In this document: positions 1-64,000 of the stretch, piece after piece
Layout of the letters: every line of letters starts with the position of its first letter
How positions within the stretch are numbered: the first letter of the stretch is position 1
Assembly: GCA_963760795.1 (NCBI GenBank)
Contig: CAVXEP010000001.1
Span: 168,818-232,817 of the forward strand
Length of the DNA stretch: 64,000 bases
Reading direction: 5' to 3'
DNA from: an uncultured delta proteobacterium
Lineage (GTDB): Bacteria > Desulfobacterota > Binatia > UBA9968
Translations under genes and position numbers: made by a program
The notes under the pieces: model-generated
What the model was told of the DNA's origin: nothing
What the model saw: the letters and a program-made list of their open reading frames with translations, nothing else
Databases searched by the model: none

Positions 1-717
1 TCGGCTCGTTCATGCGCCGTTACGGCTTTTTCAACATAGCTTCGCCGTTTACCTTAATTCACTGGTACAACATGCTCAGCGATCCGATTTTTTTGATCGC
101 GCTGAAAAATAGCTTGATCATCGCCGGCACGACTGCCATCGGCGGCGTCTTGCTCTATTCCGCCCTGGCTTATTTATTAGTTTCGCGGCGCACCGATTAC
201 CGCTCCACTGTTGGAAAGTCTTTGTTGGATACCTCATGTGCTGCCGGGGATTCTTTTAAGTCTCGGCGTGCTCTGGCTGTTTCTGGCGACGCCGTTGCGG
301 TTTTTTCTTTACGGCAGCGTTTGGGGTATCGCCGTGGCGCTCATCCTCGCTGACAGTCCGGTGACCACCCAGGCGTTCAAAGCCGGGCTGCTGCAATTGG
401 GCGGCGATTTGGAAGAGGCGGCGCGAGTGAGCGGCGCGTCCTGGCGCTACACTTACCGGCGCGTGCTCCTACCGCTATTGGCGCCCATCGCGGCGGCGGT
501 GGGGTTGATGAATTTCGGCAGCGCCTTGACCAGCATCAGTACCCCTGTGCTACTTTACAGCCACCAGTCGCGCCCGTTGGCGATCTTGTTGCTCGAATAT
601 AGCTTCACCGGCGAACTGGAACGTGCGGCGGCGCTGGGCTTGCTGATTACCGTGATCATCGGCGTCATGATGCTGGTGGGGCGAAAGTTGGGCTTGCAGT
701 TGGCGGGGAGCGACTAA
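1..717 (+). CDS. ABC transporter permease (Fe3+/thiamine-type), 5'-partial, apparent +1 frameshift near 195-205
   Basis: ORFs 12..353 and 211..717 join into one hydrophobic permease; EAA loop (LEEAARVSGAS); stop overlaps the start of the next SBP gene. Confidence 0.85.
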
Positions 718-1841
718 TGCGATTTATTGCTGGATGGCAAAAATATTGGCTGTTAGCCGTGTTCGTGCCCGTGTTCATGCTCGTCGGGAACACGCAATCA
801 CGGGCACAGGCTAAGGCCGGCGAAAAGGAATGGGCTGCCGTGATCGAGGCGGCGAAGAAGGAAGGCAAAGTCGTGGTCGCCGGCTCGCCCGATCCGGTGA
901 TGCGCAATGACATCATACCTAAATTCACCGCGCGCTTCGGTATTGCCGTGGAGTTTATCGCCGGCCGGTCGAGTCAGATCGTCTCCCGCGTCGAGACCGA
1001 GCGGGCTTCGGGCATCTTCAGCATCGATGTTTTTCTCGCCGGCCCGGACACCTCGGCGAACGAGCTTTATAACGATAAGATGATCGACCCGCTCAAACCG
1101 TTGCTGGTCATGCCCGAGGTCGCCGAGGACTCGAAGTGGAAAACCGGTAAAGTTTGGTTTGTCGATCCGCAGGAGCAGTTTATCGTCCGCGCGTTCAGCA
1201 GCGTCGCGACCTTGCTGTTCATCAACACCGAACATGTCAAAGCCGATGAGCTGCGCCAGATGAAAGATCTGCTCAATCCCAAATGGCGCGGCAAGATTTC
1301 CACCGAGGATCCCACCACCACCGGCGCCGGCGCCAATAAGGCGGCGCGTTTCTATGTGCAGATTGGCGAAGAGTTCGTAAAAAATCTCTATATCGATCAG
1401 AAGACCGTGCGCACCCGTGAGCGCCGCCAGATGACCGACTGGCTGGCGCGCGGCACCCAGCCGATCTGTCTCGACTGCCGGGAAGACGATGTCCGGCCGC
1501 TGGTCAAAGACGGTTTCAAGGTTCTCGAAATATTCGAGATCGCCGGTGCCGGGCCAACGATCAATGGCTCGCCCTGGATGCTTTCTCTGGCCAACAAGGC
1601 GCCGCACCCGAAGGCGGGGCAGCTGTTTGCCAACTGGATACTCTCCAAAGAAGGTTTGGAAACCTATGCCAAGGGTTATGGATCGGCGACGCTGCGCACC
1701 GATGTCGACGAATCTTTTCTCAACCCCGGCAATATACCCAAGAAGGGTGTGAAATATTTCGACGATACCGATTGGAAGTGGATCGTCGGCGGCCGGCATG
1801 AGAATCGCGATAAAGTTTGGAAACTCCTAAAGACGCGCTAG
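717..1841 (+). CDS. ABC transporter extracellular solute-binding protein (Fe3+/polyamine family)
   Basis: Signal peptide; AAKKEGKV N-terminal motif; DLLNPKWRGKI; APHPKAGQLFANWILSKEG. Confidence 0.85.
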   Translation: MRFIAGWQKYWLLAVFVPVFMLVGNTQSRAQAKAGEKEWAAVIEAAKKEGKVVVAGSPDPVMRNDIIPKFTARFGIAVEFIAGRSSQIVSRVETERASGIFSIDVFLAGPDTSANELYNDKMIDPLKPLLVMPEVAEDSKWKTGKVWFVDPQEQFIVRAFSSVATLLFINTEHVKADELRQMKDLLNPKWRGKISTEDPTTTGAGANKAARFYVQIGEEFVKNLYIDQKTVRTRERRQMTDWLARGTQPICLDCREDDVRPLVKDGFKVLEIFEIAGAGPTINGSPWMLSLANKAPHPKAGQLFANWILSKEGLETYAKGYGSATLRTDVDESFLNPGNIPKKGVKYFDDTDWKWIVGGRHENRDKVWKLLKTR

Positions 1842-1848
1842 GCGCGCC

Positions 1849-1884
1849 GTTCCAATCGTTCCAGTTGTTCCAAAGGTTCCAGGA
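1849..1884. repeat. 9-bp-period tandem repeat (GTTCCANNN)x4
   Basis: gttccaatc gttccagtt gttccaaag gttccagga directly after the stop codon. Confidence 0.75.
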
Positions 1885-1945
1885 GTTAAGAAAAACTCGA
1901 TACGGCTTAAACTAAGTTCACTGAAAGAAGAAAGGTAGAAACATC

Positions 1946-2878
1946 ATGGCAAAGAAGATCAAAGTTTATTATCGCGCGCCGAGTCATGTGCCGTTGTGGA
2001 AAGTGATGGAGGAGTGCGGTTTTTTGAGCAAGCATGGCTTGGATATGGAGATGGGATCGCTGGAAGGACAACGCCAGCGCGCCGCCGACGGCCTGAAGGC
2101 CGGCGATCTCGACGTGGTTTCGGGCAATCACCATAACCTGTACGCGCGCAAGGCGCTCCACGGCGATCCTTACGTGCATATCGCCCAGAGCAACAACTCC
2201 TGGCGCGAAAACTTCCTGGTCTGCGGCAAGGGCGTCAACGGCCTGCAAGATCTCAAAGGCAAGAAAGTCGTGATGGACGACTTCGACGGCCACACCGGGC
2301 TCAACGTATGGTTGTATCTACGCCAGCATGGTTTGGAAGAGGGACGCGATGTTGAATTGGTCGAGAACGGCAAGAAGGGCGCCGAGCGGGCGCGGGACGT
2401 CATGGAAGGCAAGTACGACGCCAGCTTCATCCGCGCCGTCGATCGACTGCGCGCGCTAAAATTCGGCGCCAAGATCATCGAGCTGCCGTCGATGGCGATG
2501 ATCGAAGGCGTGACCCTGACGACTACCACCACCTATGTGCAAAAACACGAGGAGGAAGCCCGTTCGTTGATCATGGCGCTGGTCGACGGCATCCACTTTT
2601 ACAAGACCCAAAAAGCCGACACTTTGAAGATCCTGCAAAAACACTGCTCGGAGCTTCTCAAGATGCATGGCGACGAGGAATGGAATTGCTTCTACGAAAA
2701 CCAATCCGAGTCGCTGGAAAGCGCGCCCTACCCATCCATCGAAGCGATTCAAAACGTCTTCGCCCTGGGCGTCAAGCGCAATCCCGAGATCAAGGAGTTC
2801 AATCCGCTGGCGCTGTGGGATCTCCATTACGTGAAGGAGATCGACGACAGCGGTTATATTCGTAAGCTCTACAGCTGA
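1946..2878 (+). CDS. NitT/TauT (NMT1/THI5-like) substrate-binding-fold protein lacking a signal peptide
   Basis: GFLSKHGLD, DLKGKKV and C-terminal YVKEIDDSGYIRKLY motifs shared with other SBPs here; no N-terminal hydrophobic segment. Confidence 0.75.
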   Translation: MAKKIKVYYRAPSHVPLWKVMEECGFLSKHGLDMEMGSLEGQRQRAADGLKAGDLDVVSGNHHNLYARKALHGDPYVHIAQSNNSWRENFLVCGKGVNGLQDLKGKKVVMDDFDGHTGLNVWLYLRQHGLEEGRDVELVENGKKGAERARDVMEGKYDASFIRAVDRLRALKFGAKIIELPSMAMIEGVTLTTTTTYVQKHEEEARSLIMALVDGIHFYKTQKADTLKILQKHCSELLKMHGDEEWNCFYENQSESLESAPYPSIEAIQNVFALGVKRNPEIKEFNPLALWDLHYVKEIDDSGYIRKLYS

Positions 2879-3031
2879 CCGCGCCGATGCGAGGGACAGG
2901 CATCGACCCCTATGACGAAAAAGCCCGCCCAAAGAAATATTTGCTTGGCGCCAGTGGCCAAGCCCGGTCTGGGTTCACTTGCCGTCGTCCGACGGGAGCA
3001 AGGATAAATTCGCTTCTCGCGAGGTGGTTAA

Positions 3032-4480
3032 ATGGAAGAGGTTCGCATCGTCGATACAACGTTACGCGACGGCGATATTAGCCTGTGGGCTTATGGCATG
3101 ACGACCGGGATGATGCTGCCGGCGCTGCGCCATATGGACGAAGCGGGCTTCGATTCCATGGAGTTTTTCTTGAGCCTGCGCTTCAAGAAATTTGTCCGCG
3201 AGCATAAGGAAGACCCCTGGGACTGGCTGCGCCTGGGCACCCAAGAGATCAAGAAAACCCGGCTGCGCTATCACGGCGGCTTGCACAGCGGCTTTGAATT
3301 CATCCCCGAATGCATTCGCCGCCTGGTGATTTCCACCGTCGCCAAATACGGCATCGACCTGACGCGTACTTCCAACGCTTGGAATAATTTCGAGCTGCTC
3401 GGCGAGGAAGCTATCGAGCTGAAAAAGCTCGGCATGGATACGGTGATGAATTTGATTTACGCGATCTCGCCGCGCCACACCGATGATTATTACGCGCGCA
3501 AGGCGCGCGACGCCGCGGCGTTGAAACCGTACCGGATCTGTTTCAAGGATGTCGGCGGCATGTTGACGCCCGAGCGCACGCGCACATTGGTGCGGCTGAT
3601 CAAGCAAAATATCGGCGCGACCCCGCTCGAGTTTCACGCCCATTGCAACAACGGCTTGGCGCCGTTTAACTTGCTCGAAGCGGTCAAGGAAGGCGTGCGC
3701 ATCGTCCATACGGCGATTCCACCGCTGGCCAACGGCTCTTCCCAGCCGTCGATATTTAACGTCGTCGCCAACCTGCGTGCCTTGGGTTACCAGCCATCGG
3801 TCAATACCGCGGCGTTGCCGCCGGTGCGCGAGCATTTCTCGCGCATCGCCGCGGCGGAAAATCTTCCCACTGGCGCGCCGCGGGAGTACGATCAAGCCTG
3901 GTACGGCCATCAGGTGCCGGGCGGCATGATTTCCAACCTGCGCCATCAGTTGAAGCTCATGGGAAAAGAGGAGAAACTTGCCGCGGTGCTCGACGAGATC
4001 GCTCAAGTGCGCGCCGAATTGGGTTACCCGATCATGGTCACCCCCTTCGCGCAGTTTGTCGGCAGCCAGGCGGCGATCAATGTGATCGTTGGCGAGCGCT
4101 ACAAAGAAGCGACCGATCCGGTTATTCAATACGCGCTCGGCCAGTGGGGCAAGGAGGGTGCCGACTATATGGACCCGGTCGTGAAAGGGAAGATTCTCGA
4201 CCGTCCGCGCGCCCGGGAAATCGCCAAGATGGCACATCCCGAGCCGAGTCTGGCTGAAGTGCGCAAACAATATGGCGGCGCCCACTTGTCCGATGAAGAA
4301 TTGCTGTTGCGCTACTACGCCGGTCCCGAGTTCGTCGATGCGTTAAAAAATGCGCCGCCGCGTAGGTTGTATTTGAATGCGCGCAAACCTTTGTTGCGTC
4401 TGATCGAGGAGCTCGGCAAGAAGAAGCTTGCCCATGTGTATATTCGCAAGGGCGATTTTTCACTGACCATGCAGAGTTAA
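3032..4480 (+). CDS. Pyruvate carboxylase subunit B / oxaloacetate decarboxylase alpha-like carboxyltransferase (no biotinyl domain)
   Basis: DTTLRDG, CFKDVGG, HAHCN metal motif, HQVPGGMISNL and GYPIMVTPFAQ motifs. Confidence 0.85.
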   Translation: MEEVRIVDTTLRDGDISLWAYGMTTGMMLPALRHMDEAGFDSMEFFLSLRFKKFVREHKEDPWDWLRLGTQEIKKTRLRYHGGLHSGFEFIPECIRRLVISTVAKYGIDLTRTSNAWNNFELLGEEAIELKKLGMDTVMNLIYAISPRHTDDYYARKARDAAALKPYRICFKDVGGMLTPERTRTLVRLIKQNIGATPLEFHAHCNNGLAPFNLLEAVKEGVRIVHTAIPPLANGSSQPSIFNVVANLRALGYQPSVNTAALPPVREHFSRIAAAENLPTGAPREYDQAWYGHQVPGGMISNLRHQLKLMGKEEKLAAVLDEIAQVRAELGYPIMVTPFAQFVGSQAAINVIVGERYKEATDPVIQYALGQWGKEGADYMDPVVKGKILDRPRAREIAKMAHPEPSLAEVRKQYGGAHLSDEELLLRYYAGPEFVDALKNAPPRRLYLNARKPLLRLIEELGKKKLAHVYIRKGDFSLTMQS

Positions 4481-4537
4481 GCGCGGAGTTAAGAGGTATA
4501 TGGGTGTGCCATGCGTTTTGCGAAAACGGAGGTTGTT

Positions 4538-5554
4538 ATGGCTGAGCAACAATTTATCGAACATTGGGGGCGGGAAGGATTCTCCGGCGATGGGGTGAAC
4601 GTCGTGCGCCCGCATCATGTGCCTGACTTTGTTCAGGTCAGCGGGCCCCATGCGCCGCATCGCTTGAACATCGGCGCGGTGTCGTTGCCGGATCGAAGCG
4701 ATCCGCACGCATTGCCGGTACCGATCTTCGTAAGCCGCACTGGAGCCCAGCTAAGTGTCTCCGCCAGGGAACGTGGGATGCCCTTTGTGATCTCCAATGT
4801 CGAAGCCGATGAAGTTCATTTCGTCCAGGAAGGTGAAGTCCGGTTCGCCACGGCCTATGGCAACATCACCGGTCTCCCGGGCGATTTTGTTTTTATTCCG
4901 AGAGCGGTTCCCTACCGCATTGTGACGGAAAGCGGACCGACATTGTCGTTGATCATCGAAACTCCCGGAGCCGTGAGATTTGACGCGGCGCCAAAGTTTT
5001 CTCCCCAGAGCGAAACCGCCAGCATCGAGAGTACCCCGGCGCAAGCCGTCGAAACGATCCTGTTGGTTAAGTCGTTCGACGGCATCACGCGATATGTCAA
5101 GCCGGACAATCCGCTGGCGATGGTGTCCGTGAGCGGCGGCACCAATCCGGTGTGGAAAATCAATCTCAAAAATATTCCAACCAACGAAGCGGGCCACCCG
5201 ACCCAGTTTGCCGCGTCGCCGCACAACGATGAGTTGTTGTACACGCTGAGCGCGCGGCGCCGGCGCAGGCCGCCAATCCATTACAATGCGGATTACGATG
5301 AAATGATTGTTTACTTCGCCGGCCCTGGCGCCTGGGGCGCGGTAAAGGATCCGGGAACTTTGACCTGGGTGCCCAAAGGGGTGGCACATCATGGTCCGAC
5401 GGAGGATGTTGCGGAGGGGTACTATGCCTGGATGCTCGAGTCGCGGCCGACTCTGCGCCTCACCGAAGCGGGTGAGAAAGTCGCGCAACTGATGGAGACT
5501 GACCTCTACGGTCCACACCCCGTCGAGCCGAAGCCGAGGAGAATCGGATTCTAA
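4538..5554 (+). CDS. Homogentisate 1,2-dioxygenase-like cupin
   Basis: NVEADEVHFVQEG, PGDFVFIPR, candidate Fe ligands HYNADYDE and HHGP; GGAGG SD before ATG 4538. Confidence 0.7.
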   Translation: MAEQQFIEHWGREGFSGDGVNVVRPHHVPDFVQVSGPHAPHRLNIGAVSLPDRSDPHALPVPIFVSRTGAQLSVSARERGMPFVISNVEADEVHFVQEGEVRFATAYGNITGLPGDFVFIPRAVPYRIVTESGPTLSLIIETPGAVRFDAAPKFSPQSETASIESTPAQAVETILLVKSFDGITRYVKPDNPLAMVSVSGGTNPVWKINLKNIPTNEAGHPTQFAASPHNDELLYTLSARRRRRPPIHYNADYDEMIVYFAGPGAWGAVKDPGTLTWVPKGVAHHGPTEDVAEGYYAWMLESRPTLRLTEAGEKVAQLMETDLYGPHPVEPKPRRIGF

Positions 5555-5576
5555 CAGCGAAGGACCATATCACGAG

Positions 5577-5604
5577 GCCGGGGCGAAAAATTATTCGCCC
5601 CGGC
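5577..5604. repeat. REP-like hairpin GCCGGGGCGAA-N6-TTCGCCCCGGC
   Basis: Perfect 11-bp inverted repeat downstream of the cupin gene. Confidence 0.7.
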
Positions 5605-5889
5605 AACGTTCTTATCCCTGCCTGCGATGGACCTGGCAATTCGATCGATCACGGCGCCGTCGTGCCCGCCGTCGGCGGGAAGCGATAACCTCGGCTTGTA
5701 TGCGCCTGCGCCACGGATCGGTGGCCAACCAGTAGGATTGGCGCCTGGCAGGGTTGGCGCTCAACCGCTATCGTCTTCCATGCTGCCGCAGTACGTTGAT
5801 TTTTCAATTGAATACTGGTCCATTGCACTATCCCGTCATGGTTCGCAGTGGACCTTAGCTAATCGTCAACAAGAGAGAGGACCGCAAAG

Positions 5890-6345
5890 ATGAACAATCT
5901 AAAAATGTTGTCGCTAGGAGTGCTTGGGCTGACGGCCCTGGCGGGTTGCGCCACCGGCGGATCGGGGCAGGGCTGGTCGCTGTGTGGGAAACAAACCAAG
6001 ATGCGAATCGTTGACCTGGATATTTCGCCGGATCCCATCAGTCAAGGGCAGCAGATTCGTAGTTGGCGCGTGGTCGTTCAGGCCGATACCGATGGTGAAT
6101 GCGCCACCACCCTGCAGGTCCAAGAGCGCCCGGGGAACATCACAGTCGGCACCAAGCGGGTTTACTATTTCCGTCCTGGTTCGAACGAGGTCACGGTGCA
6201 ACCGGATACTCGCTACCGCTTTAGCCAGGCGCGTCATTGTTTTGTCGTCATCGCCGATATCGAGGAAACCCCGCGCGCCATCGATGCGACGGGCAACTTT
6301 TGCGCCCAGAGAGAGGGCAATAATTGGACGATGCGCGGTCGATAA
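5890..6345 (+). CDS. Hypothetical lipoprotein (beta-rich, Cys-containing)
   Basis: Lipobox LAGC after a hydrophobic stretch; GAGG SD. Confidence 0.7.
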   Translation: MNNLKMLSLGVLGLTALAGCATGGSGQGWSLCGKQTKMRIVDLDISPDPISQGQQIRSWRVVVQADTDGECATTLQVQERPGNITVGTKRVYYFRPGSNEVTVQPDTRYRFSQARHCFVVIADIEETPRAIDATGNFCAQREGNNWTMRGR

Positions 6346-6472
6346 ATTATTTCGGCCATCGGGCGATCACGTTTGGTGCCGGCGCGGGTGAACCGCCAGG
6401 CGACCGTTAACGGATAATAATTCGCTACCCGATGCTCGTGCCCACTGCCCGCGCGTTGTCAAACCTGTATCG

Positions 6473-7966
6473 TCACAACCCCGTCGTGGTCGCCGGCGGC
6501 CGGCGGTGATGGGTCGCCTGTTCGTAGGCGTAGGCGTACTTGATCAAGTTGCCGTCGTCGTAGGGACGGCCGATGAAGCATAGCCCCGCCGGTAAGTTAT
6601 CCCGCGTGAAGCCCGCCGGCACCGTGATCGTCGGCACGTAGACCAAAAATGTATTCAGATGCGGCGCGCCTTTCTGATCGGTGAAAGGCGGCGCGATGCC
6701 GTCTTTGATCAAGGTCGGTTGATGTTCGACTGACTTGTAGACGATGGCGTCAAGTTTATGGTCGGCCATGACCTTCAAAAAGTTCGTCATCAGCTCGTCC
6801 TGGGCGCGCAGACTTTCGTAGTGCTTCGACGCGTCGGCGTTGCGTTTGAAGCGCTCCTGCGAACGCTTGACGACCTTGGCAAACTCCGGGGACGCGATCG
6901 CTTCCTGCGGCGTTTTGAACGGCGGGTTGGCGCTGCGGCCATAATAGGCTTTAAACGACGCGTCGGTATCGCCGGGAGCGCCGGAGCGCTTGGCGAGTAA
7001 CTCTTTGATCTTCGGAATCACGATGGGATCGACGATCTCGGCGCCGCCGGCTTTGAGCTCAGCGATAGATTTGTCGAACACTTCTTGGATCTTTCGGTAA
7101 TCTTCCGAGTCCGGTTCGGAATTCAAGCCGATGGACTCGCGCAAGACGCCGAAGCGCGCGCCTTTGAGTCCGTTGGAATTTAAATACTTGGTAAACGTAT
7201 CGGGCGTGTTGCCGACGCCGCGGGCGGTGATCGGATCTTCCGCGTCGTAGCCGGCCATGGCGTCCAGCAGGAGCGCCAGGTCTTTGACCGTGCGCGCCAT
7301 GGGGCCCAGGGAGCCGAACAGTTCGGGCCAGCAGCCGTAGACGCCGCTGCGGCTGACCAGGCCGGCGGACGGGCGCATGCCGGCGATGCAGTTCCAGGTC
7401 GACGGCCGGCGGATCGACGCCAAGCCCTCCTGACCGATGGCGAGGGTCGAATAATTTGCTGCCACCGCCGCGGCGGAGCCGCCGGAAGACCCGCCGACGG
7501 TGCGTTCGGTGTCGTAGGGATTGCGCGTCGAACCGAACAGCGAACCATGGGTGTCGCCGCCGCCGAGTTCGCCAAGGGTGGCTTTGCCGAGGAACACCGC
7601 GCCGGCTTTCCGCAATTTTTCCGCGACGAAAGAATCGCGGTCGGGATAGTAATCTTTGAACAATAGCGATCCCAAAGTTGTCGGCATGCCTTTGACATCG
7701 GCCTGGTCTTTGACGATCACCGGAATGCCGTGCAGCGGGCCCACCGGGCCGGCGGATTTGTAGGCCGTATCGAGCCGGTCGGCCTCGCTCAACGCATCGG
7801 CGTTGACGGTGATCATGGCGTTGAGGTTCGGCCCTTTCTTGTCGAAGGCATCGATACGGTCCAAGTAGGCCTGCACTACCTGGCGGCAGGTGAGTTGGCC
7901 GGATTTGTAGGCGGCGTGGATGTCGTCGATGGTCGCTTCGACTGGATTAAAGTTGCTCTGGGCCAT
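6473..7966 (-). CDS. Amidase signature family protein
   Basis: GPLHGIPVIVKD, GGSSGGSAAAVAA, SIRRP. Confidence 0.9.
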   Translation of the reverse strand: MAQSNFNPVEATIDDIHAAYKSGQLTCRQVVQAYLDRIDAFDKKGPNLNAMITVNADALSEADRLDTAYKSAGPVGPLHGIPVIVKDQADVKGMPTTLGSLLFKDYYPDRDSFVAEKLRKAGAVFLGKATLGELGGGDTHGSLFGSTRNPYDTERTVGGSSGGSAAAVAANYSTLAIGQEGLASIRRPSTWNCIAGMRPSAGLVSRSGVYGCWPELFGSLGPMARTVKDLALLLDAMAGYDAEDPITARGVGNTPDTFTKYLNSNGLKGARFGVLRESIGLNSEPDSEDYRKIQEVFDKSIAELKAGGAEIVDPIVIPKIKELLAKRSGAPGDTDASFKAYYGRSANPPFKTPQEAIASPEFAKVVKRSQERFKRNADASKHYESLRAQDELMTNFLKVMADHKLDAIVYKSVEHQPTLIKDGIAPPFTDQKGAPHLNTFLVYVPTITVPAGFTRDNLPAGLCFIGRPYDDGNLIKYAYAYEQATHHRRPPATTTGL

Positions 7967-8182
7967 GATTGATCTCCTTGTTACTGCCTTAGATATTGAA
8001 ATGGCGCGGAAATGTCTAGAGACAAATTCATCAGGATTGGATGAATCTATGATAACCCGCCGTGGGTGCCCATGCTCAGGGTAGGCACGGGGGCCTAGCG
8101 CTACGTTCTACAGACTGCCATTGAAATAGCGCTGTGTTAATGATTATTGCAATCAAGGAATTTAGTGGAGGCTAATCAGCAG

Positions 8183-9358
8183 ATGTCAGCAATGTCCCAA
8201 CGGGTCGCAGATTTCGGCACGACGATATTTGCCGACATTAACGCTCTGGCAGCTAAGCATGGCGCGGTCAATCTCGGCCAGGGCGCGCCGGATTTCGACG
8301 GGCCGCCGGAAGTATTGGCGGCGGCGGTGACGGCGGTTAAAAGCGCGCTCAATCAGTACGCTCCCGGCATTGGCATGGCGTCGGTGCGCCAGGCGATCGC
8401 CCAACACGCGCAGCGCTTTTACAACCAGCACCTGAATCCCGACACCGATGTGCTGGTGACTTCCGGCGCGACGGAGGCGATGTTTGCGGCGATTCTCGGT
8501 TTGACCGACCCCGGCGATGAGGTGATCGTCTTCGAGCCGGTCTATGACACCTATGTGCCCAACCTGGTCATGGCCGGCGTGACGCCGCATTATGTCGCGC
8601 TGCGCGGCGAGCATTGGCGCTTCGATCCAGACGACCTGGCAAAGGCCTTTAACTCGCGGACCAAGGCGATCGTCATCAATACGCCGCATAATCCCACCGG
8701 TAAAGCCTTTTCGCGCGACGAGCTGCGGTCGATCGCCGAGCTGTGCCAAAAGCACAACGTGGTCGCCATCACCGATGAAGTTTACGAACATATCGTTTAC
8801 GACGACGCCAGCCATGTGCGTATGGCGACGCTTGCCGGTATGGCTGAGCGCACGCTGACGATCAGTAGCTTGGGCAAGACGTTCAGTGTTACCGGATGGA
8901 AAATCGGCTGGGCCATGGGACCGGCGGCGTTAGTGCAGGCGGTCAACCAGGCGCATCAGTTCATTACCTATGCGGTGGCCGCGCCGCTTCAAGCTGCTGC
9001 GGCGACAGCGCTCAATTTGCCGTTCGGATATTTTGAAAACTTGCAGTCGAGCTATCAAGCCCGGCGCGATCGAATGCTAAGGGTCTTGGGCAGCGCCGGT
9101 TTCACAGTCTTCAAGCCGCAGGGCAGCTACTTCGTCATGATCGACTGGCGCGGCGTGGCGCCGGGTCATGTGCAAGACGATATGCAGTTCGCCCGCTGGC
9201 TGATTGAAGAGATCGGCGTCGCCTGTATCCCGGCGAGCCCATTCTACCAGGAATCGGATAAGCACCTGGGCAAATTTTTCGCCCGCTTCGCGGTGTGCAA
9301 GAAGGATGAGACCCTGGACGCCGCGGCGGAACGATTTGCCAAGCTCGGGAAAGTGTGA
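8183..9358 (+). CDS. PLP-dependent aminotransferase class I/II (YbdL/methionine aminotransferase-like)
   Basis: AVNLGQGAPDF, NTPHNPTG, DEVY, SLGKTFSVTGWKIGW. Confidence 0.9.
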   Translation: MSAMSQRVADFGTTIFADINALAAKHGAVNLGQGAPDFDGPPEVLAAAVTAVKSALNQYAPGIGMASVRQAIAQHAQRFYNQHLNPDTDVLVTSGATEAMFAAILGLTDPGDEVIVFEPVYDTYVPNLVMAGVTPHYVALRGEHWRFDPDDLAKAFNSRTKAIVINTPHNPTGKAFSRDELRSIAELCQKHNVVAITDEVYEHIVYDDASHVRMATLAGMAERTLTISSLGKTFSVTGWKIGWAMGPAALVQAVNQAHQFITYAVAAPLQAAAATALNLPFGYFENLQSSYQARRDRMLRVLGSAGFTVFKPQGSYFVMIDWRGVAPGHVQDDMQFARWLIEEIGVACIPASPFYQESDKHLGKFFARFAVCKKDETLDAAAERFAKLGKV

Positions 9359-9423
9359 GAATGCACATAGTCAACTTGGCAGCGAGAAATGGTTCTAGGC
9401 TTTAGCAACAGCGAGGTGAACGG

Positions 9424-9990
9424 ATGAAATTATTACGCACGGCGATACTGGCGATTGTAGTTTGCACGACGCTTCAGAGCCCAGTCGATTCTCAGGAGGC
9501 GATTCCTTATGTGCCCAGCACCATGCCGGTGGTGGCGAAGATGCTCGAACTCGCGTCGGTGACCAAGGATGACATCGTTTACGACATGGGTTGCGGCGAT
9601 GGGCGGATCTTGATTATGGCGGCGAAAAAATACGGCGCCCGCGGCGTCGGCGTCGATCTTGATCCGGTGCGTATCGCCGAAGCGAAGAAAAACGCCGAAC
9701 AGGAGGGGGTCAGCCACATGGTCGAGTTTCGCGCCGAAGACGGCACCAAGACCGATATCTCCAAGGCGACGGTGGTGACGCTCTACATGTTCAAATGGTT
9801 CAACAACGCGATCAGTCCCAAGCTGCAAAAGTTGCGTCCGGGTTCGCGCGTGGTCGCCCATGACTTCGATATCGACGATTGGAAACCGACGTCGGTAGTA
9901 AATCTCGACGCCGAGAGAAACAACCATGAGGGTATCGAGCGGCCGCATACTCTCTATCTGTGGCTCGTCGGCGCCAGTGAAAAGACTTAG
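9424..9990 (+). CDS. SAM-dependent methyltransferase with an N-terminal signal-like segment
   Basis: IPYVPS, YDMGCGDGR motif I, LRPGSRVVAHDF. Confidence 0.85.
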   Translation: MKLLRTAILAIVVCTTLQSPVDSQEAIPYVPSTMPVVAKMLELASVTKDDIVYDMGCGDGRILIMAAKKYGARGVGVDLDPVRIAEAKKNAEQEGVSHMVEFRAEDGTKTDISKATVVTLYMFKWFNNAISPKLQKLRPGSRVVAHDFDIDDWKPTSVVNLDAERNNHEGIERPHTLYLWLVGASEKT

Positions 9991-10090
9991 TCGGCGCTGG
10001 CGCATCAGCAGAGAAGCCGAATCGGCTACTGATTCGATGTCAATCGGCTGCGCCCATACTAGTAAGAATATTTGCCGACCGGCCTAGCGA

Positions 10091-11119
10091 CTACGGATTT
10101 TTCCAGAAGATTTCCATGTACTGTTTGTTGACCTCGTCGAAGCGCGCCATCATCTTCGGATTGACCGGATGGAGGCGGTAGCCGGCGGTTCTTTTGCGCA
10201 AGTCCGACTCGACGTTGGGGTTGGCCGGGTAACTGCCGATGACATTGGCGGTCAGGCTCTGGCCTTCCGGCGATAGTAAAAAGTCGACGAATAGCTTGGC
10301 GGCGTTGGGATGGCGCGCGTGGGCGTAGATGCCGAGCAAGTGGGTCGAGGCGGGGATCGGATTTCTCCCCGGCACCCATTCGATGGGCGCGCCGGCTTTC
10401 TGGATTTTCGCGAAGGTTTCCAGATAAGTATTAGCCAGCACCGGGAACTCACCCGCGGCCAGCAGTTGAGTCAGGAGATTTTTGTTCTCGCGCATGTAGA
10501 GGTCTTTGGCCGCGAGCTTTTTCATGAACGCCAGACCTTCGGCTTCGCCCATGATTTCCAACATCACCGCCATCCATGAACTGTCGCGGTAGTCCATGGC
10601 GATCTGCTTGGGCCGCCAGCGTGGATGCAGCAGGTCTTCATATTTTTTCGGCGCAATGTCCGGCGAAACTAATTTGGTATTGTAAGCCATGCCCTGGACG
10701 CCCAGGTGTAGGATGTTCCAGTAGCCATCGGAATCTTTTAGCGTCTCGGGGTATTTGGCGCGTTCGGGCGAATCGTATTTCATGATCAGCTTGCCGCGGG
10801 TCAACTCATTCCAAATCGTGAACGTTGCGCTGATGACGTCGGCTTCATGCTGTTGCGTGCGCGCTTCTAATTGAATCTTGGGGAGAAGCTTCTGCGTGTT
10901 GGCGCGATAGAGCGAGGTGTCGATGAACGGATATTTCTTCTTAAACTCGGCGAGCAAGGCGGTGGCGTTTTCCGTCAGCATGCTGACGTAGGCGACCAGC
11001 TTGCCCTCTTTTCTCGCGGCTTCGACGAGCTTCGGGTCGGCCGCACCGACCGTATGGGTGCACGCCACTGGGAATGCCAAAAATGCCAAAACCGCAAGTT
11101 GGCGTAGCAATATATTCAT
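10091..11119 (-). CDS. ABC transporter extracellular solute-binding protein
   Basis: Signal peptide, EAARKEGKL, HPNAAKLFVDFLLSPEGQ. Confidence 0.85.
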   Translation of the reverse strand: MNILLRQLAVLAFLAFPVACTHTVGAADPKLVEAARKEGKLVAYVSMLTENATALLAEFKKKYPFIDTSLYRANTQKLLPKIQLEARTQQHEADVISATFTIWNELTRGKLIMKYDSPERAKYPETLKDSDGYWNILHLGVQGMAYNTKLVSPDIAPKKYEDLLHPRWRPKQIAMDYRDSSWMAVMLEIMGEAEGLAFMKKLAAKDLYMRENKNLLTQLLAAGEFPVLANTYLETFAKIQKAGAPIEWVPGRNPIPASTHLLGIYAHARHPNAAKLFVDFLLSPEGQSLTANVIGSYPANPNVESDLRKRTAGYRLHPVNPKMMARFDEVNKQYMEIFWKNP

Positions 11120-11261
11120 GAGCATCCCTCGCGAGGACAATTTGTTCCGTGGCCGGGAAGGATCAAGCCGTTGGCCGACCCTGAGCGTTCATACCGCAAT
11201 TCTTTAGCCGAAGGCGCGGAACTGTCAAGGCGAAAATTTAGTTTTCAACGACGGAACTGTT

Positions 11262-12569
11262 CTAACGGATCAGCCGGGCGCGCGGCAGGGCGAGATAAAT
11301 GACCGCCATGCTGAGGGCGCCGGTTAGGCTGAGCGCGGCGGTGGCCCACTGGGCACCGATCCACGACGCGAGGGCGCCGATCAAGATGCCGCCGACGAGC
11401 AAAATTACATGGGTCATGTGATAGAGTGCCATGGTGCGGCCGCGAAACTCCTTGGGCGAGTAGGTCTGGATGACAGTTTGCGCCAGGGCGTGGGAGGTGA
11501 CATGAACGACGCCGACCAGCCCCATCAGCAGCACCGATAGTTTGAACCAGGGCGAGAGCGCGAAGGCGGCGATGATGATGCCGTACATAGTCACGCCCCC
11601 CAGCATGATATTGATCCGCGGCACGCGGTCGCCGAAGGATGCGATCAGGACTGAGCTGAACAGCGCGCCGATACCCATGGCGCTGAGCAGCAGTCCTTGC
11701 CCGGTGGCGCCGACATGGAGCACGTCGCGGGCGAAGACCGGCAACAGCGTCATGAATGGAATGATGAAGATCGATGCGCAGATAACTATCGACAGGCTGG
11801 CGCGCACCGCCTCGTTGCGCCAACTGAATTTCCAGCCTTCAATGATGCTCTCGCCGAAGGATTCCTCGTGGCCATGTTTGTCCCGGGTAATCCTTAGCGG
11901 AGTTTGTCCGACGCGCAGTTGCCAGGTCCAGATGGTGGCGAGAAAATAGCAAATGGCTTGCGCCGTATAGGCGCCTCCGGTGCCGACGAGGGCGATGAGA
12001 AAGCCCGCGAACGCGGGGCCGGCGCTGCGTGCAACATTGAAGATAATCGAATTCAACCCGATGGCGTTGGTGATATGTTCTGTTGGCACAGCGTCGCCGA
12101 CCATGGCGGCGCGCGACGGCTGCTGGAACGACTGCACGATCGACATGCCGAAGGCTGTGACAAAAACATGCCAGGGCTCGATGCGCCCTGCGAAAATTAA
12201 GATCGCCACGACGACGTAGAGCAGGCCGTCGACGATTTGGGCGATCAAGATCTGATTTTTGCGCGAGTAACGGTCCGCCGCGCTCCCGGCCAGGGGCGAG
12301 AGCAGCAGAATCGGGATCGCTTGGACGCCGCGCACCAGGCCCAGCTGAAGTGTGGAATTGGTCAATTCGTAGAGCAGCCAGCCACGCGCGACCTGATCCA
12401 TCCAGGTGGCCATCGACGCGAAGATCTGGCCAAACCAGATCAACCGGTATTCGCGGTAATGCAGGGCCTCGAAGATGCGCAGAGCGCCGAGGGAGCCAAG
12501 CATACCGCGCGGCTGCGCGGCTTTGACTTCCGCATCGGCCGGCTGTGCCGTGGGCGTTTCGTCGCTCAT
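11262..12569 (-). CDS. MFS transporter (MFS_3/DHA3-like)
   Basis: About 12 hydrophobic segments; GSAADRYSRK motif A; EFRGRTMA. Confidence 0.88.
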   Translation of the reverse strand: MSDETPTAQPADAEVKAAQPRGMLGSLGALRIFEALHYREYRLIWFGQIFASMATWMDQVARGWLLYELTNSTLQLGLVRGVQAIPILLLSPLAGSAADRYSRKNQILIAQIVDGLLYVVVAILIFAGRIEPWHVFVTAFGMSIVQSFQQPSRAAMVGDAVPTEHITNAIGLNSIIFNVARSAGPAFAGFLIALVGTGGAYTAQAICYFLATIWTWQLRVGQTPLRITRDKHGHEESFGESIIEGWKFSWRNEAVRASLSIVICASIFIIPFMTLLPVFARDVLHVGATGQGLLLSAMGIGALFSSVLIASFGDRVPRINIMLGGVTMYGIIIAAFALSPWFKLSVLLMGLVGVVHVTSHALAQTVIQTYSPKEFRGRTMALYHMTHVILLVGGILIGALASWIGAQWATAALSLTGALSMAVIYLALPRARLIR

Positions 12570-12675
12570 GCCGACAGTCTCAATCCGGCTAAATTGACGC
12601 TAGACTGCCGCCTTGTAGCGGTGTTGAGCACGCAGCGCTTCATGCGCCGCACCATCGATGGCCGATTGTCGACAT

Positions 12676-14358
12676 CTACGCCCGAGTCAGTTGGCGATAC
12701 TTGATGCGGTGCGGCCGTTCGGCGGCGTCGCCCATGCGCGCTTTGCGATCGGCTTCGTAGTCGGAATAATTGCCGTCGAACCAGGTCACTTTGCTGTCGC
12801 CTTCGAAGGCGAGGATGTGGGTGGCGATGCGGTCGAGAAACCAGCGGTCATGGGAGATCACCACGGCGCAGCCGGCGAAATTTTCCAGCGCTTCTTCAAG
12901 GGCGCGCAGGGTATTGACGTCCAGGTCGTTGGTCGGTTCGTCGAGCAGGATGACGTTGGCGCCTTCCTTCAACATTTTCGCCAAATGCACCCGGTTGCGT
13001 TCGCCGCCGGAGAGCGAGCCGACTTTTTTCTGCTGGTCGGTGCCGGAGAAGTTGAAGCGCGCCACATAGGCGCGCGAGTTGACCTCGCGGTTGCCGATCT
13101 TCAGCAAATCGGCGCCACCGGAAATCTCTTCCCAGATGTTTTTATTCGGATCGAGAGTGCGGCTTTGATCGACATAGGCCAGCGCGACGGTGTCGCCAAT
13201 GCGGATTTTGCCGCTGTCGGGTTTCTCTTGCCCGGTGATCATGCGGAAAAGCGTCGTTTTGCCGGCGCCGTTGGGGCCGATGACACCGACGATGCCGCCC
13301 GGCGGCAGCTTGAAAGTCATGCCATCGACTAACAGGTTATCGCCGTAGGCTTTGCTGACCTTTTCCGCTTCGATGACGACATTGCCCAGGCGCGGACCCG
13401 GCGGAATCGGGATTTCAAGATCGTCGCGCCGCTTTTGCGACTCCTGATCGAGCAGCGCTTCGTAGGCGGTGATGCGCGCCTTGCCCTTGGCTTGGCGCGC
13501 TTTCGGCGACATGCGAATCCATTCGAGCTCGCGCTGCAGCGTCCTCTGCCGTTCGCTTTCGGATTTTTCCTGTTGGCGCAGCCGTTCCTGTTTCTGTTCC
13601 AGCCATGACGTGTAGTTGCCTTTGAACGGGATGCCCTGGCCGCGGTCGAGCTCGAGGATCCAGCCGGCGACGTTGTCGAGGAAATAGCGGTCATGGGTGA
13701 CCGCGATGATCGTGCCGGGATAATTCTGCAGGTGATGTTCGAGCCAGGCCACCGATTCGGCGTCGAGATGGTTAGTCGGCTCGTCGAGCAGCAGAATATC
13801 CGGCTTCTGCAAAAGCAAGCGGCACATGGCGACACGGCGGCGCTCGCCGCCGGACAAAATTTTCACCGGCGTCTCCGGCGCTGGACAACGCAGCGCGTCC
13901 ATCGCCATCTCCAGCCGCGCATCCAAATCCCAGGCGTCGAGATGATCGAGCTTCTCCTGCACCTCGCCCTGGCGTTCGAGCAGCTTGTTCATGTCGTCGT
14001 CGGACATTTCCTCGGCGAACTTGGCGTTGATCGCTTCGAATTCTTTGAGCAGATTGACGGTCTCCTGCACCGCTTCTTCGACTACTTGGCGCACCGTGCG
14101 CGCGTCGTCGATCAGCGGCTCCTGCTCCAGGAAGCCGACGGTATAGCCCGGCGAGAGCACGGCTTCGCCGTTAAACTCCTTGTCCACCCCCGCCATGATG
14201 CGCAAAAGCGACGACTTGCCCGAGCCGTTGAGACCGATGACGCCGATCTTGGCGCCATAGAAGTAGGAAAGATAAATGTCCTTCAGCACGGCGCGCTTGT
14301 CGTAATTCTTGCCGACGCCGACCATGGAATAGATTATTTTATTGGGTTCAATACTCAT
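12676..14358 (-). CDS. ettA: Energy-dependent translational throttle protein EttA (ABC-F)
   Basis: [25 protein letters not shown]; two ABC domains; [18 protein letters not shown] linker; C-terminal PHRIKYRQL. Confidence 0.95.
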
Positions 14359-14476
14359 AATTTGAATTTGTCCTGTATCCTAAATAAATTCGTTGGCTGC
14401 AAATTAGCAGGACGCCCAGCGGCCTGCGCCGATTGTTTGACTTTCCAAATCACCGCGAATGGGCAATAGCCCCGCT

Positions 14477-15715
14477 TTAAGTGACTCCTTCAGGCGCCGC
14501 CGCGGAGTTTCTGCTATTACAAGCAATGCGAAGGCCGAAGTAGGTTAATAAAAATGCCGGAGCCAGCCAAAAATAATTGGAGTCTGTCGTCACGATAAGC
14601 TTTCCGGCCAAATAACAAGCGTTAATCCCACCGTATAAAAGCACTATCGCGGATTTGTGCCAGGGCAAACTTTGCCGCGTTAGGATCGCAAGACCATGAA
14701 TAACCGCGGGCAGAAGAATGACCAGATCGTATGTCCAGGCGTATGCGCTCAAAGTAAGAGACACTAACAACATCATCGGAGCCTGCTCGGGCCAATTCCA
14801 ATGCTCCTTGTGGTTTTGCCAGTGCGACAAAAACCATAACGTTCCTACGAACGGCGGTAGGAACTGAATCGGCATTTGCCCGTGAGGTAAATAACGGGTT
14901 AGCAAGCTGCCGAGGCTCGGAGCCGGCAATTCAAACGGTGTGGACTGTCCAGGGGAGCGGTACATTTCGAGAAACTGCTGATATATCCCTGGATCGAAAA
15001 TCGCTGGTATGGTGGCAACGACTAAACCCGCCACCATCGCTCCGAAAGCCACTCGCCAGCGCCGCTCCTTGCAGATCCAAAGAATCAAGCCGAGCCAAAA
15101 TAGATAGAACAAATGCGGCTTCACTGAAATTATCACTGTTGAAACGCCCGCCAAGAAGAGTTGGTTTTTCCTTTCAAAATGGAGAAAGCCGACAATTCCC
15201 AGGAGGACGAGCGCTGACATCTGGCCGATGATCAAGACCATCCAGGTTGGCAGTAGCGTGAACGCGACAATCCAAGGGCGATACGGGTTCGCTGCGGAAA
15301 GACCATAAATCGCCCATAGCTTCTGCGCCGACAGCAGTATGAAGAAAACGTTCAATAGCAACCAACAGAATTGACTGAGCCGGAAGTCCATGGCCCCGAA
15401 CGGTAGCAGGAAAGAAAGCGTCCATGGCGGATGCCAAATCAACAGGGGCTTGGTTTCGCTCATTCCTGCAGTTCGCTGCAGCTGTAAGACTTCCGCAGGC
15501 GAGAATGGATTGCCACCATCGATCAGCAATCGCGATGACGCCCAAAAACTGACGAAATCCGTCAGGGCAACTGTGTCAGTGGGCTCGCGGGATTCGCCAA
15601 ACACCATTGTCTGACCGAGTGTGCAAAAAAGGCAAACAATTACGCAACCCGTTGCGCTGAACCACGATAGCTTTTGGTTATTGGAGCGTCTTGTCATTTT
15701 CTGCGCGGCATCCAT
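14477..15715 (-). CDS. GT-C membrane glycosyltransferase (GT87/DUF2029-like)
   Basis: DFVSFW, NPF, WHPPW, GQ, VKPHL and AWTYD motifs; multiple TM segments. Confidence 0.75.
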   Translation of the reverse strand: MDAAQKMTRRSNNQKLSWFSATGCVIVCLFCTLGQTMVFGESREPTDTVALTDFVSFWASSRLLIDGGNPFSPAEVLQLQRTAGMSETKPLLIWHPPWTLSFLLPFGAMDFRLSQFCWLLLNVFFILLSAQKLWAIYGLSAANPYRPWIVAFTLLPTWMVLIIGQMSALVLLGIVGFLHFERKNQLFLAGVSTVIISVKPHLFYLFWLGLILWICKERRWRVAFGAMVAGLVVATIPAIFDPGIYQQFLEMYRSPGQSTPFELPAPSLGSLLTRYLPHGQMPIQFLPPFVGTLWFLSHWQNHKEHWNWPEQAPMMLLVSLTLSAYAWTYDLVILLPAVIHGLAILTRQSLPWHKSAIVLLYGGINACYLAGKLIVTTDSNYFWLAPAFLLTYFGLRIACNSRNSAAAPEGVT

Positions 15716-15909
15716 GACGGTAAAGCGGCGTCGCGCGCTACTGGAAACGCACGCGTCAGTTTAGCCGGCAGATCGGGATGTTTGGGTCAGCGCGATCACG
15801 TGTATGATCGGATTGATGCCGGTCGTTTTCGAATTTACCAAGAGCTTGAGAAAGCCACGGGTCACACCTTTACATCGCAACAATCTGGGCCGACCCGCGC
15901 CATAACTTA

Positions 15910-16791
15910 TTAGCGCACTGCGGCGAGGACTTCTTCATACACATCCAAGATCTCTTCCTTTTCGAGATGGAGAAAATGTCCCACACCCTTAATCGTGCGC
16001 ATCTCCGCGTGGGCAATCTGCGCAGCTAACGACCGAACATCTTCGGCGTCAATGATGACGTCGTTCTCGCCATGCAAAAGCATGGTCTGGCAGCGGACTT
16101 TGCTGAGATCGACGACCTCGGTCAAATCGCGTACCGATATGACCGTTAGTCCATGCTGACAAAAAGCCTCTATCGCCTCTTTGCTCATGCGTTGAAACTG
16201 GCCGAGTATTCGACCCTTCATCGCGTCCGGCAGCTCTTGACCAACACCCTGGATCACGGTCTCGGCCACGGTTGATCCGTCTTTGCTCGGCATGGCCAAT
16301 CCCTTGGTGATCAACTCGATCATCGCTTTATTCGCCTTCATCCCCATGCTGGCCAAGATCAAACTTTTCAGCCTGTCCGGATGGCGCGCCGCGTAGGCCA
16401 GCGCCACGACACCGCCCCACGACGCCGAACAAATCGTCGGCTGTTCCGCTCCGCTCGTCGCCTTAACCACGGCATCCAATATTTCGACCTGCTCGTCCAG
16501 GGTAACCGTGCCTGATCCCGTAACTATCTCGCTTGTACCCTGATGCGGGAAGTCAAACAAAACGATCCGATAGCTCTGCTCAAATCGACGGACGAAACTA
16601 TGCCACATGGCCATCGATTGCTGGATTCCATTGATAAAAACCAGGGTATCTTCCGCGTCGCCGTACACTCGGTAAGGGATCACAAAGCGCTGAACTTGCA
16701 GTTTTCCTTTGTTTAGCGGCGTCACTGCTTTGCTCGTGACCTTGCTGCCGCCGGTCACCCTGCGCGCCTTAGGATGCTTTGCTAGATTCAT
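15910..16791 (-). CDS. Alpha/beta hydrolase, RhlA/PhaG-like acyltransferase
   Basis: FING, VLFDFPHQG, EQVEIL, SASWGG nucleophile elbow and GHFLHLE resemble RhlA motifs recalled from memory. Confidence 0.7.
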   Translation of the reverse strand: MNLAKHPKARRVTGGSKVTSKAVTPLNKGKLQVQRFVIPYRVYGDAEDTLVFINGIQQSMAMWHSFVRRFEQSYRIVLFDFPHQGTSEIVTGSGTVTLDEQVEILDAVVKATSGAEQPTICSASWGGVVALAYAARHPDRLKSLILASMGMKANKAMIELITKGLAMPSKDGSTVAETVIQGVGQELPDAMKGRILGQFQRMSKEAIEAFCQHGLTVISVRDLTEVVDLSKVRCQTMLLHGENDVIIDAEDVRSLAAQIAHAEMRTIKGVGHFLHLEKEEILDVYEEVLAAVR

Positions 16792-17089
16792 TTCGGTTTG
16801 GTCCTGTTTGGTATATGTCAACTTGCCCGCCGCTGGCAAAAGGTGTCTTGCCTGTATGCACCACTCTGCCGCTTTAGACCTTCAACCTCTGCCGCTCCGG
16901 CGCCGAGCGGCCGCGGATCGACGGCCCGATAATTTAGCGTAACAGAAATATGACCGATAAGACAAATAAGATGATCCTGACCGGAGTACTTCCTCGACCT
17001 CGCAACCTGACATCGCAAACCGCGCACGCCTCGATACGCTCACCGTGACGCCGACAACTAAAAGCTTTTTCTACAATGTCTTCGGTATT

Positions 17090-17518
17090 TTACCCGCTGA
17101 CGTAGCGCACGAGTTGCTCGATCAGGAACTGCTGATCGGCGATGATCGACTTCACGATATCGCCGATCGAGATGAGACCGACGAGTTTGCCGTCTTCGAT
17201 GACGGGAAGGTGCCGGGTGCGTTTTTCGGTCATCAGGGACATGCATTCTTCAATCGTTTGGTCGAGGTGAATATACATGACCGGGGTTATCATGATTTCC
17301 TTGACCAGCGTGGTTGGAGAAGTGCGGCCCGCGAGTACGACTTTGCGCGCGTATTCGCGCTCTGATATGAGGCCGACGACCTGCGCGGCTTCCGTGACCA
17401 CTAGGGCGCCGACTTCCTTTTCGGCCATGCGTCGGAGCGCGTCGAATACCGTGGCATCGGGCGCGACGCACCAAACATCGGTTCCCTTAACTTTTAGGAT
17501 GTCTCGGATTGTCTGCAT
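17090..17518 (-). CDS. CBS domain-containing protein
   Basis: MQTIRDILKVKG...GLISEREYARKV...RHLPV...GLISIGDIVK. Confidence 0.9.
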   Translation of the reverse strand: MQTIRDILKVKGTDVWCVAPDATVFDALRRMAEKEVGALVVTEAAQVVGLISEREYARKVVLAGRTSPTTLVKEIMITPVMYIHLDQTIEECMSLMTEKRTRHLPVIEDGKLVGLISIGDIVKSIIADQQFLIEQLVRYVSG

Positions 17519-18013
17519 GGGCGACCTCCATATCGATGCAGTCGGGACTGGTAAACGACTTATACAACCAAAAGAGCGCGCACTTCCATATTTGCCTCCA
17601 AAACTAGTTGCCGCTGGTGACGAAAACGGGGATAAAACAATCCGGGTAAAACTAATTGACTCTGTTTCCCGGCCTGGATATGCTCCCGTTCGGCACTCTA
17701 GTTCGGCACGATCAGTCGGCGTAATTTTTTTGCCAGGAGGCGTGAAAGTCAATGAAGATTTCTGCCGAGTTGTTGGCCCTGCTTTTCATCGTTTTATTGT
17801 CGTCGAGCTGCGCAGCGCTTCGTGGTTCCGGAGACTACACTCCTGAGCCAATCAATTGGCACGACTATGCCGATTGCTGATTCTGTCAATCGCTAGGCGC
17901 CGTTTCCTTCGACAGCCTGGGCTCCGCGTTCATAAACAGGGCGTCATAACCCCCGGCGCAAATTCACAATAGCCAGCCAAGCATCACGACGGCGGTGGGC
18001 CGGGTTTCGTCGT

Positions 18014-19054
18014 CTACGGCACCAACACGCTCTTCAATTTCAAGACCATCCCAGCGTCGAGCTTGTATAAGCCCGCGACCAGGCTGTCGATCACTTCACC
18101 GCCCACGGGTGTGACGGCGAGGTTGGCTTTGTGCATCTCGGCGAGAAATTCGGGATCCTTCAGCGTGTCGAGAAAGCTTTTGCGCAGAGTGCGTACCAGG
18201 TCTTTGTTGGTGGCGGGTGGTAAGAAGTAGAGGTACTGCAATACCGCTACGTCCTGGACGGCGTATTTTAAGATTTGTTTGGCTTCATCCGATTTCGCGA
18301 AATCGATGGCCAACGGCACGTTGGCCAGCTCGGAATGTTTCTTCGGCGCGACTTGAAGAACCACCGAGACATCGCCACTGTCAATCGACTTGCGCCACAG
18401 AAGTTTTATTCCTTCCCAGGCCGCGCAGAAGCCCGCGAGCTCGCCGGCATCGGCTGCCAGGCGCACGTCGGCGGCGCCCTTGTAGCCGTCGATGACGCGG
18501 GCGGGAAGCGTCGGCAGCGCTGCCTTCACCGTGCGCGCGATGTCGGATGGGCCGGTGCCGGGGCCGATGCCGCCCAGCTTCACCGGCTCCTTGGCGGCGA
18601 ACCAGCGCTCCATGCTGGTGACGCCGCTCGCCTTGGTCAACGCGCATACCGGGTGAAATTCCGTGGGCACGCCGATGAATTCAAATTTCCGGCTGTCGAA
18701 CTCGATGCCGCGGGCGCCCAAGATTTGCTGCAGGATGAAGCTGCCTTGGTTGTTACCGATGGTCAGGCCGTCGGGTTTGGCGCGTTGAAACATGAAGTTG
18801 GCTTGGATGAAGCCGCCGGCACCGGTCATGTTCTCAACGACGATGGTCGGATTGCCCGGCACATGTTTGCCGAAGTGGCGGGCGATGACGCGGGTGTAAG
18901 CGTCAAACGTACCGCCGGGGCTGAAGGCGACGATGAAGCGGATCGTCTTGCCTTTGTAGTAGTCGTGGCTGGAAGTATGAGCCGCGCCGGCCGGGCCGAG
19001 AACGCTGAAAGCGAATCCGAGGAGGATTGGCCGCAAAGAACGCAAAGGTCGCAA
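18014..19054 (-). CDS. Tripartite tricarboxylate transporter substrate-binding protein (Bug/TctC family); start codon uncertain
   Basis: YYKGKTIRFIVAFSPGGTFD, PGNPTIVVENMTGAGG, AKPDGLT, DPEFLAE. Confidence 0.88.
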   Translation of the reverse strand: MRPLRSLRPILLGFAFSVLGPAGAAHTSSHDYYKGKTIRFIVAFSPGGTFDAYTRVIARHFGKHVPGNPTIVVENMTGAGGFIQANFMFQRAKPDGLTIGNNQGSFILQQILGARGIEFDSRKFEFIGVPTEFHPVCALTKASGVTSMERWFAAKEPVKLGGIGPGTGPSDIARTVKAALPTLPARVIDGYKGAADVRLAADAGELAGFCAAWEGIKLLWRKSIDSGDVSVVLQVAPKKHSELANVPLAIDFAKSDEAKQILKYAVQDVAVLQYLYFLPPATNKDLVRTLRKSFLDTLKDPEFLAEMHKANLAVTPVGGEVIDSLVAGLYKLDAGMVLKLKSVLVP

Positions 19055-19055
19055 A
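19028..19055. repeat. Dispersed 9-bp-period element GGCCGCAAAGAACGCAAAG (other copies near 21206-21238 reverse, 26233-26262, 40898-40927, 44401-44430)
   Basis: Near-identical copies read directly, e.g. 26231 gaatggccgcaaagaacgcaaagggcgcaaaa versus the reverse complement of 21206-21239. Confidence 0.75.
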
Positions 19056-19331
19056 ATAAATATTCGGCAAATCTCCCGCAAAGCATGTCCTGAGCTACGT
19101 CGAAGGGGCGCTAAGGCGCAAAAATGACGGGCGATGCCCGTCATCGTGACCGAAGGCTCGGGATCTAAAAAATATTTTGCCCCTCGGTCGAAATGATAAA
19201 AAATCCGAACATGGCGACTTTGCGCCTTTGCGGGAAAGATATCCGAATCCGTGAGTTTGTGATCCTTAGCAGTTGTGCTCAAACCCGAAAAATTTTTAGG
19301 CATCGTCGCAAATCCTCGCGATCCGAGAACA

Positions 19332-21140
19332 TCACTTGCCGAGCTTCTTTTCCTCAGCCAGCCATTTGGCGAATACGCGCAGGGAGACGTTGTTGGAGGC
19401 GCCGCCGTCCGGTGGGCCGTTGAAGACGGTGATCTTGACGGTGCGATCGCCGTAGATGCCGGGATGCTGTTCGGGGCCGGGGTAGTTGAAGCGGTGTGGC
19501 GTGGCGCTGGCGATGACATTGGCGGGCACGCGCGCTTTGAGTGTGCGGATGTCGACGAAGGTCGTTGGCACAGCCATGTCGTCGATGCGGACAATCGAGT
19601 TGGAGACAAAGCCGACGCCTTCGACGGTGATCTCGAAGGCCGCAGTGCCCTCGGCGACCGTGTTGGGCGTTATCGCGCTAAGCTCGGGTGCGGGAGTGCT
19701 AGGGATCGCGCCGCCAACTATGACTTGGCCGGTGTAGTGCGGCGTGTAGCCGAGCTCCATGAACCGGCCGCCTTTCATCACCCGCTCGATCTTTTTGGTG
19801 TTCTCGATATTCGCCAGCGGATTGGCCGAGAGAATGACGAGATCGGCGTTGGCGCCCTCGCCGATGTGACCGACCGGTGGTTTGGTTGGGGTCTTCTTTC
19901 TTGCCGTGAGCATTTCGGCGCCCCACAGCGACAGCGACTGCAGCGCCTGCATCGGCGTCAAACCCGCTTCCACCAGCATCGCCATTTCCATGTGCACGCT
20001 CAAACCGCAGGTGCCAACCGATGGGTCGTCGGTGCCGCCGATGATCTTGCCGCCGAGATCGACCCAGCGCTTGGTGAATTCCTGGGATAAGCGGAAGGCG
20101 TCTTTGAATTCCTGCAAATCTTTCGGTGTGAGATTGGCCAGTGGCACCGGATTCTCATAGCGGTTGGAGAATGTCCGCACGGCGCGGTATTTCAACAGCA
20201 AGCTATCGGCGAGATTGCGCGGATAGTAGGTCATCAGCGCGGCGTTGCGATAGACCTCATAGACGTCGCCTTCATGCTTGCGCGCCAGGGTGCTCTGGGA
20301 ACCGAGTTCGTAGACCAGAGTTGGATTTAAATAGGCGCCGCGGCCGATGGACTCTTTGATCATCTGGTCGATGCGCGCTTTGTCTGTGAGAAACGATCCC
20401 CAATGGAGGTACTTGCCGGTCTGAAAGCCATGCAATTCATCTGGAGTCATCAAATGCTGAGCGTAGCCCCAGATATGCTCGATGCCGTCGTGGCCGGCGC
20501 GGCTCGATGCCGGCGCATCCTCAGTGTGACCGAAAATAAATAGGCCGGCCTCATGCATCAGCTCCGCCGCCCACGCATAGGCTTGCTTGTTGCGCTCATT
20601 GTAGGACGGCAGCACGGCGAAGTCCGGCTTCTTGGCAATCCACTCTTTGAATTGTTCGCGCACTTGTTCGCGCGTCATATTCGGCGCCAGTGGAAACCGA
20701 TCGGCGTTGCCGAAGTAGCGCGGCGTTCGCGTCGCGGGCTGCTGAGACGCGCGCACGGCCTCGAGAGTGTTACCGTTGGCGCCCCAGGGATTGAGTATGA
20801 AAATGCTGGTGACGCCGTGATTCAAGTACAGCTCGCCGCAAAAGGGCCGGCTATGGGTGTGGCTGTCGACCAGTCCCGGTATGACGAATTTGCCGGCGAC
20901 ATTGATGACGTTTGCGTTGGCGGGATAATTCGTTTCTTTGCCGCCCACCGCGGTGAACTTGCCATCGTCGATGACGATCACCGATTCCGGGATCGCTGCC
21001 CTGCCGGTGCCGTCGATCAACGTGGCGCCGGTCAATACCGTCGTGCCCGGTGCGCTCTGCTGGGTGAAGCCATCGCGGCGCAGCAGCGCAATAGCGATCA
21101 CGGCAACGATGGTGAAAATTACCCTTCGTGCAGGTATCAT
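19332..21140 (-). CDS. Secreted amidohydrolase family protein with a C-terminal IPT/TIG-like domain
   Basis: Signal peptide; GATLIDGTG; PGLVDSHTH; GTDD; ADLVIL; C-terminal PELSAITP...ITVEGVGF. Confidence 0.8.
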   Translation of the reverse strand: MIPARRVIFTIVAVIAIALLRRDGFTQQSAPGTTVLTGATLIDGTGRAAIPESVIVIDDGKFTAVGGKETNYPANANVINVAGKFVIPGLVDSHTHSRPFCGELYLNHGVTSIFILNPWGANGNTLEAVRASQQPATRTPRYFGNADRFPLAPNMTREQVREQFKEWIAKKPDFAVLPSYNERNKQAYAWAAELMHEAGLFIFGHTEDAPASSRAGHDGIEHIWGYAQHLMTPDELHGFQTGKYLHWGSFLTDKARIDQMIKESIGRGAYLNPTLVYELGSQSTLARKHEGDVYEVYRNAALMTYYPRNLADSLLLKYRAVRTFSNRYENPVPLANLTPKDLQEFKDAFRLSQEFTKRWVDLGGKIIGGTDDPSVGTCGLSVHMEMAMLVEAGLTPMQALQSLSLWGAEMLTARKKTPTKPPVGHIGEGANADLVILSANPLANIENTKKIERVMKGGRFMELGYTPHYTGQVIVGGAIPSTPAPELSAITPNTVAEGTAAFEITVEGVGFVSNSIVRIDDMAVPTTFVDIRTLKARVPANVIASATPHRFNYPGPEQHPGIYGDRTVKITVFNGPPDGGASNNVSLRVFAKWLAEEKKLGK

Positions 21141-21263
21141 TTTTGCCTCCTTGCGCTGAACTGCAGAGGGCGGATTTCAATCCCGCCTCAAAGAATCCCG
21201 ATGGCTTTTTTTGCGCCCTTTGCGTTCTCTGCGGCCATTCCCCGATTCCGGTTCATCGTCGCA

Positions 21264-22239
21264 TCAATTACACAGCGCCCGCGCCGCTTCGACGATCCGT
21301 TGCGCCATCGGCGTGACATAGTCTTCCAACGGCACGGCGTAGGGCACCGGTACCGGCGGGATCGACACGCGTTTGATCGGCGCGCGCAGGCTCGTAAAGC
21401 CTTCGTCGGCGATGATCGCGGCCAAGCCGGCGGCGACACCGCAATTGTCATGGCTTTCGTCAGTGATGAGCACGCGGCCGGTCTTTTTCACCGACGCGAG
21501 CAGCGCCGGTTTGTCCAAGCGGCTGTAACGTGCGCGGGTCGATGACTTCAGCGGAGATGCCGTCTTTGACAAGCGTTTCCGCCGCGGCTAAGGCGCGCGG
21601 CACTTGGATCGACGTGGCGATGATGGTTACGTCTCGGCCTGCGCGTTTGATATCGGCTTTGCCCAGCGGAATTTCATAAACGCCGTCTGGCACTGCGCCA
21701 ACGTCGTCGAGCAGCCGGTCATGGCCGAAGAAGATCGTCGGGTCTTCGCTCTTGGTCAACACCGTGCGCATGAGCCCTTTGGCGTCGGCGGCGGTCGACG
21801 GCATGACGATTTGCAGGCCAGGCGTGTTCCAGTACCACGACTGAGGGCTGCCGGAATGCTGCACGCCGCCGCCGCCGCGGATGCCGAACTTCATATAAAA
21901 AACCACCGGCACATTGGTTTGTCCGCCGGAGTTGGAGTAGGCGATGGCCGCTTCGTTGACGATCTGCGGGATCGCCTCGTAGGAAAAGGTCGCGGTGCTG
22001 ATATCGACCACCGGACGCAGACCGGCCATGGCGGCGCCGATGGCGATGCCACAGAAGCCGATCTCGGCGATGGGCGGGAATTTTATTCGCGCCGCATATT
22101 TTTTGCGGAACGCGGCTAACTTTTCGTGGCCGGCTTCGCCGGCGAAGCTCGGGTTAAACAGCACGATACGTTTGTCCTGCTCTGCCACTTCGTCAATGGC
22201 GGCAAGCAGCGCTTCACCGAAAGTCATCTCTTGTGGCAT
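21264..22239 (-). CDS. 2-oxoacid/acetoin dehydrogenase E1 beta subunit, apparent +1 frameshift near 21525
   Basis: PIAEIGFCGIAIGAAMAGLRP, QHS, EVIDPRTL then PLDK...SVKKTGRVLI in the next frame. Confidence 0.88.
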
Positions 22240-22241
22240 GG

Positions 22242-23258
22242 TTAGTTTCCCTTTCCCGCGAAGGCGTAGTTGAGCGCCGCCTTGGCTCCCGGCAGCGGGC
22301 TCTCCAGAGCGAAGCGCGCCGCCGCATCGGTTTCCTGACTGACTTCGGCGTCGAGCTTTTCGAGCTCGCCGCGGCTTATGCCGGAGCCGGCGAGCTCGCG
22401 CACGTAGTTCAAAATCGGATCGTGGTCCTTGTGCCAGTCGCGGACTTTTTCCGGCGCTTTGCTGGCGTCCCAGGCCCAGGCGATATCGGTCGTGCCACCG
22501 ACAAGCTTGGGCATATTGAACGCGTTGCCCGGCCAGAGATGGGTGCGCGCCTCGACGAACAGCGGCCCTTCGCCTTTGCGCACGCGGCCGACGATATCTT
22601 TCGCCGTCTTGTGCACCGTGCCGACATCGATGCCGTCGATGACGGTGGTCTCTACGTTCAAAGCTTTCGGCACGTTGGTGAGCTCCGTCGCCGCATGGCC
22701 TGCGCCGCGGCCGGTGCGGCGATAATTATTTTCCATCCAGAAGATCATTGGTAACTTCCAGAGCTTGGCGATGTTCAACGCTTCGTAAAACACGCCTTCC
22801 TCCATGGCTCCGTCTCCGAAAAAAACCACGGTGATCGCTTTGCTCTCTTTGACCTGCGCGGCGTAAGCGGTGCCGCCAGCCAGCGCGAGACAGCCGCCGA
22901 CAATCGCGGAAGTGTGGATGACGCCGACTTCAGGCGCGGCGACGTGAAATGTCCCGGCGCGCCCTTGGCAGTAGCCGGTGGCGCGGCCGATAATCTCGGC
23001 CAGGACTTTCTTCGGGTCGCCGCCCTTGGCGATGACATGGCCGTGATTGCGATGGGTGGTGAAAACATAATCGTCGGCGTTGAGCCAGTCGCACACCGAT
23101 ACACCGGTGGCTTCCTGGCCGATGTACACATGAAAGTGACCGCGGATCAGACCGGTGTGTTCGTCGTTGAAGCGGATGCAATGTTCTTCGGCACGCCGGA
23201 TCATCAGCATCCGGCGCAGAATGGCCAACTGCTTGTCTCGGGAAATCTCGGGTAGCAT
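22242..23258 (-). CDS. TPP-dependent dehydrogenase E1 alpha subunit
   Basis: HVYIGQEA, THRNHGH, GDGAMEEG...ENN TPP motif. Confidence 0.9.
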   Translation of the reverse strand: MLPEISRDKQLAILRRMLMIRRAEEHCIRFNDEHTGLIRGHFHVYIGQEATGVSVCDWLNADDYVFTTHRNHGHVIAKGGDPKKVLAEIIGRATGYCQGRAGTFHVAAPEVGVIHTSAIVGGCLALAGGTAYAAQVKESKAITVVFFGDGAMEEGVFYEALNIAKLWKLPMIFWMENNYRRTGRGAGHAATELTNVPKALNVETTVIDGIDVGTVHKTAKDIVGRVRKGEGPLFVEARTHLWPGNAFNMPKLVGGTTDIAWAWDASKAPEKVRDWHKDHDPILNYVRELAGSGISRGELEKLDAEVSQETDAAARFALESPLPGAKAALNYAFAGKGN

Positions 23259-23421
23259 GGGTTCCTCCCTAGTTGGTTACGTTTGGTGCATACTTACTGC
23301 CGGTGTTGAAGAATTGCAAAGTGAAAAAAGGAGAATGGAGCATTGATAATTGAGAACGGTGGGAGCAGGGCAATAGGAAAAATGCCAACGGCAAAAATTA
23401 AGCAGGACCTTTTGTCTACCA

Positions 23422-24447
23422 CTAGGCGGTTAAGTTTAGTTCTCGTCTTACGATCTCTGCCCCTTGGACTAACGTGCGCAGTTTGGCGAAGGCTACTTGA
23501 CGTGGTAAATGCCACATGCCGCAGTCGGGGGCGAGATTGAGGCGTTGCGGTGGGACGAATTCCAGGGTGGCGCGGGTGCATTGGGCGATCGTTTGCGGCT
23601 CTTCGATATTTTCCGTGGCGAGGTCGAGGACGCCGAGGATTACGCCTTTGTCGCCGCAATGTTTGAGTAACTCCGGCTTATGCTTGGGCTGGGCGTATTC
23701 GATTGAGATCCATCGCACTTGCGGGCACGCCGTCAAGGTTTCAAGGGCGTTGGCGTAGGCGGGATCGGCTTGCTTATTGGGAAAGCGGTAAGCGTAGCCA
23801 TAGCAGACATGGACGGCCACCGGTGTTGTGATGCCTTCCAACGCGCGCTCTAGAGCTTCGCCGGCGTAGCGCATTAAAGGACCGGGGTTGGTGTATATCA
23901 CCGGCTCGTCGAGTTGTAGTAGATCGCAGCCTTCGGCTTGGAGCGCGCGCAGCTCGGCGTTGATCGCGCCGGCACAGGCGAGCAGCAGCGCTTTGTCGTC
24001 GCGATAGTATTCGTCGGCTAGCCGCCGCGCCGCGGTAAGCGGGCCGACCACGGTCATTTTTACCGGCCGATCGCTGGCGGCTTTCAAGAAGCGCAGATCG
24101 TCGAGGACGCGCGGTTGCGATAATTCGATGGGGCCGATTACGCGGGGATATTCCGTCATCACGCCGCGCCGTTGGTTGGTGACCCTGACCATGTTCAACG
24201 CATCGACGCCTTGCCAACCGATGGCGAAGTGACGCGCGAAGTTGAGCCGGCGCCCCTCGCCGTCGGACACGAGATCGAGTCCGGCGCGCTCCTGGTCGTA
24301 GATCGCCAAGCGCACCGCATCGTCCTGGGCATCGGCGAGCACTTCAGAGTCGGCGCGCCAGCTTTCGCCATGCTTTCGCAGGAGCCAAGACGGTTTCGTG
24401 TAACTTCCGACCAGTTGGGTAGCGAGCGCTTGAGGCCAGTGGCTCAT
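23422..24447 (-). CDS. Cobalamin-independent methionine synthase II family (MetE C-terminal-domain-like) protein
   Basis: VGSY, GLDLVSDGE, QLDEP, Zn ligands HVC / E / PDCG. Confidence 0.88.
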   Translation of the reverse strand: MSHWPQALATQLVGSYTKPSWLLRKHGESWRADSEVLADAQDDAVRLAIYDQERAGLDLVSDGEGRRLNFARHFAIGWQGVDALNMVRVTNQRRGVMTEYPRVIGPIELSQPRVLDDLRFLKAASDRPVKMTVVGPLTAARRLADEYYRDDKALLLACAGAINAELRALQAEGCDLLQLDEPVIYTNPGPLMRYAGEALERALEGITTPVAVHVCYGYAYRFPNKQADPAYANALETLTACPQVRWISIEYAQPKHKPELLKHCGDKGVILGVLDLATENIEEPQTIAQCTRATLEFVPPQRLNLAPDCGMWHLPRQVAFAKLRTLVQGAEIVRRELNLTA

Positions 24448-24698
24448 GGCGGAGTCCTCCTGATAGTGTGACGCGAACCGATTCATAGCGCGGAACTGAC
24501 GGCGATTGAAAGAGCGGCGGAGCGGAAACCAAAGAGGAGAAGACATTTCACCAGAGAGGATACAGAGATCGCAGAGTGGAGGATTCGGAGTGAGATTGAA
24601 TTTTCTCGCGGAACCGCCGGCTCGGCTTTACTTGAACTGTCTATAGCTTTCCTTTAGCGTTTACGGAATTTCTGCAAGAAAGTTGAGTCGTGATATCG

Positions 24699-25037
24699 AT
24701 GAATTGTCCAAAATGCCAACCCGCCACGCTGGCGGAGTTTAAGATCGAAGGGGTCTCGGTGGACCGCTGTTCCACTTGCGGCGGTATATGGTTCGACGCT
24801 CAGGAGCTGAGCCGGCTGCTCGCCGAAGATGCGCGCCAAGTGGCGGAGTTGCGCCGGGGCGGTAACGGCGCTCGATTGGATGATAAACGGGGCCGCTGTC
24901 CGCGCGACTCGGCGGAGCTGCTGCGGATGTACAGCGCCATCGACCGGAGCGTGACCTTGGACGCCTGTGCCGATTGTCATGGCATCTGGCTCGATGCCGG
25001 CGAATTCGCCAAGCTGTTCGCCGCGCGGCGGCCGTGA
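24699..25037 (+). CDS. zf-TFIIB domain protein (two zinc ribbons)
   Basis: CPKC...DRCSTCGGIWFD and CPRD...DACADCHGIWLDAGE. Confidence 0.85.
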   Translation: MNCPKCQPATLAEFKIEGVSVDRCSTCGGIWFDAQELSRLLAEDARQVAELRRGGNGARLDDKRGRCPRDSAELLRMYSAIDRSVTLDACADCHGIWLDAGEFAKLFAARRP

Positions 25038-25213
25038 GAATTCAATTGTGAGTCGGCGTGGCGCCATGTTAGAAGCCGAAAGACTATTCCGGTGAGGAGA
25101 CTAAGCAAATGGTAAAGCGCGAAGTTGGGTTGGCGCCGCAGGTTGGACCCTGTGACGGCAAAGGCGATGCGCGGCGCGGATGGCAAATTACAGATTCCAG
25201 AATGGGCCATGGG

Positions 25214-26209
25214 ATGATCGCTAAAACCTTTGCTTTCGTTAGATCGCGCGCCAGAGCGTCGCGGCTTTGGCTGTTCGTTCTGTTAGCGCTAACGCCGTCG
25301 ACGACCATGGCGGCGCAGGCGGCGCGCGACTTGAAGGAGGTCAAAGTCGCTTATCCGCCGTCGATGGCGTCGGTTACTTTGATGACCGGGATCAAGCAGC
25401 GATTTTTCGACGAGCAAGGGCTACGGCCGGTTCTGCTCGTCATCTCCAGCGATCTCGCGTTAAAGAGCCAGGTAGTCGGGGAGATCGACTACACGCTGTT
25501 TGGCGGCGGCTCCGGCATGCTGGCGGCCGCCCAGGGATTGCCGATCAAGAATGTTCATCTGCCGCATAAGTTTGCCGACCTGACCCTAGTGGCGCGGCCG
25601 GAATTCAAGTCCGTCGCCCAGCTGCGCGGCAAGAAGATCGGCGTCAGCAGCTTCTCCGGCAGCGTTTATTCCTCCACTCGTGCCATGCTATCGGCGGGCG
25701 GTCTCGACCCCGACAAGGATGTGGTGATCATTCCAATGGGCCGGGAGCCGATCCGGCTGCAAGCGCTGTTTGCCGGCAGTATCGACGCGACGCCGCTGCC
25801 CGTGCCGCTGCACGCCATCGCGGAAGAGAAAGGCTACAGCCTGCTCGCCGACATCGAAGGTAAATTCGAAGTGCCGTTCAGCGGCATCACCGTGACGGAT
25901 AAGAAACTCAGGGAGAATGCCGATGAGGTGAAGCGATTTATTCGCGCGATGGTCAAGGCCGGCAGTTTTTTCCTGAGCCATCGCAGCGAGTCGGTGGCAC
26001 TCTACATGGACTGGTTGAAACTTTCGAAATCGATCGCTGAGAACGCTTACACGCGATCGATCAAGACCGTCAGCCCGGATGGCTTGGGCAAGGATAGCGC
26101 GATCAAGAATCAACTCGGGCTGATCAAGCAGACCACGGGGAAAGACGTGAAGCCGGAGGATGTCATCGATTTTACCCTGTTGCGGCAAGTGTTGGCGGAA
26201 GTGAAATGA
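25214..26209 (+). CDS. NitT/TauT family ABC substrate-binding protein
   Basis: FFDEQGL, QLRGKKIGVS, GLDPDKDV, DFTLLRQV; start uncertain. Confidence 0.85.
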   Translation: MIAKTFAFVRSRARASRLWLFVLLALTPSTTMAAQAARDLKEVKVAYPPSMASVTLMTGIKQRFFDEQGLRPVLLVISSDLALKSQVVGEIDYTLFGGGSGMLAAAQGLPIKNVHLPHKFADLTLVARPEFKSVAQLRGKKIGVSSFSGSVYSSTRAMLSAGGLDPDKDVVIIPMGREPIRLQALFAGSIDATPLPVPLHAIAEEKGYSLLADIEGKFEVPFSGITVTDKKLRENADEVKRFIRAMVKAGSFFLSHRSESVALYMDWLKLSKSIAENAYTRSIKTVSPDGLGKDSAIKNQLGLIKQTTGKDVKPEDVIDFTLLRQVLAEVK

Positions 26210-27321
26210 CGAAGCCGCAACCAAAAAGAAGAATGGCCGCAAAGAACGCAAAGGGCGCAAAAGAATCGGAGTCGATGACTGCGGACAACGAAAGAGCTTT
26301 GCGCACGAAAAAACTCCGGCTGCATAGCCGCGCGGTCATCTTACTCGCTGTGATTCTGTTCGCCTGGGCCGGCGTCGCTGCCGCGCAGACCGTCGTATTA
26401 AAACCGGAAAAAAACCGCCTGGAAGTCGCGATGGCGGGTACCGGTTCAACGAGCTTGCCCTTGTTGGTGACTTTGGAAAGCGGCTATTTCAGCAAGCGCG
26501 GTCTCACCGTCAATCTCAATCAAGTCAGCGCCAGTGTGTCGGTGCAGGGCGTGATCTCCGGCACCATCGACATTTACCAAGGCGGCGCGGCGGCGATCGC
26601 CGGCAATCTCGCCGGCGCGGATATCATTTACGTCGCCGCCGCCGTCGACAAAAGCTCGCTCAATCTGTTCGGTCAGAAGGGCATCACGACGTTTGAAGCG
26701 CTGCGTGGCAAGGCGATCTCGACCACGTCGCCGGGCGCATTCGGCGAAATCGCCGTCCGTGGCACGGCTCGCCGTATGGGTTTGGAGATGGGCAAGGATA
26801 TTAAGCTGCTCTACCATCGCACGCCGGCGGAAGCGCTCTCGACATTTCTCCTCGGCAACGCCGAAGGGCTGGTGATCACGCCGCCGCAGACCGATATGGC
26901 CAAGCAAAAGGGCTATCCAATGATCATCGATTATTTCAAAGAGGGCTTCAAAATCATCGGACCGGGAACTTCGCTGACGCGCGAGTTCGCGCAGAAATAT
27001 CCTAATACAATCAAGGCCTATTTGATGGCTTATCTCGACGGCCTGCGGCGGACCATCGACGACGAGGAGTACGCCAAGAAGATCTGCGCGAAATATACCA
27101 AGTTGACCGATGTAAATATTTTGACTGAAACCTATCAGCAGGGGTTACGCGTGTGGAACCGCGATATGACCGTCGACCCGGCGGCGATCCGTAACGTGCT
27201 CGACGACTCGTCCGATGGCAAAGCCAAGAACGCCGACCCGAAACGGTTTTACGACAACTCGCTGATTCAACAGGTCAACCGCGATCATGCCGCGAAGCTG
27301 TTTCCCGGGGAAATTCGCTAG
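26206..27321 (+). CDS. NitT/TauT family ABC substrate-binding protein
   Basis: GYFSKRGL, LRGKAI, ADPKRFYDNS; ATGA overlap with the previous gene. Confidence 0.85.
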   Translation: MTKPQPKRRMAAKNAKGAKESESMTADNERALRTKKLRLHSRAVILLAVILFAWAGVAAAQTVVLKPEKNRLEVAMAGTGSTSLPLLVTLESGYFSKRGLTVNLNQVSASVSVQGVISGTIDIYQGGAAAIAGNLAGADIIYVAAAVDKSSLNLFGQKGITTFEALRGKAISTTSPGAFGEIAVRGTARRMGLEMGKDIKLLYHRTPAEALSTFLLGNAEGLVITPPQTDMAKQKGYPMIIDYFKEGFKIIGPGTSLTREFAQKYPNTIKAYLMAYLDGLRRTIDDEEYAKKICAKYTKLTDVNILTETYQQGLRVWNRDMTVDPAAIRNVLDDSSDGKAKNADPKRFYDNSLIQQVNRDHAAKLFPGEIR

Positions 27322-27379
27322 AAGAAGTAAGGGTGAGGGGTAAGGAGTAGAAGTCAGGAGTCAGGAGGTTGAGCGGTTT

Positions 27380-28387
27380 ATGGTTATGAGATTTTCACTT
27401 CGGGGAATTGTCTGGGGGTCGGCGCTGCTGGCCTTTTTCATTGCCAATGCCGGTGCGCAGACGGGCAAGCCGGAAAAGAAGAGTCTCGATATCGCCGTGG
27501 CGGCGTTCGCCCATACGACGATGCCGCTTTTGATCGCCCATGAGGCGGGCTATTTCGCGAAATACGGGCTCAGTGTGAACATCAGCGCGGTCAGCGCAGC
27601 TGTCGCAGTGCAGGGGTTGATCTCCAGCAAGATCGATATTTACCAGGGCGGGTCGGCGGCGATGATGGCGACGCTCGCCGGTGCGGATATTATTTATGTC
27701 GCCGCCGGCGTCGATAAGAGTTCGCTCATGCTGTTCGGCCAGAAAGGCGTCACCAGCTTCGATGCCTTGCGCGGCAAGACGGTGGCGACGACCTCGCCCG
27801 GCGCTTTCGGCGAGATCGCCATGCGCGGGACGGCACGGAAGTACGGTATGGAGATTCCCAAGGACATCAAGTTGATGTTTCACGGTACGCCCGCGCAGGC
27901 GTATTCGACGTTTACGATGGGCAACTCTGACGCCATGATCAACACGCCGCCGCAATCCGACATTGCCAAGCAAAAGGGCTATCCGGTGATCGTCGATTTC
28001 TACAAGGAAGGATTGAAAATCATCGGCCCTGGCACCGCGGTGACGCGCGAGTTCGCGCAAAAAAATCCCAACACCATCAGAGCATTTTTGATGGGACTGT
28101 TGGACGGCGTTAAACGCGCCATCGACGACGAAGAGTATGCCAGCAAGCTCGAATCAAAATACTCCAAAGTCACCGACGCCAAAATCCTCGCTGATAATTA
28201 CCAACAAGGATTGCGTGTCTGGAACAAGGATCTGACCGTCGATCCGGCGGCGATCCGGGTCGTGCTCGACGATGCGCCGGATGGCCGAGGCAAGGGCGCC
28301 GATCCGAAACGCTTCTACGACAATTCGTTTATTCAGGCGGTGAACCGCGACTATGCGTCGAAGCTGTTTCCAGGGGAAGTTAAATAA
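27380..28387 (+). CDS. NitT/TauT family ABC substrate-binding protein (tandem paralog of the upstream gene)
   Basis: Shares long blocks with 26206..27321 (IDIYQGG, TTSPGAFGEIA, QQGLRVWN, DPKRFYDNS). Confidence 0.88.
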   Translation: MVMRFSLRGIVWGSALLAFFIANAGAQTGKPEKKSLDIAVAAFAHTTMPLLIAHEAGYFAKYGLSVNISAVSAAVAVQGLISSKIDIYQGGSAAMMATLAGADIIYVAAGVDKSSLMLFGQKGVTSFDALRGKTVATTSPGAFGEIAMRGTARKYGMEIPKDIKLMFHGTPAQAYSTFTMGNSDAMINTPPQSDIAKQKGYPVIVDFYKEGLKIIGPGTAVTREFAQKNPNTIRAFLMGLLDGVKRAIDDEEYASKLESKYSKVTDAKILADNYQQGLRVWNKDLTVDPAAIRVVLDDAPDGRGKGADPKRFYDNSFIQAVNRDYASKLFPGEVK

Positions 28388-28547
28388 GCGGCAAGGTCGG
28401 TGGTAATACTGGCAATCGTTGTCGCTAAATGCACTCGAAAAGGCAAAATCCCGCCACCAGCGTTGGAACAATGGACCGTTGATCGCTTAATATTTGCCAT
28501 GAGAGAAACGGTCACAGAGCCGGCTCTGTGAAGATGGAACGAGCGCG

Positions 28548-28919
28548 ATGACTCTTGAGAAGGCGGTAATATCGTATTCAGTGGTTCTTATTGTGCTGCT
28601 GGCACTAATGGTCTGGATGCTATTGCGGCACTGGGCGGTGAAGCGGCGCAAAGCCCAGGCGGCCAACCCAGGCGCCGGCGCGGTCGAGCAAACGGGATCG
28701 CGACCTATAGATTGGAGCGGCACGATAAGTAAATTGCGGCCGGACAATGTTCTCACCGGTGAGATGTGGGTGAAGGCGAGCATCGCAGCTTTCATTGCGC
28801 TTTGCGCCGGCACCATCGTTGTTGTGTTCGTTTTTCCGCTCGGCGCGGCGGCGGCGGCGATTGCCTCCTTTGCCGCGGTGGCCGTAATCGTCGGTCTATT
28901 TCTAATCCTGCTGGACTAA
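28548..28919 (+). CDS. Hypothetical membrane protein
   Basis: Three hydrophobic segments; fills the gap between flanking genes. Confidence 0.6.
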   Translation: MTLEKAVISYSVVLIVLLALMVWMLLRHWAVKRRKAQAANPGAGAVEQTGSRPIDWSGTISKLRPDNVLTGEMWVKASIAAFIALCAGTIVVVFVFPLGAAAAAIASFAAVAVIVGLFLILLD

Positions 28920-28938
28920 ACGTTATTTTAGCCGCCGA

Positions 28939-30114
28939 TTAATTTCGGGTTGGCAAGTAAGCTACCGAATCGATTTCCACGGAGCAGCGCGGCGATAGCT
29001 CGTCGACGACCACGGTTAAGCCAGCGGGCATGGTGCGCGAGCGGCTGTGGGCGGCGAAGAAGCTTTGATAGGCTTCGGCGAATTCAACGCGATTAGATCC
29101 TTCAACTAAATACACAGTGGTCTTGACGATATCGTTGAGAGTGCCGCCGGCGGCTTCGACGATGTCTTTGCTGTGGCGCAGTGTCGCTTCGGTTTGGCCG
29201 GCGAGGCTGCCTTCACATTCCACCACCCGGTCGAACGTTACGGCATCTTGGCCCGCGAGCAGTAGCCAATCGCCAACCCGCACCGATTGCGAGAAAGAAC
29301 CGGGCGCTAAGCGCACCTGGGGACTGGTGACTATCTTCTGCTCACCGCGGTAGGCGATGGCCATGGAGCGCAACAGGATGTTTTCGCCGAGGCTGCGGAT
29401 GTAGATGCCGGAGTTGGGCGGGTAAGCATCGTCGGTGAATACGCCTTGGTAAACTTTCTTGCGCGCCTCGCCGTAGCCGGGACGGTGCTCGGTGCCGGGC
29501 ATGAACATGAAGGTGCGGCAGAGATTGCCGAGGCCGAGTTTGTGTCTGGCGAGAATCTTGCTGATGCGCGTGAGGACTTCGGTGGTTTGGCTTTGAATTG
29601 ACGACGGCGCGGCGATACGTCCGTCGCCATTTGCGGCGTCGGTACCAGAGAGAAAAACCCAATCGTCGACGCGCACGCCGTGACAACCGGCGCCGATGGA
29701 CAGCGGCAGATCGGCGATGTGAAATGTTTCGCGATCTTCGCTGCTGGTGGCGATGGCATCCATACGCACTAGGCAGCCGCCGTCGAGGCCATTGACGCCG
29801 ACGAAATTTACAGCTGGCGCATCGTTGCCGAAGCGATCTCGCAGCGTCTTGGCCACGGCGGCAGCATCGTGGTAGTCGGAAAGATATACCGCGAGACTTA
29901 TCAGGTCAGCCGATGATTGGCCGCAGGCGCGCAGCCCCATGTCGAGATTGACAAGACATTGGCGTGCTTGTTGTTCAGCGGACAGCGCGGCTCCGACGGT
30001 GCCATCCGGGCCGCGCGCATCTTGGGCGAGGAATGTGAATTCACCTGCCTGGACGCCTTGGCTAAATAGATTGGTTTCGGAGAAAAGGGTTTTCTGCTCT
30101 ATGGTTTGTGGCAT
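28939..30114 (-). CDS. Rid (YjgF/YER057c/UK114) family protein with three tandem domains
   Basis: Three repeats starting FSQGVQAG..FLAQD, CHGVRVD..FLSGTD and FSQSVRVG..LAGQD; IVKTTVYL; VEIDSVA. Confidence 0.85.
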   Translation of the reverse strand: MPQTIEQKTLFSETNLFSQGVQAGEFTFLAQDARGPDGTVGAALSAEQQARQCLVNLDMGLRACGQSSADLISLAVYLSDYHDAAAVAKTLRDRFGNDAPAVNFVGVNGLDGGCLVRMDAIATSSEDRETFHIADLPLSIGAGCHGVRVDDWVFLSGTDAANGDGRIAAPSSIQSQTTEVLTRISKILARHKLGLGNLCRTFMFMPGTEHRPGYGEARKKVYQGVFTDDAYPPNSGIYIRSLGENILLRSMAIAYRGEQKIVTSPQVRLAPGSFSQSVRVGDWLLLAGQDAVTFDRVVECEGSLAGQTEATLRHSKDIVEAAGGTLNDIVKTTVYLVEGSNRVEFAEAYQSFFAAHSRSRTMPAGLTVVVDELSPRCSVEIDSVAYLPTRN

Positions 30115-30180
30115 GGGTTTTTGTCACCTGCCGACGGCAACCACGGGGACTGACTTACGAAATCGACGCGGTGGAACCTA

Positions 30181-30843
30181 TCAATGGCCGTGGTTTTCCC
30201 ACACGGACATGCCGGCCCGGCAGCACAGGGCGTCTTGTTCGGGACGGTTGGCGCCGGCGATGCCGATGGCGCCGACGATGGTGACGCCGTTGACGATCGG
30301 CAGGGCGCCGGCTACCGGTAAGATCTTGCCGCGATGCGAAATCATTAGGCTGCGCAGCCAGGGCTGGCGCGCTTGCGGCACCAATTCAGTAGTTGAGACG
30401 TGAAACGCGGCGGCGGTGTAGGCCTTGTTGAACGCCAGCTCGGCGCTTCTCGCTTCGGCCTTGTCCATCTTGCCGACCGCTATGGGTGCGCCGGCCTCAT
30501 CGACCACCACGGCGGTGATCGCGCTGCCGACCAGGCTGGCGTACTCTTGGGCGGACTCGATCATCGCCCAAGCGGTAGCGAAGGGCACCGGGCCGATGGC
30601 CGCTTTGTTCTGGCGGAAGAATGCCGCGTTAACTTCGATGGCGTAGGCGTATTGGGCGGGAATATCCACGTCTTTGAATATCGCGTCCACTGGGCAGACG
30701 ATCTCGCACTGCTCGCAGTCGATGCAGACTTCAGGGTCGACGTAGAATTGCGGCGCACCCGGTTTGGTGTGGATGCAAGCCACCGGACAAACTTCGACGC
30801 AGGCGCCGTCGTTGGTACAAAGTTCGGTGATGATGTAGGGCAC
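30181..30843 (-). CDS. Dicluster ferredoxin fused to a GlcG/HbpS (haem-binding) domain
   Basis: N-terminal CTNDGACVEVCP and CIDCEQCEIVCP; C-terminal AVVVDEAG, MD, AFNKAYTAA, GAIGIAG..EQD. Confidence 0.85.
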   Translation of the reverse strand: MPYIITELCTNDGACVEVCPVACIHTKPGAPQFYVDPEVCIDCEQCEIVCPVDAIFKDVDIPAQYAYAIEVNAAFFRQNKAAIGPVPFATAWAMIESAQEYASLVGSAITAVVVDEAGAPIAVGKMDKAEARSAELAFNKAYTAAAFHVSTTELVPQARQPWLRSLMISHRGKILPVAGALPIVNGVTIVGAIGIAGANRPEQDALCCRAGMSVWENHGH

Positions 30844-30863
30844 TGGGGTCCTCGCTTCGCTCG

Positions 30864-30944
30864 AAATATCAAATTACAGATTCCAAATTACATATTCCAG
30901 AGTTCAAATCGGCAATTTGAAATCTGAAATTTGTAATTTGTAAT
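30864..30944. repeat. AT-rich heptamer repeats arranged as an imperfect inverted repeat
   Basis: aaatatc aaattac agattcc aaattac atattcc ... aatttg aaatctg aaatttg taatttg taat in a GC-rich background. Confidence 0.7.
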
Positions 30945-30954
30945 CGCCGCAGCG

Positions 30955-31548
30955 CTAGCCGTCGGCGGCTAGCGGCAGATCGGTGTAGATCGCATCGGCA
31001 ACGTAAACCTCGGTGCCAAATTCGCGGCTGACCAGCCGGCCATTGCCATTCAATGTCCCCAAGCCTGCTTTGGCGGCCAGCGCGTCCACGTTGGCATCGC
31101 GCACTACTGTGGCGCGAAAGCCCAATTCGCGAATCCATGAACTCAAAACAAAAGTGATGAACAAGCCGTTTTGCACCGGCATTTGGCCGCCGATGCCTTT
31201 GGCTTGGCGCGGGTCGTAGTCGGCATGGACGGCGCACAGGATAGCAAACGGAAATTCGTTGCTTTCGCCATTGCCCGGTGGCGCGAGGGGGCGAGGGGAA
31301 CGATCGTCAAGCTTGGCGATGCCGATCAGCTCCGTGCCGAAGTACTTCGCCATGCCTTTGACATGGCTGGAGGTGATCTCGGGCGTGTGCAGCTCGGCTT
31401 TATTGGGGAAAATATTCCCCGCCGGTGCATTGCGGATCAGTTCCGTCACCGTATTAGTCAGATCGGCGGGCGGCGTATTGATGAAAAACTCCCAGAAGGG
31501 ATCGTCCTTATGAGAGTTCTTGCCGGGCCAGGGAAACTTCAAAGCCAC
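30955..31548 (-). CDS. Reductive dehalogenase-like domain protein lacking Fe-S motifs
   Basis: HVKGMAKYFGTELIGIAK, WIRELGFRA, AGLG..NGRLVSREFG, YTDLPLAAD align by eye with the neighbouring RdhA; ends before the Fe-S domain. Confidence 0.75.
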   Translation of the reverse strand: MALKFPWPGKNSHKDDPFWEFFINTPPADLTNTVTELIRNAPAGNIFPNKAELHTPEITSSHVKGMAKYFGTELIGIAKLDDRSPRPLAPPGNGESNEFPFAILCAVHADYDPRQAKGIGGQMPVQNGLFITFVLSSWIRELGFRATVVRDANVDALAAKAGLGTLNGNGRLVSREFGTEVYVADAIYTDLPLAADG

Positions 31549-32859
31549 TTACGGTTCCCGCTTGACGAATCGATTGGTGTTTTCCTTAAGCGGCGCATAA
31601 TAGCCGACGTTCCCGGCGACGGCTTTGGCGCCGGCTTTCTCATGCGACGCGTTGCAGCCGGCGACAGTGCAGGCATGCTCGCCGGGTTTGACGCCGGAGT
31701 CGTAGCCCAGCCAAGTCACCCGCGCGTTACGCACCAAACCCCAGAATCGGTCATCGACCCACTTGAGAAACTTCACCAGCACCGGCCGCAGCACGTAGGG
31801 GCAATAGTGCAATGAAGACGTCGCCATGTTGTGCCACCATGTTTTCGGTTTGGTGTATGGGCAGACCGTGGCGCAGGTCAGACAGCTGCCCCAGTGATCG
31901 TGCACATAGGGGCGCAGCTTGTAGCAGGTGAGCCAATTGATCTTGTATTTCTCGACGCCGTTGTGGACGACCTTGTCGCCGACGGGGATGCTATTGGTCG
32001 GGCAGGTGTTGGCGCACTTGCGGCAGACTTTGCAGAAATCGTCGACGCCGATGTCGATTGGCTCATCACCCACCAGCGGCAGATCGGTCATGATCGGGTC
32101 GGGCATATGCACGCGGGCGCCGTATTCCTTGCTGATGACCAGCCCATTGCGGCCCAACTCGCCGACCCCGGAGGCCACGCCCACCGCTTGGGGCACGGCC
32201 ACGCCGCGTAGCGCCGTGTAACCGAGTTCTTTGATGTAACCTTCGAGGGCTTTCAGGATCATGTTGCCCTTGATTTGCGAGATGTGATAGGCGGCGTCGC
32301 CGATCAGATGGCGGTGCGCTTGCAGTTTGTTGTAGTCCCACGCGGTGGTCGCCATGATGATGTAGGGAAATTTGCGCGCCATTTGCTCCGGCGTGTGGGC
32401 TGCGTATTCGTCCTTGGCAGTGCCGTCTTGGACATAGCGGCCGCCGCCGGCAGCATAAAGAAAATTTGGATGGGCCTTGGCGATGCGGACGATATCCGCG
32501 CCCATGTAGTGCGCCACCGCTTTGATATGGCGCGCCATCGCGGCGGGGTCGTTCACCGGAACTTTCTGCGGATTGATTTTGCCCTTGGCCGCCTGGTTGA
32601 CCACCGTGCTCAAAAAATGTCTGCGGTCGGCGAAATGGTTTGGCGCCGATACCCTGGTCAGTGGATCTTTGGATACCGTGTTGTGGTACCAATTGAACAA
32701 CGGCTTACCCAGTTCGCCGCGCTGGTTTTTCGGGTGCGGCGATTGATTCATGTCGACGTTTTCAAACTTGCCGACGATGCGCACGGTGCGGCCGAGATAG
32801 GGCGTCGGGAACTCGGCGCTGGCGTTGGTGTTTGGGTTTGGAGTTTCAACTTTGGACAT
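31549..32859 (-). CDS. Reductive dehalogenase-like cobalamin/2x[4Fe-4S] protein without a Tat leader
   Basis: HIKAVAHYMGADIV, YIKELGY, GVGELGRNG, TDLPL..DEPID, FCKVCRKCANTCP and C..CLTCATVCPY. Confidence 0.85.
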   Translation of the reverse strand: MSKVETPNPNTNASAEFPTPYLGRTVRIVGKFENVDMNQSPHPKNQRGELGKPLFNWYHNTVSKDPLTRVSAPNHFADRRHFLSTVVNQAAKGKINPQKVPVNDPAAMARHIKAVAHYMGADIVRIAKAHPNFLYAAGGGRYVQDGTAKDEYAAHTPEQMARKFPYIIMATTAWDYNKLQAHRHLIGDAAYHISQIKGNMILKALEGYIKELGYTALRGVAVPQAVGVASGVGELGRNGLVISKEYGARVHMPDPIMTDLPLVGDEPIDIGVDDFCKVCRKCANTCPTNSIPVGDKVVHNGVEKYKINWLTCYKLRPYVHDHWGSCLTCATVCPYTKPKTWWHNMATSSLHYCPYVLRPVLVKFLKWVDDRFWGLVRNARVTWLGYDSGVKPGEHACTVAGCNASHEKAGAKAVAGNVGYYAPLKENTNRFVKREP

Positions 32860-32904
32860 TGTTTGCCCTCCGGTTAAATTAGACAGAGAAGAGAGACTAG
32901 TTTT

Positions 32905-33306
32905 TTAGCCCTGATAAGCCGCCAGCGCCACTTCAGCGCATTTTTGATCTTGATCGTCGGTGCCGCCCGAGACTGCGATGGCGCCGACGACGTTGCCGCC
33001 TTCCACCACCGGTATGGCGCCGCCACCCGGCATTACTTTGCCACTGCTCGATACCACCAGACTTTGAAACCAGGCCTGGTTCGCCACGCCGGCCAAGTCT
33101 TTGGTCTGCTGCTGGAAGCTAGCCGCAGTGTAACCTTTGTTGAGGGCGATCTCTACCGTGATCGGCCGCGCTTTGTCCATGCGCCCGAGCGCGATCATGC
33201 GCCCACTCTGGTCGACCACCACCGCCGTTACAGCAATGTCCAGTTGCGCCGCTTGGGTATGCGCGTTGCGCACCATCTGAATCGCTTTTTCTCCAGGTAT
33301 AGCCAT
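32905..33306 (-). CDS. GlcG/HbpS family haem-binding protein
   Basis: AVVVDQSG, RMD, ALNKGYTAA, GGAIPV..G.VVGAIAVSGG..DQD. Confidence 0.88.
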   Translation of the reverse strand: MAIPGEKAIQMVRNAHTQAAQLDIAVTAVVVDQSGRMIALGRMDKARPITVEIALNKGYTAASFQQQTKDLAGVANQAWFQSLVVSSSGKVMPGGGAIPVVEGGNVVGAIAVSGGTDDQDQKCAEVALAAYQG

Positions 33307-33345
33307 AGTTGCCGGGGAACCTCCTCTTGCTGTGCTGTTACGGCT

Positions 33346-33376
33346 ACTTTAACAGGGAATGGGTATGGACAGTCAA
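33346..33376 (-). promoter_or_regulatory. Possible sigma70 promoter for the GlcG-RdhA operon
   Basis: Minus strand TTGACT-N19-TAAAGT with extended -10 TG, upstream of a GAGGAGG SD; spacer is long. Confidence 0.35.
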
Positions 33377-33426
33377 GCGGAAATTGATACCGGCAATGGT
33401 CCACTCTGGTTCAACGAATCGTCAAT

Positions 33427-33457
33427 GTAGGGGCGACCACAGGGGGGTCGCCCCTAC
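33427..33457. repeat. GTAG-type REP hairpin (relatives at 41153-41176, 44451-44475, 44556-44580, 54235-54257)
   Basis: GTAGGGGCGACC-N7-GGTCGCCCCTAC. Confidence 0.8.
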
Positions 33458-33648
33458 GGGATTGGTGGTTCGCGCGCCGGGAATCTCAATCGCCTTCCTC
33501 CGAGTTGCGCAAATGAATCGATCTAGTTTAAGCTCAGCAGCGGTGGACGCCCCGAAATATTTGATAGGTAAGCTCGACGGCCAGGCGGCGATCGTAACCG
33601 GCGGTACGCACGCTGGTTATCGTCCCGTCAAACCTTGGAGATAATCAT

Positions 33649-34725
33649 ATGCTGACCATCGACGCCGACGCTCACGTCATGGAAGGTCCGCGGACTTGGG
33701 AATATTGCGACCCATCGGAGCGCAAGTTCATGCCGGTGTTAGTCGATCCTGGCGCCGGCTCCGACCGGCAGTTTTGGCTGGTCGATGGCAAGATCCGCGG
33801 CCATGTGCGCCATGTGATCAAGTCGAAAGATTTTCATGCCCTCGCCGAAGCCAGTGGCCGCGACATGGTGGTGCCGCCGGAAGCGCAGCACCTCGAAGAT
33901 GTCCAGGCGCGCGTTCGCCACATGGACGAGATGGGCATCGATATTCAGGTGATGTATCCGACTATCTTCATCCAGCAGGTCACCGACAAACCCGAGTTCG
34001 AAGTGCCGATCTGCAAAGCCTACAACCGCTGGATGGCCGATGTCTGGAAACAGGGTAACGGCCGGCTGCGCTGGGTCTGCGTGCTGCCGCTGCTGAGCCT
34101 GCAAGATTCCATCGACATGCTGCCATGGTGCAAGGAAAACGGCGCGGTGGCGGTGTTGATGCGGCCCTTCGAAGGCGATCGCTTGATCCAGGATCCTTAT
34201 TTCTATCCGCTCTATGAAGCGATGAGCAAACATGATCTGCCCGTGGGGATGCATATCGGCAACGGCAATCCTGGGTGTTTGGACATCACGCGTCAGCGCG
34301 TCGGCTATGGCGCCGGCTTCTGGAGCATGTCAGCTAACACCGCCGGCGCCTGCCACGCGGTGATTACCAGCAAGCTGCCGGAAGTTTTTCCCAAGCTGCG
34401 CTTCGGTTTCATCGAAGCCTCGGCGCAGTGGATTCCCTGGGTCTTCAAAGACATCAAGCGGCGCGCCGAAGGGCGCAAGCTGCCGGATAATTTTTTCGAC
34501 ACCTACCGTCTCTACGTGTCTTGCTATAGCAGCACCGACGACATCGAATATATCGCGCAGTATTCCACCGAAAATACCCTGATGACCGGCACCGACTACG
34601 GCCATGTCGACATGTCCGTCGAGATCGACGCGCTACGGACGCTGGAAAAGAACGGCAAAGTGCGGCCCGAGCTGGCGCGGAAGATTTTGCACGACAATCC
34701 AGCGCGGTTTTACGGGATTCAATAA
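33649..34725 (+). CDS. Amidohydrolase 2 family protein (decarboxylase/hydratase-like)
   Basis: IDADAHVME, MDEMGID, AYNRW, GMHIG, GTDYGH, DNPARFY. Confidence 0.9.
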   Translation: MLTIDADAHVMEGPRTWEYCDPSERKFMPVLVDPGAGSDRQFWLVDGKIRGHVRHVIKSKDFHALAEASGRDMVVPPEAQHLEDVQARVRHMDEMGIDIQVMYPTIFIQQVTDKPEFEVPICKAYNRWMADVWKQGNGRLRWVCVLPLLSLQDSIDMLPWCKENGAVAVLMRPFEGDRLIQDPYFYPLYEAMSKHDLPVGMHIGNGNPGCLDITRQRVGYGAGFWSMSANTAGACHAVITSKLPEVFPKLRFGFIEASAQWIPWVFKDIKRRAEGRKLPDNFFDTYRLYVSCYSSTDDIEYIAQYSTENTLMTGTDYGHVDMSVEIDALRTLEKNGKVRPELARKILHDNPARFYGIQ

Positions 34726-34729
34726 TACC

Positions 34730-34765
34730 GTTCAAATCGTTCAAGCGGTTCAAAATGTTCAAACC
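34730..34765. repeat. 9-bp-period tandem repeat (GTTCAANNN)x4
   Basis: gttcaaatc gttcaagcg gttcaaaat gttcaaacc after the stop codon; same style as 1849-1884. Confidence 0.75.
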
Positions 34766-34787
34766 GTCAGAATCGGAGCTCGAGAAA

Positions 34788-35777
34788 ATGCGGAGAGCTG
34801 TGATTCGTTTCGCTGCATTGTTCGTTTTCACCACAGTATTTGTCGAAACGAATGCGTTTGCCCAGCTCACCAGGCTCAACGTCGGTTATGTCGGCATTAC
34901 GTCGGATAACGCGGCGGCGTTCATTGCGCGCGACACCGGCATTTATGCGCGCAACGGGCTGGACGTGCAGCTGATCTACATGAACAGCGGCAGCACGGCG
35001 GTGGCGGCTTTGATCAGTGGCGACACCCCGATCACGCAGACCGCCGGGCCGGGCGTTATCAACGCGACGATGAACGGTTCGGACACCGTGATGATCGCCG
35101 GTGGCAACGTGACATTGGATTACTGGATGCTCAGCCGGCCGGAGATCAAGACTGCGGAGCAGTTGAAGGGCGGCGCGGTGGCGATCAGCCGCTTCGGCTC
35201 GGCTTCCGACTTCATCGTGCGCTACGCTTTGCAGCGGCTTGGCTTAACTCCGGTGAAGGATGTGGCGATACTGCAAGTCGGATCGCTCACCGAACGCCTT
35301 GCGGCGATGGAAACCAAACGCGTGCAGGCGACGGTCTTAGCGCCGCCGGCGATGTATCAAGCGCAGATGCGCGGCTTCAACATGCTTGCGGACATCTCTG
35401 CGCTCGGTTTGCCGTATCAGGCCACCGGCGTAGCGACGACGCGAAAATTCATTCGTGAACGGACCGACGTTGTCCGCCGCTACATCAAAGCCCATGTCGA
35501 GGCCGTGCACCGCTTCAAGACCGACCGCGAAACCTCGATGAAAGTACTGGCCAAGTCTCTAGCGATCTCCGACAAACAGTTGCTCGAAAGAACCTATGAC
35601 GGCGCCATCGCCGAGCATAAACTGCCGGCCAAGCAGTATCCGACCCTAGAGGGATTGAAAACGATCATGGCGAGCGACCCGAAAGCCAAGGGAGCGAAGG
35701 CCGAAGAGTTTGTCGATCTGCGATTCATCAAAGAGCTCGACGACAGCGGCTACTTCGACAAGCTGTATAAGAGATAA
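34788..35777 (+). CDS. NitT/TauT family ABC substrate-binding protein
   Basis: Signal peptide; GIYARNGLDVQL; FVDLRFIKELDDSGY. Confidence 0.88.
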   Translation: MRRAVIRFAALFVFTTVFVETNAFAQLTRLNVGYVGITSDNAAAFIARDTGIYARNGLDVQLIYMNSGSTAVAALISGDTPITQTAGPGVINATMNGSDTVMIAGGNVTLDYWMLSRPEIKTAEQLKGGAVAISRFGSASDFIVRYALQRLGLTPVKDVAILQVGSLTERLAAMETKRVQATVLAPPAMYQAQMRGFNMLADISALGLPYQATGVATTRKFIRERTDVVRRYIKAHVEAVHRFKTDRETSMKVLAKSLAISDKQLLERTYDGAIAEHKLPAKQYPTLEGLKTIMASDPKAKGAKAEEFVDLRFIKELDDSGYFDKLYKR

Positions 35778-35942
35778 GTTTCGCAGAGCTAGGGCGTCCG
35801 TGACTTCCGTTTCAGCCATTCGTATTGCCGTTGCTCGTTTCCTGTCATTTCGAGCGCAGCGAGAGATCTTTCTTGTTATTTCAATAGGGTTGGATTCTAA
35901 CTGAACCAGAACCGAAGAAAACGGGACATGCTGAATTTCTAG

Positions 35943-36000
35943 GGCTAACTTGCCGCTTCAGACCGACGCTGAATACGCGCGGCTGAGCGCAGCGTTGAAC
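35943..36000 (+). mobile_element. Integron attC-like recombination site
   Basis: GGCTAAC...CTTCAG...CTGAG...GTTGAAC, 58 bp imperfect palindrome with an extra-helical base in the L box. Confidence 0.65.
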
Positions 36001-36031
36001 TATAATAAACCGCTCAAAGGAGAGCGATCGA

Positions 36032-37396
36032 GTGGACGAGCATAGCGTGTCAAGCCTTAATGAGACCGGAACCGTCAGGCTGCTCAGCCTCCTAGGCAAT
36101 TCGCTGGCGGCTGTGTGCGTGCTCGCTGCCGTCGGCGGCGGTTGCACATTCCCATCGGCGACAGACCACCGCGACGGCATCGCCTCCGGGTCTTTCTCCG
36201 CCGAGCCATCAGCGCCCACCACGCCTCGCTTTGCCGCGGGCGGCCCCGACACCGAGGACTTCGGCGCGAGCGCGGGCTATCCGATCGGCGACCGCTCAAG
36301 CTTCTTTCGAATCCCGTTCCTCGTTGGCTCTCACAGTCATCTCGACCAGATCTTCGAAGGCCGGTTGGTTCGCCGCGCCACTACGCCGTCGCGTCTCGAG
36401 CGCGTAAACTCCGAGCCGGCGCTCCGCTACGAGTTTGGCGGCGAGACCCGCACGCTCGACGACTACCTGGCGCGCAACCCGGCCACCGGTCTCCTCATCG
36501 CGCGCGGCGAGACGATCCTCATCGAGCGCTACCAGTACGGCCGCAACGATCGGCATCGCTTCACCTCGTGGTCGATGGCCAAGACCGTCACCTCCATGTT
36601 GGTCGGCATCGCGATCGCGGAAGGCCACATCCGCTCGGTGGATGATCCCGCTGCCACATACGTGCCGGCGCTCCGCGGTACCGAGTACGGACGCACTTCG
36701 CTCCGGCATCTGCTTCAGATGTCCTCGGGCGTGCGGTTCGTCGAGCAGTACACGGGAGTGGACGACGTGTCGCGGCTCGCCGCCGACACGTTTCTGCAGC
36801 TCGGTTCCGGGGGCGTCGATGCGGTGACGCCGTTCAATGTGCGGGCCGCGCCGAGCGGCACCAAGTTCTCCTACGCCTCAGTCGAGACCCAGGTGCTCGG
36901 CCTCGTGCTACGGAGCGCAGTCGGGCGACCGGTCGCGGACTACCTGCAAGAAAAGATCTGGGCGCCGATCGGTGCTGAAGCCGACGCGACCTGGCTCATC
37001 GACCGGTCGGGTCAGGAAGTGACGTTTTGCTGCATCAACGCGGTCCTGCGCGACTACGCGCGACTCGGCTTGCTGCTCGCTCACGACGGGAATTGGCGGG
37101 GCCGTCAGATCATTCCCGCCGCGTGGATCGAGGACGCCACGCGCGTGGCTCCGGACCAAACACATCTGCGCCCCGGCAGCGCGACGGCATTTTTCGGGTA
37201 TGGCTATCAGGTGTGGATTTTGCCGGGCGAGCGGCGGATGTTCGCGTTCCTCGGCGTACGCGGCCAGGCGATCTGGGTCGATCCGGCCAGCCGGCTCGTC
37301 ATGGTCCACACGGCGGTTCGGAAGCAGTGGGTCGGTCCGGGCGTCCGGGAGGCAACCGCACTCTGGCAGAGTATCGTGCGCGAGCTGGGTGGCTGA
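36032..37396 (+). CDS. Serine hydrolase, beta-lactamase-related (class C/NylB-like)
   Basis: SxxK (SMAK), LLQMSSG, FSYAS, GYGYQVW, GVRGQ. Confidence 0.88.
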   Translation: MDEHSVSSLNETGTVRLLSLLGNSLAAVCVLAAVGGGCTFPSATDHRDGIASGSFSAEPSAPTTPRFAAGGPDTEDFGASAGYPIGDRSSFFRIPFLVGSHSHLDQIFEGRLVRRATTPSRLERVNSEPALRYEFGGETRTLDDYLARNPATGLLIARGETILIERYQYGRNDRHRFTSWSMAKTVTSMLVGIAIAEGHIRSVDDPAATYVPALRGTEYGRTSLRHLLQMSSGVRFVEQYTGVDDVSRLAADTFLQLGSGGVDAVTPFNVRAAPSGTKFSYASVETQVLGLVLRSAVGRPVADYLQEKIWAPIGAEADATWLIDRSGQEVTFCCINAVLRDYARLGLLLAHDGNWRGRQIIPAAWIEDATRVAPDQTHLRPGSATAFFGYGYQVWILPGERRMFAFLGVRGQAIWVDPASRLVMVHTAVRKQWVGPGVREATALWQSIVRELGG

Positions 37397-37436
37397 CCGG
37401 GGGCGCGGCCACCACAGCGCTTGTTCGCGAAGCGGC

Positions 37437-37496
37437 GGCTAACTGCAGCTTGGAGCTGCCGGCGCTGTCGCGCCGCCGCTCAAGCCGGCGTTAACT
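37437..37496 (+). mobile_element. Integron attC-like recombination site
   Basis: GGCTAAC...TTGGAGC...GCTCAA...GTTAACT, 60 bp, about 40 bp after the hydrolase stop. Confidence 0.65.
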
Positions 37497-37606
37497 CTGT
37501 ACTTGAACTAAATTTTCCATAGGGCGAATATTGCCAGGAATCAGAGGCAAGCCTCGTTACGAAAAAGCCAGATCAGCGGCGAGCCCGAGAAATATTGCGC
37601 ATCGTT

Positions 37607-38578
37607 CTATTTTGCTCCCAGCTTCTTAAAGAACCCATCTTTCTCCAGTTCCGCGACGAATCTCATGTCGACAAAATCATCCGGCTTGGCTTGGCGCGCT
37701 TTAGGATCGCTTACTGCTAGCTCGGCGAGGATTGTTTCGATGCCGCGGCGACTCGTGTAGGGGACCGATTCGATCAACTCGCGATATTCTTTGTGGGTTT
37801 CTTCGAGAATCTCCAGGTCGGTGACGCGGGTGTATTTTTGCAATGCTTTTAGCGCGATCGGCTTGTTGGATTTGAAAAGATGCACGGCTTCGGCGTAGGC
37901 GCGCATGAAGCGGCGGACGATTTCCGGATTGCTGCGAATGTAGGCGCGGGTCGCGCCGACGGCGATGGAAACATACTCCGGGCCGTCTTTCGCCGGGGTC
38001 GCGAGGTCGACCAGGCCGGCCTTGCGCCCCCGAATGGTCGTTGGCGACGACAGCGGGCCGGCGTCGATCCTGCCGGCGGCGAGGGCGATCAAGATGTTCG
38101 GCACTTCACCCAAAGGAACTATCTCGTAGTCGCCCGGTTTGAGCCCGGCCTGGTTGAGCACGTAGAGCGTGACGGTGTGGGTCGATGAGCCGACGCGAGT
38201 GACGCCGATGCGTTTGCCGCGCAAATCGCTGACGCGCTTGAACTCCGGGCGCGCCATGAAAGTGAAGGGAAAGCGATTGGTCACGCCGGCGATGAGCACC
38301 ACATCGGAACCGGTTAGGTTGGACTGAATCGTGTTGCGCCCGTCGACATAGGAGATCGCGACCTCGCCGGCAAGAATGGTTTGAATGATCAGGGAGCTCG
38401 ACGGAATATGCAGCAGCTCGACGTCGAGGCCGTTTTTCTTGAAGAGTCCCTCGTCATGGGCGATCCAGATGCCGCTCTGGCCGGCGGCGATGGCCGACCA
38501 GTTGACGCGCACTTTCATTTGCGCCGAGGCCGGTTCAACGAAAGTCAGCAGGGCTAACACTGTAAATAACTATCTCAT
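37607..38578 (-). CDS. NitT/TauT family ABC substrate-binding protein; in-frame TAG at codon 3 after the SD-preceded ATG (alternative GTG start at 38560)
   Basis: GGAGG-N5-ATG AGA TAG; GLFKKNGLDVEL, DLRGKRIGV, FVDMRFVAELEKDGF. Confidence 0.8.
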
Positions 38579-39027
38579 GGCCACCTCCCAGCGCGCGCGT
38601 CATAGATAATAACAGCTTCGCTTGAGTGAATGGTTCGTAGCAAACCCGTCCGAGTTGCGCAATTGCGTAATTACGGATTAGTGTGCGGTTATGGACGCGC
38701 GCCGAATAAGTTTGGCGAAACGGTGTGAATTGATTCTCCCTTTGGGAAAGGGGCATTAAGTGAGATTTGATGTTGGCGTGGGGATGGATTTCGCAGTAGA
38801 TCGGCGATCCTCTGCGACGGTGGCGCCGCAGGTCAGAAAAAAATCTCCCCTTGGCCCCTCTTTTCCAAAGAGGGGTAACGGAGAACTTGTCACGACTTGA
38901 GCGGCTAGCAAATTTCGCTGGGTCTCCACGCCCGCCGTGTCCAGGCCAGACTAGAGGGTTAACCAGCCGTTTCTCGCAGGGGAAATCGGTAGATTCAAAT
39001 TCGTTCAGGAAGCGGTAAGAGACTTTT

Positions 39028-39764
39028 ATGGGTAGACTCGACGGACAAGTGGCGATCGTCACCGGCGGGAGCCGGGGCATCGGACGGGCGGTGGCGCTGA
39101 GGTTTGCGCGGGAGGGGGCGCGGGTGGCGATCACGGCGGTGCAGGATCGCGATACGCTGGAAAAAGCCGAGCGGGATATCACCGCGCTGGGCGGCGATTG
39201 TATCGCCATGCTCGCCGACGTGACGCGCCGTGGCGACATCGACAAGCTGGTGCAAACGATTCTCGCCAAGTGGGGGCGCATCGATGTGCTGGTGAATAAC
39301 GCCGGCATTCTGCGACTGGCACCGCTGGAAAATATCACCGAAGAACGCTGGGACGATACGCTGCGGCGTGCACTTGAAGGGCACGTTCAATTGCACCCAA
39401 GCGGTGATCCCGATCATGAAGCAACAGCAGAAAGGCAAGATCATCAACATCGCCGCGCCTTCGGCATTGCGCGGCTCCTACGGCGTCGCCGACTATGCGG
39501 CGGCCAAGGGCGGCATCATCGCCTTGACCAAAAATGCCGCCAACGAACTCAAGTCGCACAACATTCAGGTCAATTGCATCTCGCCGGTGGCCGACACGCG
39601 CATGACCGAAGAGCTGACCAGGTTTCGCCGCGAACAGTTGGGCATCGCCCGGCGCGAACGGGAGATTCGTGCCGCCCGAAGCGATCGCGCCGGCGTTTTT
39701 GTTTTTTGCCACCAGCGACTCCGATTATGTCTCCGGGCAGTTGTTGGAAGTGGGAAGGACGTGA
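39028..39764 (+). CDS. SDR family oxidoreductase (FabG-like), two apparent +1 frameshifts (near 39365 and 39650)
   Basis: TGGSRGIG, NNAG, YAAAK, VNCISP; third frame gives FLFFATSDSDYVSGQLLEV. Confidence 0.85.
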
Positions 39765-39927
39765 GAATGGAGTGTTGGAGTAGTGGAGTAATGGAGGAAT
39801 GGCTGATGCGGGACGCTTCGACTAGTCAGCATGAACGGAAATACGCGTCTTGTCCGTTCGTCCCTGAGCCTGTCGAATGGACTCCGAAGATATGGTCGGT
39901 TTCCTGATTCGAGGACGAGACTAATGC

Positions 39928-40872
39928 ATGACTTTGGCTGCGATTCTACTCTTATGGTCATCGCCATGTTGGTTGTTCCATCCGTCGTCCTTTAGCCAGG
40001 GGTTGGAGAAGATTCGCATCGTCTATGCCAGCCGCGGGCTGCCGTTTTTCAGCGCGTTCGTCGCCAAGGAGATGAAGTTTTATCAAAAGCATGGGCTGGA
40101 GGTGGAGTTGATCCAGATGGCGCCGCGCATTGCCATAACGGCGTTGGCGACCAGCCAGGTCGACTATTCGCTCAACATCGGTTCGACCATGCGGGCGGCG
40201 ATGCGCGGCGCGCCGGTGCGGGCGGTGGCGTCGAGCACGGTGGCGCCATTTTTCGCCTTGGTCACCAAGGAGCCCAATATCGCCGCGCTCAAGGGTAAAA
40301 TCCTCGGCGTGTCGGACTTCGGCGGCACCAATTACCAAGTCACCCGGATGGTTTTGACACACTACGGTCTGGCGCCGCTCAAGGACGTCCAGATATTGTC
40401 CATCGGCGAAGAGAAGGTCATTCTCGACGCCTTGCTCTCGGGCCGAATCCACGGCGCCATGCTGTCGCCGCCCTGGCCCTTCGAAGCGGAGAAACATGGC
40501 TTCAAAATAATTCTCAAAGCATCGGACGTGGTGCAGTTTCCCTTCGCCGGCATCTGTACGTACACGGACAAGATCAAGAACAACCGCGAGCAGATCAAGA
40601 AAGTGATCCGCGCCGAGCTCGACGCGCTTCGCTTCATTCGTGAGCGGCGCCAGGAAAATATCGATATGATCGTCAAGCTGTTCAAGATGGACAAAGAAAT
40701 CGCGCAGAAGTCCTATGACTTCGCGTCGGTATTCTACAGCCGCGACGCGCGTATCCAACCCGAGTCGGCGCGCCGGCTGATCGCATTGGAAAAAGAAAAC
40801 GGCGACATCAAAGGCGATGTCGATGTCGGCCACATCGCCGATCTTTCGCTAGTCGAGGAAGTGCTGCGGTAG
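39928..40872 (+). CDS. NitT/TauT family ABC substrate-binding protein
   Basis: Signal peptide; FYQKHGLEVEL; ALKGKILGVS; DLSLVEEV. Confidence 0.88.
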   Translation: MTLAAILLLWSSPCWLFHPSSFSQGLEKIRIVYASRGLPFFSAFVAKEMKFYQKHGLEVELIQMAPRIAITALATSQVDYSLNIGSTMRAAMRGAPVRAVASSTVAPFFALVTKEPNIAALKGKILGVSDFGGTNYQVTRMVLTHYGLAPLKDVQILSIGEEKVILDALLSGRIHGAMLSPPWPFEAEKHGFKIILKASDVVQFPFAGICTYTDKIKNNREQIKKVIRAELDALRFIRERRQENIDMIVKLFKMDKEIAQKSYDFASVFYSRDARIQPESARRLIALEKENGDIKGDVDVGHIADLSLVEEVLR

Positions 40873-41298
40873 GGCCGGGCGCGAAGTCGACGAAAGATTG
40901 GCCGCAAAGAACGCAAAGTTCGCAAAGTTTGGACTGAACATATTCACGTTACAACGCTCGTAGTTAATGCACTGTTCGATCAACATCGCTCTCACGACGA
41001 AGATTCTAGCGCGGCAAAGCAGCAACCAAATGGGCAACACCTTTCACCACGAAGGACACGAAGAGCACGAAGGTCGGAGTTCAAATTATCCGAATTATCC
41101 GAACCCTTCGCGCTCTTCGCGTGAAACCAAATTTCATCCTTCGGTGTGAGGAAGGGCGTATGCCATACGCCCCTACAAAGAGATCGGAACTTTGCGTACT
41201 CTGCGGTTAATTATTCGTTTCCGAACGGGGCTGCTCGCGACCGGCACTTCCTCTGTGATCTCCGTGCGCTCTGTGGTGTAACATCTTGTCCTCGTTGG

Positions 41299-42582
41299 TT
41301 ATTTCTTCGCCGTGACGCGCCAGACTTTGCCGCCGCTGTCGTCGGCGACCAGCAGCGAGCCGTCGGGCAGGACGGTGACGCCGACCGGCCGGCCGTAGGC
41401 TTCGAACTTGCTCTCGTCGGCGATGAAGCCGGTGAGGATATCTTCGATGGGTCCGGCGGGTTTGCCGTTGGCGAATGGCACGAACGCGACTTTGTAGCCG
41501 ACCATCTTGGAGCGGTTCCACGAGCCGTGCATGCCGATGAAGGCGCCGCCTTGATAGCGTTCGGGAAATGCTTTGCCGTTGTAGAATGCCAAGCCGAGCG
41601 AGGCGGTGTGCGAGCCCAAGGCGTAGTCGGGCTTGATCGCCTTGGCGACCAGATCGGGGCGTTGGCCCTTCTTGCGCGGGTCTTCGATCTGGCCGAAGTA
41701 CGAATAGGGCCAGCCGTAAAACGCGCCGTCTTTGACACTGGTGAGGTAGTCCGGCACGAGATCGTCGCCGAGCAAGTCGCGCTCATTGACGACGGTCCAG
41801 AGAGTCTTGGTTCTGGGTTCCCAATCCATGCCGACGGGATTGCGCAGCCCTCTGGCAAAGATCCGCATGCCGCTGCCGTCGGGATTGATTTCGATAATAC
41901 CCGCGCGCCGTTGATCTTTTTCCCAAGCGTTTTCTTCGTCGACGTTGGATGCCGAGCCGATGGCGACGTAAATTTTCTTGCCTGCCGGATCGGCGCTGAG
42001 CGTGCGCGTGTGATGGCCGCCGGCCGGCAGATCGAGAATCTTTTCGCCTTTGCCGTCGATCTTCGTCTGGCCGGCGCGATAGGGATAGCGAACCACGGCG
42101 TCGGTGTTGCCGACGTAGAACCAATTGCCCAGCAGCAGCATGCCCTCGGGCATGTTCAAACCAGTGAGAAAGGTTTCCCGCAAGTCGGGCTTGCCGTCGT
42201 TGTCAGTGTCGCGGAACAGCGTGATGCGATTGGCCGACTTTTCCGGCCGATCGTCGCGGCCGGGCCACTCGCGAATGCTTTCCACCACGAGAACATCTTT
42301 GTTTGGCAGCACATAGGTCTGACGCGGATTGGCGAGTTTGTCGGCGAACAGGCTGACTTCGAAACCCGGCGCGGCCTTGGGCGTTCTGCCTTGGGGCCAG
42401 CCGATGACTTTTGACTGGTTGCGCGCCGACGGCGTGTCGAACGGCGCGGGCAATTGAAGTTGGTCGGCCGGACCGGTGCCGGCGGCGTAGCGTGGCGATG
42501 GATTGTTCGACATAGTCGCGCAGGAGCACGCCACGGCTAGGCTGGCCGCGAGGGCAATGCGATTTAGATAAGATTTCGACAT
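41299..42582 (-). CDS. L-sorbosone dehydrogenase family / PQQ-dependent sugar dehydrogenase lipoprotein
   Basis: GLRNPVG, VNERD.LGDDLVPDY, YGWPY, HGSWNR, GRPVGV. Confidence 0.9.
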   Translation of the reverse strand: MSKSYLNRIALAASLAVACSCATMSNNPSPRYAAGTGPADQLQLPAPFDTPSARNQSKVIGWPQGRTPKAAPGFEVSLFADKLANPRQTYVLPNKDVLVVESIREWPGRDDRPEKSANRITLFRDTDNDGKPDLRETFLTGLNMPEGMLLLGNWFYVGNTDAVVRYPYRAGQTKIDGKGEKILDLPAGGHHTRTLSADPAGKKIYVAIGSASNVDEENAWEKDQRRAGIIEINPDGSGMRIFARGLRNPVGMDWEPRTKTLWTVVNERDLLGDDLVPDYLTSVKDGAFYGWPYSYFGQIEDPRKKGQRPDLVAKAIKPDYALGSHTASLGLAFYNGKAFPERYQGGAFIGMHGSWNRSKMVGYKVAFVPFANGKPAGPIEDILTGFIADESKFEAYGRPVGVTVLPDGSLLVADDSGGKVWRVTAKK

Positions 42583-42925
42583 GGAAATTGTCCTCCAATG
42601 GTTTTACTTTTCGGCTCACTGCCGGGATCGATGGCGCAACTATATACAAACAACCCGCTGCGCGAAAGTATGAAGTTGAACAACGCTTAGCTCCAAACAG
42701 AGGGGTTGTTAATCTCCCGAGTCGAAGTCGTTTCCCCATCCGTCGGATTCCGGCCAGCAGTGCGGAAGAAGTATCAGACAAAGACTGGATGCCGGCCTGC
42801 GCCGGCATGACGGATCTTCACTTCGCCCAGTGGCGAGTGATATTCAGCCATGCTCGATTGAGACATTGAACGGTTGTGCCGCGGGATTGTCCGTTCTAAG
42901 ATCGCCACGGTTCGAAGGAGGCGGA

Positions 42926-44351
42926 ATGCATTATCGTGATCTGCGCGGATGGTTAGACGGTGTCGATTCGTTTGGCGAGTTGCGGGTGGTGGAGGGCGCC
43001 GACTGGAACCAGGAGATCGGCGCGGTCGCCGAAGTCGCGGCGCAGACCAATCCGCCGCCGGCGGTGTTGTTCGACAAGATCAAAGATTATCCGGCAGGGC
43101 GGCGCGTGCTCACCGGCGTGCACAATCCGACGCTCAAGCGCCAATGCTTGACCAACCATTTGCCGCTGGATTACACGCGCGATCAGTTCATCGACGCCTG
43201 GAAGAAGCGTCTCGACCATCCGACCTTGCTGCCGCCGCGGGTGGTCGATAGCGGGCCGGTGTTGGAAAATGTTTTTGAAGGCAAAGATATTGACCTGTTG
43301 TCCTTGCCGGTGCCGTGGTGGCATGAGGGCGACGGCGGCCGCTACATCGGCTCCATGGACACGACCATCAGCCGCGACCCCGATGAAGGCTGGATCAACG
43401 TCGGCTGTTACCGCGTCATGGTGCACGATAAAGATACGCTGGCGCTCTACATCTCGCCGGGCCATCACGGCCATATTCACCGGCAAAAATATTTCGACAA
43501 GGGCCAGCCGTTTCCGGTGGCGATCAGTTTCGGTCCCGATCCGCTGCTGTGGTTTTTCGGCCAGATGGAAATCCCGGCGGGCGAGTCGGAGTACGACTAC
43601 GCCGGCGGCGTGCGCGGCGAGCCCTATGAAGTGATCCTGGGCAAACACACCGGCCTGCCGATTCCCGCCTATTCGGAAATCGTCATCGAGGGCGAAGTGT
43701 TGCCCGGCACGAGTATTCCCGAAGGACCGTTCGGCGAATTTACCGGTTACTACGCCGGCGGTCTGCGCTCCGAGCCGATGCTCAAAGTAAAGCGGCTCAT
43801 GTACCGCAACGATCCGATCATGACCGGCGCGCCGCCGTTCAAACCGGCGCCGGGGGCGGAAAATAATTTGATCCGCGCCGCTTATATCTGGAACTACCTC
43901 GACAAGGCCGGCGTGCCGGACGTGCGCAGCGTCGCCTATCATCAAACCCGCTTGCTGGTCGCTTTGTCGATCAAGCAACGCTATCCCGGCCATGCCCGCC
44001 AAGCGGCGTTGATCGCCTCGCAATGCCGCGCCGCGGCGCTGCTGACACGCTATGTCATGGTGGTCGACGAGGATATCGATATCTGGGACAGCAACGAACT
44101 CTTGTGGGCGCTATGCACGCGCACCGATCCGGCGAAAGACATCGACATCCTGCGCCGCTGCTGGAGCAATCCCATCGATCCGATCATCCCGCCGAGCGAG
44201 CGCGGCTTCCAGTCGCGCGGCATCATCGACGCCTGCCGGCCCTATGAATGGATCAACGAGTTTCCCCAAAGTCTCGGGCGCGAGCAAGGAGTTGAAAGAC
44301 AAAGTCACGAAGAAATTTGCCGCGAGTCTGGCGGGGAAGAAAGTGATTTAA
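42926..44351 (+). CDS. UbiD family prFMN-dependent (de)carboxylase, apparent +1 frameshift near 44265
   Basis: DGGRY, NVGCYR, EIVIEG, EGPFGEFTGYY, VDEDID, WALCTR. Confidence 0.9.
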
Positions 44352-44534
44352 CCACAAAGGGCACATAGATCACAAAATAGTGAATCGGAATCAGATGATT
44401 GACCGCAAAGTACGCAATGAACGCAAAAAAATTCCAAGAGGAAATCCGACGTAGGGGCGAATCATGATTCGCCCTGGGGGGTGGCAGTGGCGTGGCTCTC
44501 TGGTAACGACATTCGAATTGATGAGAACACATAC

Positions 44535-45545
44535 ATGATTATCGGCGACCGCCATGTAGGGGCGACCGGCGGGTCGCCCTTCCGATGGACAAAAGGCGCA
44601 GCGAAATTGCTGCTGCTGGCACTTCTGCTGGGGATCGCGCCCAAGGTCGGCGCTCAACCAGGAAAGCCGCTGGAGAAAGTCCGCCTCACGGTGCCGGCGA
44701 AGTCCCTGACCTTCGTGCCGTATTATTTCGGCAAGGCGCAGGGGATCTTCGCGCGGGAAGGGATCGACCTTGAGATCATCGTCATGCGCCCGCCTCTGGG
44801 CGTCACGGCGTTACTGGCGGGCGAGCTTGATTATTCCGCGGCCGGCGGCCTGTCGGTGCGCGCCGCGCTGAAGGGCGCGCCGTTGCGCACGATTACATTT
44901 ATTCAAACGCGGTTGAGTTTCAGCCTGATCGGCCAGCCAGGCATGGCTGCGGCGCGGATCAAGAACGTTTCGGTGAGCGGTATCGGTTCCCTCGCCCACT
45001 ACGCCGCGCAGGCGATGATGAAACGCTTGGGCAATGAGAAGGTCGCCTATGTTTCGACCAACACCACGGCCAACAGCTATACGGCGCTGCTCGGCAAAGC
45101 CACCGATGCGGTGATCCTGACGCCGCCGTATACTTCGATGGCGACGTTGGCGGGCTACGCCGATCTCGGCAACACCTACGATCTGCGTGACTTGCAGGGC
45201 GGATTGGTGGCGCGCTTGTCTTCCATTCACGAGCAGCGCGAGCGGGTCAAGGCGGTGATCCGCGCGACCTTGCGCAGCATGGAAGCGATCGTCAAAAACG
45301 ACAATGAAGTGGTGGCCTATTTGCAGAAAGATTTCGGCCTGGAGCCCAGGATCGCCGCGGATACCTCGAAGATCATCAAACAGCTAGTCAATGCCGACGG
45401 CGATCTCGAAGAGCCGGTGCTGAAATCGATCATCGATAAATTGCGCGCGGAATCCGGCATCGCCGCGGAGATTCCGTCGGAGCGGTTGGTGGATATGTCG
45501 CTGTTGCGCGAGGTTAGAGCCGAGTTAAAGAAACGTGCGCCGTAG
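44535..45545 (+). CDS. NitT/TauT family ABC substrate-binding protein
   Basis: GIFAREGIDLE; VDMSLLREV; start uncertain. Confidence 0.85.
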   Translation: MIIGDRHVGATGGSPFRWTKGAAKLLLLALLLGIAPKVGAQPGKPLEKVRLTVPAKSLTFVPYYFGKAQGIFAREGIDLEIIVMRPPLGVTALLAGELDYSAAGGLSVRAALKGAPLRTITFIQTRLSFSLIGQPGMAAARIKNVSVSGIGSLAHYAAQAMMKRLGNEKVAYVSTNTTANSYTALLGKATDAVILTPPYTSMATLAGYADLGNTYDLRDLQGGLVARLSSIHEQRERVKAVIRATLRSMEAIVKNDNEVVAYLQKDFGLEPRIAADTSKIIKQLVNADGDLEEPVLKSIIDKLRAESGIAAEIPSERLVDMSLLREVRAELKKRAP

Positions 45546-45618
45546 CGGGCGCGATCTTGCGTCGGTTCCGGGGCAAAGTTAAGATGTCGGCAAATATAGC
45601 CAGGAGGTTTCCGCTTAA

Positions 45619-46089
45619 ATGAAATGCTTTCTAAGTGCAATGGTGTTGGCATTGGCTTTGTCGATGGTACCGTCGATGGCGCCGGCCATGGATACTGGCG
45701 AACCCCTGGCGAAAAAAGAGAGTGCCAGTATGGTCGCTGGACGTAAGGCGGTGGAGGCGAAAGATTTCAAGTCGGCTGTGGGCCATTTCACCAAAGCTGT
45801 GGACACGGAGCCCAAAAACGCCGACGCCTATAGTATGCTGGGCTACAGTTATCGGAAGACCGGCACCTTCGACAAATCTCTGGAGTTTTATCAGAAGGCC
45901 TTGAAGCTCGACGCCCATCATCGCGGCGCCCGTGAATACCTGGGCGAGCTTTATCTCGACATGAACCAGCCCGACAACGCTGAAAAGCAGCTGGCGGCGT
46001 TGAAAAAAGACTGTTCCTTCCTCAGCAAGTGTGAAGAGTACGACGATCTGAAGAAAGCGGTGGATACCTATAAGGCGAAGAAGAGGTAG
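45619..46089 (+). CDS. Secreted tetratricopeptide repeat protein
   Basis: Signal peptide; PKNADAYSMLGYSYRK; HRGAREYLGELYL. Confidence 0.85.
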   Translation: MKCFLSAMVLALALSMVPSMAPAMDTGEPLAKKESASMVAGRKAVEAKDFKSAVGHFTKAVDTEPKNADAYSMLGYSYRKTGTFDKSLEFYQKALKLDAHHRGAREYLGELYLDMNQPDNAEKQLAALKKDCSFLSKCEEYDDLKKAVDTYKAKKR

Positions 46090-46155
46090 CGAAGAAGACA
46101 GAGACGACAGACAGAGAAAGACAAGAGTTTTCTGCCCAACTTAAATGGAGGTTCT

Positions 46156-46624
46156 ATGAAGTATTGGTTTCGTTGCATGGTTGTCGCGGTCGGGTTCTTG
46201 GCATGGCAGTCGGTTGCGTTTGCCGATCTGCCCGATCCGAAAGGGAAAACGGAAAATCCCAACGTCGTGGCTGGCGCGCAAAGCCATCGATGCGAAGGAT
46301 TACAAAGGCGCGGTGGGACACTTGACCAAGGCGGTTCAGGAGCTGCCCAACGACGCCGACGCGCACAGCATGCTCGGCTACGCCTACCGCAAGACCAACG
46401 TCTTCGACAAATCCATGGAGCATTATCAACGGGCGCTCAAGCTCGACTCGAATCATCGTTCCGCGCATGAATACTTGGGCGAACTTTACCTCGACATGAA
46501 TCAGCCGGATAACGCCGAGAAGCAGTTGGCGGCGTTGAAAAAAGCCTGCCCGTTCATCGGCAAGTGCGAAGAGTTCGAGGATTTGAAGAAGGCCATCGAT
46601 GCCTATAAGGCGAAGAAGAAATAG
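46156..46624 (+). CDS. Secreted TPR protein, tandem paralog, apparent +1 frameshift near 46272
   Basis: Identical EYLGELYLDMNQPDNAEKQLAALKK block shared with the upstream gene. Confidence 0.8.
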
Positions 46625-46701
46625 GCGGGTCGAGGATCGTCAAATGCTGGTCGAGGATGGAAGATTGAGGATGGAGGATCGAGGATCGCTTGGAGGATAA
46701 G

Positions 46702-47424
46702 ATGGCTGAAAACGTAAAAGCGCGTATCGGTTTCGTCAGCGGCGGGTCGAGCTCCATGCCGCACTACAATAGTTTCCTGCCCATCGTGCCAAAGGAGTTC
46801 GAGATCGACTTCCAGGGTCTCCAGCTTTACGGCAAGTCGCTGTACGAGATCTCCGACAAGAAGGAAGTCATTCTGCGGCGAGTGAAAGAGTTCATCGCCG
46901 AACGCAAATGGGACGGTCTGATTCTCACTGCCGCCCCGACGGAAGTTCTCAATCCGGGATTGTTCGATGATTTGAAAGCGGCCGTTTCGATCCCTTTCAC
47001 CACGGCGCTGAATGCTTGCGTCGCGGCGCTACGAGTTTACTCCGCGCCCAAAGTACTTCTGCTCACGCCCTTCGATGCAAAGTTGAATGACCTGATCGTC
47101 GCCCATCTCGCCAAAGCAGGCGTGACCGCGTTGTCACCCAATTCTTTCGACGAACTCGCCGTGCCCAAACGCATGACGCCGGACGAAGTCTTCGATCTCA
47201 CCAAGAAAAACTTGGCCGCCGTCGGCAAAGTCGACGCGATCTATTTTCAAGGCGCGGTGCTCGATCCGGTCAAGTGTCTTGAACGCATCGAGTCCGAGCT
47301 TAACGCCACCGTCATCGCCAGCAATCCGGCGATGTTTTGGTATGTGCTGTCGAAGTTAAAACTTTCATACCCGATGACTGGCTTTGGCCGGTTATTGCGC
47401 GAGTGGCCGGCGTTGAACGCGTGA
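46702..47424 (+). CDS. Maleate isomerase / arylmalonate decarboxylase / Asp-Glu racemase superfamily protein
   Basis: IPFTTA, LLLTPF, DAIYF, IESEL..VIASNPA.FW, GFGRLL. Confidence 0.75.
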   Translation: MAENVKARIGFVSGGSSSMPHYNSFLPIVPKEFEIDFQGLQLYGKSLYEISDKKEVILRRVKEFIAERKWDGLILTAAPTEVLNPGLFDDLKAAVSIPFTTALNACVAALRVYSAPKVLLLTPFDAKLNDLIVAHLAKAGVTALSPNSFDELAVPKRMTPDEVFDLTKKNLAAVGKVDAIYFQGAVLDPVKCLERIESELNATVIASNPAMFWYVLSKLKLSYPMTGFGRLLREWPALNA

Positions 47425-47460
47425 ACGATTGGAGTTTCAGGGTCTTTCGACTCGAAGTAC

Positions 47461-48408
47461 TTGCCCGTCGGAACGAACCTTTCTGCCTGCTTCGTCGCTA
47501 AACTGGCCAGTCGCTTAGATGAAATCGTGCGAACATCTGAAAACGAAGTTAAAAGGTTTCCCGACTCCTTTATTCCGTCTATGACCAGTGGATATGATCA
47601 AGTATTCGGCTTCCGTGCGGCGATCGAACGCAACCGTCAGACATTCATATTGCAGCACGCGTTTGCCCTTCATGCCTTTTTTGTCCTGTGTGAACGCTTC
47701 GACCGCGCCGGTCGGCGGCTCCAGACAGGACGCAATAAGAATGGTAAGAGTCTGATAAGCTTGGCTCCGTTCCTTCTGCTGGCGCAACGGCAGTCAATAA
47801 ATGGATTTGAAGAATTCTCGACTTTTCGGTCCTACGATGGATGGATGTTGCTTCGACCAGCGGTCGAAGCGGGCCTGATCATGGGTAAGTGGGTTGATAA
47901 TCCAGAAAACGCTGCCATTTGGAGCGCCCGAGTTACAAGGCGAACAGAATACATCAAGACGTTTACCGGCAAAGGCTTGATTTCCGAACACTTGCCGCGC
48001 GCTTCTGAAATCAAGAGCGTTCTCGACCGCCTCAATGATGAGTTCGTCCATGCAAACGAACCTTATTACCACCGGCACACCCGTGTGGAGGAGGCAGGGC
48101 CAGACCAAGTGAGTTTGCGAGTTGACTACTTCGACAACGACAGCGACGCGGAATCGCATACGGTTGCGTTCCTTCACCTGATTGCCGTGCTAATCGACTC
48201 TGTAGACGCTATGCTTGCGCGAGTTCTTTCGACTACTGGACCCCATGTGCCGTGTGCGCCGACGCTCCGCGACAGGTTGGTGGAGCGCGCGGCACGCCTG
48301 CGTGCACGCGCACCTCAGCATGACGCCGTACTCACTCAGCTCGGATTGTGGCCTGCGGAGTCGTCAGAATCCGGCAAGGACCCCAGCGGTCTAACAAGGC
48401 GCTCATAG
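47461..48408 (+). CDS. Hypothetical protein (lower GC, possibly cassette-derived)
   Basis: 315-aa ORF; LLRPAVEA and EFVHAN segments; no family recognised. Confidence 0.6.
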   Translation: MPVGTNLSACFVAKLASRLDEIVRTSENEVKRFPDSFIPSMTSGYDQVFGFRAAIERNRQTFILQHAFALHAFFVLCERFDRAGRRLQTGRNKNGKSLISLAPFLLLAQRQSINGFEEFSTFRSYDGWMLLRPAVEAGLIMGKWVDNPENAAIWSARVTRRTEYIKTFTGKGLISEHLPRASEIKSVLDRLNDEFVHANEPYYHRHTRVEEAGPDQVSLRVDYFDNDSDAESHTVAFLHLIAVLIDSVDAMLARVLSTTGPHVPCAPTLRDRLVERAARLRARAPQHDAVLTQLGLWPAESSESGKDPSGLTRRS

Positions 48409-48436
48409 CGTGTATGCATTTGTTGGGAGAACGGAA

Positions 48437-48820
48437 ATGCCGAGCAAGTTGAAATCGTTGACTACCACTAAGATTTCTCGCCGTAACATGCCATCACAGC
48501 GTCAGATCGCGCGTCGATTGCCTACTGACAGGCCACCGACACATCCAGGTGAAATGTTGTTGCAGGAGTTTCTCAAGCCATTGGGGATTAGCCAGTCTGC
48601 GTTTGCGGCCCGGCTGGGTATATCGTTTCCGCGCTTAAACTAGATTATCCGAGCAAGACGTGGTGTAACGCCAGACACCGCGCTCCGGCTGGCGCAAGCT
48701 CTAGGCATGTCTGCTGACTTTTGGCTTGGCCTGCAGCAGGATTGGGAATTGTGGCACACCTTGCGGAGCACGAAAGCCGCGGCAATCGCGCGGCTGGAAC
48801 CATTGCGTCATGAGGGCTGA
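48437..48820 (+). pseudogene. HigA family antitoxin interrupted by an in-frame TAG at 48641
   Basis: PTHPGEMLLQEFLKPLG...PRLN*IIRARRGVTPDTALRLAQALGMSADFWLGLQ. Confidence 0.85.
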
Positions 48821-48952
48821 GACACTCACCCCATCATGCCCGTCAACGCTGGCAGCAAGAGGCACAGTTCCTTCTTTGCGCCACTTTTTGATGTCGCCCA
48901 TGTCAAATTTTTGCGCGCATGAAGTAATGATTCAAAGTTGGTGGACGGATAA

Positions 48953-49481
<529 letters not shown>

Positions 49482-49813
49482 CCAACCGTTTTGTTCAGCC
49501 AATCCGTCACGATCTTCGAAACTTTATCCTCCGCGCCGACACATAAAAGTGATCGCAGTTGGGAATGATCGCGACTTCGCAGGGCAGGGCAATTTTTCGC
49601 GAACTCTTCAGCGGAGTAGTTTTCTTTGGGCTCTTGGTCGCCGCGGATGGTGAGCACTGGGCAGGAAGCCTCGTGGTAGAAGTCGGCCGTCGTAAATGGT
49701 TCTAAGTTGTCTCACACACTGCTCAGTATATTCACAAGGTAGCCGTTTCTCGGAGTCCTCAGATGTCAAGTGTATTTCTCAGCCATAACCACCGAGACAA
49801 AGAATTCCTCAGG

Positions 49814-51163
49814 TCAACGCTGCTGCTTGATCGTCTCGCCCACCTGGCGCTGTAGTGCTCGCAACGCGTCGCTGTAGTCGACCGGATAAACGGCCGGGTT
49901 GCGGACCGCTTTGATTGACCCGTCGAGCCGTTGAAATTCGTCGAGGAATCTTTGCCGCGAGGTCGCCAGCGGTGGCGATTTAATGGCGCGGCCATTGGCC
50001 ATGACGTTTTCAAGCAGCGGCTCGCTGTCGGCAAGTTTTTCTTCGCGTAAGCCTAGCGTGTCTATACGCAACCCTTGGCGCTCGTCCAACTGGCGAAATA
50101 CTTGTTTCTTTCCCGGCCAGGAAATTTTTCCAGTGCTGAGTTTCTGCACTGGCCGGCCGGCATATTCGACCAGCTTGTACGACATGTCGGTCCACGGCGC
50201 GTCGGCCGAGGTGCCCATTTTAGTGCCGACGCCGTAGCTGTCGAAAGGAACGTGGGCGATCGAATAATCGTCGAGGTCGTATTCGTCCAGGCCGCCGCTG
50301 CCGAAGATTTTTACCTGCGGAAGCCCCGATTCGTTGAGAATCTCGCGCACGGCGTGGGCCTGTGCCGGCAGGTCGCCGCTGTCGATGCGTACGCCGATGA
50401 GCTTTTCGCCGCGCTCGGCCATTTCTTTGCCGACGGTGGCTGCGTTGTGCGCCCCGGCGAGGGTATCGTAGGTGTCGATCAACAGGATCGTCGCGTGCGG
50501 AAAGCTCGCGGCGTAGGCGCGGAAGGCGGCGATCTCGCGCTCGAAGCTCATGACAAACGAGTGCGCCATGGTGCCGACGATGGGCACGCCGTAGTTTTTC
50601 CCGGCCATGACGTTACTGGTGCCGGCGAAGCCGGCGAGGTAACTGGCGCGCGCTACTTTCATGCCGGCGTCGCTGCCATGGGTGCGGCGCAGGGCGAAGT
50701 CGACTACCGGCCGGCTGCCTGCGGCATGAACGCAACGGGCGGCTTTGGTTGCGATCATGCTTTGCAGATGAACTTGATTGATGATGAAGGTCTCGGCGAT
50801 TTGCCCCTGGATCACCGGCGCAGTGACTTCGAGCACCGGTTCGTCCTTAAAAAAAATCCGCCCTTCGGGAATCGCCCAAACCTCCCCGGCGAATTTGAGA
50901 TCTGCCAAATAATGGAGAAAGTCATCGGTGAACAGTTTCTGTGCCGCTAGATAGTCGAGAGCCGCGTTGTCGAAGGAAAATTTTTCCAGGTAATCGAGCA
51001 CATCCTGAAGCCCGGCCGAGACGAAGTAGCCGCGGTTGGGCGGATAGCTGCGGATGAATAGGCTAAACGTCGCTTCCGCGAGTCGTTGCTCGCGGAAATA
51101 GCCTTGGGCCATTGTCAGCTGATAGAGGTCGGTGAGCAGTGTGTGATTTTCCTGGCTGGTCAT
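49814..51163 (-). CDS. pncB: Nicotinate phosphoribosyltransferase
   Basis: LLTDLYQLTM, DFALRR, GTMAHS, LIDTYDT, VRIDSGD, GVGT. Confidence 0.92.
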   Translation of the reverse strand: MTSQENHTLLTDLYQLTMAQGYFREQRLAEATFSLFIRSYPPNRGYFVSAGLQDVLDYLEKFSFDNAALDYLAAQKLFTDDFLHYLADLKFAGEVWAIPEGRIFFKDEPVLEVTAPVIQGQIAETFIINQVHLQSMIATKAARCVHAAGSRPVVDFALRRTHGSDAGMKVARASYLAGFAGTSNVMAGKNYGVPIVGTMAHSFVMSFEREIAAFRAYAASFPHATILLIDTYDTLAGAHNAATVGKEMAERGEKLIGVRIDSGDLPAQAHAVREILNESGLPQVKIFGSGGLDEYDLDDYSIAHVPFDSYGVGTKMGTSADAPWTDMSYKLVEYAGRPVQKLSTGKISWPGKKQVFRQLDERQGLRIDTLGLREEKLADSEPLLENVMANGRAIKSPPLATSRQRFLDEFQRLDGSIKAVRNPAVYPVDYSDALRALQRQVGETIKQQR

Positions 51164-51308
51164 GGAATTGCTTTGGAGGGCGGTCGCTAGGCCAGTCAAT
51201 AGCGGTTTCGGGCAATCCTGGCAAGCCCATCCGGTTGATTTGTCGGAACCGTTTTGTTAAGAATTTTGTAAAGCTTACGCGTAATTACATCCCAACAGGA
51301 GGGCATCG

Positions 51309-52031
51309 ATGTTTACCGACAAGGTCGAAGTTAAGGATTTTGAGAAACAGGATCCGGAATACCAGGATCTGATTCGCCGCGTCTTGGCGATTCAAGCCGA
51401 TTGCGAGATCGGCGGCCCGAATCTTTATGTAAAGCATATTTTGCCGAGTGCGCCGACCAAGTTGGATCAGCTGATCGTCGCCCGCACGGCGGCCGAAGAG
51501 ATGGACCATTTCCGTAAAATGGCCCGTTTGGCCGGCGATATCGGCGTCGATGTTTCCTATACGCTCAGCCGGACCAATCAGGAACGCTACGTCGAAGCGT
51601 TTCGCGGCGAGATCAAAACCTGGGAAGATTATGCCGTCTTCGGTTTCTTGATCGATCGCGTCGGCCGCTTCCAGCTGGAAGAATTTCTTGACTGTAGCTA
51701 TGCGCCGCTTGCCCGCGTGGTCGAGGATCCGGATATCATCCGCGAGGAAGAAGGTCATCTTGACTTCGGCACCAACGCCACCGCCGATTTCGCCGCCAAA
51801 GGCGGTGAGTTTAAGGAAAGAGTACAAAAAGCGGTGGACTACTGGTACGTCAAGGGGCTCGACATGTTCGGCAACAGCAAGTCTTACCGTTCCGAGCGCT
51901 ATATGCACTGGGGGCTTAAACGCCGGTCCAATTCGGTAGCGCGCCAGCAGTACAAAGACGAAATCGACGCGCTGATTTTGAAGATGGGCCTAACGCTCCC
52001 CGATCCTAACAAGGGCCGGCTTTACACATAA
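51309..52031 (+). CDS. Ferritin-like diiron protein (PaaA/PaaC / BoxB-related oxygenase subunit)
   Basis: ADCE, EEMDH, LIDR, EEEGH ligand pattern; LDMFG; WGLKRRSN. Confidence 0.8.
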   Translation: MFTDKVEVKDFEKQDPEYQDLIRRVLAIQADCEIGGPNLYVKHILPSAPTKLDQLIVARTAAEEMDHFRKMARLAGDIGVDVSYTLSRTNQERYVEAFRGEIKTWEDYAVFGFLIDRVGRFQLEEFLDCSYAPLARVVEDPDIIREEEGHLDFGTNATADFAAKGGEFKERVQKAVDYWYVKGLDMFGNSKSYRSERYMHWGLKRRSNSVARQQYKDEIDALILKMGLTLPDPNKGRLYT

Positions 52032-52094
52032 CTAATACCGTTGTCGTTTGCGCGGCTCACTCGAGACGCGCAACCACGACCGGCGAGGAGTGTC

Positions 52095-52287
52095 ATGGAA
52101 GCAGCAGCAAATACCGAAGCGCTTGGACCAGCAGTTCAAAGAATTCATTCAAGCCTTGAAGAAAGCGGTGGGCGCCGGCATACCGCACTTGAAGGACGAT
52201 CCGAAAATCGTCGATCAGGCGATCGCCGACTGCAAGGAAATTCTCGACGTGGTCATGGAAGGCGATGTCAAGCAGTGGCTCTCCTGA
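52095..52287 (+). CDS. Small hypothetical protein, apparent +1 frameshift near 52122
   Basis: GAGGAG SD + ATG 52095 (MEAAANTEAL) joins the frame of 52048..52287 (DQQFKEFIQ...). Confidence 0.55.
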
Positions 52288-52333
52288 GCGGCTGATCGGC
52301 AAAATTTAATCGAATCAAATCAGTCTCACGACC

Positions 52334-52361
52334 AGAGGCGCCTTGTCCCAAGGGCGCCTTT
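52334..52361 (+). terminator. Hairpin, possible intrinsic terminator
   Basis: AGAGGCGCCTTG-TCC-CAAGGGCGCCTTT. Confidence 0.45.
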
Positions 52362-52405
52362 GTCGTATTTGTAACACTTGAATTCTTCCACGGGAGAGCA
52401 AAACA

Positions 52406-53185
52406 TTGAATGTCGTCGTCTGTGGCAAAGTCATTCCCGCGAGCACGGTCATCATCGAGCTCGACGCCAATAACAAACGCATGGTGCGCAAAGGCGTGCC
52501 CCACGAACTCGACCCGATGGCGGCGAGCGCGGTGGAAGAAGGGCTGCGTTTGGTCGAGAAACATGGCGGCCAGGTCGTGTTGGTGACCATGGGCACGAGC
52601 GATGTAACCATCGGCATCCGCAACGCGTTGGCGATGGGCGTGGCGTCGGCGGTGCATATTCTCGACGACGCGGTGGCCGGTTCCGACACGCTGGCGACGG
52701 CAAAACTGTTGGCCGCGGCGATTAAGAAACAGGAATTCGATATCGTTCTCTGCGCCACCGAAAGCGGCGACAGCTACTCCGGCATCGTCCATGGGCAAAT
52801 CGCCCAGCTACTGGGCATTCCACCGCTTACTTTTGCCAAAGAGATCACCGTCGACGGCGGCAAGGTCGCGATCAAGCGCCAAAGCGAGTCGGGCTACGAT
52901 ATCGTCGAATCGACGTTGCCTGCCCTGGTGGCCTGTAGCAGCGGTATCAACGAACCGCGCTATCCGCAGTTGAAGGGCATCATGGCGGCGAAGAAAAAAG
53001 AGATCAAAGTCTACAGCGCGAACGATCTCGGTTTGTCGCCGGACCAAGTGGGGGAAAAAGGCGCGCGCGAAAAAGTTCTGACCATTGGCCGTCCGCCCAA
53101 GCGGCAAGCCGGCAAAGCGGTAACCGACGAAGGGGAAGGCGGCAAGCAGATCGCGGACTTTCTTGCTGAAATCAAGGTGATCTAA
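52406..53185 (+). CDS. etfB: Electron transfer flavoprotein beta subunit
   Basis: ALAMG, GSDTLATA, INEPRYP.LKGIMAAKKK. Confidence 0.92.
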   Translation: MNVVVCGKVIPASTVIIELDANNKRMVRKGVPHELDPMAASAVEEGLRLVEKHGGQVVLVTMGTSDVTIGIRNALAMGVASAVHILDDAVAGSDTLATAKLLAAAIKKQEFDIVLCATESGDSYSGIVHGQIAQLLGIPPLTFAKEITVDGGKVAIKRQSESGYDIVESTLPALVACSSGINEPRYPQLKGIMAAKKKEIKVYSANDLGLSPDQVGEKGAREKVLTIGRPPKRQAGKAVTDEGEGGKQIADFLAEIKVI

Positions 53186-54154
53186 GTGGCGGACACAATC
53201 TGGGTATACGCGGAAATTGGCGACGATAAAATTACCACCACGTCGTTGGAGATGCTCGCTAAGGCCTCCGAAGCCGGCAAGGCCGAGGTGGTGCTCCTCG
53301 GCCCGGCGCCTGACGATGCCGTGCAGACGCTGGCCAATCACGGTGCCAGCAAGATCTACCACTGCGCCGACGCGGTTTACAAAGACTATCTGACTTTACC
53401 GGCGGCCGAGACCGTTGCCGGCCTGATTCAAAAGCATAATCCTGCGGTGATGTTGTTTGCGTCGAGCTACTCCGGCCGCGACTTGGTCGCCAACCTGAGC
53501 GCCCGGCTCGACTGCGGCGCAATCACCGATGTCGGTGATTTCGAGCTGAAAGACGGCAGCGTGGTGGCGACTATTCCAGCACTCGGGGCTAGCTACGAGA
53601 ATACCAGCACCTTACTCAATCAGGGCACGAAACTCTTAGTCGTGCGGCCGAAGTCCTTCGAACCAAAAGAAAACCCGCAACCGCTGACTGTTGAAGAAGT
53701 CCCGGCGGCGGCGGACGACAGCTTGCGCAAAGTCCACATGAAAGAACGGGTCGTGGTCAAACGTGAAGGGCCGTCTCTGGAAGGCGCCAAGATAGTCGTC
53801 TCCGGCGGCCGTGGCCTCAAGGGTGAAGAGCAATTCAGCTTACTCAAGGATCTCGCCGATGTGCTCGGCGGCGCCGTCGGCGCCAGCCGCGCTGCGGTGG
53901 ACGCCGGCTGGGTGCCCTACGCCATGCAGATCGGCCAAACCGGCAAGACCGTCAAGCCGGATATTTATTTCGCCGTCGGCATCTCCGGCGCCGTGCAGCA
54001 TCTCTCGGGAATGAAGACCTCCAAATACATCATCACCATCAACAAAGACGCCGATGCGCCGATCTTCCAGTACTCCGACTTCGGCGTGGTCGGCGACCTG
54101 TTCAAAATCGTCCCGCAGCTGATCGAAGAGCTGAAAAAGCGCAAGGGCGCGTAG
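53186..54154 (+). CDS. etfA: Electron transfer flavoprotein alpha subunit
   Basis: [37 protein letters not shown]. Confidence 0.93.
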
Positions 54155-54234
54155 CTCGGAATTCAATTAGCCGCACCCTTCGACGCTGCTCAGGGTGGTC
54201 GGGACGCAAAGGGCGCAAATAATTTCGATCGGGC

Positions 54235-54263
54235 AGGGGCGGGTTTGAAACCCGCCCTTTTTT
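54235..54263 (+). terminator. REP-like hairpin with T-tract, probable terminator after etfA
   Basis: GGGCGGGTTT-G-AAACCCGCCC-TTTTTT. Confidence 0.6.
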
Positions 54264-54328
54264 ATTCCTTTCGTTTAATGCTGCTCTTGTCAGTGAGCGG
54301 TCCCATCACGTAGAATCCGCGCTTAATC

Positions 54329-55904
54329 ATGGCAACCAATAACGGCAGCAGCGATAAATCCCTCGAATCGTGGATCTGGGATGCGGCGTGTTCGATTCGC
54401 GGTGCGAAGGACGCGCCGAAGTACAAGGAGTTCATCCTCCCGCTGATCTTCACCAAGCGGCTTTGCGATGTCTTCGACGACGAGGTGAACCGCATCGCCA
54501 AGGAGGTTGGCTCACGGGCCAAGGCGTTCAAGCTGGTGAAACACGACAAGAAGCTTGTCCGCTTCTTCTTGCCGCTCGAGCCAAAAGATCCGGATGATCC
54601 TGTCTGGTCAGTGATTCGCATCCCGCCGAAGAGTGATAAACCCGTAGGCGAGGGAGAACGGGTCACGACCCACCTCCGCGCCATCGCTGATGCCAACCCG
54701 CTGCTGAAAGGGATCATCGACCGGGTGGATTTCAACGCCACCACGCACGGCCAGCGCGATCTCGACGACGACCGACTCAGCAACCTCATCGAGGCGATCA
54801 GCGCCAAGCCGCTCGGCCTCGGCGACGTCGAGCCGGACATCATCGGGCGCAGCTACGAGTATCTGATTCGCAAGTTCGCCGAAGGCAGCGGCCAGAGCGC
54901 GGGCGAGTTCTACACACCGACGGAGGTCGGTTTCGTCATCGCGCGGATCATGGACCCCGAGCCGGGCATGGATATCTACGATCCCTGCTGCGGCTCCGCC
55001 GGCCTGCTCATCAAGTGCGAGTTGGTCTTGCAGGAAAAGATGAACCTGCGCTCGCGCAAAACTTTCGCGCCCGCCAAGCTCTACGGCCAGGAAAACGAAC
55101 CCGGCACCTGGGCGATGGCGAACATGAACATGATCATCCACGACATGGAAGGCGAGATTGAGATCGGCGACACCTTCCGGAACCCGAAGTTCCGCCAGGG
55201 CAATCGCCTCCAGACCTTCGACCGCGTCGTCGCCAATCCCGATGTGGAATCAGACTGAGTTCAAGGAAAAGGACTACGACGCCGACGAACTCGACCGCTT
55301 TCCGAAAGGCGCGGGCTACCCCGGCAACAAGGCCGACTGGGGCTGGGTGCAGCACATCCTCGCGAGCATGAACGACAAAGGCCGCGCCGCCATCGTGCTC
55401 GACACCGGCGCCGCCTCGCGCGGCTCCGGCAACGCCAACACGAACAAGGAAAAAGACGTGCGCAAGTGGTTCGTCGAGCAGGACCTGATCGAGGGCGTCA
55501 TCTACCTGCCGGAAAACCTTTTCTACAACACCACCGCGCCGGGCATCATTCTTTTCCTCAACAAAGCCAAGCCGAAGGACCGTCAAGGCAAGCTCTTCCT
55601 GGTCAACGCCAGCCGTGAGTTCGCCAAGGGCGATCCGAAGAACTATCTCCCCGACGACGCCATCCTGCGCATCGCAGACACTTTCAATTCTTGGCGCGAA
55701 GAAGAGAAATTCAGCCGTATCGTCACGCGCGAAGAGATCGCAAAGAACGACTTCAACATCTCGCCTAGCCGCTACATCCACACGGGCGAAGCGGACGAAT
55801 ATCGGCCGATCGCGGAGATTGTCGAAGAGTTAGAAGCGCTTGATCAAGAATCCGCGGAAACTAGCCGCAGTCTTAAGAAAGTACTGCAATTGCTCACGAC
55901 TTAG
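54329..55904 (+). CDS. hsdM: Type I restriction-modification methyltransferase subunit, apparent +1 frameshift near 55240
   Basis: LESWIWDAAC.IRG, GEFYTP, IYDPCCGSAG, VVANPMW, LPENLFYNT. Confidence 0.9.
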
Positions 55905-55907
55905 AAT

Positions 55908-57140
55908 ATGGATTCAACGATTCTCCAACCGACAGGAGATTATCCAGACGACTGGTTGAGGACAGATTTCGACCACTTTGCTACGCTTCAAAGAGGCGCA
56001 GATTTGACGCGGGATCATTTCCGCACTGGCAGTGTTCCGGTCGCAGGCTCAAACGGAATCATTGGCTACCATGACGCCGCGAATGCTAAGGCACCAGGAA
56101 TAACCGTTGGAAGGAGTGGTTCGGTCGGCAAGGTTACTTTGTATCGTCAGGATTTTTGGGCGCACAACACCGCCTTGTATGTGAAGGATTTTCACGGCAA
56201 CGCACCAGAGTTCATCGCGTTTTTTTTGGACTTCCTGCGGCTTGCAAGATTTGGTTCAGGCGCATCCGTTCCAACACTAGATCGCAATGTCTTTCGTACT
56301 CTGCCAATTATTATTCCGACTCCATGCGAGCAGCGGAAGATTGCGGCGGTGTTGGGGTTGGTGCAGCGGGCGATCGAGCAGCAGGAGCGCCTGATCGCGC
56401 TGACTACGGAACTGAAAAAGGCGCTGCTGCACAAACTCTTCACCGAAGGCCTCCGCGGCGAACCCCAAAAACAAACCGAAATCGGCCCCGTGCCGGAGAG
56501 TTGGGAGGTGGCGCCGCTCGGCGAATATTTGACCGAAGCCCAATACGGCATTTCGACGAAAGGTGGCGAGACCGGCCGGTATGCTGTGCTCCGTATGACG
56601 AATCAAAGACAAGGGCGAATCTCATCTGACAATCTGCAATATGTTGAACTCACGTTGGATCAGTTTCGGAGTTTTCGTGTTGAGAGACTAGACATACTCT
56701 TCAACCGTACCAACAGCTTCGAACTAGTAGGCCGAACCGCTATCTTCGATCTTGGGGGAGATTTCGTCTTTGCGTCTTATCTGATTCGCCTGCGCACGGA
56801 TGCGGAGCGTCTCCTGCCTTTCTTCCTGAACCATTACTTCAATTGGAACGAGACACAGGTGCGACTGAAGTCCATCGCCACCCGAGCGATCAGCCAAAGC
56901 AACATTAGCGCGAGTCGTCTGCGCGGTTTCGTCGTTCCAGTGCCGAAGCCAGTAGAACAGGACGAGTTTGTCGAGAAACTGGATTGTCTCGATCAAAAGC
57001 TCTCGGTTCACGCAAGCAAGCACGCCGTCCTCACCGATCTCTTCCGCACATTGCTGCACCAGTTGATGACAGCGCAGGTTCGGGTCAATGACCTCGGCCT
57101 CGACGAGATTGTTGCCGGTGCGGGGATGGAGGCTGCCTGA
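55908..57140 (+). CDS. hsdS: Type I restriction-modification specificity subunit
   Basis: Two TRDs separated by the conserved EQRKIA...LKKALLHKLFT...TEIGPVPESW helix. Confidence 0.9.
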   Translation: MDSTILQPTGDYPDDWLRTDFDHFATLQRGADLTRDHFRTGSVPVAGSNGIIGYHDAANAKAPGITVGRSGSVGKVTLYRQDFWAHNTALYVKDFHGNAPEFIAFFLDFLRLARFGSGASVPTLDRNVFRTLPIIIPTPCEQRKIAAVLGLVQRAIEQQERLIALTTELKKALLHKLFTEGLRGEPQKQTEIGPVPESWEVAPLGEYLTEAQYGISTKGGETGRYAVLRMTNQRQGRISSDNLQYVELTLDQFRSFRVERLDILFNRTNSFELVGRTAIFDLGGDFVFASYLIRLRTDAERLLPFFLNHYFNWNETQVRLKSIATRAISQSNISASRLRGFVVPVPKPVEQDEFVEKLDCLDQKLSVHASKHAVLTDLFRTLLHQLMTAQVRVNDLGLDEIVAGAGMEAA

Positions 57141-58225
57141 TGGCCTTTGATCCAGATAAGCCATACAACGATCTCCCGTTGCTCCCGCCGAAGGTAGAGC
57201 TTGAAACCAAAGCGGTGCTGCGAAAGGTGATCGCGGCGAACAAGGCGCTGGCGGAGCTGAAGGGTGCAGGCGAGTTGATTCCGAATCAGCGTGTTTTGAT
57301 CAACGTGATTGTTTTGCAGGAGGCGAAGCTGTCGTCGGAGATCGAGAACGTGGTGACGACGAATGACGAATTGTACCGTGCTTTTGCCGACGCGGGGCAA
57401 ACCACCAACCTGCAGACAAAAGAAGTTCTACACTGTTCGGAAGCGCTCTGGCACGGCTACGAGTTGCTAAAGAAAAAGAAACGACCGCTGACAACCAACT
57501 TGTTCATCGAGCTGTTCCAGAACGTCAAGCAGACGACAGATGGAATACGGAAAGGCGGGGGAACCAAACTGGCGAATCCGGCGACTAAAAAGATCATTTA
57601 CACCCCGCCGGAGGGGGAACATGTCCTACGCGATAAGCTGGCTAACCTGGAGAAGTTCATCTACGCGGATGACGAACTGGACCCGCTGATCAAGCTTGCT
57701 GTGTTGCATTATCAGTTCGAAGCGATTCATCCGTTTAGCGACGGCAATGGGCGGACCGGGCGCATCATCAATATTCTTTACCTGCTCGACCGGGACTTGC
57801 TCGATACACCGGTGTTGTATCTGAGCCGGTACATTATCGAGAACAAGGATGGCTACTACCGGACGCTGAGAAAGGTCACGGAAACCGGTGCATGGGAGCC
57901 CTGGGTTCTTTATATGCTGGAAGGGGTGGAACAAACCGCACGATGGACACGTAGTCGGGTCGTTGCGATCAAGGAGTTGATGAACAAGACCGCCGAGACG
58001 GTTAGGAAACGGGCGCCAAAAATCTATTCAAAAGATCTTATAGAGGTCATCTTTAATCAGCCATACAGCAAGATCAAATCCCTGGAAGAGATGGGAATCG
58101 GCAATCGGCAGACCACGTCGGCTTATTTGAGGGAGTTGGAAAAAATCGGCGTGCTCCGCGGTGTGAAAAAGGGCCGGGAAATTTACTATCTGAACGGCAA
58201 GTTCTTGGATTTGCTCGCGAAGTAG
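57140..58225 (+). CDS. Fic family protein (adenylyltransferase)
   Basis: SSEIEN inhibitory motif; canonical HPFSDGNGRTGR. Confidence 0.92.
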   Translation: MAFDPDKPYNDLPLLPPKVELETKAVLRKVIAANKALAELKGAGELIPNQRVLINVIVLQEAKLSSEIENVVTTNDELYRAFADAGQTTNLQTKEVLHCSEALWHGYELLKKKKRPLTTNLFIELFQNVKQTTDGIRKGGGTKLANPATKKIIYTPPEGEHVLRDKLANLEKFIYADDELDPLIKLAVLHYQFEAIHPFSDGNGRTGRIINILYLLDRDLLDTPVLYLSRYIIENKDGYYRTLRKVTETGAWEPWVLYMLEGVEQTARWTRSRVVAIKELMNKTAETVRKRAPKIYSKDLIEVIFNQPYSKIKSLEEMGIGNRQTTSAYLRELEKIGVLRGVKKGREIYYLNGKFLDLLAK

Positions 58226-58569
58226 GACGAAAGGGCAGGTTGGACATTTGTTCGCGGAACGAACCTATGCCGGGGATATGTCGAAAAAAGCAGTTTTTTT
58301 CGACATATCTCGAAAATATGTCGATGGCGCGAACATGTAGGCGAGTGTGTCTGATCCCCCATCTTCTTCACCGAGTTGCGCGCAACTTAAGTGGCGCGAT
58401 TCCGGAATCGCGCCAGTAGGAACCGGGTGTGCGACAGAACTTGCGTGATAGGGAGTTGGTTAAGCACTCACGGTCACAAAGATTAATCGGATATGTCCAA
58501 GAAAACCGACTTTTTGGACACATCCCGAGAACTTGTCCATTGCTTGGACATATCGATATAGCTTGACTG

Positions 58570-59353
58570 ATGGCTAATCCCACCGAGTACAAGACCGTTC
58601 AGGCGAGGATCTTGACGTACGCCCAGGAAATCGGCTGGACCTATGTGCCGCGCACCAAAGCTGAAGAGCGACGTGGCTTCGATCCTGACGGCGCTACGCC
58701 AGAAGACCGCGCCCGACTGGGGTCTCTCTATTTCGGCGATTTACTTCACTCTCAGGTAGTCGCGTTCAATCCCAAATACAAAGAGGCCGAAGGCGCCTTG
58801 ATCGGTGAGTTTCAACGGCTCAACGCGGATATCACCGGCAATCGCGATTTTCTAACCTACCTGCGTAACGAGGGGAAATTCTTCTGCGCCGAAGACAATC
58901 GCGAACTAGACCTGACGCTGATTGATTACACCGACGGCACACGTCCACGCAATAAGTACCGCAACGTCTATGAGGTGACGGAAGAATTCTATTTTCACAA
59001 CGGCCACTACGGTACACGGGAAGACGTGGTCTTTCTTATCAACGGCATCCCGGTATTGGCTATCGAGTGCAAGAACGCGGGTAAGGACGAGGCGATCGCA
59101 CTGGGCGTTGACCAGATCCGCCGTTACCACATTGAGACGCCGGAAGTCATGGTGCCCGAAATGCTGTTCACCACTATGGAGGCCATCGGCTTCGCCTACG
59201 GAGTAACCTGGAACACGCTGCGCCGTAATATTTTTAACTGGAAGCACGAGCAGGTCGGCAACCTCGAAGCCAAGGTTAAAACCTTCTGTGCAATTCCGCA
59301 TGTGCTCAACCTGCTGAAAGACTACATCGTCTTCGCCGAGCAAGAAGGAGGAT
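58570..59353 (+). pseudogene. hsdR: Type I restriction endonuclease subunit R, N-terminal fragment truncated at the junction with IS21
   Basis: REDVVFLINGIPVLAIECK, QIRRY nuclease motifs; sequence switches to IS DNA before any helicase motif. Confidence 0.85.
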
Positions 59354-60704
59354 GCCGAGCCGCATCAGGCCGAGGCACGCGCGGTACCCCTGCTCGGGAT
59401 GCGGGCGGCGCTCGAGGATGCCCGCCACGAGCCGGCCGGTCGCCGGGCCGGTCTGCGCGGCCCACGCGATCAGGCGCGACGGCGTCCATTCGGCGTGCGC
59501 GCGATGCGCGCGCGGCATGTGCGCCACCTGGGTGGCAAACCGGCCCCGGCCGGTGAGCCGCAGATGCGTCGCGACACACCGCCCCTTGAAGAGGAGTTCC
59601 ACGGTCGCCTGGGTGAAACGCGCCTCGACCCGTGCGTGCACGAGCGGCGACGGCACGCTGTAGAAGTTGTGATCGACCTCGACGTGGTAATCGATATTGA
59701 CGCGACACGGCTTCCACTCGGCGAGCTCGTAGCGCGTCCGCGGCAACGGCACGAGCGCCGGCCGATCGAGTTGCGTAAAGAGCGCCCGCCGACTGACGCC
59801 GGTGATCCTCATCGGGCGTTCGTTGATCGCGTCGACCTGCTCGGCAATCGCGGCGTTCAGATCGGCGAGCGTGAAAAACGTGCGGTGGCGCAGCACCGCC
59901 AGGATCCAGCGTTGGGCGATCTGGACACTGACTTCGACTTTGGGTTTGTCGGTCGGCGTGGCGACGCGGGCGGGAATCACCACCGCGCCATAGTGGCGGG
60001 CGAGGTCGGCGTACGTGCGGTTCACCTCCGGTTCGTAGCGGCTCGCCGTCGTGACGCCGCTCTTCAAATTGTCCGGGACCCAGATCGCCGGACTCCCCTG
60101 AAAGTAGTCCAGCATGCGGACGTGCGCGCCGATCCACGACGGCAGGTCCTGGCTCCGCGTGGCCTCGGCGTAGATCAAGCTGCTCGCGCCGAGCACGCCG
60201 ACGAAGAGTTCGACCGCGATCTCCTCACCGGTCTGCGGATCGACCAGGTGCGGCCGCTTGCCGGAGAAATCGACAAACAGCTTCTCGCCGGCGCGATGCA
60301 CCTGCCGCATCGACGGTTTGAGCGTCCGCGCCCACCGGCGGTACCGCTCACAAAACTGGCTGTAGGCGTACCCGTCCGGCGCCTGCGCGCGATACTCCTG
60401 CCACAAGAGCGCCAGCGTCACGCCGGGCTTCTTCAGCTCCTGATGCAGCGGCGCCCACTCGGGCACGACCCGCACGCGCGGCCGCCGCCGGCCGCGCAAA
60501 CACCCGCGCCTCCAGCGCGGCGTCATCGAGGTCGTCGGGCAGCGGCCACGTCAGGCCCGCCGCCGTCGCGCGCTGCAAGTAGGTCGTCACCGTGCCCAAG
60601 CCCAGGGCACAGGCCTGCGCAATCGCGCGGTGGCTGAGACCGGCGTCGTATTTGAGGCGGAGCAGTTCGCGGAGTCGTCGCATCAGTAGCCTCGAGGCTG
60701 CCAT
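59354..60704 (-). pseudogene. istA: IS21 transposase IstA, 3'-truncated, apparent +1 frameshift near 60480
   Basis: LLWQEY, YSQFC, GEKLFVDFSG, VPDNLKSGV, DKPKVE, DYHVEVDHNFYSVP; ends at RACLGLMRLG. Confidence 0.88.
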
Positions 60705-60767
60705 CCAGGACCTTCCTTTCGGAGAAAAGATCCAGGAGTGCTTCGCTACCGACGAGCGTTCAGCTTG

Positions 60768-60912
60768 ACCGGAACCGGTGTTCACGATCACCGGAATCCG
60801 TGTTCATCATGGCCGGAATCGGCGTTCATGATGACCGGAATCGGTGTTCACCATCGGTCGGAATGGGTGTTCACGTTGGCCCGGAATGACCGTTCACGAT
60901 GGGCCGGAATAC
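60768..60912. repeat. IS21 subterminal direct repeats (CCGGAATCGGTGTTCACGAT-like, ~22-bp period)
   Basis: Seven degenerate units visible, no unique spacers. Confidence 0.85.
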
Positions 60913-60961
60913 GCAATTAATGAACAGCGCGAAATCCTGAACACTCTACCGTCCACATGCT

Positions 60962-61670
60962 TCAGACGCCCGGCAGGTCGATGACCGTCGGCGCGTTGAC
61001 GAGCCGGTAGCTCTCGTCGACGACGCTGACGTTGTAGATCGGAATGCCCTGATGCTCGTAGCGGCCGAAGCCTCCGTGAACATGCCCACAGATCACGACC
61101 CTCGGGCGAACTCTCTCGATCGCCACGAGCAGTTCTCGGCTGCCGACGTGCTCCACACGACGTGAGTCGAGGTCGAAAGTGCTGTCGCCGTACCCGTATG
61201 GTGGTTGGTGCGACACCAGTACGTCGATGCCGTCGGGGATCGCCGCGTAGACGCGCTCGAGATCGCTCGGCCGCTTCATGAACGCCCACCGCATGAACGG
61301 GTTGGACCAGGGCGTCGCCCACACGGACATTTCGCGACCCGCGCCCCCGGCGGACGGCACACGTCGTCCCTTCGTCCACGAGGATCTGAAGGTCGGTCGA
61401 TCGCGCGTGGGCCGGCGTGTCCGAGCGGAAGCTGCACATCTGCCCGCACCAGTCGTGATTGCCCCACGTGAGGAGCTTGTGTGTCGCCGGCGTGGCGGCG
61501 AGCCAGGGCCGTACGGTCCGGTCAAACCACGCCTGCTGTTGATACGGGTCGTGGACCGCCATGAACGGCCCGAAACGGTCCGGGCAGACATCGCCGGCGA
61601 CGATCAAGAGATCGCACGGCGGAACGTCGGGCAGGAACCCGTGCTGATCGCTGAGCGCAACGATTCGCAT
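60962..61670 (-). CDS. Metallophosphoesterase, apparent +1 frameshift near 61365
   Basis: SDQHG, AGD, GNHD, SHQPP, CGHVH. Confidence 0.88.
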
Positions 61671-62212
61671 GCTGTGATCTCAACGCCAGTGTCGCATCGT
61701 CTGGTCACCGCGGCCATAGGTCCTGGTACCTCTCGCCATGCGTTGCCGTGACTTGCCATGCGTCGATGATGTTGACGGCCGTGGCTCGCCTGACCGATGC
61801 CAGATTGCGGTGCTATGGCGGCCTGCCCGGGACTAGTGCCGGCGTGCCGCGTCCAGTTCCAGGTCTCTTCACCGTTGACGTCGAACCCGGCCGGCGCTAT
61901 CCTGTTTTCATCGTCTTGGTCCGCTACTGAATTTCTGAACTCGCGTCCACCTTCACGTTGGGTGGCACGCCACCTTCCACTGACTCCTCGGACCGAGTGC
62001 GGATCGACTGCGGTTCGCTGCTAAGCGGCATCCGCACCGACCGCGCCGAGCAACGACGCGGCGGGCCCTCAGGGCCGCTGCCGTCGGCTGGCACCAACCA
62101 ACGAAGTTCACTGTCGGTTCGGTGTTCTCGGAATCGTTCCGGGGAGGTTCGTATGAAGAGACACGGTCGATCGCACGTCCTCGAGCGAGAGCCTGCAGCC
62201 GGAGGCCACATC

Positions 62213-62482
62213 ATGAGGGCCAGGCTGACGATGGGCGCGGGCATCACACGCGAGGATCGGGCGTTCGACGACCCGCACGAATCGCGTCGCACAACGTTGC
62301 CCATCTTGCTCACGGTCGACGAGGCCGCGGATCTGCTGCGAACCACGCGCCGAGGGATCTACACGATGATCGAACGGCGCCAGTTGCCCGGCGTGATCCG
62401 CATCCGCCGGCGAGTCCTCCTGCGCGCGGAAGATTTGCTAAACTGGCTGGACCAGAAGCGTGCGCCATCACCGGAGGAGTAA
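62213..62482 (+). CDS. Excisionase-family helix-turn-helix protein
   Basis: LLTVDEAADLLR, QLPG.IRI.RRVL, DLLNWL; GGAGG SD; directly upstream of the integrase. Confidence 0.85.
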   Translation: MRARLTMGAGITREDRAFDDPHESRRTTLPILLTVDEAADLLRTTRRGIYTMIERRQLPGVIRIRRRVLLRAEDLLNWLDQKRAPSPEE

Positions 62483-62488
62483 CCGGCG

Positions 62489-63583
62489 ATGAGCGTCACA
62501 ATCCGTCCGTATCGAAGCGGCGGCTGGGAGATCGACATCCGCGTCGTCACGCCTGACGGCGCGCGGGATTTGCGGGAGCGCAGACGCGCTCCGATGTCGT
62601 CCCGATCGGCCGCCGTACGCTGGGCTGAGGGCCGCGAACGCGTCCTGTTCGATCGGCTCGTCAGTCCCGCGCCGGACTCGACATCGAAGAAGGAGGTGCC
62701 CACCTTACAAGCCTTCGCGCCGAGATTCATCGACGGCCACGCCAGGGCGAATCGGCTGAAGCCGAGCGGGATCGCATCAAAGAACGCGATCCTCCGGCTC
62801 TATCTGATTCCGGCGTTCGGTCGAAAGCGGCTCGACGCGATCAAAAGCGAAGACGTACAACGGTTGAAGGCGCAGCTGGAATTCAAATCGCCCAAGACCG
62901 TGAACAACGTCCTCGCGGTGCTGAGTGTGCTGCTGAAGAAAGCGGTCGAGTGGGAAGTCATCGAGCGGATGCCCTGCACGGTGAAGCTGCTGCGCGTCGA
63001 CAAAGGCACGGCAGCCTTCCACGATTTCGACGAGTACGAACGACTCGTCGAGGTCGCACGCTCGATCGACCCGCGCACGTTGCTCGTGGTGCTGCTCGGC
63101 GGTGACGCCGGCATGCGCTGCGGCGAGATCCTGGCGCTCGAATGGAACGACGTCGATCTCGTGAAGCGGCAACTGTGCGTCCGTCAGTCGGACTGGAACG
63201 GGCAAGTCGGAACGCCGAAGAGTGGACGGCTACGATATGTGCCGCTCACGCGACGGTTGACCGCGGCGCTCGTCGAGCATCGGCACCTGCGAAGCAAGCG
63301 GGTGCTCTGCCAGGCGGACGGCTCGCCGTTCACTCGGCAGATCGTGCAGAACCGGATGATCCTGGCGGCGCGGCGAGCGAACGTGAAGAAGGGCGTTCAC
63401 ATCCTTCGTCACACATTCTGCTCGCACTTGTCGATGCGGGGTGCGCCGGCGAAGGCGATTCAGGAGCTCGCGGGGCACGCCGACCTGACGATGACGCAGC
63501 GGTACATGCACCTGAGCCCGGCCGCGCTCGATGCGGCCATCCGGCTGCTCGACGAACCGCGGCGCGAGCGTGGTTTGGGCTGA
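62489..63583 (+). CDS. Tyrosine recombinase/integrase
   Basis: GMRCGEILALEW (R), K, HILRHTFCS (HxxR), LAGH, TQRY (Y). Confidence 0.92.
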   Translation: MSVTIRPYRSGGWEIDIRVVTPDGARDLRERRRAPMSSRSAAVRWAEGRERVLFDRLVSPAPDSTSKKEVPTLQAFAPRFIDGHARANRLKPSGIASKNAILRLYLIPAFGRKRLDAIKSEDVQRLKAQLEFKSPKTVNNVLAVLSVLLKKAVEWEVIERMPCTVKLLRVDKGTAAFHDFDEYERLVEVARSIDPRTLLVVLLGGDAGMRCGEILALEWNDVDLVKRQLCVRQSDWNGQVGTPKSGRLRYVPLTRRLTAALVEHRHLRSKRVLCQADGSPFTRQIVQNRMILAARRANVKKGVHILRHTFCSHLSMRGAPAKAIQELAGHADLTMTQRYMHLSPAALDAAIRLLDEPRRERGLG

Positions 63584-63693
63584 ATCGAGCGGTCAATCTG
63601 ACGCTAAGTGATGCACCGTCTTGCAGAAGTTTGGAGACCTGGGGGAGACGGGCCGCCCGGATCAAAAACGATCAATGAATCCGGGGGGAAAAC

Positions 63694-63787
63694 TGGCGGT
63701 GAGGCAGGGATTCGAACCCTGGGTACAGTTTTAGGCCCGTACAACGGTTTAGCAAACCGCCGCCTTCGGCCACTCGGCCACCTCACC
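63694..63787 (-). tRNA. tRNA-Ser (anticodon GCT)
   Basis: Reverse complement GGTGAGG-TGGCCGAGTGG...GCGGT-TTGCTAA-ACCGT, long variable arm, GGTTCGAATCC, CCTCACC-G-CCA. Confidence 0.95.
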
Positions 63788-64000
63788 GCGAACGCTAAGT
63801 GTACGTGAAACGGCACTTGGCTGGATCGACGATTTTACATTGGCGGCCATTGGCGGCAAGGCCGACGGTTTTTCGAACCGTCGCATGTCTCAAAACTCCC
63901 GTAAACATTGACGATTTCGGCGGCGTGGCCGAAATAGTTTGGGCACACTCGTAAAAGGCGTCGGTAATTCCATGCGTTGCCGATGGCGCGCGTTGTGCGT

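Follow-up and report, generated by a model that had tools for sequence, protein, structure and literature searches.

Gene content of the locus

The DNA analysed (the window, 64,000 nucleotides: GCA_963760795.1, contig CAVXEP010000001.1, positions 168,818–232,817 of the forward strand) derives from an uncultured delta proteobacterium, whose GTDB lineage is Bacteria; Desulfobacterota; Binatia; UBA9968. Window positions 28939–33306 hold five ORFs, all on the minus strand and separated in gene order by 45, 0, 111 and 66 bp, confirming the co-oriented, closely packed arrangement described in an earlier note on this sequence. These genes and two neighbours are as follows.

32905..33306, minus strand: DUF336/HbpS-like (GlcG family) protein, 133 aa, module gene 1; PF03928
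31549..32859, minus strand: RdhA-like predicted catalytic subunit, 436 aa; TIGR02486 match, Fe-S dicluster domain match, two Fe-S motifs
30955..31548, minus strand: RdhN, 197 aa; RdhA-like core paralog lacking the Fe-S domain
30181..30843, minus strand: Fd::DUF336, 220 aa; 7Fe-type ferredoxin (residues 1–84) and DUF336/HbpS-like domain (residues 89–212)
28939..30114, minus strand: triple-Rid (YjgF/RidA-fold) protein, 391 aa, lineage-specific gene 5; PF01042
28548–28919, plus strand: small membrane protein gene, convergent to the operon; no family match
39028–39907: SDR gene, frameshifted

Neither the small membrane protein nor the frameshifted SDR is a known RdhB or ferredoxin reductase, and the operon itself showed neither an rdhB-like gene nor one for an NAD(P)H:ferredoxin reductase, in agreement with the reported absence of both from the cluster. 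The two GlcG/HbpS domains noted earlier, one of them carried on a ferredoxin, are also borne out: the stand-alone HbpS-like protein (E 8.9e-28) and residues 89–212 of Fd::DUF336 (E 3.5e-25) both match PF03928 well above its gathering score (97.3 and 88.9 bits versus 25; profile positions 4–127 of 128), and align to each other with 40% identity (E 9e-35). Residues 1–84 of the fusion match NF045480 (FdxA_Actino, 68.4 bits).

Family placement and active site of the RdhA-like subunit

Profile search and phylogeny place the 436-aa protein on the RdhA branch and not with QueG. On the RDH model TIGR02486 it scores 156.7 bits, narrowly below the cut-off of 160.35 (153.2, likewise under the cut-off, in the whole-genome search), versus 58.8 bits on the QueG model TIGR00276, whose cut-off is 200. 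Comparison with the PDB by phmmer ranks PceA (1.3e-26) and NpRdhA (2.6e-25) ahead of QueG (1.8e-12), and Foldseek with an AF2 model (pLDDT 82.8) returns NpRdhA as the nearest structure (E 7.3e-20, TMq 0.63), with respiratory dehalogenases at 1.4e-17 to 1.6e-18 and QueG at 3.4e-8 (TMq 0.36). The source genome carries a CobS gene and a separate true QueG (G000:C22:133748-134746, 404.5 bits); in a tree of 105 rows, in which this QueG forms a distant outgroup, the module clade (15 rows, SH-aLRT 100, stem length 0.67) sits nested among RdhA homologs bearing Tyr and Arg/Lys. Orthologs of the RdhA-like protein share 68–98% identity across many genomes.

The protein keeps both of the Fe-S motifs described earlier (C276/C279/C282/C286 and C312/C326/C329/C333), with all eight cysteines invariant in 13 clade members and, across 96 homologs, either invariant or conserved to 90% or more. 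It also retains the superfamily-conserved core residues G231, G233, E234, R237, T258 and D259, which, together with fold and family membership, predict that it carries a corrinoid, and it ends in a conserved tail (Cys397-x4-Cys402-x3-His406). Residues 1–50 contain no RR pair, nor does the protein show a hydrophobic 19-residue window above 1.6, consistent with the soluble protein without a Tat leader that had been proposed.

The clade departs from its relatives at the predicted active site. At the column of NpRdhA Tyr426, 72 of 79 outgroup homologs have Tyr and 13/13 clade members have Gln (Gln195), a pairing that phmmer also makes; at the column of NpRdhA Lys488 and PceA Arg305, 64 of those 79 have Arg and 9 have Lys, and all 13 clade members have His (His251). 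This assignment comes from sequence alignments, with a one-position difference between MAFFT and phmmer at 251/252, and residues 250–256 include no Lys or Arg. Tyr246, the catalytic tyrosine of PceA, aligns to Gln195, with PceA Arg305 and Asn272 aligning to His251 and Arg218. Around Gln195/His251 the clade alignment reveals a set of invariant polar residues (His182, Arg183, His184, Asp188, Tyr191, His192, Arg218 and Asp254), of which Tyr191 lies four residues ahead of the canonical Tyr column; Tyr191/His192, one helical turn upstream, could provide an alternative proton donor. In NpRdhA, Tyr426 and Lys488 are described as the catalytic dyad, and the K488Q variant is inactive (PMC7565698). Because both positions of this Tyr–Lys/Arg proton-donor dyad are replaced by invariant residues in the clade, dehalogenation by the enzyme, and with it the earlier label of dehalogenase, is doubtful.

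Partner proteins and the conserved four-gene unit

RdhN, whose start codon immediately follows the RdhA-like stop, is a paralog of the RdhA-like core: it aligns to residues 60–265 of the larger protein with 28% identity (E 5e-21), and its C-terminal end coincides with the point where the Fe-S domain of the latter starts, as the earlier description of an Fe-S-less RdhA paralog had it. RdhN has no Pfam match, and its match to TIGR02486 is confined to positions 119–196 (46.6 bits). Thr165 and Gly168 of RdhN align to the superfamily-conserved Glu234 and Arg237, and identity among 33 orthologs is 58–89%.

Mean column identity is 92% for the HbpS-like protein (34 orthologs) and 84% for Fd::DUF336 (29 orthologs). 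The former has its best solved relative in K. pneumoniae OrfY (2a2l, E 1.5e-17), with NahX (9jth) and the PduO C-domain (5cx7) next. DUF336 relatives are described as tied to B12 enzymes and as binding haem or aquo-cobalamin, OrfY itself belonging to the dha operon, a B12-dependent glycerol dehydratase operon (PMC4923194); this supports the link drawn earlier between the GlcG/HbpS fold, the PduO C-domain and haem/cobalamin binding. His18, given as the haem ligand of PduOC (PMC4923194), has the invariant Ile9 as its aligned counterpart in the HbpS-like protein, and the PduOC haem-binding mode is therefore not conserved here.

An identical order of the first four genes is seen in 39 loci from other genomes, which places the arrangement far beyond chance. 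The HbpS-like gene lies upstream of the RdhA-like gene in 36/36 loci with at least 550 bp upstream, RdhN is present in 36/36 with at least 600 bp downstream, and Fd::DUF336 is adjacent in 29 of the 31 that reach far enough (in the two exceptions the gene is on another contig, with 88% and 85% identity). Of the 26 loci that extend 1300 bp or more past Fd::DUF336, only 6 have triple-Rid directly after it; a contig end (L017) carries a partial copy in addition. Hence the co-occurrence proposed earlier for a five-gene operon stands for the HbpS-like, RdhA-like, RdhN and Fd::DUF336 genes, which make up the conserved unit, but not for triple-Rid, a minority accessory of one lineage that, at this frequency, cannot be the general substrate or product binder envisaged for it. 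Triple-Rid comprises three PF01042 stretches (E 4.3e-44) and scores 126.9 on TIGR00004 (RidA-type imine deaminase, cut-off 106.25); the column of the "PAR" Arg of PH0854 (2dyy) holds Val in domain 1, Asn in domain 2 and Gly365 in domain 3, and all three domains appear to lack the Arg of RidA deaminases (RidA Arg105, a conserved active-site residue).

The module is hosted by uncultured soil bacteria, in which its clade is under strong purifying selection. Orthologs at E <= 1e-100 occur in 7 of 201 sampled genomes of one class; in a 401-genome sample of the source phylum (E <= 1e-20), the source genome alone has a close ortholog, the next-best match has 43% identity (E 1.5e-93), and distant RdhA-like matches occur in 52 other genomes. 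No conserved catabolic or transport neighbour was found across the 39 loci, nor any conserved neighbour that hints at the substrate of the RdhA-like enzyme. Such a scattered occurrence points to an accessory function, and a catabolic dehalogenase would fit this as well. Our literature search found no published description of the four-gene combination, in line with the earlier note, which had not recognized it as a described system.

A candidate class-III cobalamin reductase

The product of the locus is probably a multi-subunit reductase of the class-III cobalamin (RdhA/QueG) superfamily that works in the cytoplasm, formed by the four-gene unit and probably non-canonical in its chemistry. We infer its subunit contacts, corrinoid binding, electron path and chemistry as follows. 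The RdhA-like protein would be the catalytic subunit, with a corrinoid and two [4Fe-4S] clusters, and RdhN its non-catalytic pseudo-dimer partner, a split equivalent of the vestigial second core of NpRdhA. The ferredoxin half of Fd::DUF336 would pass low-potential electrons to the Fe-S chain of the catalytic subunit, and the two paralogous DUF336 domains may form a hetero-oligomer that either keeps the ferredoxin close to the enzyme or else handles or re-reduces the tetrapyrrole; the earlier note had suggested that the GlcG domains may handle the cofactor and relay electrons. Given the replaced dyad and the new invariant polar cluster around Gln195/His251, the substrate may be a polar small molecule, probably non-halogenated or unusually activated, rather than a classical organohalide. 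A more specific proposal, which we put forward tentatively, is that the module could represent a third functional class beside dehalogenases and QueG: a four-subunit cytoplasmic reductase in which cob(I)alamin would serve a two-electron reduction other than dehalogenation, such as deoxygenation or the reductive cleavage of a C–O, C–N or C–S bond in a polar metabolite, with the DUF336 proteins as dedicated partners in cofactor handling or reductive activation.

Among known systems the catabolic NpRdhA/BhbA/JtRdhA type (PDB 4RAS, 6ZXU-6ZY1) resembles the module in being leaderless and soluble, in placing two [4Fe-4S] motifs after a corrinoid core, and in having a second, cofactor-less core copy. 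That vestigial core is the N-terminal domain of the same chain in NpRdhA, whereas in the module it is the separate, downstream-encoded 197-aa RdhN; an optional C-terminal NAD(P)H reductase in the NpRdhA/BhbA type has no fused counterpart in the module, where no reductase domain was found, and the module instead possesses a dedicated 7Fe ferredoxin joined to one DUF336 domain, along with a further DUF336 protein. Ferredoxin can drive NpRdhA (PMC7565698) and is the predicted donor of the module, which would be functionally analogous to catabolic RdhA with another architecture. Respiratory RdhA (PceA 4UQU; RDH complex 8Q4H) shares the superfamily and Fe-S arrangement of the module, which differs in having no Tat leader, RdhB or membrane link. 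The "simplified cytosolic" RdhA-like proteins of Desulfobacterota and Chloroflexota (PMC12219181) are leaderless proteins of ~395 aa from the same broad taxa and have no vestigial domain; the passages of that survey that deal with them make no reference to a separate core paralog, to a DUF336 partner or to changes in the catalytic residues. Known DUF336/GlcG members (OrfY 2A2L, PduO C-terminal domain 5CX7, HbpS 3FPV, EfgA 6BWS, NahX 9JTH) share the PF03928 match with the module domains, and we found no paper in which a DUF336 protein is fused to a 7Fe ferredoxin or partnered with an RdhA-like enzyme.

The same four subunits could, in the same roles, constitute a genuine catabolic cytoplasmic dehalogenase for natural soil organohalogens that uses another proton donor (Tyr191, His192 or His251), a reading we consider unlikely. 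NpRdhA and PceA are the nearest relatives in fold and sequence, the RDH score falls just short of its cut-off, the clade is nested within homologs retaining Tyr and Arg/Lys, an invariant tyrosine lies four residues before the canonical column, and catabolic genes typically show such a patchy, accessory occurrence. RdhA paralogs usually diversify rapidly, however, unlike the orthologs here with their 68–98% identity, and both dyad positions are exchanged in 13/13 clade members, where the single K488Q exchange suffices to kill NpRdhA activity (PMC7565698).

Less probable still is a corrinoid-processing or reductive-activation system (decyanation, dealkylation, cob(III)/cob(II) reduction or cofactor delivery), in which the DUF336 proteins would act as tetrapyrrole carriers and the corrinoid would be the substrate bound by the RdhA-like core. 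The RdhA-like core fold is common to nitroreductase-like B12 processors. The self-contained four genes, with no conserved catabolic or transport neighbour, and the high conservation of the DUF336 partner would suit such a role, as would the occurrence of its relatives OrfY and the PduO C-domain beside B12 adenosyltransferases or reactivases and the binding of aquo-cobalamin by HbpS (PMC4923194), but 7 of 201 sampled genomes are too few for a housekeeping cofactor function, and a two-cluster Fe-S domain with an RdhA-like pocket is a trait of substrate-reducing enzymes. That the enzyme is an epoxyqueuosine reductase of the QueG type, or modifies nucleic acids in some other way, is highly improbable. 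QueG is itself a cytoplasmic, non-dehalogenating class-III cobalamin enzyme with two [4Fe-4S] clusters, and the shared superfamily, the weak TIGR00276 match and a sequence conservation as high as in housekeeping enzymes speak for it; the low TIGR00276 score, the genome's own QueG, the much weaker fold match and the distant outgroup position in the tree bring QueG identity close to refutation.

To our knowledge, the established chemistries of class-III cobalamin enzymes number only two, reductive dehalogenation and epoxyqueuosine reduction. The module clade has kept the cofactor scaffold and exchanged the proton-donor dyad, and this exchange under strong purifying selection makes it a good candidate for a third. 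It also offers a defined partnership for DUF336/GlcG proteins, whose members PduO and OrfY stand beside B12 enzymes; if the third-class reading is true, these would be the first DUF336 proteins shown to be dedicated partners of a B12 enzyme, giving this widespread family a biochemical role. Metagenome surveys that equate RdhA-like genes with dehalogenation potential would over-count if the chemistry of the clade differs.

The vestigial core of long cytosolic RdhAs is said to make them monomers (cold-seep survey, PMC12219181), and the split core of the module suggests that the monomeric architecture of NpRdhA can be built from two genes; in a 603-aa relative (P0137), an Fe-S-less core of this type is fused to a full enzyme. 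The proposed role of the ferredoxin as electron donor is supported by paralogs of 37–43% identity in two genomes (G291 and G848), in each of which the next gene codes for a stand-alone 7Fe ferredoxin of 82 aa.

A conserved four-gene unit

The window (G000:C1:168818-232817; G000, its genome, comprises 6.58 Mb in 35 contigs) carries five ORFs that all run in the same direction, with successive gaps of 45, 0, 111 and 66 bp:

33306..32905, minus strand: HbpS-like protein, 133 aa; PF03928 (HbpS-like/DUF336/GlcG), E 8.9e-28
32859..31549, minus strand: RdhA-like protein, 436 aa; TIGR02486 "reductive dehalogenase", 156.7 bits, and a 4Fe-4S dicluster domain
31548..30955, minus strand: RdhN, 197 aa; weak TIGR02486 match (46.6 bits) at model positions 119-196 only
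30843..30181, minus strand: Fd::DUF336, 220 aa; FdxA-type ferredoxin at residues 1-84 and PF03928 at residues 89-212, as a fusion
30114..28939, minus strand: triple-Rid protein, 391 aa; three Rid (PF01042) stretches

The RdhA-like protein scores under the TIGR02486 cut-off of 160.35 bits, and RdhN found no match in a Pfam scan. No RR pair occurs in the first 50 residues of the RdhA-like protein, nor does it hold a hydrophobic segment; with the ORFs and domain matches also in place, the five-gene arrangement with a leaderless enzyme stands as the earlier note described it. Identity as a respiratory RdhA is rejected on the same two absences. Scans for promoter-like sites (1, shuffle mean 2.5) and terminator-like sites (10, shuffle mean 5.7, sd 2.3) were counted as showing no excess.

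A protein search with the RdhA-like sequence returned 491 relatives, the best 120 of which are all at least 68% identical; a 50%-cluster library reveals an identity gap, with P0123 and P0126 at 55-56%, P0129 at 41% and then ordinary RdhA homologs at ~34%. Scanning one genome per species gave 39 related loci, in which partners were sought by tblastn with the window's proteins. Counting only loci with enough flanking sequence, the HbpS-like gene lies upstream in 36/36 (550 bp or more upstream), RdhN downstream in 36/36 (600 bp or more downstream) and Fd::DUF336 in 29 of 31 (1450 bp or more downstream); at two loci (L010 and L012) the fusion gene is found on another contig of the same genome (88% and 85% identical), adjoining NMT1 genes like those that flank the window's operon. 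Mean column identity is 92% for the HbpS-like protein (34 orthologs), 84% for Fd::DUF336 (29 orthologs), 75% for the RdhA-like protein (13 orthologs) and 71% for RdhN (33 orthologs). All-against-all clustering of flanking ORFs from the 39 loci yielded no further conserved neighbor beyond these four genes. Among the 26 loci reaching 1300 bp or more past the fusion gene, the triple-Rid gene comes next in just 6 (plus one cut copy, in L017) and, because it occurs in a minority of loci, we regard it as a lineage accessory; the operon proposed by the earlier note therefore survives as four genes that recur together, without the fifth.

The module looks accessory, being patchy in distribution and strongly constrained in sequence. 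Among 401 genomes sampled from the phylum of the window (E ≤ 1e-20), 53 match the RdhA-like protein, and the only close ortholog is that of G000 itself (100%); the next-best match is 43% identical (E 1.5e-93), the others are distant RdhA-like genes, and both halves of Fd::DUF336 share one gene in G000 only. A second search, centered on a Binatia genome, covered the same phylum and added nothing further. In the class to which the Binatia chromosome of locus L035 belongs, orthologs (E ≤ 1e-100) occur in 7 of 201 sampled genomes, at 76-92% identity. Public record titles of the relatives read as uncultured soil "delta proteobacterium", Thermodesulfobacteriota and Binatia MAGs; since a genome titled "Acidiferrales" at NCBI falls in the same class as the L035 chromosome, the phylum names in such titles overstate the taxonomic spread of the module.

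Affiliation and active site of the RdhA-like protein

Sequence and fold comparisons place the protein closer to reductive dehalogenases than to the epoxyqueuosine reductase QueG. Among solved structures, phmmer ranks PceA (1.3e-26) and NpRdhA (2.6e-25) ahead of QueG (1.8e-12). An AlphaFold model built from 13 close homologs was unusable (pLDDT 34.6) and was superseded by one from a 96-sequence alignment (pLDDT 82.8, pTM 0.84), in which low confidence is limited to residues 63-79 and 391-436. Foldseek with the latter model retrieves NpRdhA at the top (E 7.3e-20, TMq 0.63), followed by the RDH complex 8q4h (1.6e-18) and PceA (1.4e-17), with QueG far weaker (3.4e-8, TMq 0.36); an ESM Atlas search with a homolog recovered RdhA-like clusters only. 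To the 96 rows of alignment A2 we added seven paralogs found in other genomes, the G000 QueG and a second RDH-like gene of G000; a quick maximum-likelihood tree of these 105 rows sets the protein in a 15-row clade (SH-aLRT 100) on a long stem of 0.67, sister to a 5-row paralog clade with a joint support of 100. Both are nested among homologs bearing the canonical Tyr and Arg/Lys, with QueG as a long-branched outgroup. The assignment to the RdhA branch made from sequence at the outset is thus upheld. QueG identity is rejected, the score on the QueG model TIGR00276 being 58.8 bits against a cut-off of 200 and a separate, true QueG (404.5 bits) being present elsewhere in G000. The genome also holds a CobS gene (44.8 bits, above cut-off). 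Its second RdhA-like gene (L002, G000:C2:158197-158925; TIGR02486 114.7 bits, open frame 311 aa) keeps the canonical Tyr and Arg and lies elsewhere in the tree.

The catalytic residues of characterized dehalogenases have been replaced throughout the clade. In NpRdhA, Y426 and K488 form a conserved proton-donating catalytic dyad and K488Q is inactive, according to Halliwell et al. (PMC7565698). By phmmer alignment, Y426 stands opposite Gln195 and K488 opposite Met252, the neighbor of His251; PceA Arg305 falls opposite His251 and PceA Asn272 opposite Arg218.

Active-site columns in the 96-sequence alignment
NpRdhA Y426: Tyr in 72/79 outgroup homologs; Gln195 in 13/13 clade members
NpRdhA K488/PceA R305: Arg in 64/79 and Lys in 9/79 outgroup homologs; His251 in 13/13 clade members
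PceA N272: Asn in 45/79 outgroup homologs; Arg218 in 13/13 clade members

At 251/252 the phmmer and 96-sequence alignments are offset by one position, and residues 250-256 contain neither Lys nor Arg; the basic column is also His in the 55-56% relatives P0123 and P0126. Further invariant residues specific to the clade are His182, Arg183, His184, Asp188, Tyr191, His192, Gln224, Pro253, Asp254 and Pro255. The active site thus appears unlike that of a dehalogenase, although we infer the placement of these residues in space from sequence. Tyr191, one helical turn ahead of the canonical Tyr column, could in principle substitute for it.

A conserved C-terminal motif, Cys397-x4-Cys402-x3-His406, is common to the 37-43% identical paralogs and missing from the Tyr/Arg-bearing relatives P0143 and P0137; in the C-terminal tail we see a possible metal site or docking peptide. 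This tail (residues 391-436, window 31549-31686) is strongly conserved though modeled with low confidence, and also carries a terminal PLKENTNRF motif. The 37-43% paralogs occur in G291, a genome of the same family, and in G848, as tandem genes at L044 (G291:C61, 5057-9396) and L061 (G848:C661). RdhN and DUF336 are absent there and each paralog precedes a stand-alone 82-aa 7Fe ferredoxin, which supports the view that ferredoxin donates electrons generally across the wider clade. Periplasmic binding-protein genes surround both sets of paralogs, and L044 has an EutA-like gene (E 3.8e-117) upstream, together with one for a cupin.

Partner subunits and the predicted assembly

RdhN and the RdhA-like protein are 28% identical over 211 columns (E 5e-21). 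The aligned part of the latter, residues 60-265, corresponds to the corrinoid-binding core, and RdhN ends where the Fe-S domain would start. Its Thr165 and Gly168 stand where the RdhA-like protein has Glu234 and Arg237, columns that hold Glu in 72/79 and Arg in 78/79 outgroup homologs; on these substitutions, RdhN is probably a cofactor-less shell. NpRdhA contains a second, cofactor-less copy of the core within one chain, whereas in the module this copy is a separate protein. A cold-seep survey (PMC12219181) attributes the monomeric state of long cytosolic RdhAs to this vestigial domain, and reports a "simplified cytosolic" form, about 395 aa long, from Desulfobacterota and Chloroflexota, that does without it. 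In the 603-aa relative P0137, an Fe-S-less core is fused ahead of a complete enzyme. Because NpRdhA and P0137 both hold such a core in-chain, RdhN is best read as an NpRdhA-type vestigial domain made as a separate subunit. Complex prediction for the RdhA-like protein and RdhN with Fd::DUF336 as partner gave scores of 0.00, 0.39 and 0.02, where the mark is 0.32; obtained without controls, these count neither for nor against the proposed contacts.

A second pair of paralogs consists of the HbpS-like protein, which stands alone, and the C-terminal half of Fd::DUF336 (40% identity, E 9e-35). The closest solved relative of the former is K. pneumoniae OrfY (2a2l, E 1.5e-17), followed by NahX (9jth, 1.4e-12), the PduO C-terminal domain PduOC (5cx7, 7.9e-12) and EfgA. 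OrfY and PduOC accompany B12 adenosyltransferases, PduOC uses His18 to bind haem and is octameric, and HbpS binds haem and also aquo-cobalamin (PMC4923194). An invariant Ile9 of the HbpS-like protein replaces PduOC His18, so this haem site has been lost. DUF336 proteins are genuinely linked to B12 enzymes; any role of the DUF336 domains within the module is putative. Seven PF03928 genes are present in G000, five of them outside the operon.

The triple-Rid protein combines three Rid domains in a single chain. The "PAR" arginine of PH0854 (2dyy), which we take to be the catalytic residue of RidA deaminases, aligns to Gly365 in domain 3, and in that column domains 1 and 2 carry Val and Asn, respectively; if that role is correct, none of the three sites would be a canonical imine deaminase.

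On balance we favor, as a predicted assembly, a cytoplasmic class-III cobalamin reductase of four subunits whose active site is non-canonical. The main rival, a divergent catabolic dehalogenase, shares the same branch of the tree and the NpRdhA-like fold, but the replacement of the dyad by Gln195/His251 speaks against it, and we hold it to be considerably less likely, if still a serious contender. The earlier interpretation is partly supported: it keeps its RdhA-branch enzyme and loses the five-gene unit, and its dehalogenase option becomes doubtful. A corrinoid-processing role for the module would draw on the company that DUF336 proteins keep with B12 enzymes; the enzyme at its center is of the RdhA branch, and we consider this role improbable. 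QueG-like activity, to which the weak TIGR00276 match might point, is very improbable given the outgroup position of QueG. Turning from these alternatives to the literature on the cobalamin reductase that we favor, no paper was found that joins reductive dehalogenases with Binatia or with GlcG; none of the papers retrieved for DUF336, HbpS and heme degradation connects DUF336 or HbpS with a dehalogenase, and a search on NahX found nothing relevant. Among the papers listed by broader searches, none describes the subunit set; the supplements of the cold-seep paper might list members of the clade.

Possible transcription, and flanking genes

Of 24 public runs listed, 20 (13 studies) hold the stretch or part of it, under the labels soil, bog, mine-drainage, rhizosphere and sediment. 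All five genes are covered in part by RNA-library contigs (4 runs, 3 studies), some of them mismatch-free; one (31514-31661) crosses the RdhA/RdhN junction and two (30521-30921 and 30860-31295) cross the spacer between RdhN and Fd::DUF336. Since these contigs are short, cover the flanks as well and may reflect DNA carry-over, they are at most a hint that the five genes are transcribed, and the uncovered parts are uninformative.

The following genes flank the operon:

24690-25037, plus strand: Zn-ribbon protein, 115 aa; two TFIIB-type Zn-ribbons, PF13453 E 4.4e-28
25109-28387, 34755-35777, 37607-38560, 39928-40872 and 44481-45545: NMT1/THI5-type solute-binding protein genes, at unusual density
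28548-28919, plus strand: small membrane protein, 123 aa, convergent with the Rid gene and with a KD19 maximum of 2.88
33649-34725, divergent from the operon: Amidohydro_2 gene
39028-39907, plus strand: SDR gene in two frames

Signal peptides were found in all five N-termini read from the seven NMT1/THI5-type genes, and the neighborhood of these genes showed neither an ABC permease nor an ATPase gene. NMT1-type binding proteins recur among the 39 loci and are very numerous in those genomes; given this abundance and the signal peptides, they are no guide to substrate. The two SDR frames (39028.. matching adh_short 1-115, and 39368-39907 matching 109-192) imply a frameshift near 39370-39390, through assembly error or as a pseudogene. 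The SDR gene adjoins the HbpS-like gene, divergently, in 8/39 related loci and lies 5.7 kb off in the window; the Zn-ribbon gene is near the module in 7/39. Two candidate conserved ORFs were rejected as antisense shadows, "orf137" (137 aa) of the Zn-ribbon gene and the N-terminal part of "orf267" of the SDR gene. The 123-aa membrane protein has no family match and is not recognizable as RdhB; two close loci carry it at 91% identity and three others at 39-47%.

Follow-up and report, generated by a model that had tools for sequence, protein, structure and literature searches.

The DNA analysed here (the window) is a stretch of 64,000 nucleotides from contig CAVXEP010000001.1 of an uncultured delta proteobacterium of the class Binatia (assembly GCA_963760795.1, positions 168,818 to 232,817), and all coordinates below are counted from its first letter. 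It contains a cassette of minus-strand genes built around a short gene, here called small197 after the length of its product, and the gene for a larger RdhA-like protein, RdhA436. Read along the minus strand, the features are as follows:

32905..33306, minus strand: stand-alone HbpS-like/GlcG (DUF336) gene, 133 aa, the first gene of the cassette (Pfam PF03928, 8.9e-28)
31549..32859, minus strand: RdhA436 gene, 436 aa, a cytoplasmic RdhA-like corrinoid/2x[4Fe-4S] protein and the proposed catalytic partner
31546..31551, minus strand: stop/start junction (TAA, then GTG), a putative translational coupling signal
30955..31548, minus strand: small197 gene, 197 aa, GTG start, an Fe-S-less RdhA-core paralog and proposed non-catalytic partner subunit
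30879..30945, minus strand: long, A+T-rich intercistronic hairpin between the small197 and ferredoxin::GlcG genes
30181..30843, minus strand: Fd::GlcG gene, 220 aa, a fusion of an FdxA-like ferredoxin with an HbpS-like/GlcG (DUF336) domain and the proposed electron donor (Pfam Fer4 and HbpS-like, NCBIfam FdxA)
28939..30114, minus strand: triple Rid/YjgF (L-PSP) gene, 391 aa, often the last gene of the cassette (Pfam PF01042, three stretches)

At the junction, which reads ...ccg TAA GTG gct..., the RdhA436 stop codon (31549-31551) directly abuts the GTG start codon of small197 (31546-31548). The first-pass annotation of this DNA had described this abutment and proposed translational coupling; the abutment is confirmed, and the geometry is kept in every locus compared (see below). 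The ferredoxin::GlcG fusion that it placed immediately downstream was also found, with matches to Fer4, HbpS-like and FdxA, and Pfam identifies two HbpS-like/DUF336 domains in the operon.

The similarity between small197 and RdhA436 is far beyond chance. BLASTP aligns residues 11-196 of the former with residues 60-265 of the latter (60/211 identities, 28%; E = 5e-21), and profile-profile comparison with hhalign pairs residues 14-197 with 63-270 at a probability of 99.85% (E = 1.2e-30). All three motif pairs from which the parallel had originally been drawn (HVKGMAKYFG/HIKAVAHYMG, WIRELGF/YIKELGY, and YTDLPLAAD/MTDLPLVGD) are present in the alignment. Small197 matches TIGR02486 at E = 4.2e-12, where its 46.6 bits fall below the curated RDH family cut-off of 160.35, and phmmer matches it to 8q4h_A at 3.3e-5. 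The protein terminates five residues past TDLPL, while the first CxxCxxCxxxCP motif of RdhA436 (C276) lies 10 residues past its own TDLPL; small197 stops, as had been noted, at the point where the Fe-S domain would begin, and it has no match to a Fer4 Pfam domain. Alignment-based mapping also places a three-residue deletion in small197 (GDAAYH vs GIGG---Q) over Y191, which is an invariant Tyr of the RdhA436 family, and puts Y181 of small197, which is not conserved in its family, at the position of RdhA436 H251 (PceA R305). The AGLG...GR...TDLPL motifs common to the cobalamin-binding cores of RdhA and QueG are kept in the small family. Small197 is probably a catalytically dead, Fe-S-free paralog of the RdhA436 cobalamin-binding core, to judge by these residues. 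We infer that it does not bind cobalamin either, although the retained AGLG/GR/TDLPL motifs would still permit binding.

The partner protein retains what small197 has lost. RdhA436 scores 156.7 bits against TIGR02486, just under the cut-off of 160.35, has a Fer4_7 match at 276-335 with two Fe-S motifs of its own, and matches PceA (1.3e-26) and NpRdhA (2.6e-25) among PDB sequences. Residues Y191, H251, and R316 are invariant in its family. The catalytic Tyr-Lys/Arg dyad of reductive dehalogenases corresponds to Y426/K488 in NpRdhA, according to the parts of PMC10463259 that describe that enzyme, and RdhA436 carries a His at the Lys/Arg position. There is no TAT signal and no nearby RdhB gene at the window locus. 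The likeness to RdhA therefore holds, but the designation of “catabolic dehalogenase” given by the first-pass annotation is unproven, given the score just below the RDH cut-off and the His in the dyad.

To examine the fold of small197, we used an AF2 model (pLDDT 87.8, pTM 0.82). In Foldseek, 43 PDB entries matched at E ≤ 1e-3, with RdhA and QueG structures at the top, and the best match in the VIA comparison was the N-terminal vestigial domain of NpRdhA (residues 39-220; Z 17.6, rmsd 3.1, 162 residues aligned), the top-ranking entries all being of this domain with Z 14.9-17.6, rmsd 3.1-3.4, and 161-164 aligned residues. The likeness to this domain that had been suggested earlier is thus borne out by the predicted structure. 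Matches to the PceA core (Z ~13 in VIA; E 5e-9 to 3e-8 in Foldseek) and to QueG (Z 11.5) follow, and by these comparisons the model has the nitroreductase-like, cobalamin-binding core fold of RdhA and QueG.

That NpRdhA carries a duplicated, vestigial cobalamin-binding domain within one chain, as had been stated, is confirmed by the account of this enzyme in PMC10463259, the relevant parts of which describe the domain as packing on the active core in a manner that mimics the PceA monomer-monomer interface and as being unable to bind cobalamin. Like small197, the NpRdhA domain (PDB 4RAS, 6ZXU, and 6ZY0; also present in BhbA and JtRdhA) is a duplicated RdhA core without Fe-S clusters. However, it is N-terminal and part of the same chain, whereas small197 is a separate polypeptide whose gene lies downstream of the catalytic gene. 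Its partner also differs from NpRdhA in being a 436-aa RdhA of the “simplified cytosolic” type that has no reductase domain, and small197 has no sequence match to NpRdhA at E ≤ 1. The PceA homodimer of Sulfurospirillum multivorans (PDB 4UQU; 8Q4H complex) shares the core fold as well. A more distant resemblance is that to MMACHC (CblC) and MMADHC (CblD) (PDB 9MRS, 5CV0, and 3SC0), which have a nitroreductase-like fold but match weakly (Z 6.4-7.4), show no sequence match to small197, and function in B12 trafficking, unlike the role that we propose here. By its title, entry 9MRS contains a cofactor-binding member with its paralogous partner, which offers a useful parallel for the pairing of a B12 protein with a degenerate one.

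Small197 belongs to a large family of proteins of approximately 190-230 aa without Fe-S motifs. Among candidates of 108-345 aa, 1186 clusters (90% identity) match the family at E ≤ 1e-3, and the best 120 of these are all 187-233 aa long, have a median of one Cys, and never contain CxxCxxCxxxCP (0/120). When the 150 best representatives at 50% identity were considered, 43 were 180-245 aa (none with the Fe-S motif) and 26 were at least 300 aa (24 with it). Small197 is under purifying selection: the median dN/dS of its family is 0.134 (134 pairs) vs 0.102 for RdhA436, with non-synonymous evolution approximately 1.5 times faster than in RdhA436. Length and end point are conserved down to ~33% identity. 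The reading frame is intact in 17 of the 18 loci that have the whole gene (two more, L016 and L019, have only part of it), and the exception, L017, is frameshifted in an assembly in which the Fd::GlcG gene is also split. This family, its lengths, its dN/dS, and its placement in our tree agree with the earlier view of small197 as strongly diverged rather than a fresh fragment, and describe an old, selected, stand-alone copy of the RdhA core. Nearly identical DNA was present in sequencing runs of 13 studies, covering soil, bog, rhizosphere, and mine drainage. In a sample of 401 genomes, the short frame was seen in G000 only and the other matches were full-length RdhAs, but this sample is sparse and gives no measure of natural rarity.

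The two genes also travel together. In all 18 assessable close loci, the gene immediately upstream of the small gene is an RdhA436 ortholog, and the GTG of the small gene abuts the RdhA stop codon or overlaps it by 1 nt in the window and in 18/18 related loci (19/19 close cases). An alignment-based scan recovered four distant loci, two of which (L063 and L064) were long enough for their context to be read; both keep the triad of RdhA, small gene, and Fd::GlcG, with small proteins ~34-35% and RdhAs 48% identical to those of the window, and in both the GTG is 2 nt from the RdhA stop. Another scan, made with P0130, yielded no relatives. Fd::GlcG comes next after the small gene in 16 of 19 close loci as well as in L063, where the two genes overlap (the small gene ends at 4657 and Fd::GlcG starts at 4654), and L064, but it is absent downstream of the small gene in L001 and L004. 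The stand-alone HbpS-like/GlcG gene is found upstream of RdhA in 16/16 assessable close loci and is absent there in L063, and Rid/YjgF matches of 66-92% identity lie downstream of Fd::GlcG in seven loci, the one in L007 being cut by the contig end. Two RNA-library contigs bridge the RdhA/small junction, one (X16, record 11) at 31425-31756 with 0 differences and one from a second study (X19, record 26) at 31385-31728 with 7 differences; neither proves nor disproves transcription. The same holds for the bins of the small gene spanning 31021-31230, which were without RNA-library cover in four runs.

Downstream of small197, the hairpin at 30879-30945 has a minimum free energy of -31.3 kcal/mol (z -6.1), and a hairpin of different sequence occurs at the same place in all four of the other loci folded. 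A search of 28000-35000 against Rfam gave only two sub-threshold matches to miRNA families, both on the hairpin, which we take as chance. In the close loci, the small gene and Fd::GlcG are separated by such a long hairpin and 95-135 nt. Related RdhAs without a small partner also precede a ferredoxin of this kind (two distinct loci), and for this reason the ferredoxin looks like the electron donor of RdhA itself.

We predicted the structure of a complex between RdhA436 and small197, which obtained a score of 0.85 (0.85, 0.87, and 0.85 in individual runs) against 0.00 for the best of three controls, a score that may reflect likeness to the solved PceA homodimers or the NpRdhA pseudo-dimer rather than real binding. 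Of 157 solved complexes, 116 attain the mark set for this score, as do 2 of 215 mismatched pairs. The runs share at least 84% of their contacts, with 119-121 confident contacts and a partner pLDDT of at least 82. The predicted interface is reciprocal and pseudo-symmetric, pairing residues 66-119 and 193-212 of RdhA with 13-70 and 119-142 of the small protein, so that, as in a homodimer (cf. PceA), corresponding elements of the two chains are used in the modelled heterodimer; in contrast to the PceA homodimer, one protomer, small197, lacks both the clusters and the catalytic Tyr. Conservation gives a modest signal on one side. The interface residues of small197 are somewhat more conserved than the rest (0.597 vs 0.511; one-sided p = 0.023), and its N-terminal arm has nine highly conserved residues, every one of which falls within the predicted interface, but there is no such excess on the RdhA436 side (0.847 vs 0.820, p = 0.45). 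Taken with the conserved stop/start coupling and the strict synteny, the prediction and its clean controls favour the proposal that small197 is a separate subunit of a heterodimer.

To place the origin of this arrangement, we constructed a quick tree, which did not include NpRdhA. Members of the small family form a single clade (SH-aLRT 99) whose sister group is the RdhA436 clade (SH-aLRT 94), and this placement points to independent duplication rather than fission of an NpRdhA-type gene; we rejected the latter on gene order as well, as the small gene is downstream and not upstream. The tree thus suggests that the small family arose by tandem duplication within the RdhA436 clade and lost its Fe-S part. 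The idea of a “split” dehalogenase is not supported by these results, as RdhA436 keeps both Fe-S motifs, the small gene follows it, and the small family is sister to the RdhA436 clade. Two natural fusions resemble the small197/RdhA436 pair in tying two RdhA cores together, and they support a two-core working unit: P0194 (603 aa) begins with an RdhA-like domain that has no Fe-S motifs and ends in TTDLPL, and continues with a full RdhA, and P0189 (685 aa) consists of two full RdhA units in tandem. However, within each fusion the two halves group together, apart from the small family (SH-aLRT 90 for P0194), and the N-terminal domain of P0194 is only 26% identical to small197. Both are duplications separate from that of the small family.

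We consider it likely that small197 is an inactive, Fe-S-free protein that pairs with RdhA436 as the scaffold subunit of a heterodimer, its fold and the interface being modelled. This reading builds on what was shown for the small gene, namely its homology to RdhA436 and the point at which it is truncated, the size of its family, the purifying selection on it, and its conserved synteny and coupling geometry, and it proposes a scaffold role and an electron path in addition. Small197 would be translated by re-initiation at the RdhA436 stop codon, and such coupled translation would lead to both proteins being made together and in similar amounts. Small197 would then bind RdhA436 through a pseudo-two-fold surface formed by the N-terminal arm and the “IRELGY” helix of each chain. 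By analogy, the equivalent surface would be the one used for homodimerisation in PceA and for the fused vestigial domain within the single chain of NpRdhA. In the working enzyme, an active B12/2x[4Fe-4S] subunit would be combined with a single scaffold subunit, and electrons may be supplied by the ferredoxin::DUF336 protein encoded next.

Other roles for small197 can be envisaged. One is that of a cobalamin carrier or chaperone, which would take up B12 in its RdhA-like core and pass it on to RdhA436, perhaps together with the two DUF336 proteins, and would not be a permanent subunit. An HbpS-like/DUF336 domain is fused to the PduO adenosyltransferase and binds corrinoids and haem, and CblC binds B12 with a related fold, so that the two such domains in the operon, the fold shared with CblC and CblD (Z 6.4-7.4), and the AGLG/GR/TDLPL motifs kept from cobalamin-binding RdhA/QueG cores all speak for this role. 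Nevertheless, we regard it as unlikely, as CblC and CblD match weakly, with scores in the commonly seen range, the closest structure is the NpRdhA domain, which is described as not binding cobalamin, and the tight stop/start coupling and large reciprocal predicted interface are more in keeping with a stoichiometric subunit than with a transient chaperone. A regulatory pseudo-subunit that caps or inhibits RdhA436, or shields it from oxygen, without being a scaffold required for activity, would use the same predicted interface, and regulation of active enzymes by their pseudoenzyme paralogs is common. However, proteins that always occur together and are made 1:1 by coupled synthesis are more readily explained as obligate partners, and we consider such a regulator improbable, although the results obtained here do not discriminate between it and a scaffold.

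The first-pass annotation had also proposed that small197 borrows the clusters of the neighbouring ferredoxin, which would make it a second active site that binds cobalamin and receives electrons from the ferredoxin domain of Fd::GlcG, as a two-piece reductase. The recurrence of Fd::GlcG after the small gene (16/19 loci, L063, and L064) and the gene overlap in L063 are what this would predict, but the Tyr of the dyad is deleted and the Lys/Arg/His position is not conserved. The ferredoxin is moreover of the FdxA 7Fe type and not an RdhA-type cluster domain, it is separated from the small gene by the hairpin and 95-135 nt in close loci, it is missing in L001 and L004, and its occurrence after partnerless RdhAs is explained more simply if it is the donor of the full RdhA. 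We therefore disfavour this second active site and judge it very improbable. Even less credible is that small197 is a decayed or truncated gene copy without function. Its missing Fe-S domain, absent catalytic Tyr, and ~1.5-fold faster non-synonymous evolution are what decay might produce, but this reading meets a family of 1186 clusters, conserved length and end point, an intact frame in 17/18 loci, and the low dN/dS (0.134) obtained when selection and length were checked as the first-pass annotation had proposed. We rejected the pseudogene reading on family size, length conservation, and dN/dS.

If small197 is indeed a scaffold subunit of RdhA436, it represents a known design in a new form. 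The pairing of an active core with a vestigial partner has been known only from single fused proteins, whereas here the partner is separately encoded. In our literature search we found no description of a stand-alone RdhA-core gene beside an RdhA gene, and the papers found on vestigial domains cover fused forms only. In the portion of PMC12219181 that concerns them, short cytosolic RdhAs, which are frequent in soil and sediment genomes, are taken to have no vestigial domain. Our results allow a broader picture to be put forward, tentatively and at somewhat less than even confidence, in which a widespread B12/Fe-S reductase of soil bacteria is an obligate heterodimer of a catalytic RdhA and a separately encoded pseudo-enzyme paralog. 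The “vestigial partner” design would then have originated here independently, distinct from P0194 and probably from NpRdhA-type fusions, and DUF336 proteins and a 7Fe ferredoxin of its own would serve the enzyme, in which a Tyr-His dyad would replace Tyr-Lys/Arg and whose substrate may be something other than an organohalide.

The appeal of cytoplasmic (“catabolic”) reductive dehalogenases for bioremediation lies in their oxygen tolerance and solubility, and to our knowledge only the fused NpRdhA/BhbA/JtRdhA type has been characterised among them. If the second domain is supplied in trans in the family described here, efforts to produce such RdhAs on their own may be unsuccessful for want of the partner, and surveys of RdhA that filter on Fe-S motifs or length would miss a conserved subunit. 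The repeated, independent evolution of dead copies, if true, would also argue that the RdhA fold structurally requires a two-core unit.

The small gene encodes a 197-aa protein with similarity to the core of reductive dehalogenases (RdhA), and its GTG start directly abuts the TAA stop of the gene for RdhA436, an RdhA-like corrinoid/2x[4Fe-4S] protein. The ORF listing of the window places both in a cassette with a stand-alone DUF336 protein (GlcG) and a ferredoxin fused to an HbpS-like/GlcG (DUF336) domain (Fd::GlcG):

32905-33306, minus strand: GlcG gene, 133 aa
31549-32859, minus strand: RdhA436 gene, 436 aa
30955-31548, minus strand: small gene, 197 aa, GTG start
30181-30843, minus strand: Fd::GlcG gene, 220 aa
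28939-30114, minus strand: triple-Rid gene, 391 aa, three tandem Rid/YjgF (L-PSP) domains, 3' of Fd::GlcG

The first-pass annotation had described an RdhA-like frame directly after the RdhA stop, and this frame is present, with a similarity to its neighbor far beyond chance. By BLASTP, residues 11-196 of the small protein align with residues 60-265 of RdhA436 (28% identity, 211 columns, E 5e-21), and the two family profiles match each other with a probability of 99.85% (E 1.2e-30, 189 columns). The small protein has no Pfam match at E<=0.1 and scores 46.6 bits against the NCBIfam reductive dehalogenase model TIGR02486, below the cut-off of 160.35; RdhA436 itself falls slightly below it (156.7 bits). 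RdhA436 carries a Fer4_7 dicluster domain at 276-335, and its PDB sequence matches include the respiratory RdhA homodimer PceA (1.3e-26), the fused catabolic NpRdhA (2.6e-25) and QueG. It lacks a twin-arginine signal, and the genes nearby in the window include none that is RdhB-like. Elsewhere in the window's genome (contig C2:158404-158859), an extra RdhA-like open frame of 311 aa has 34% identity to RdhA436 residues 93-341.

At E<=1e-3, a search of proteins of 108-345 aa returned 1186 clusters, of which the best 120 are all 187-233 aa long, with 63-100% identity and at least 98% query coverage; none has the CxxCxxCxxxCP motif, and the median Cys count is 1. A second search, of 1.84 billion representatives of any length, gave 214 matches at E<=1e-3. 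Among the best 150 of these, the Fe-S motif occurs in 0 of 43 proteins of 180-245 aa, 3 of 7 of 246-299 aa, 24 of 26 of at least 300 aa, and 0 of 74 shorter than 180 aa, the last presumably being pieces of short contigs. Full-length RdhAs appear among the matches only at E>1e-18, and short forms extend down to ~33% identity, ending a few to ~17 residues past the TDLPL-like motif. One 292-aa match, P0147, opens with a small-family N-terminus and, past an apparent frameshift, reads into the beginning of the ferredoxin encoded downstream; this chimera stems from gene calling or assembly, and it also shows the small-to-ferredoxin gene order.

For the window together with up to 16 related loci, the median pairwise dN/dS (Nei-Gojobori) is 0.134 for the small gene (134/136 pairs usable), 0.102 for RdhA436 (120/120), 0.047 for GlcG (116/120), 0.097 for Fd::GlcG (91/91) and 0.185 for the Rid gene (21/21). 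The small gene is clearly under purifying selection, with amino-acid change ~1.5x faster than in RdhA436. One rival explanation, that it is a dead gene, is countered by this ratio and by the conserved length of the 1186-cluster family. The small gene is thus a real and conserved gene family and no wreck, and the dN/dS and homolog-length checks that the first-pass annotation had proposed agree with its description of a diverged protein rather than a fresh fragment.

We found 19 loci with a close relative of the small gene in species-representative genomes, which their submitters labelled as Binatia, 'delta proteobacterium', Thermodesulfobacteriota, Syntrophobacter, Acidiferrales and Chloroflexota MAGs. 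An RdhA436 ortholog (76-98% identity) lies directly 5' of the small gene in 18/18 loci with that side present, L019 being left out as it begins within the small gene, and a stand-alone GlcG precedes RdhA in 16/16 assessable loci. Fd::GlcG follows in 16/19; it was not found across ~5 kb of downstream sequence in L001 and L004, and L016 stops within the small gene and so counts among the three without it. Stop and start abut as TAA or TAG followed by GTG in 7 cases, the window included, and overlap by one base (TAGTG) in 12. The triple-Rid gene also follows Fd::GlcG in 7 related loci (66-92% identity, one cut by the contig end). Frameshifts split both the small gene and Fd::GlcG in L017 (5001-5590), and the RdhA gene is split in L009 and L015; all three are MAGs of one assembly series (MFD names), and the splits probably stem from sequencing indels rather than decay.

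A metagenome scan with proteins P0160 and P0173 uncovered a more distant branch. In L063, the GDATYH and RVH motifs are retained in a 453-aa RdhA with 48% identity to RdhA436. Its gene ends 2 nt ahead of a small gene (GTG start, ~34% identity to the window's), which a gene for a 217-aa Fd::HbpS-like fusion overlaps; no GlcG gene was found upstream of this RdhA. L064 has the same gene order. As the RdhA-small-Fd::GlcG triad recurs in these distant loci, we read it as old. No small gene lies beside RdhAs 38-40% identical to RdhA436, from a genome of the window's family and one labelled Binatia. In two distinct loci (L025, which equals L055, and L056), the gene that follows these partner-less RdhAs encodes a plain FdxA-like ferredoxin lacking a DUF336 fusion. 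This suggests that RdhA-ferredoxin is the older module and that the RdhA436 clade gained the small protein and DUF336 afterwards. Of 401 evenly sampled genomes of the phylum, 43 match the family profile at E<=1e-15, and the short frame occurs in the window's genome only, which in so sparse a sample is no proof of rarity.

An AlphaFold2 model of the small protein, built from a 38-row alignment, has a mean pLDDT of 87.8 and a pTM of 0.82, with values below 50 only at residues 1-4 and 90-94. Foldseek matched it to RdhA and QueG structures (E 5e-9 to 1e-3). VIA-align ranked residues 39-220 of NpRdhA at the top (Z 14.9-17.6, rmsd 3.1-3.4 A, 161-164 residues), ahead of the PceA core (Z about 13), 8Q4H (12.3), QueG (about 11), CblD (7.4), CblC (6.6) and nitroreductases (about 6). 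Because the catalytic core maps to 345-575 of the NpRdhA sequence (PDB 4RAS), residues 39-220 are its N-terminal domain. The superposition suggested in the first-pass annotation thus points, for the predicted model, to this vestigial domain as the closest structural match. A section of PMC10463259 describes this domain as unable to bind cobalamin and its interface as a mimic of the contact between monomers in the respiratory dimer, with the consequence that NpRdhA is a monomer.

We also ran one complex prediction, pairing RdhA436 (30-row alignment) with the small protein (38-row alignment), another check the first-pass annotation had named. The outcome was 'supports binding', with a score of 0.85 (runs 0.85, 0.87 and 0.85) against 0.00 for the best of three controls; the score mark is attained by 116/157 solved complexes and 2/215 mismatched pairs, counts that are approximate with custom alignments. 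The runs share at least 84% of contacts, with a partner pLDDT of at least 82. The predicted interface joins RdhA 66-119 and 193-212 (plus 384-385) to small-protein residues 13-70 and 119-142, and is reciprocal: by the profile alignment, the elements that meet (N-terminal arm, initial long helix and 'IRELGY' helix) are equivalent in the two chains. Since PceA dimers and the NpRdhA pseudo-dimer have been solved, the pass may reflect likeness to those structures rather than binding of this pair. On the small-protein side, the 43 interface residues are somewhat more conserved than the rest (0.597 vs 0.511, one-sided Mann-Whitney p 0.023). Conservation reaches at least 80% at 35 positions; 13 of these are in the interface, including all nine in the N-terminal arm (D16, P17, W19, F22, D29, N32, A41, G44 and H54). 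The RdhA436 side has no conservation excess (p 0.45).

The key residues of NpRdhA are given in PMC10463259 as Y426, K488 and R552, with a conserved Y-K/R dyad. We mapped them through HMMER alignments and family invariants, that is, by sequence alignment and not coordinates. The invariant Y191 of RdhA436 lies 4 residues off the column of Y426, beside a gap; invariant H251 occupies the column of PceA R305, adjacent to that of K488; and invariant R316 shares the column of R552. RdhA436 thus reads as an RdhA with a Tyr-His pair in place of Tyr-Lys/Arg, so that its substrate may be other than that of known dehalogenases. In the small family, the alignments place a nearly invariant GIGG---Q where GDAAYH stands in RdhA436; this 3-residue deletion takes out the Tyr, and the H251 column is variable.

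We consider it reasonably probable that the small protein is a subunit without catalytic activity that partners a cytoplasmic RdhA-like reductase. Ribosomes ending RdhA436 would restart at the small gene's GTG, and the two chains would form a pseudo-dimer, the small chain offering the surface that known enzymes obtain from a fused vestigial domain or another RdhA protomer. The two clusters of RdhA436 would be fed by the 7Fe-type ferredoxin of Fd::GlcG. The two DUF336 domains of the cassette may handle corrinoids, a role suggested by PduO-C work. Rival readings would make the small protein a B12 carrier or chaperone, or a regulatory cap. A further one, raised in the first-pass annotation, is a second active site that uses the clusters of the downstream ferredoxin; this is weakened by the missing catalytic Tyr, the FdxA type of the ferredoxin, the hairpin-bearing spacer between the two genes, the loci L001 and L004 without Fd::GlcG, and the ferredoxin that also adjoins partner-less RdhAs.

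The spacer (30879-30945, minus strand) holds a long A+T-rich hairpin (MFE -31.3 kcal/mol, z -6.1), present at the same place in 5/5 loci folded (the window, L003, L007, L010 and L012) with differing arm sequences. A conserved CCGAGCGAAGCGAGGA box lies 3' of it, immediately before the Fd::GlcG start. In L063, where the small and Fd::GlcG genes overlap, the hairpin is absent. Its possible roles are intercistronic stabilisation, processing or attenuation, giving Fd::GlcG a separate dose. Parts of the stretch occur in 20 rows from 13 studies of sequencing runs, with DNA runs from soil, bog and mine drainage and RNA-library runs from rhizosphere, soil and sediment. RNA-library contigs from two studies span the RdhA/small junction (X16, 31425-31756, 0 differences; X19, 31385-31728, 7 differences), which is no proof of transcription or of a single transcript. 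Around the cassette, the 64-kb window contains eight NMT1/THI5-like solute-binding protein genes among the following, and the neighborhood looks suited to taking up and decarboxylating aromatic or organic acids:

1946-2875, 25109-28384, 34755-35774, 37610-38560, 39928-40869, 44481-45542: NMT1/THI5-like genes
33649-34725: amidohydrolase_2 gene, divergent from the cassette
42830-44365: UbiD-family decarboxylase gene
46690-47421: arylmalonate-decarboxylase-like gene

For the origin of the small gene, we made a quick IQ-TREE phylogeny (67 rows, 188 columns, midpoint root) of rows picked from matches to the small protein: the small family, the RdhA436 family, other RdhAs and two natural fusions split into their halves, with NpRdhA left out. 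The small family forms a single group (SH-aLRT 99), sister to the RdhA436 clade (SH-aLRT 94, below the 95 mark). The halves of P0194 (603 aa), an Fe-S-less RdhA-like N-domain and a full RdhA in a single chain, group together (SH-aLRT 90), and those of P0189 (685 aa), a tandem of two full RdhA units with both Cys motifs in each, fall within one clade. Identity between the small protein and the P0194 N-domain reaches only 26%. On the simplest reading of the tree, the ancestral RdhA436 gene underwent tandem duplication long ago and the downstream copy lost its Fe-S part; this origin would be independent of the P0194 fusion and probably of the NpRdhA type too. In the literature searched, we found the vestigial domain described only as fused, with no separately encoded one, and nothing on RdhA with DUF336 or GlcG; a passage in PMC12219181 describes 'simplified cytosolic' RdhAs of ~395 aa without it. 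A partner subunit encoded as a separate gene would be a new version of the known RdhA design.
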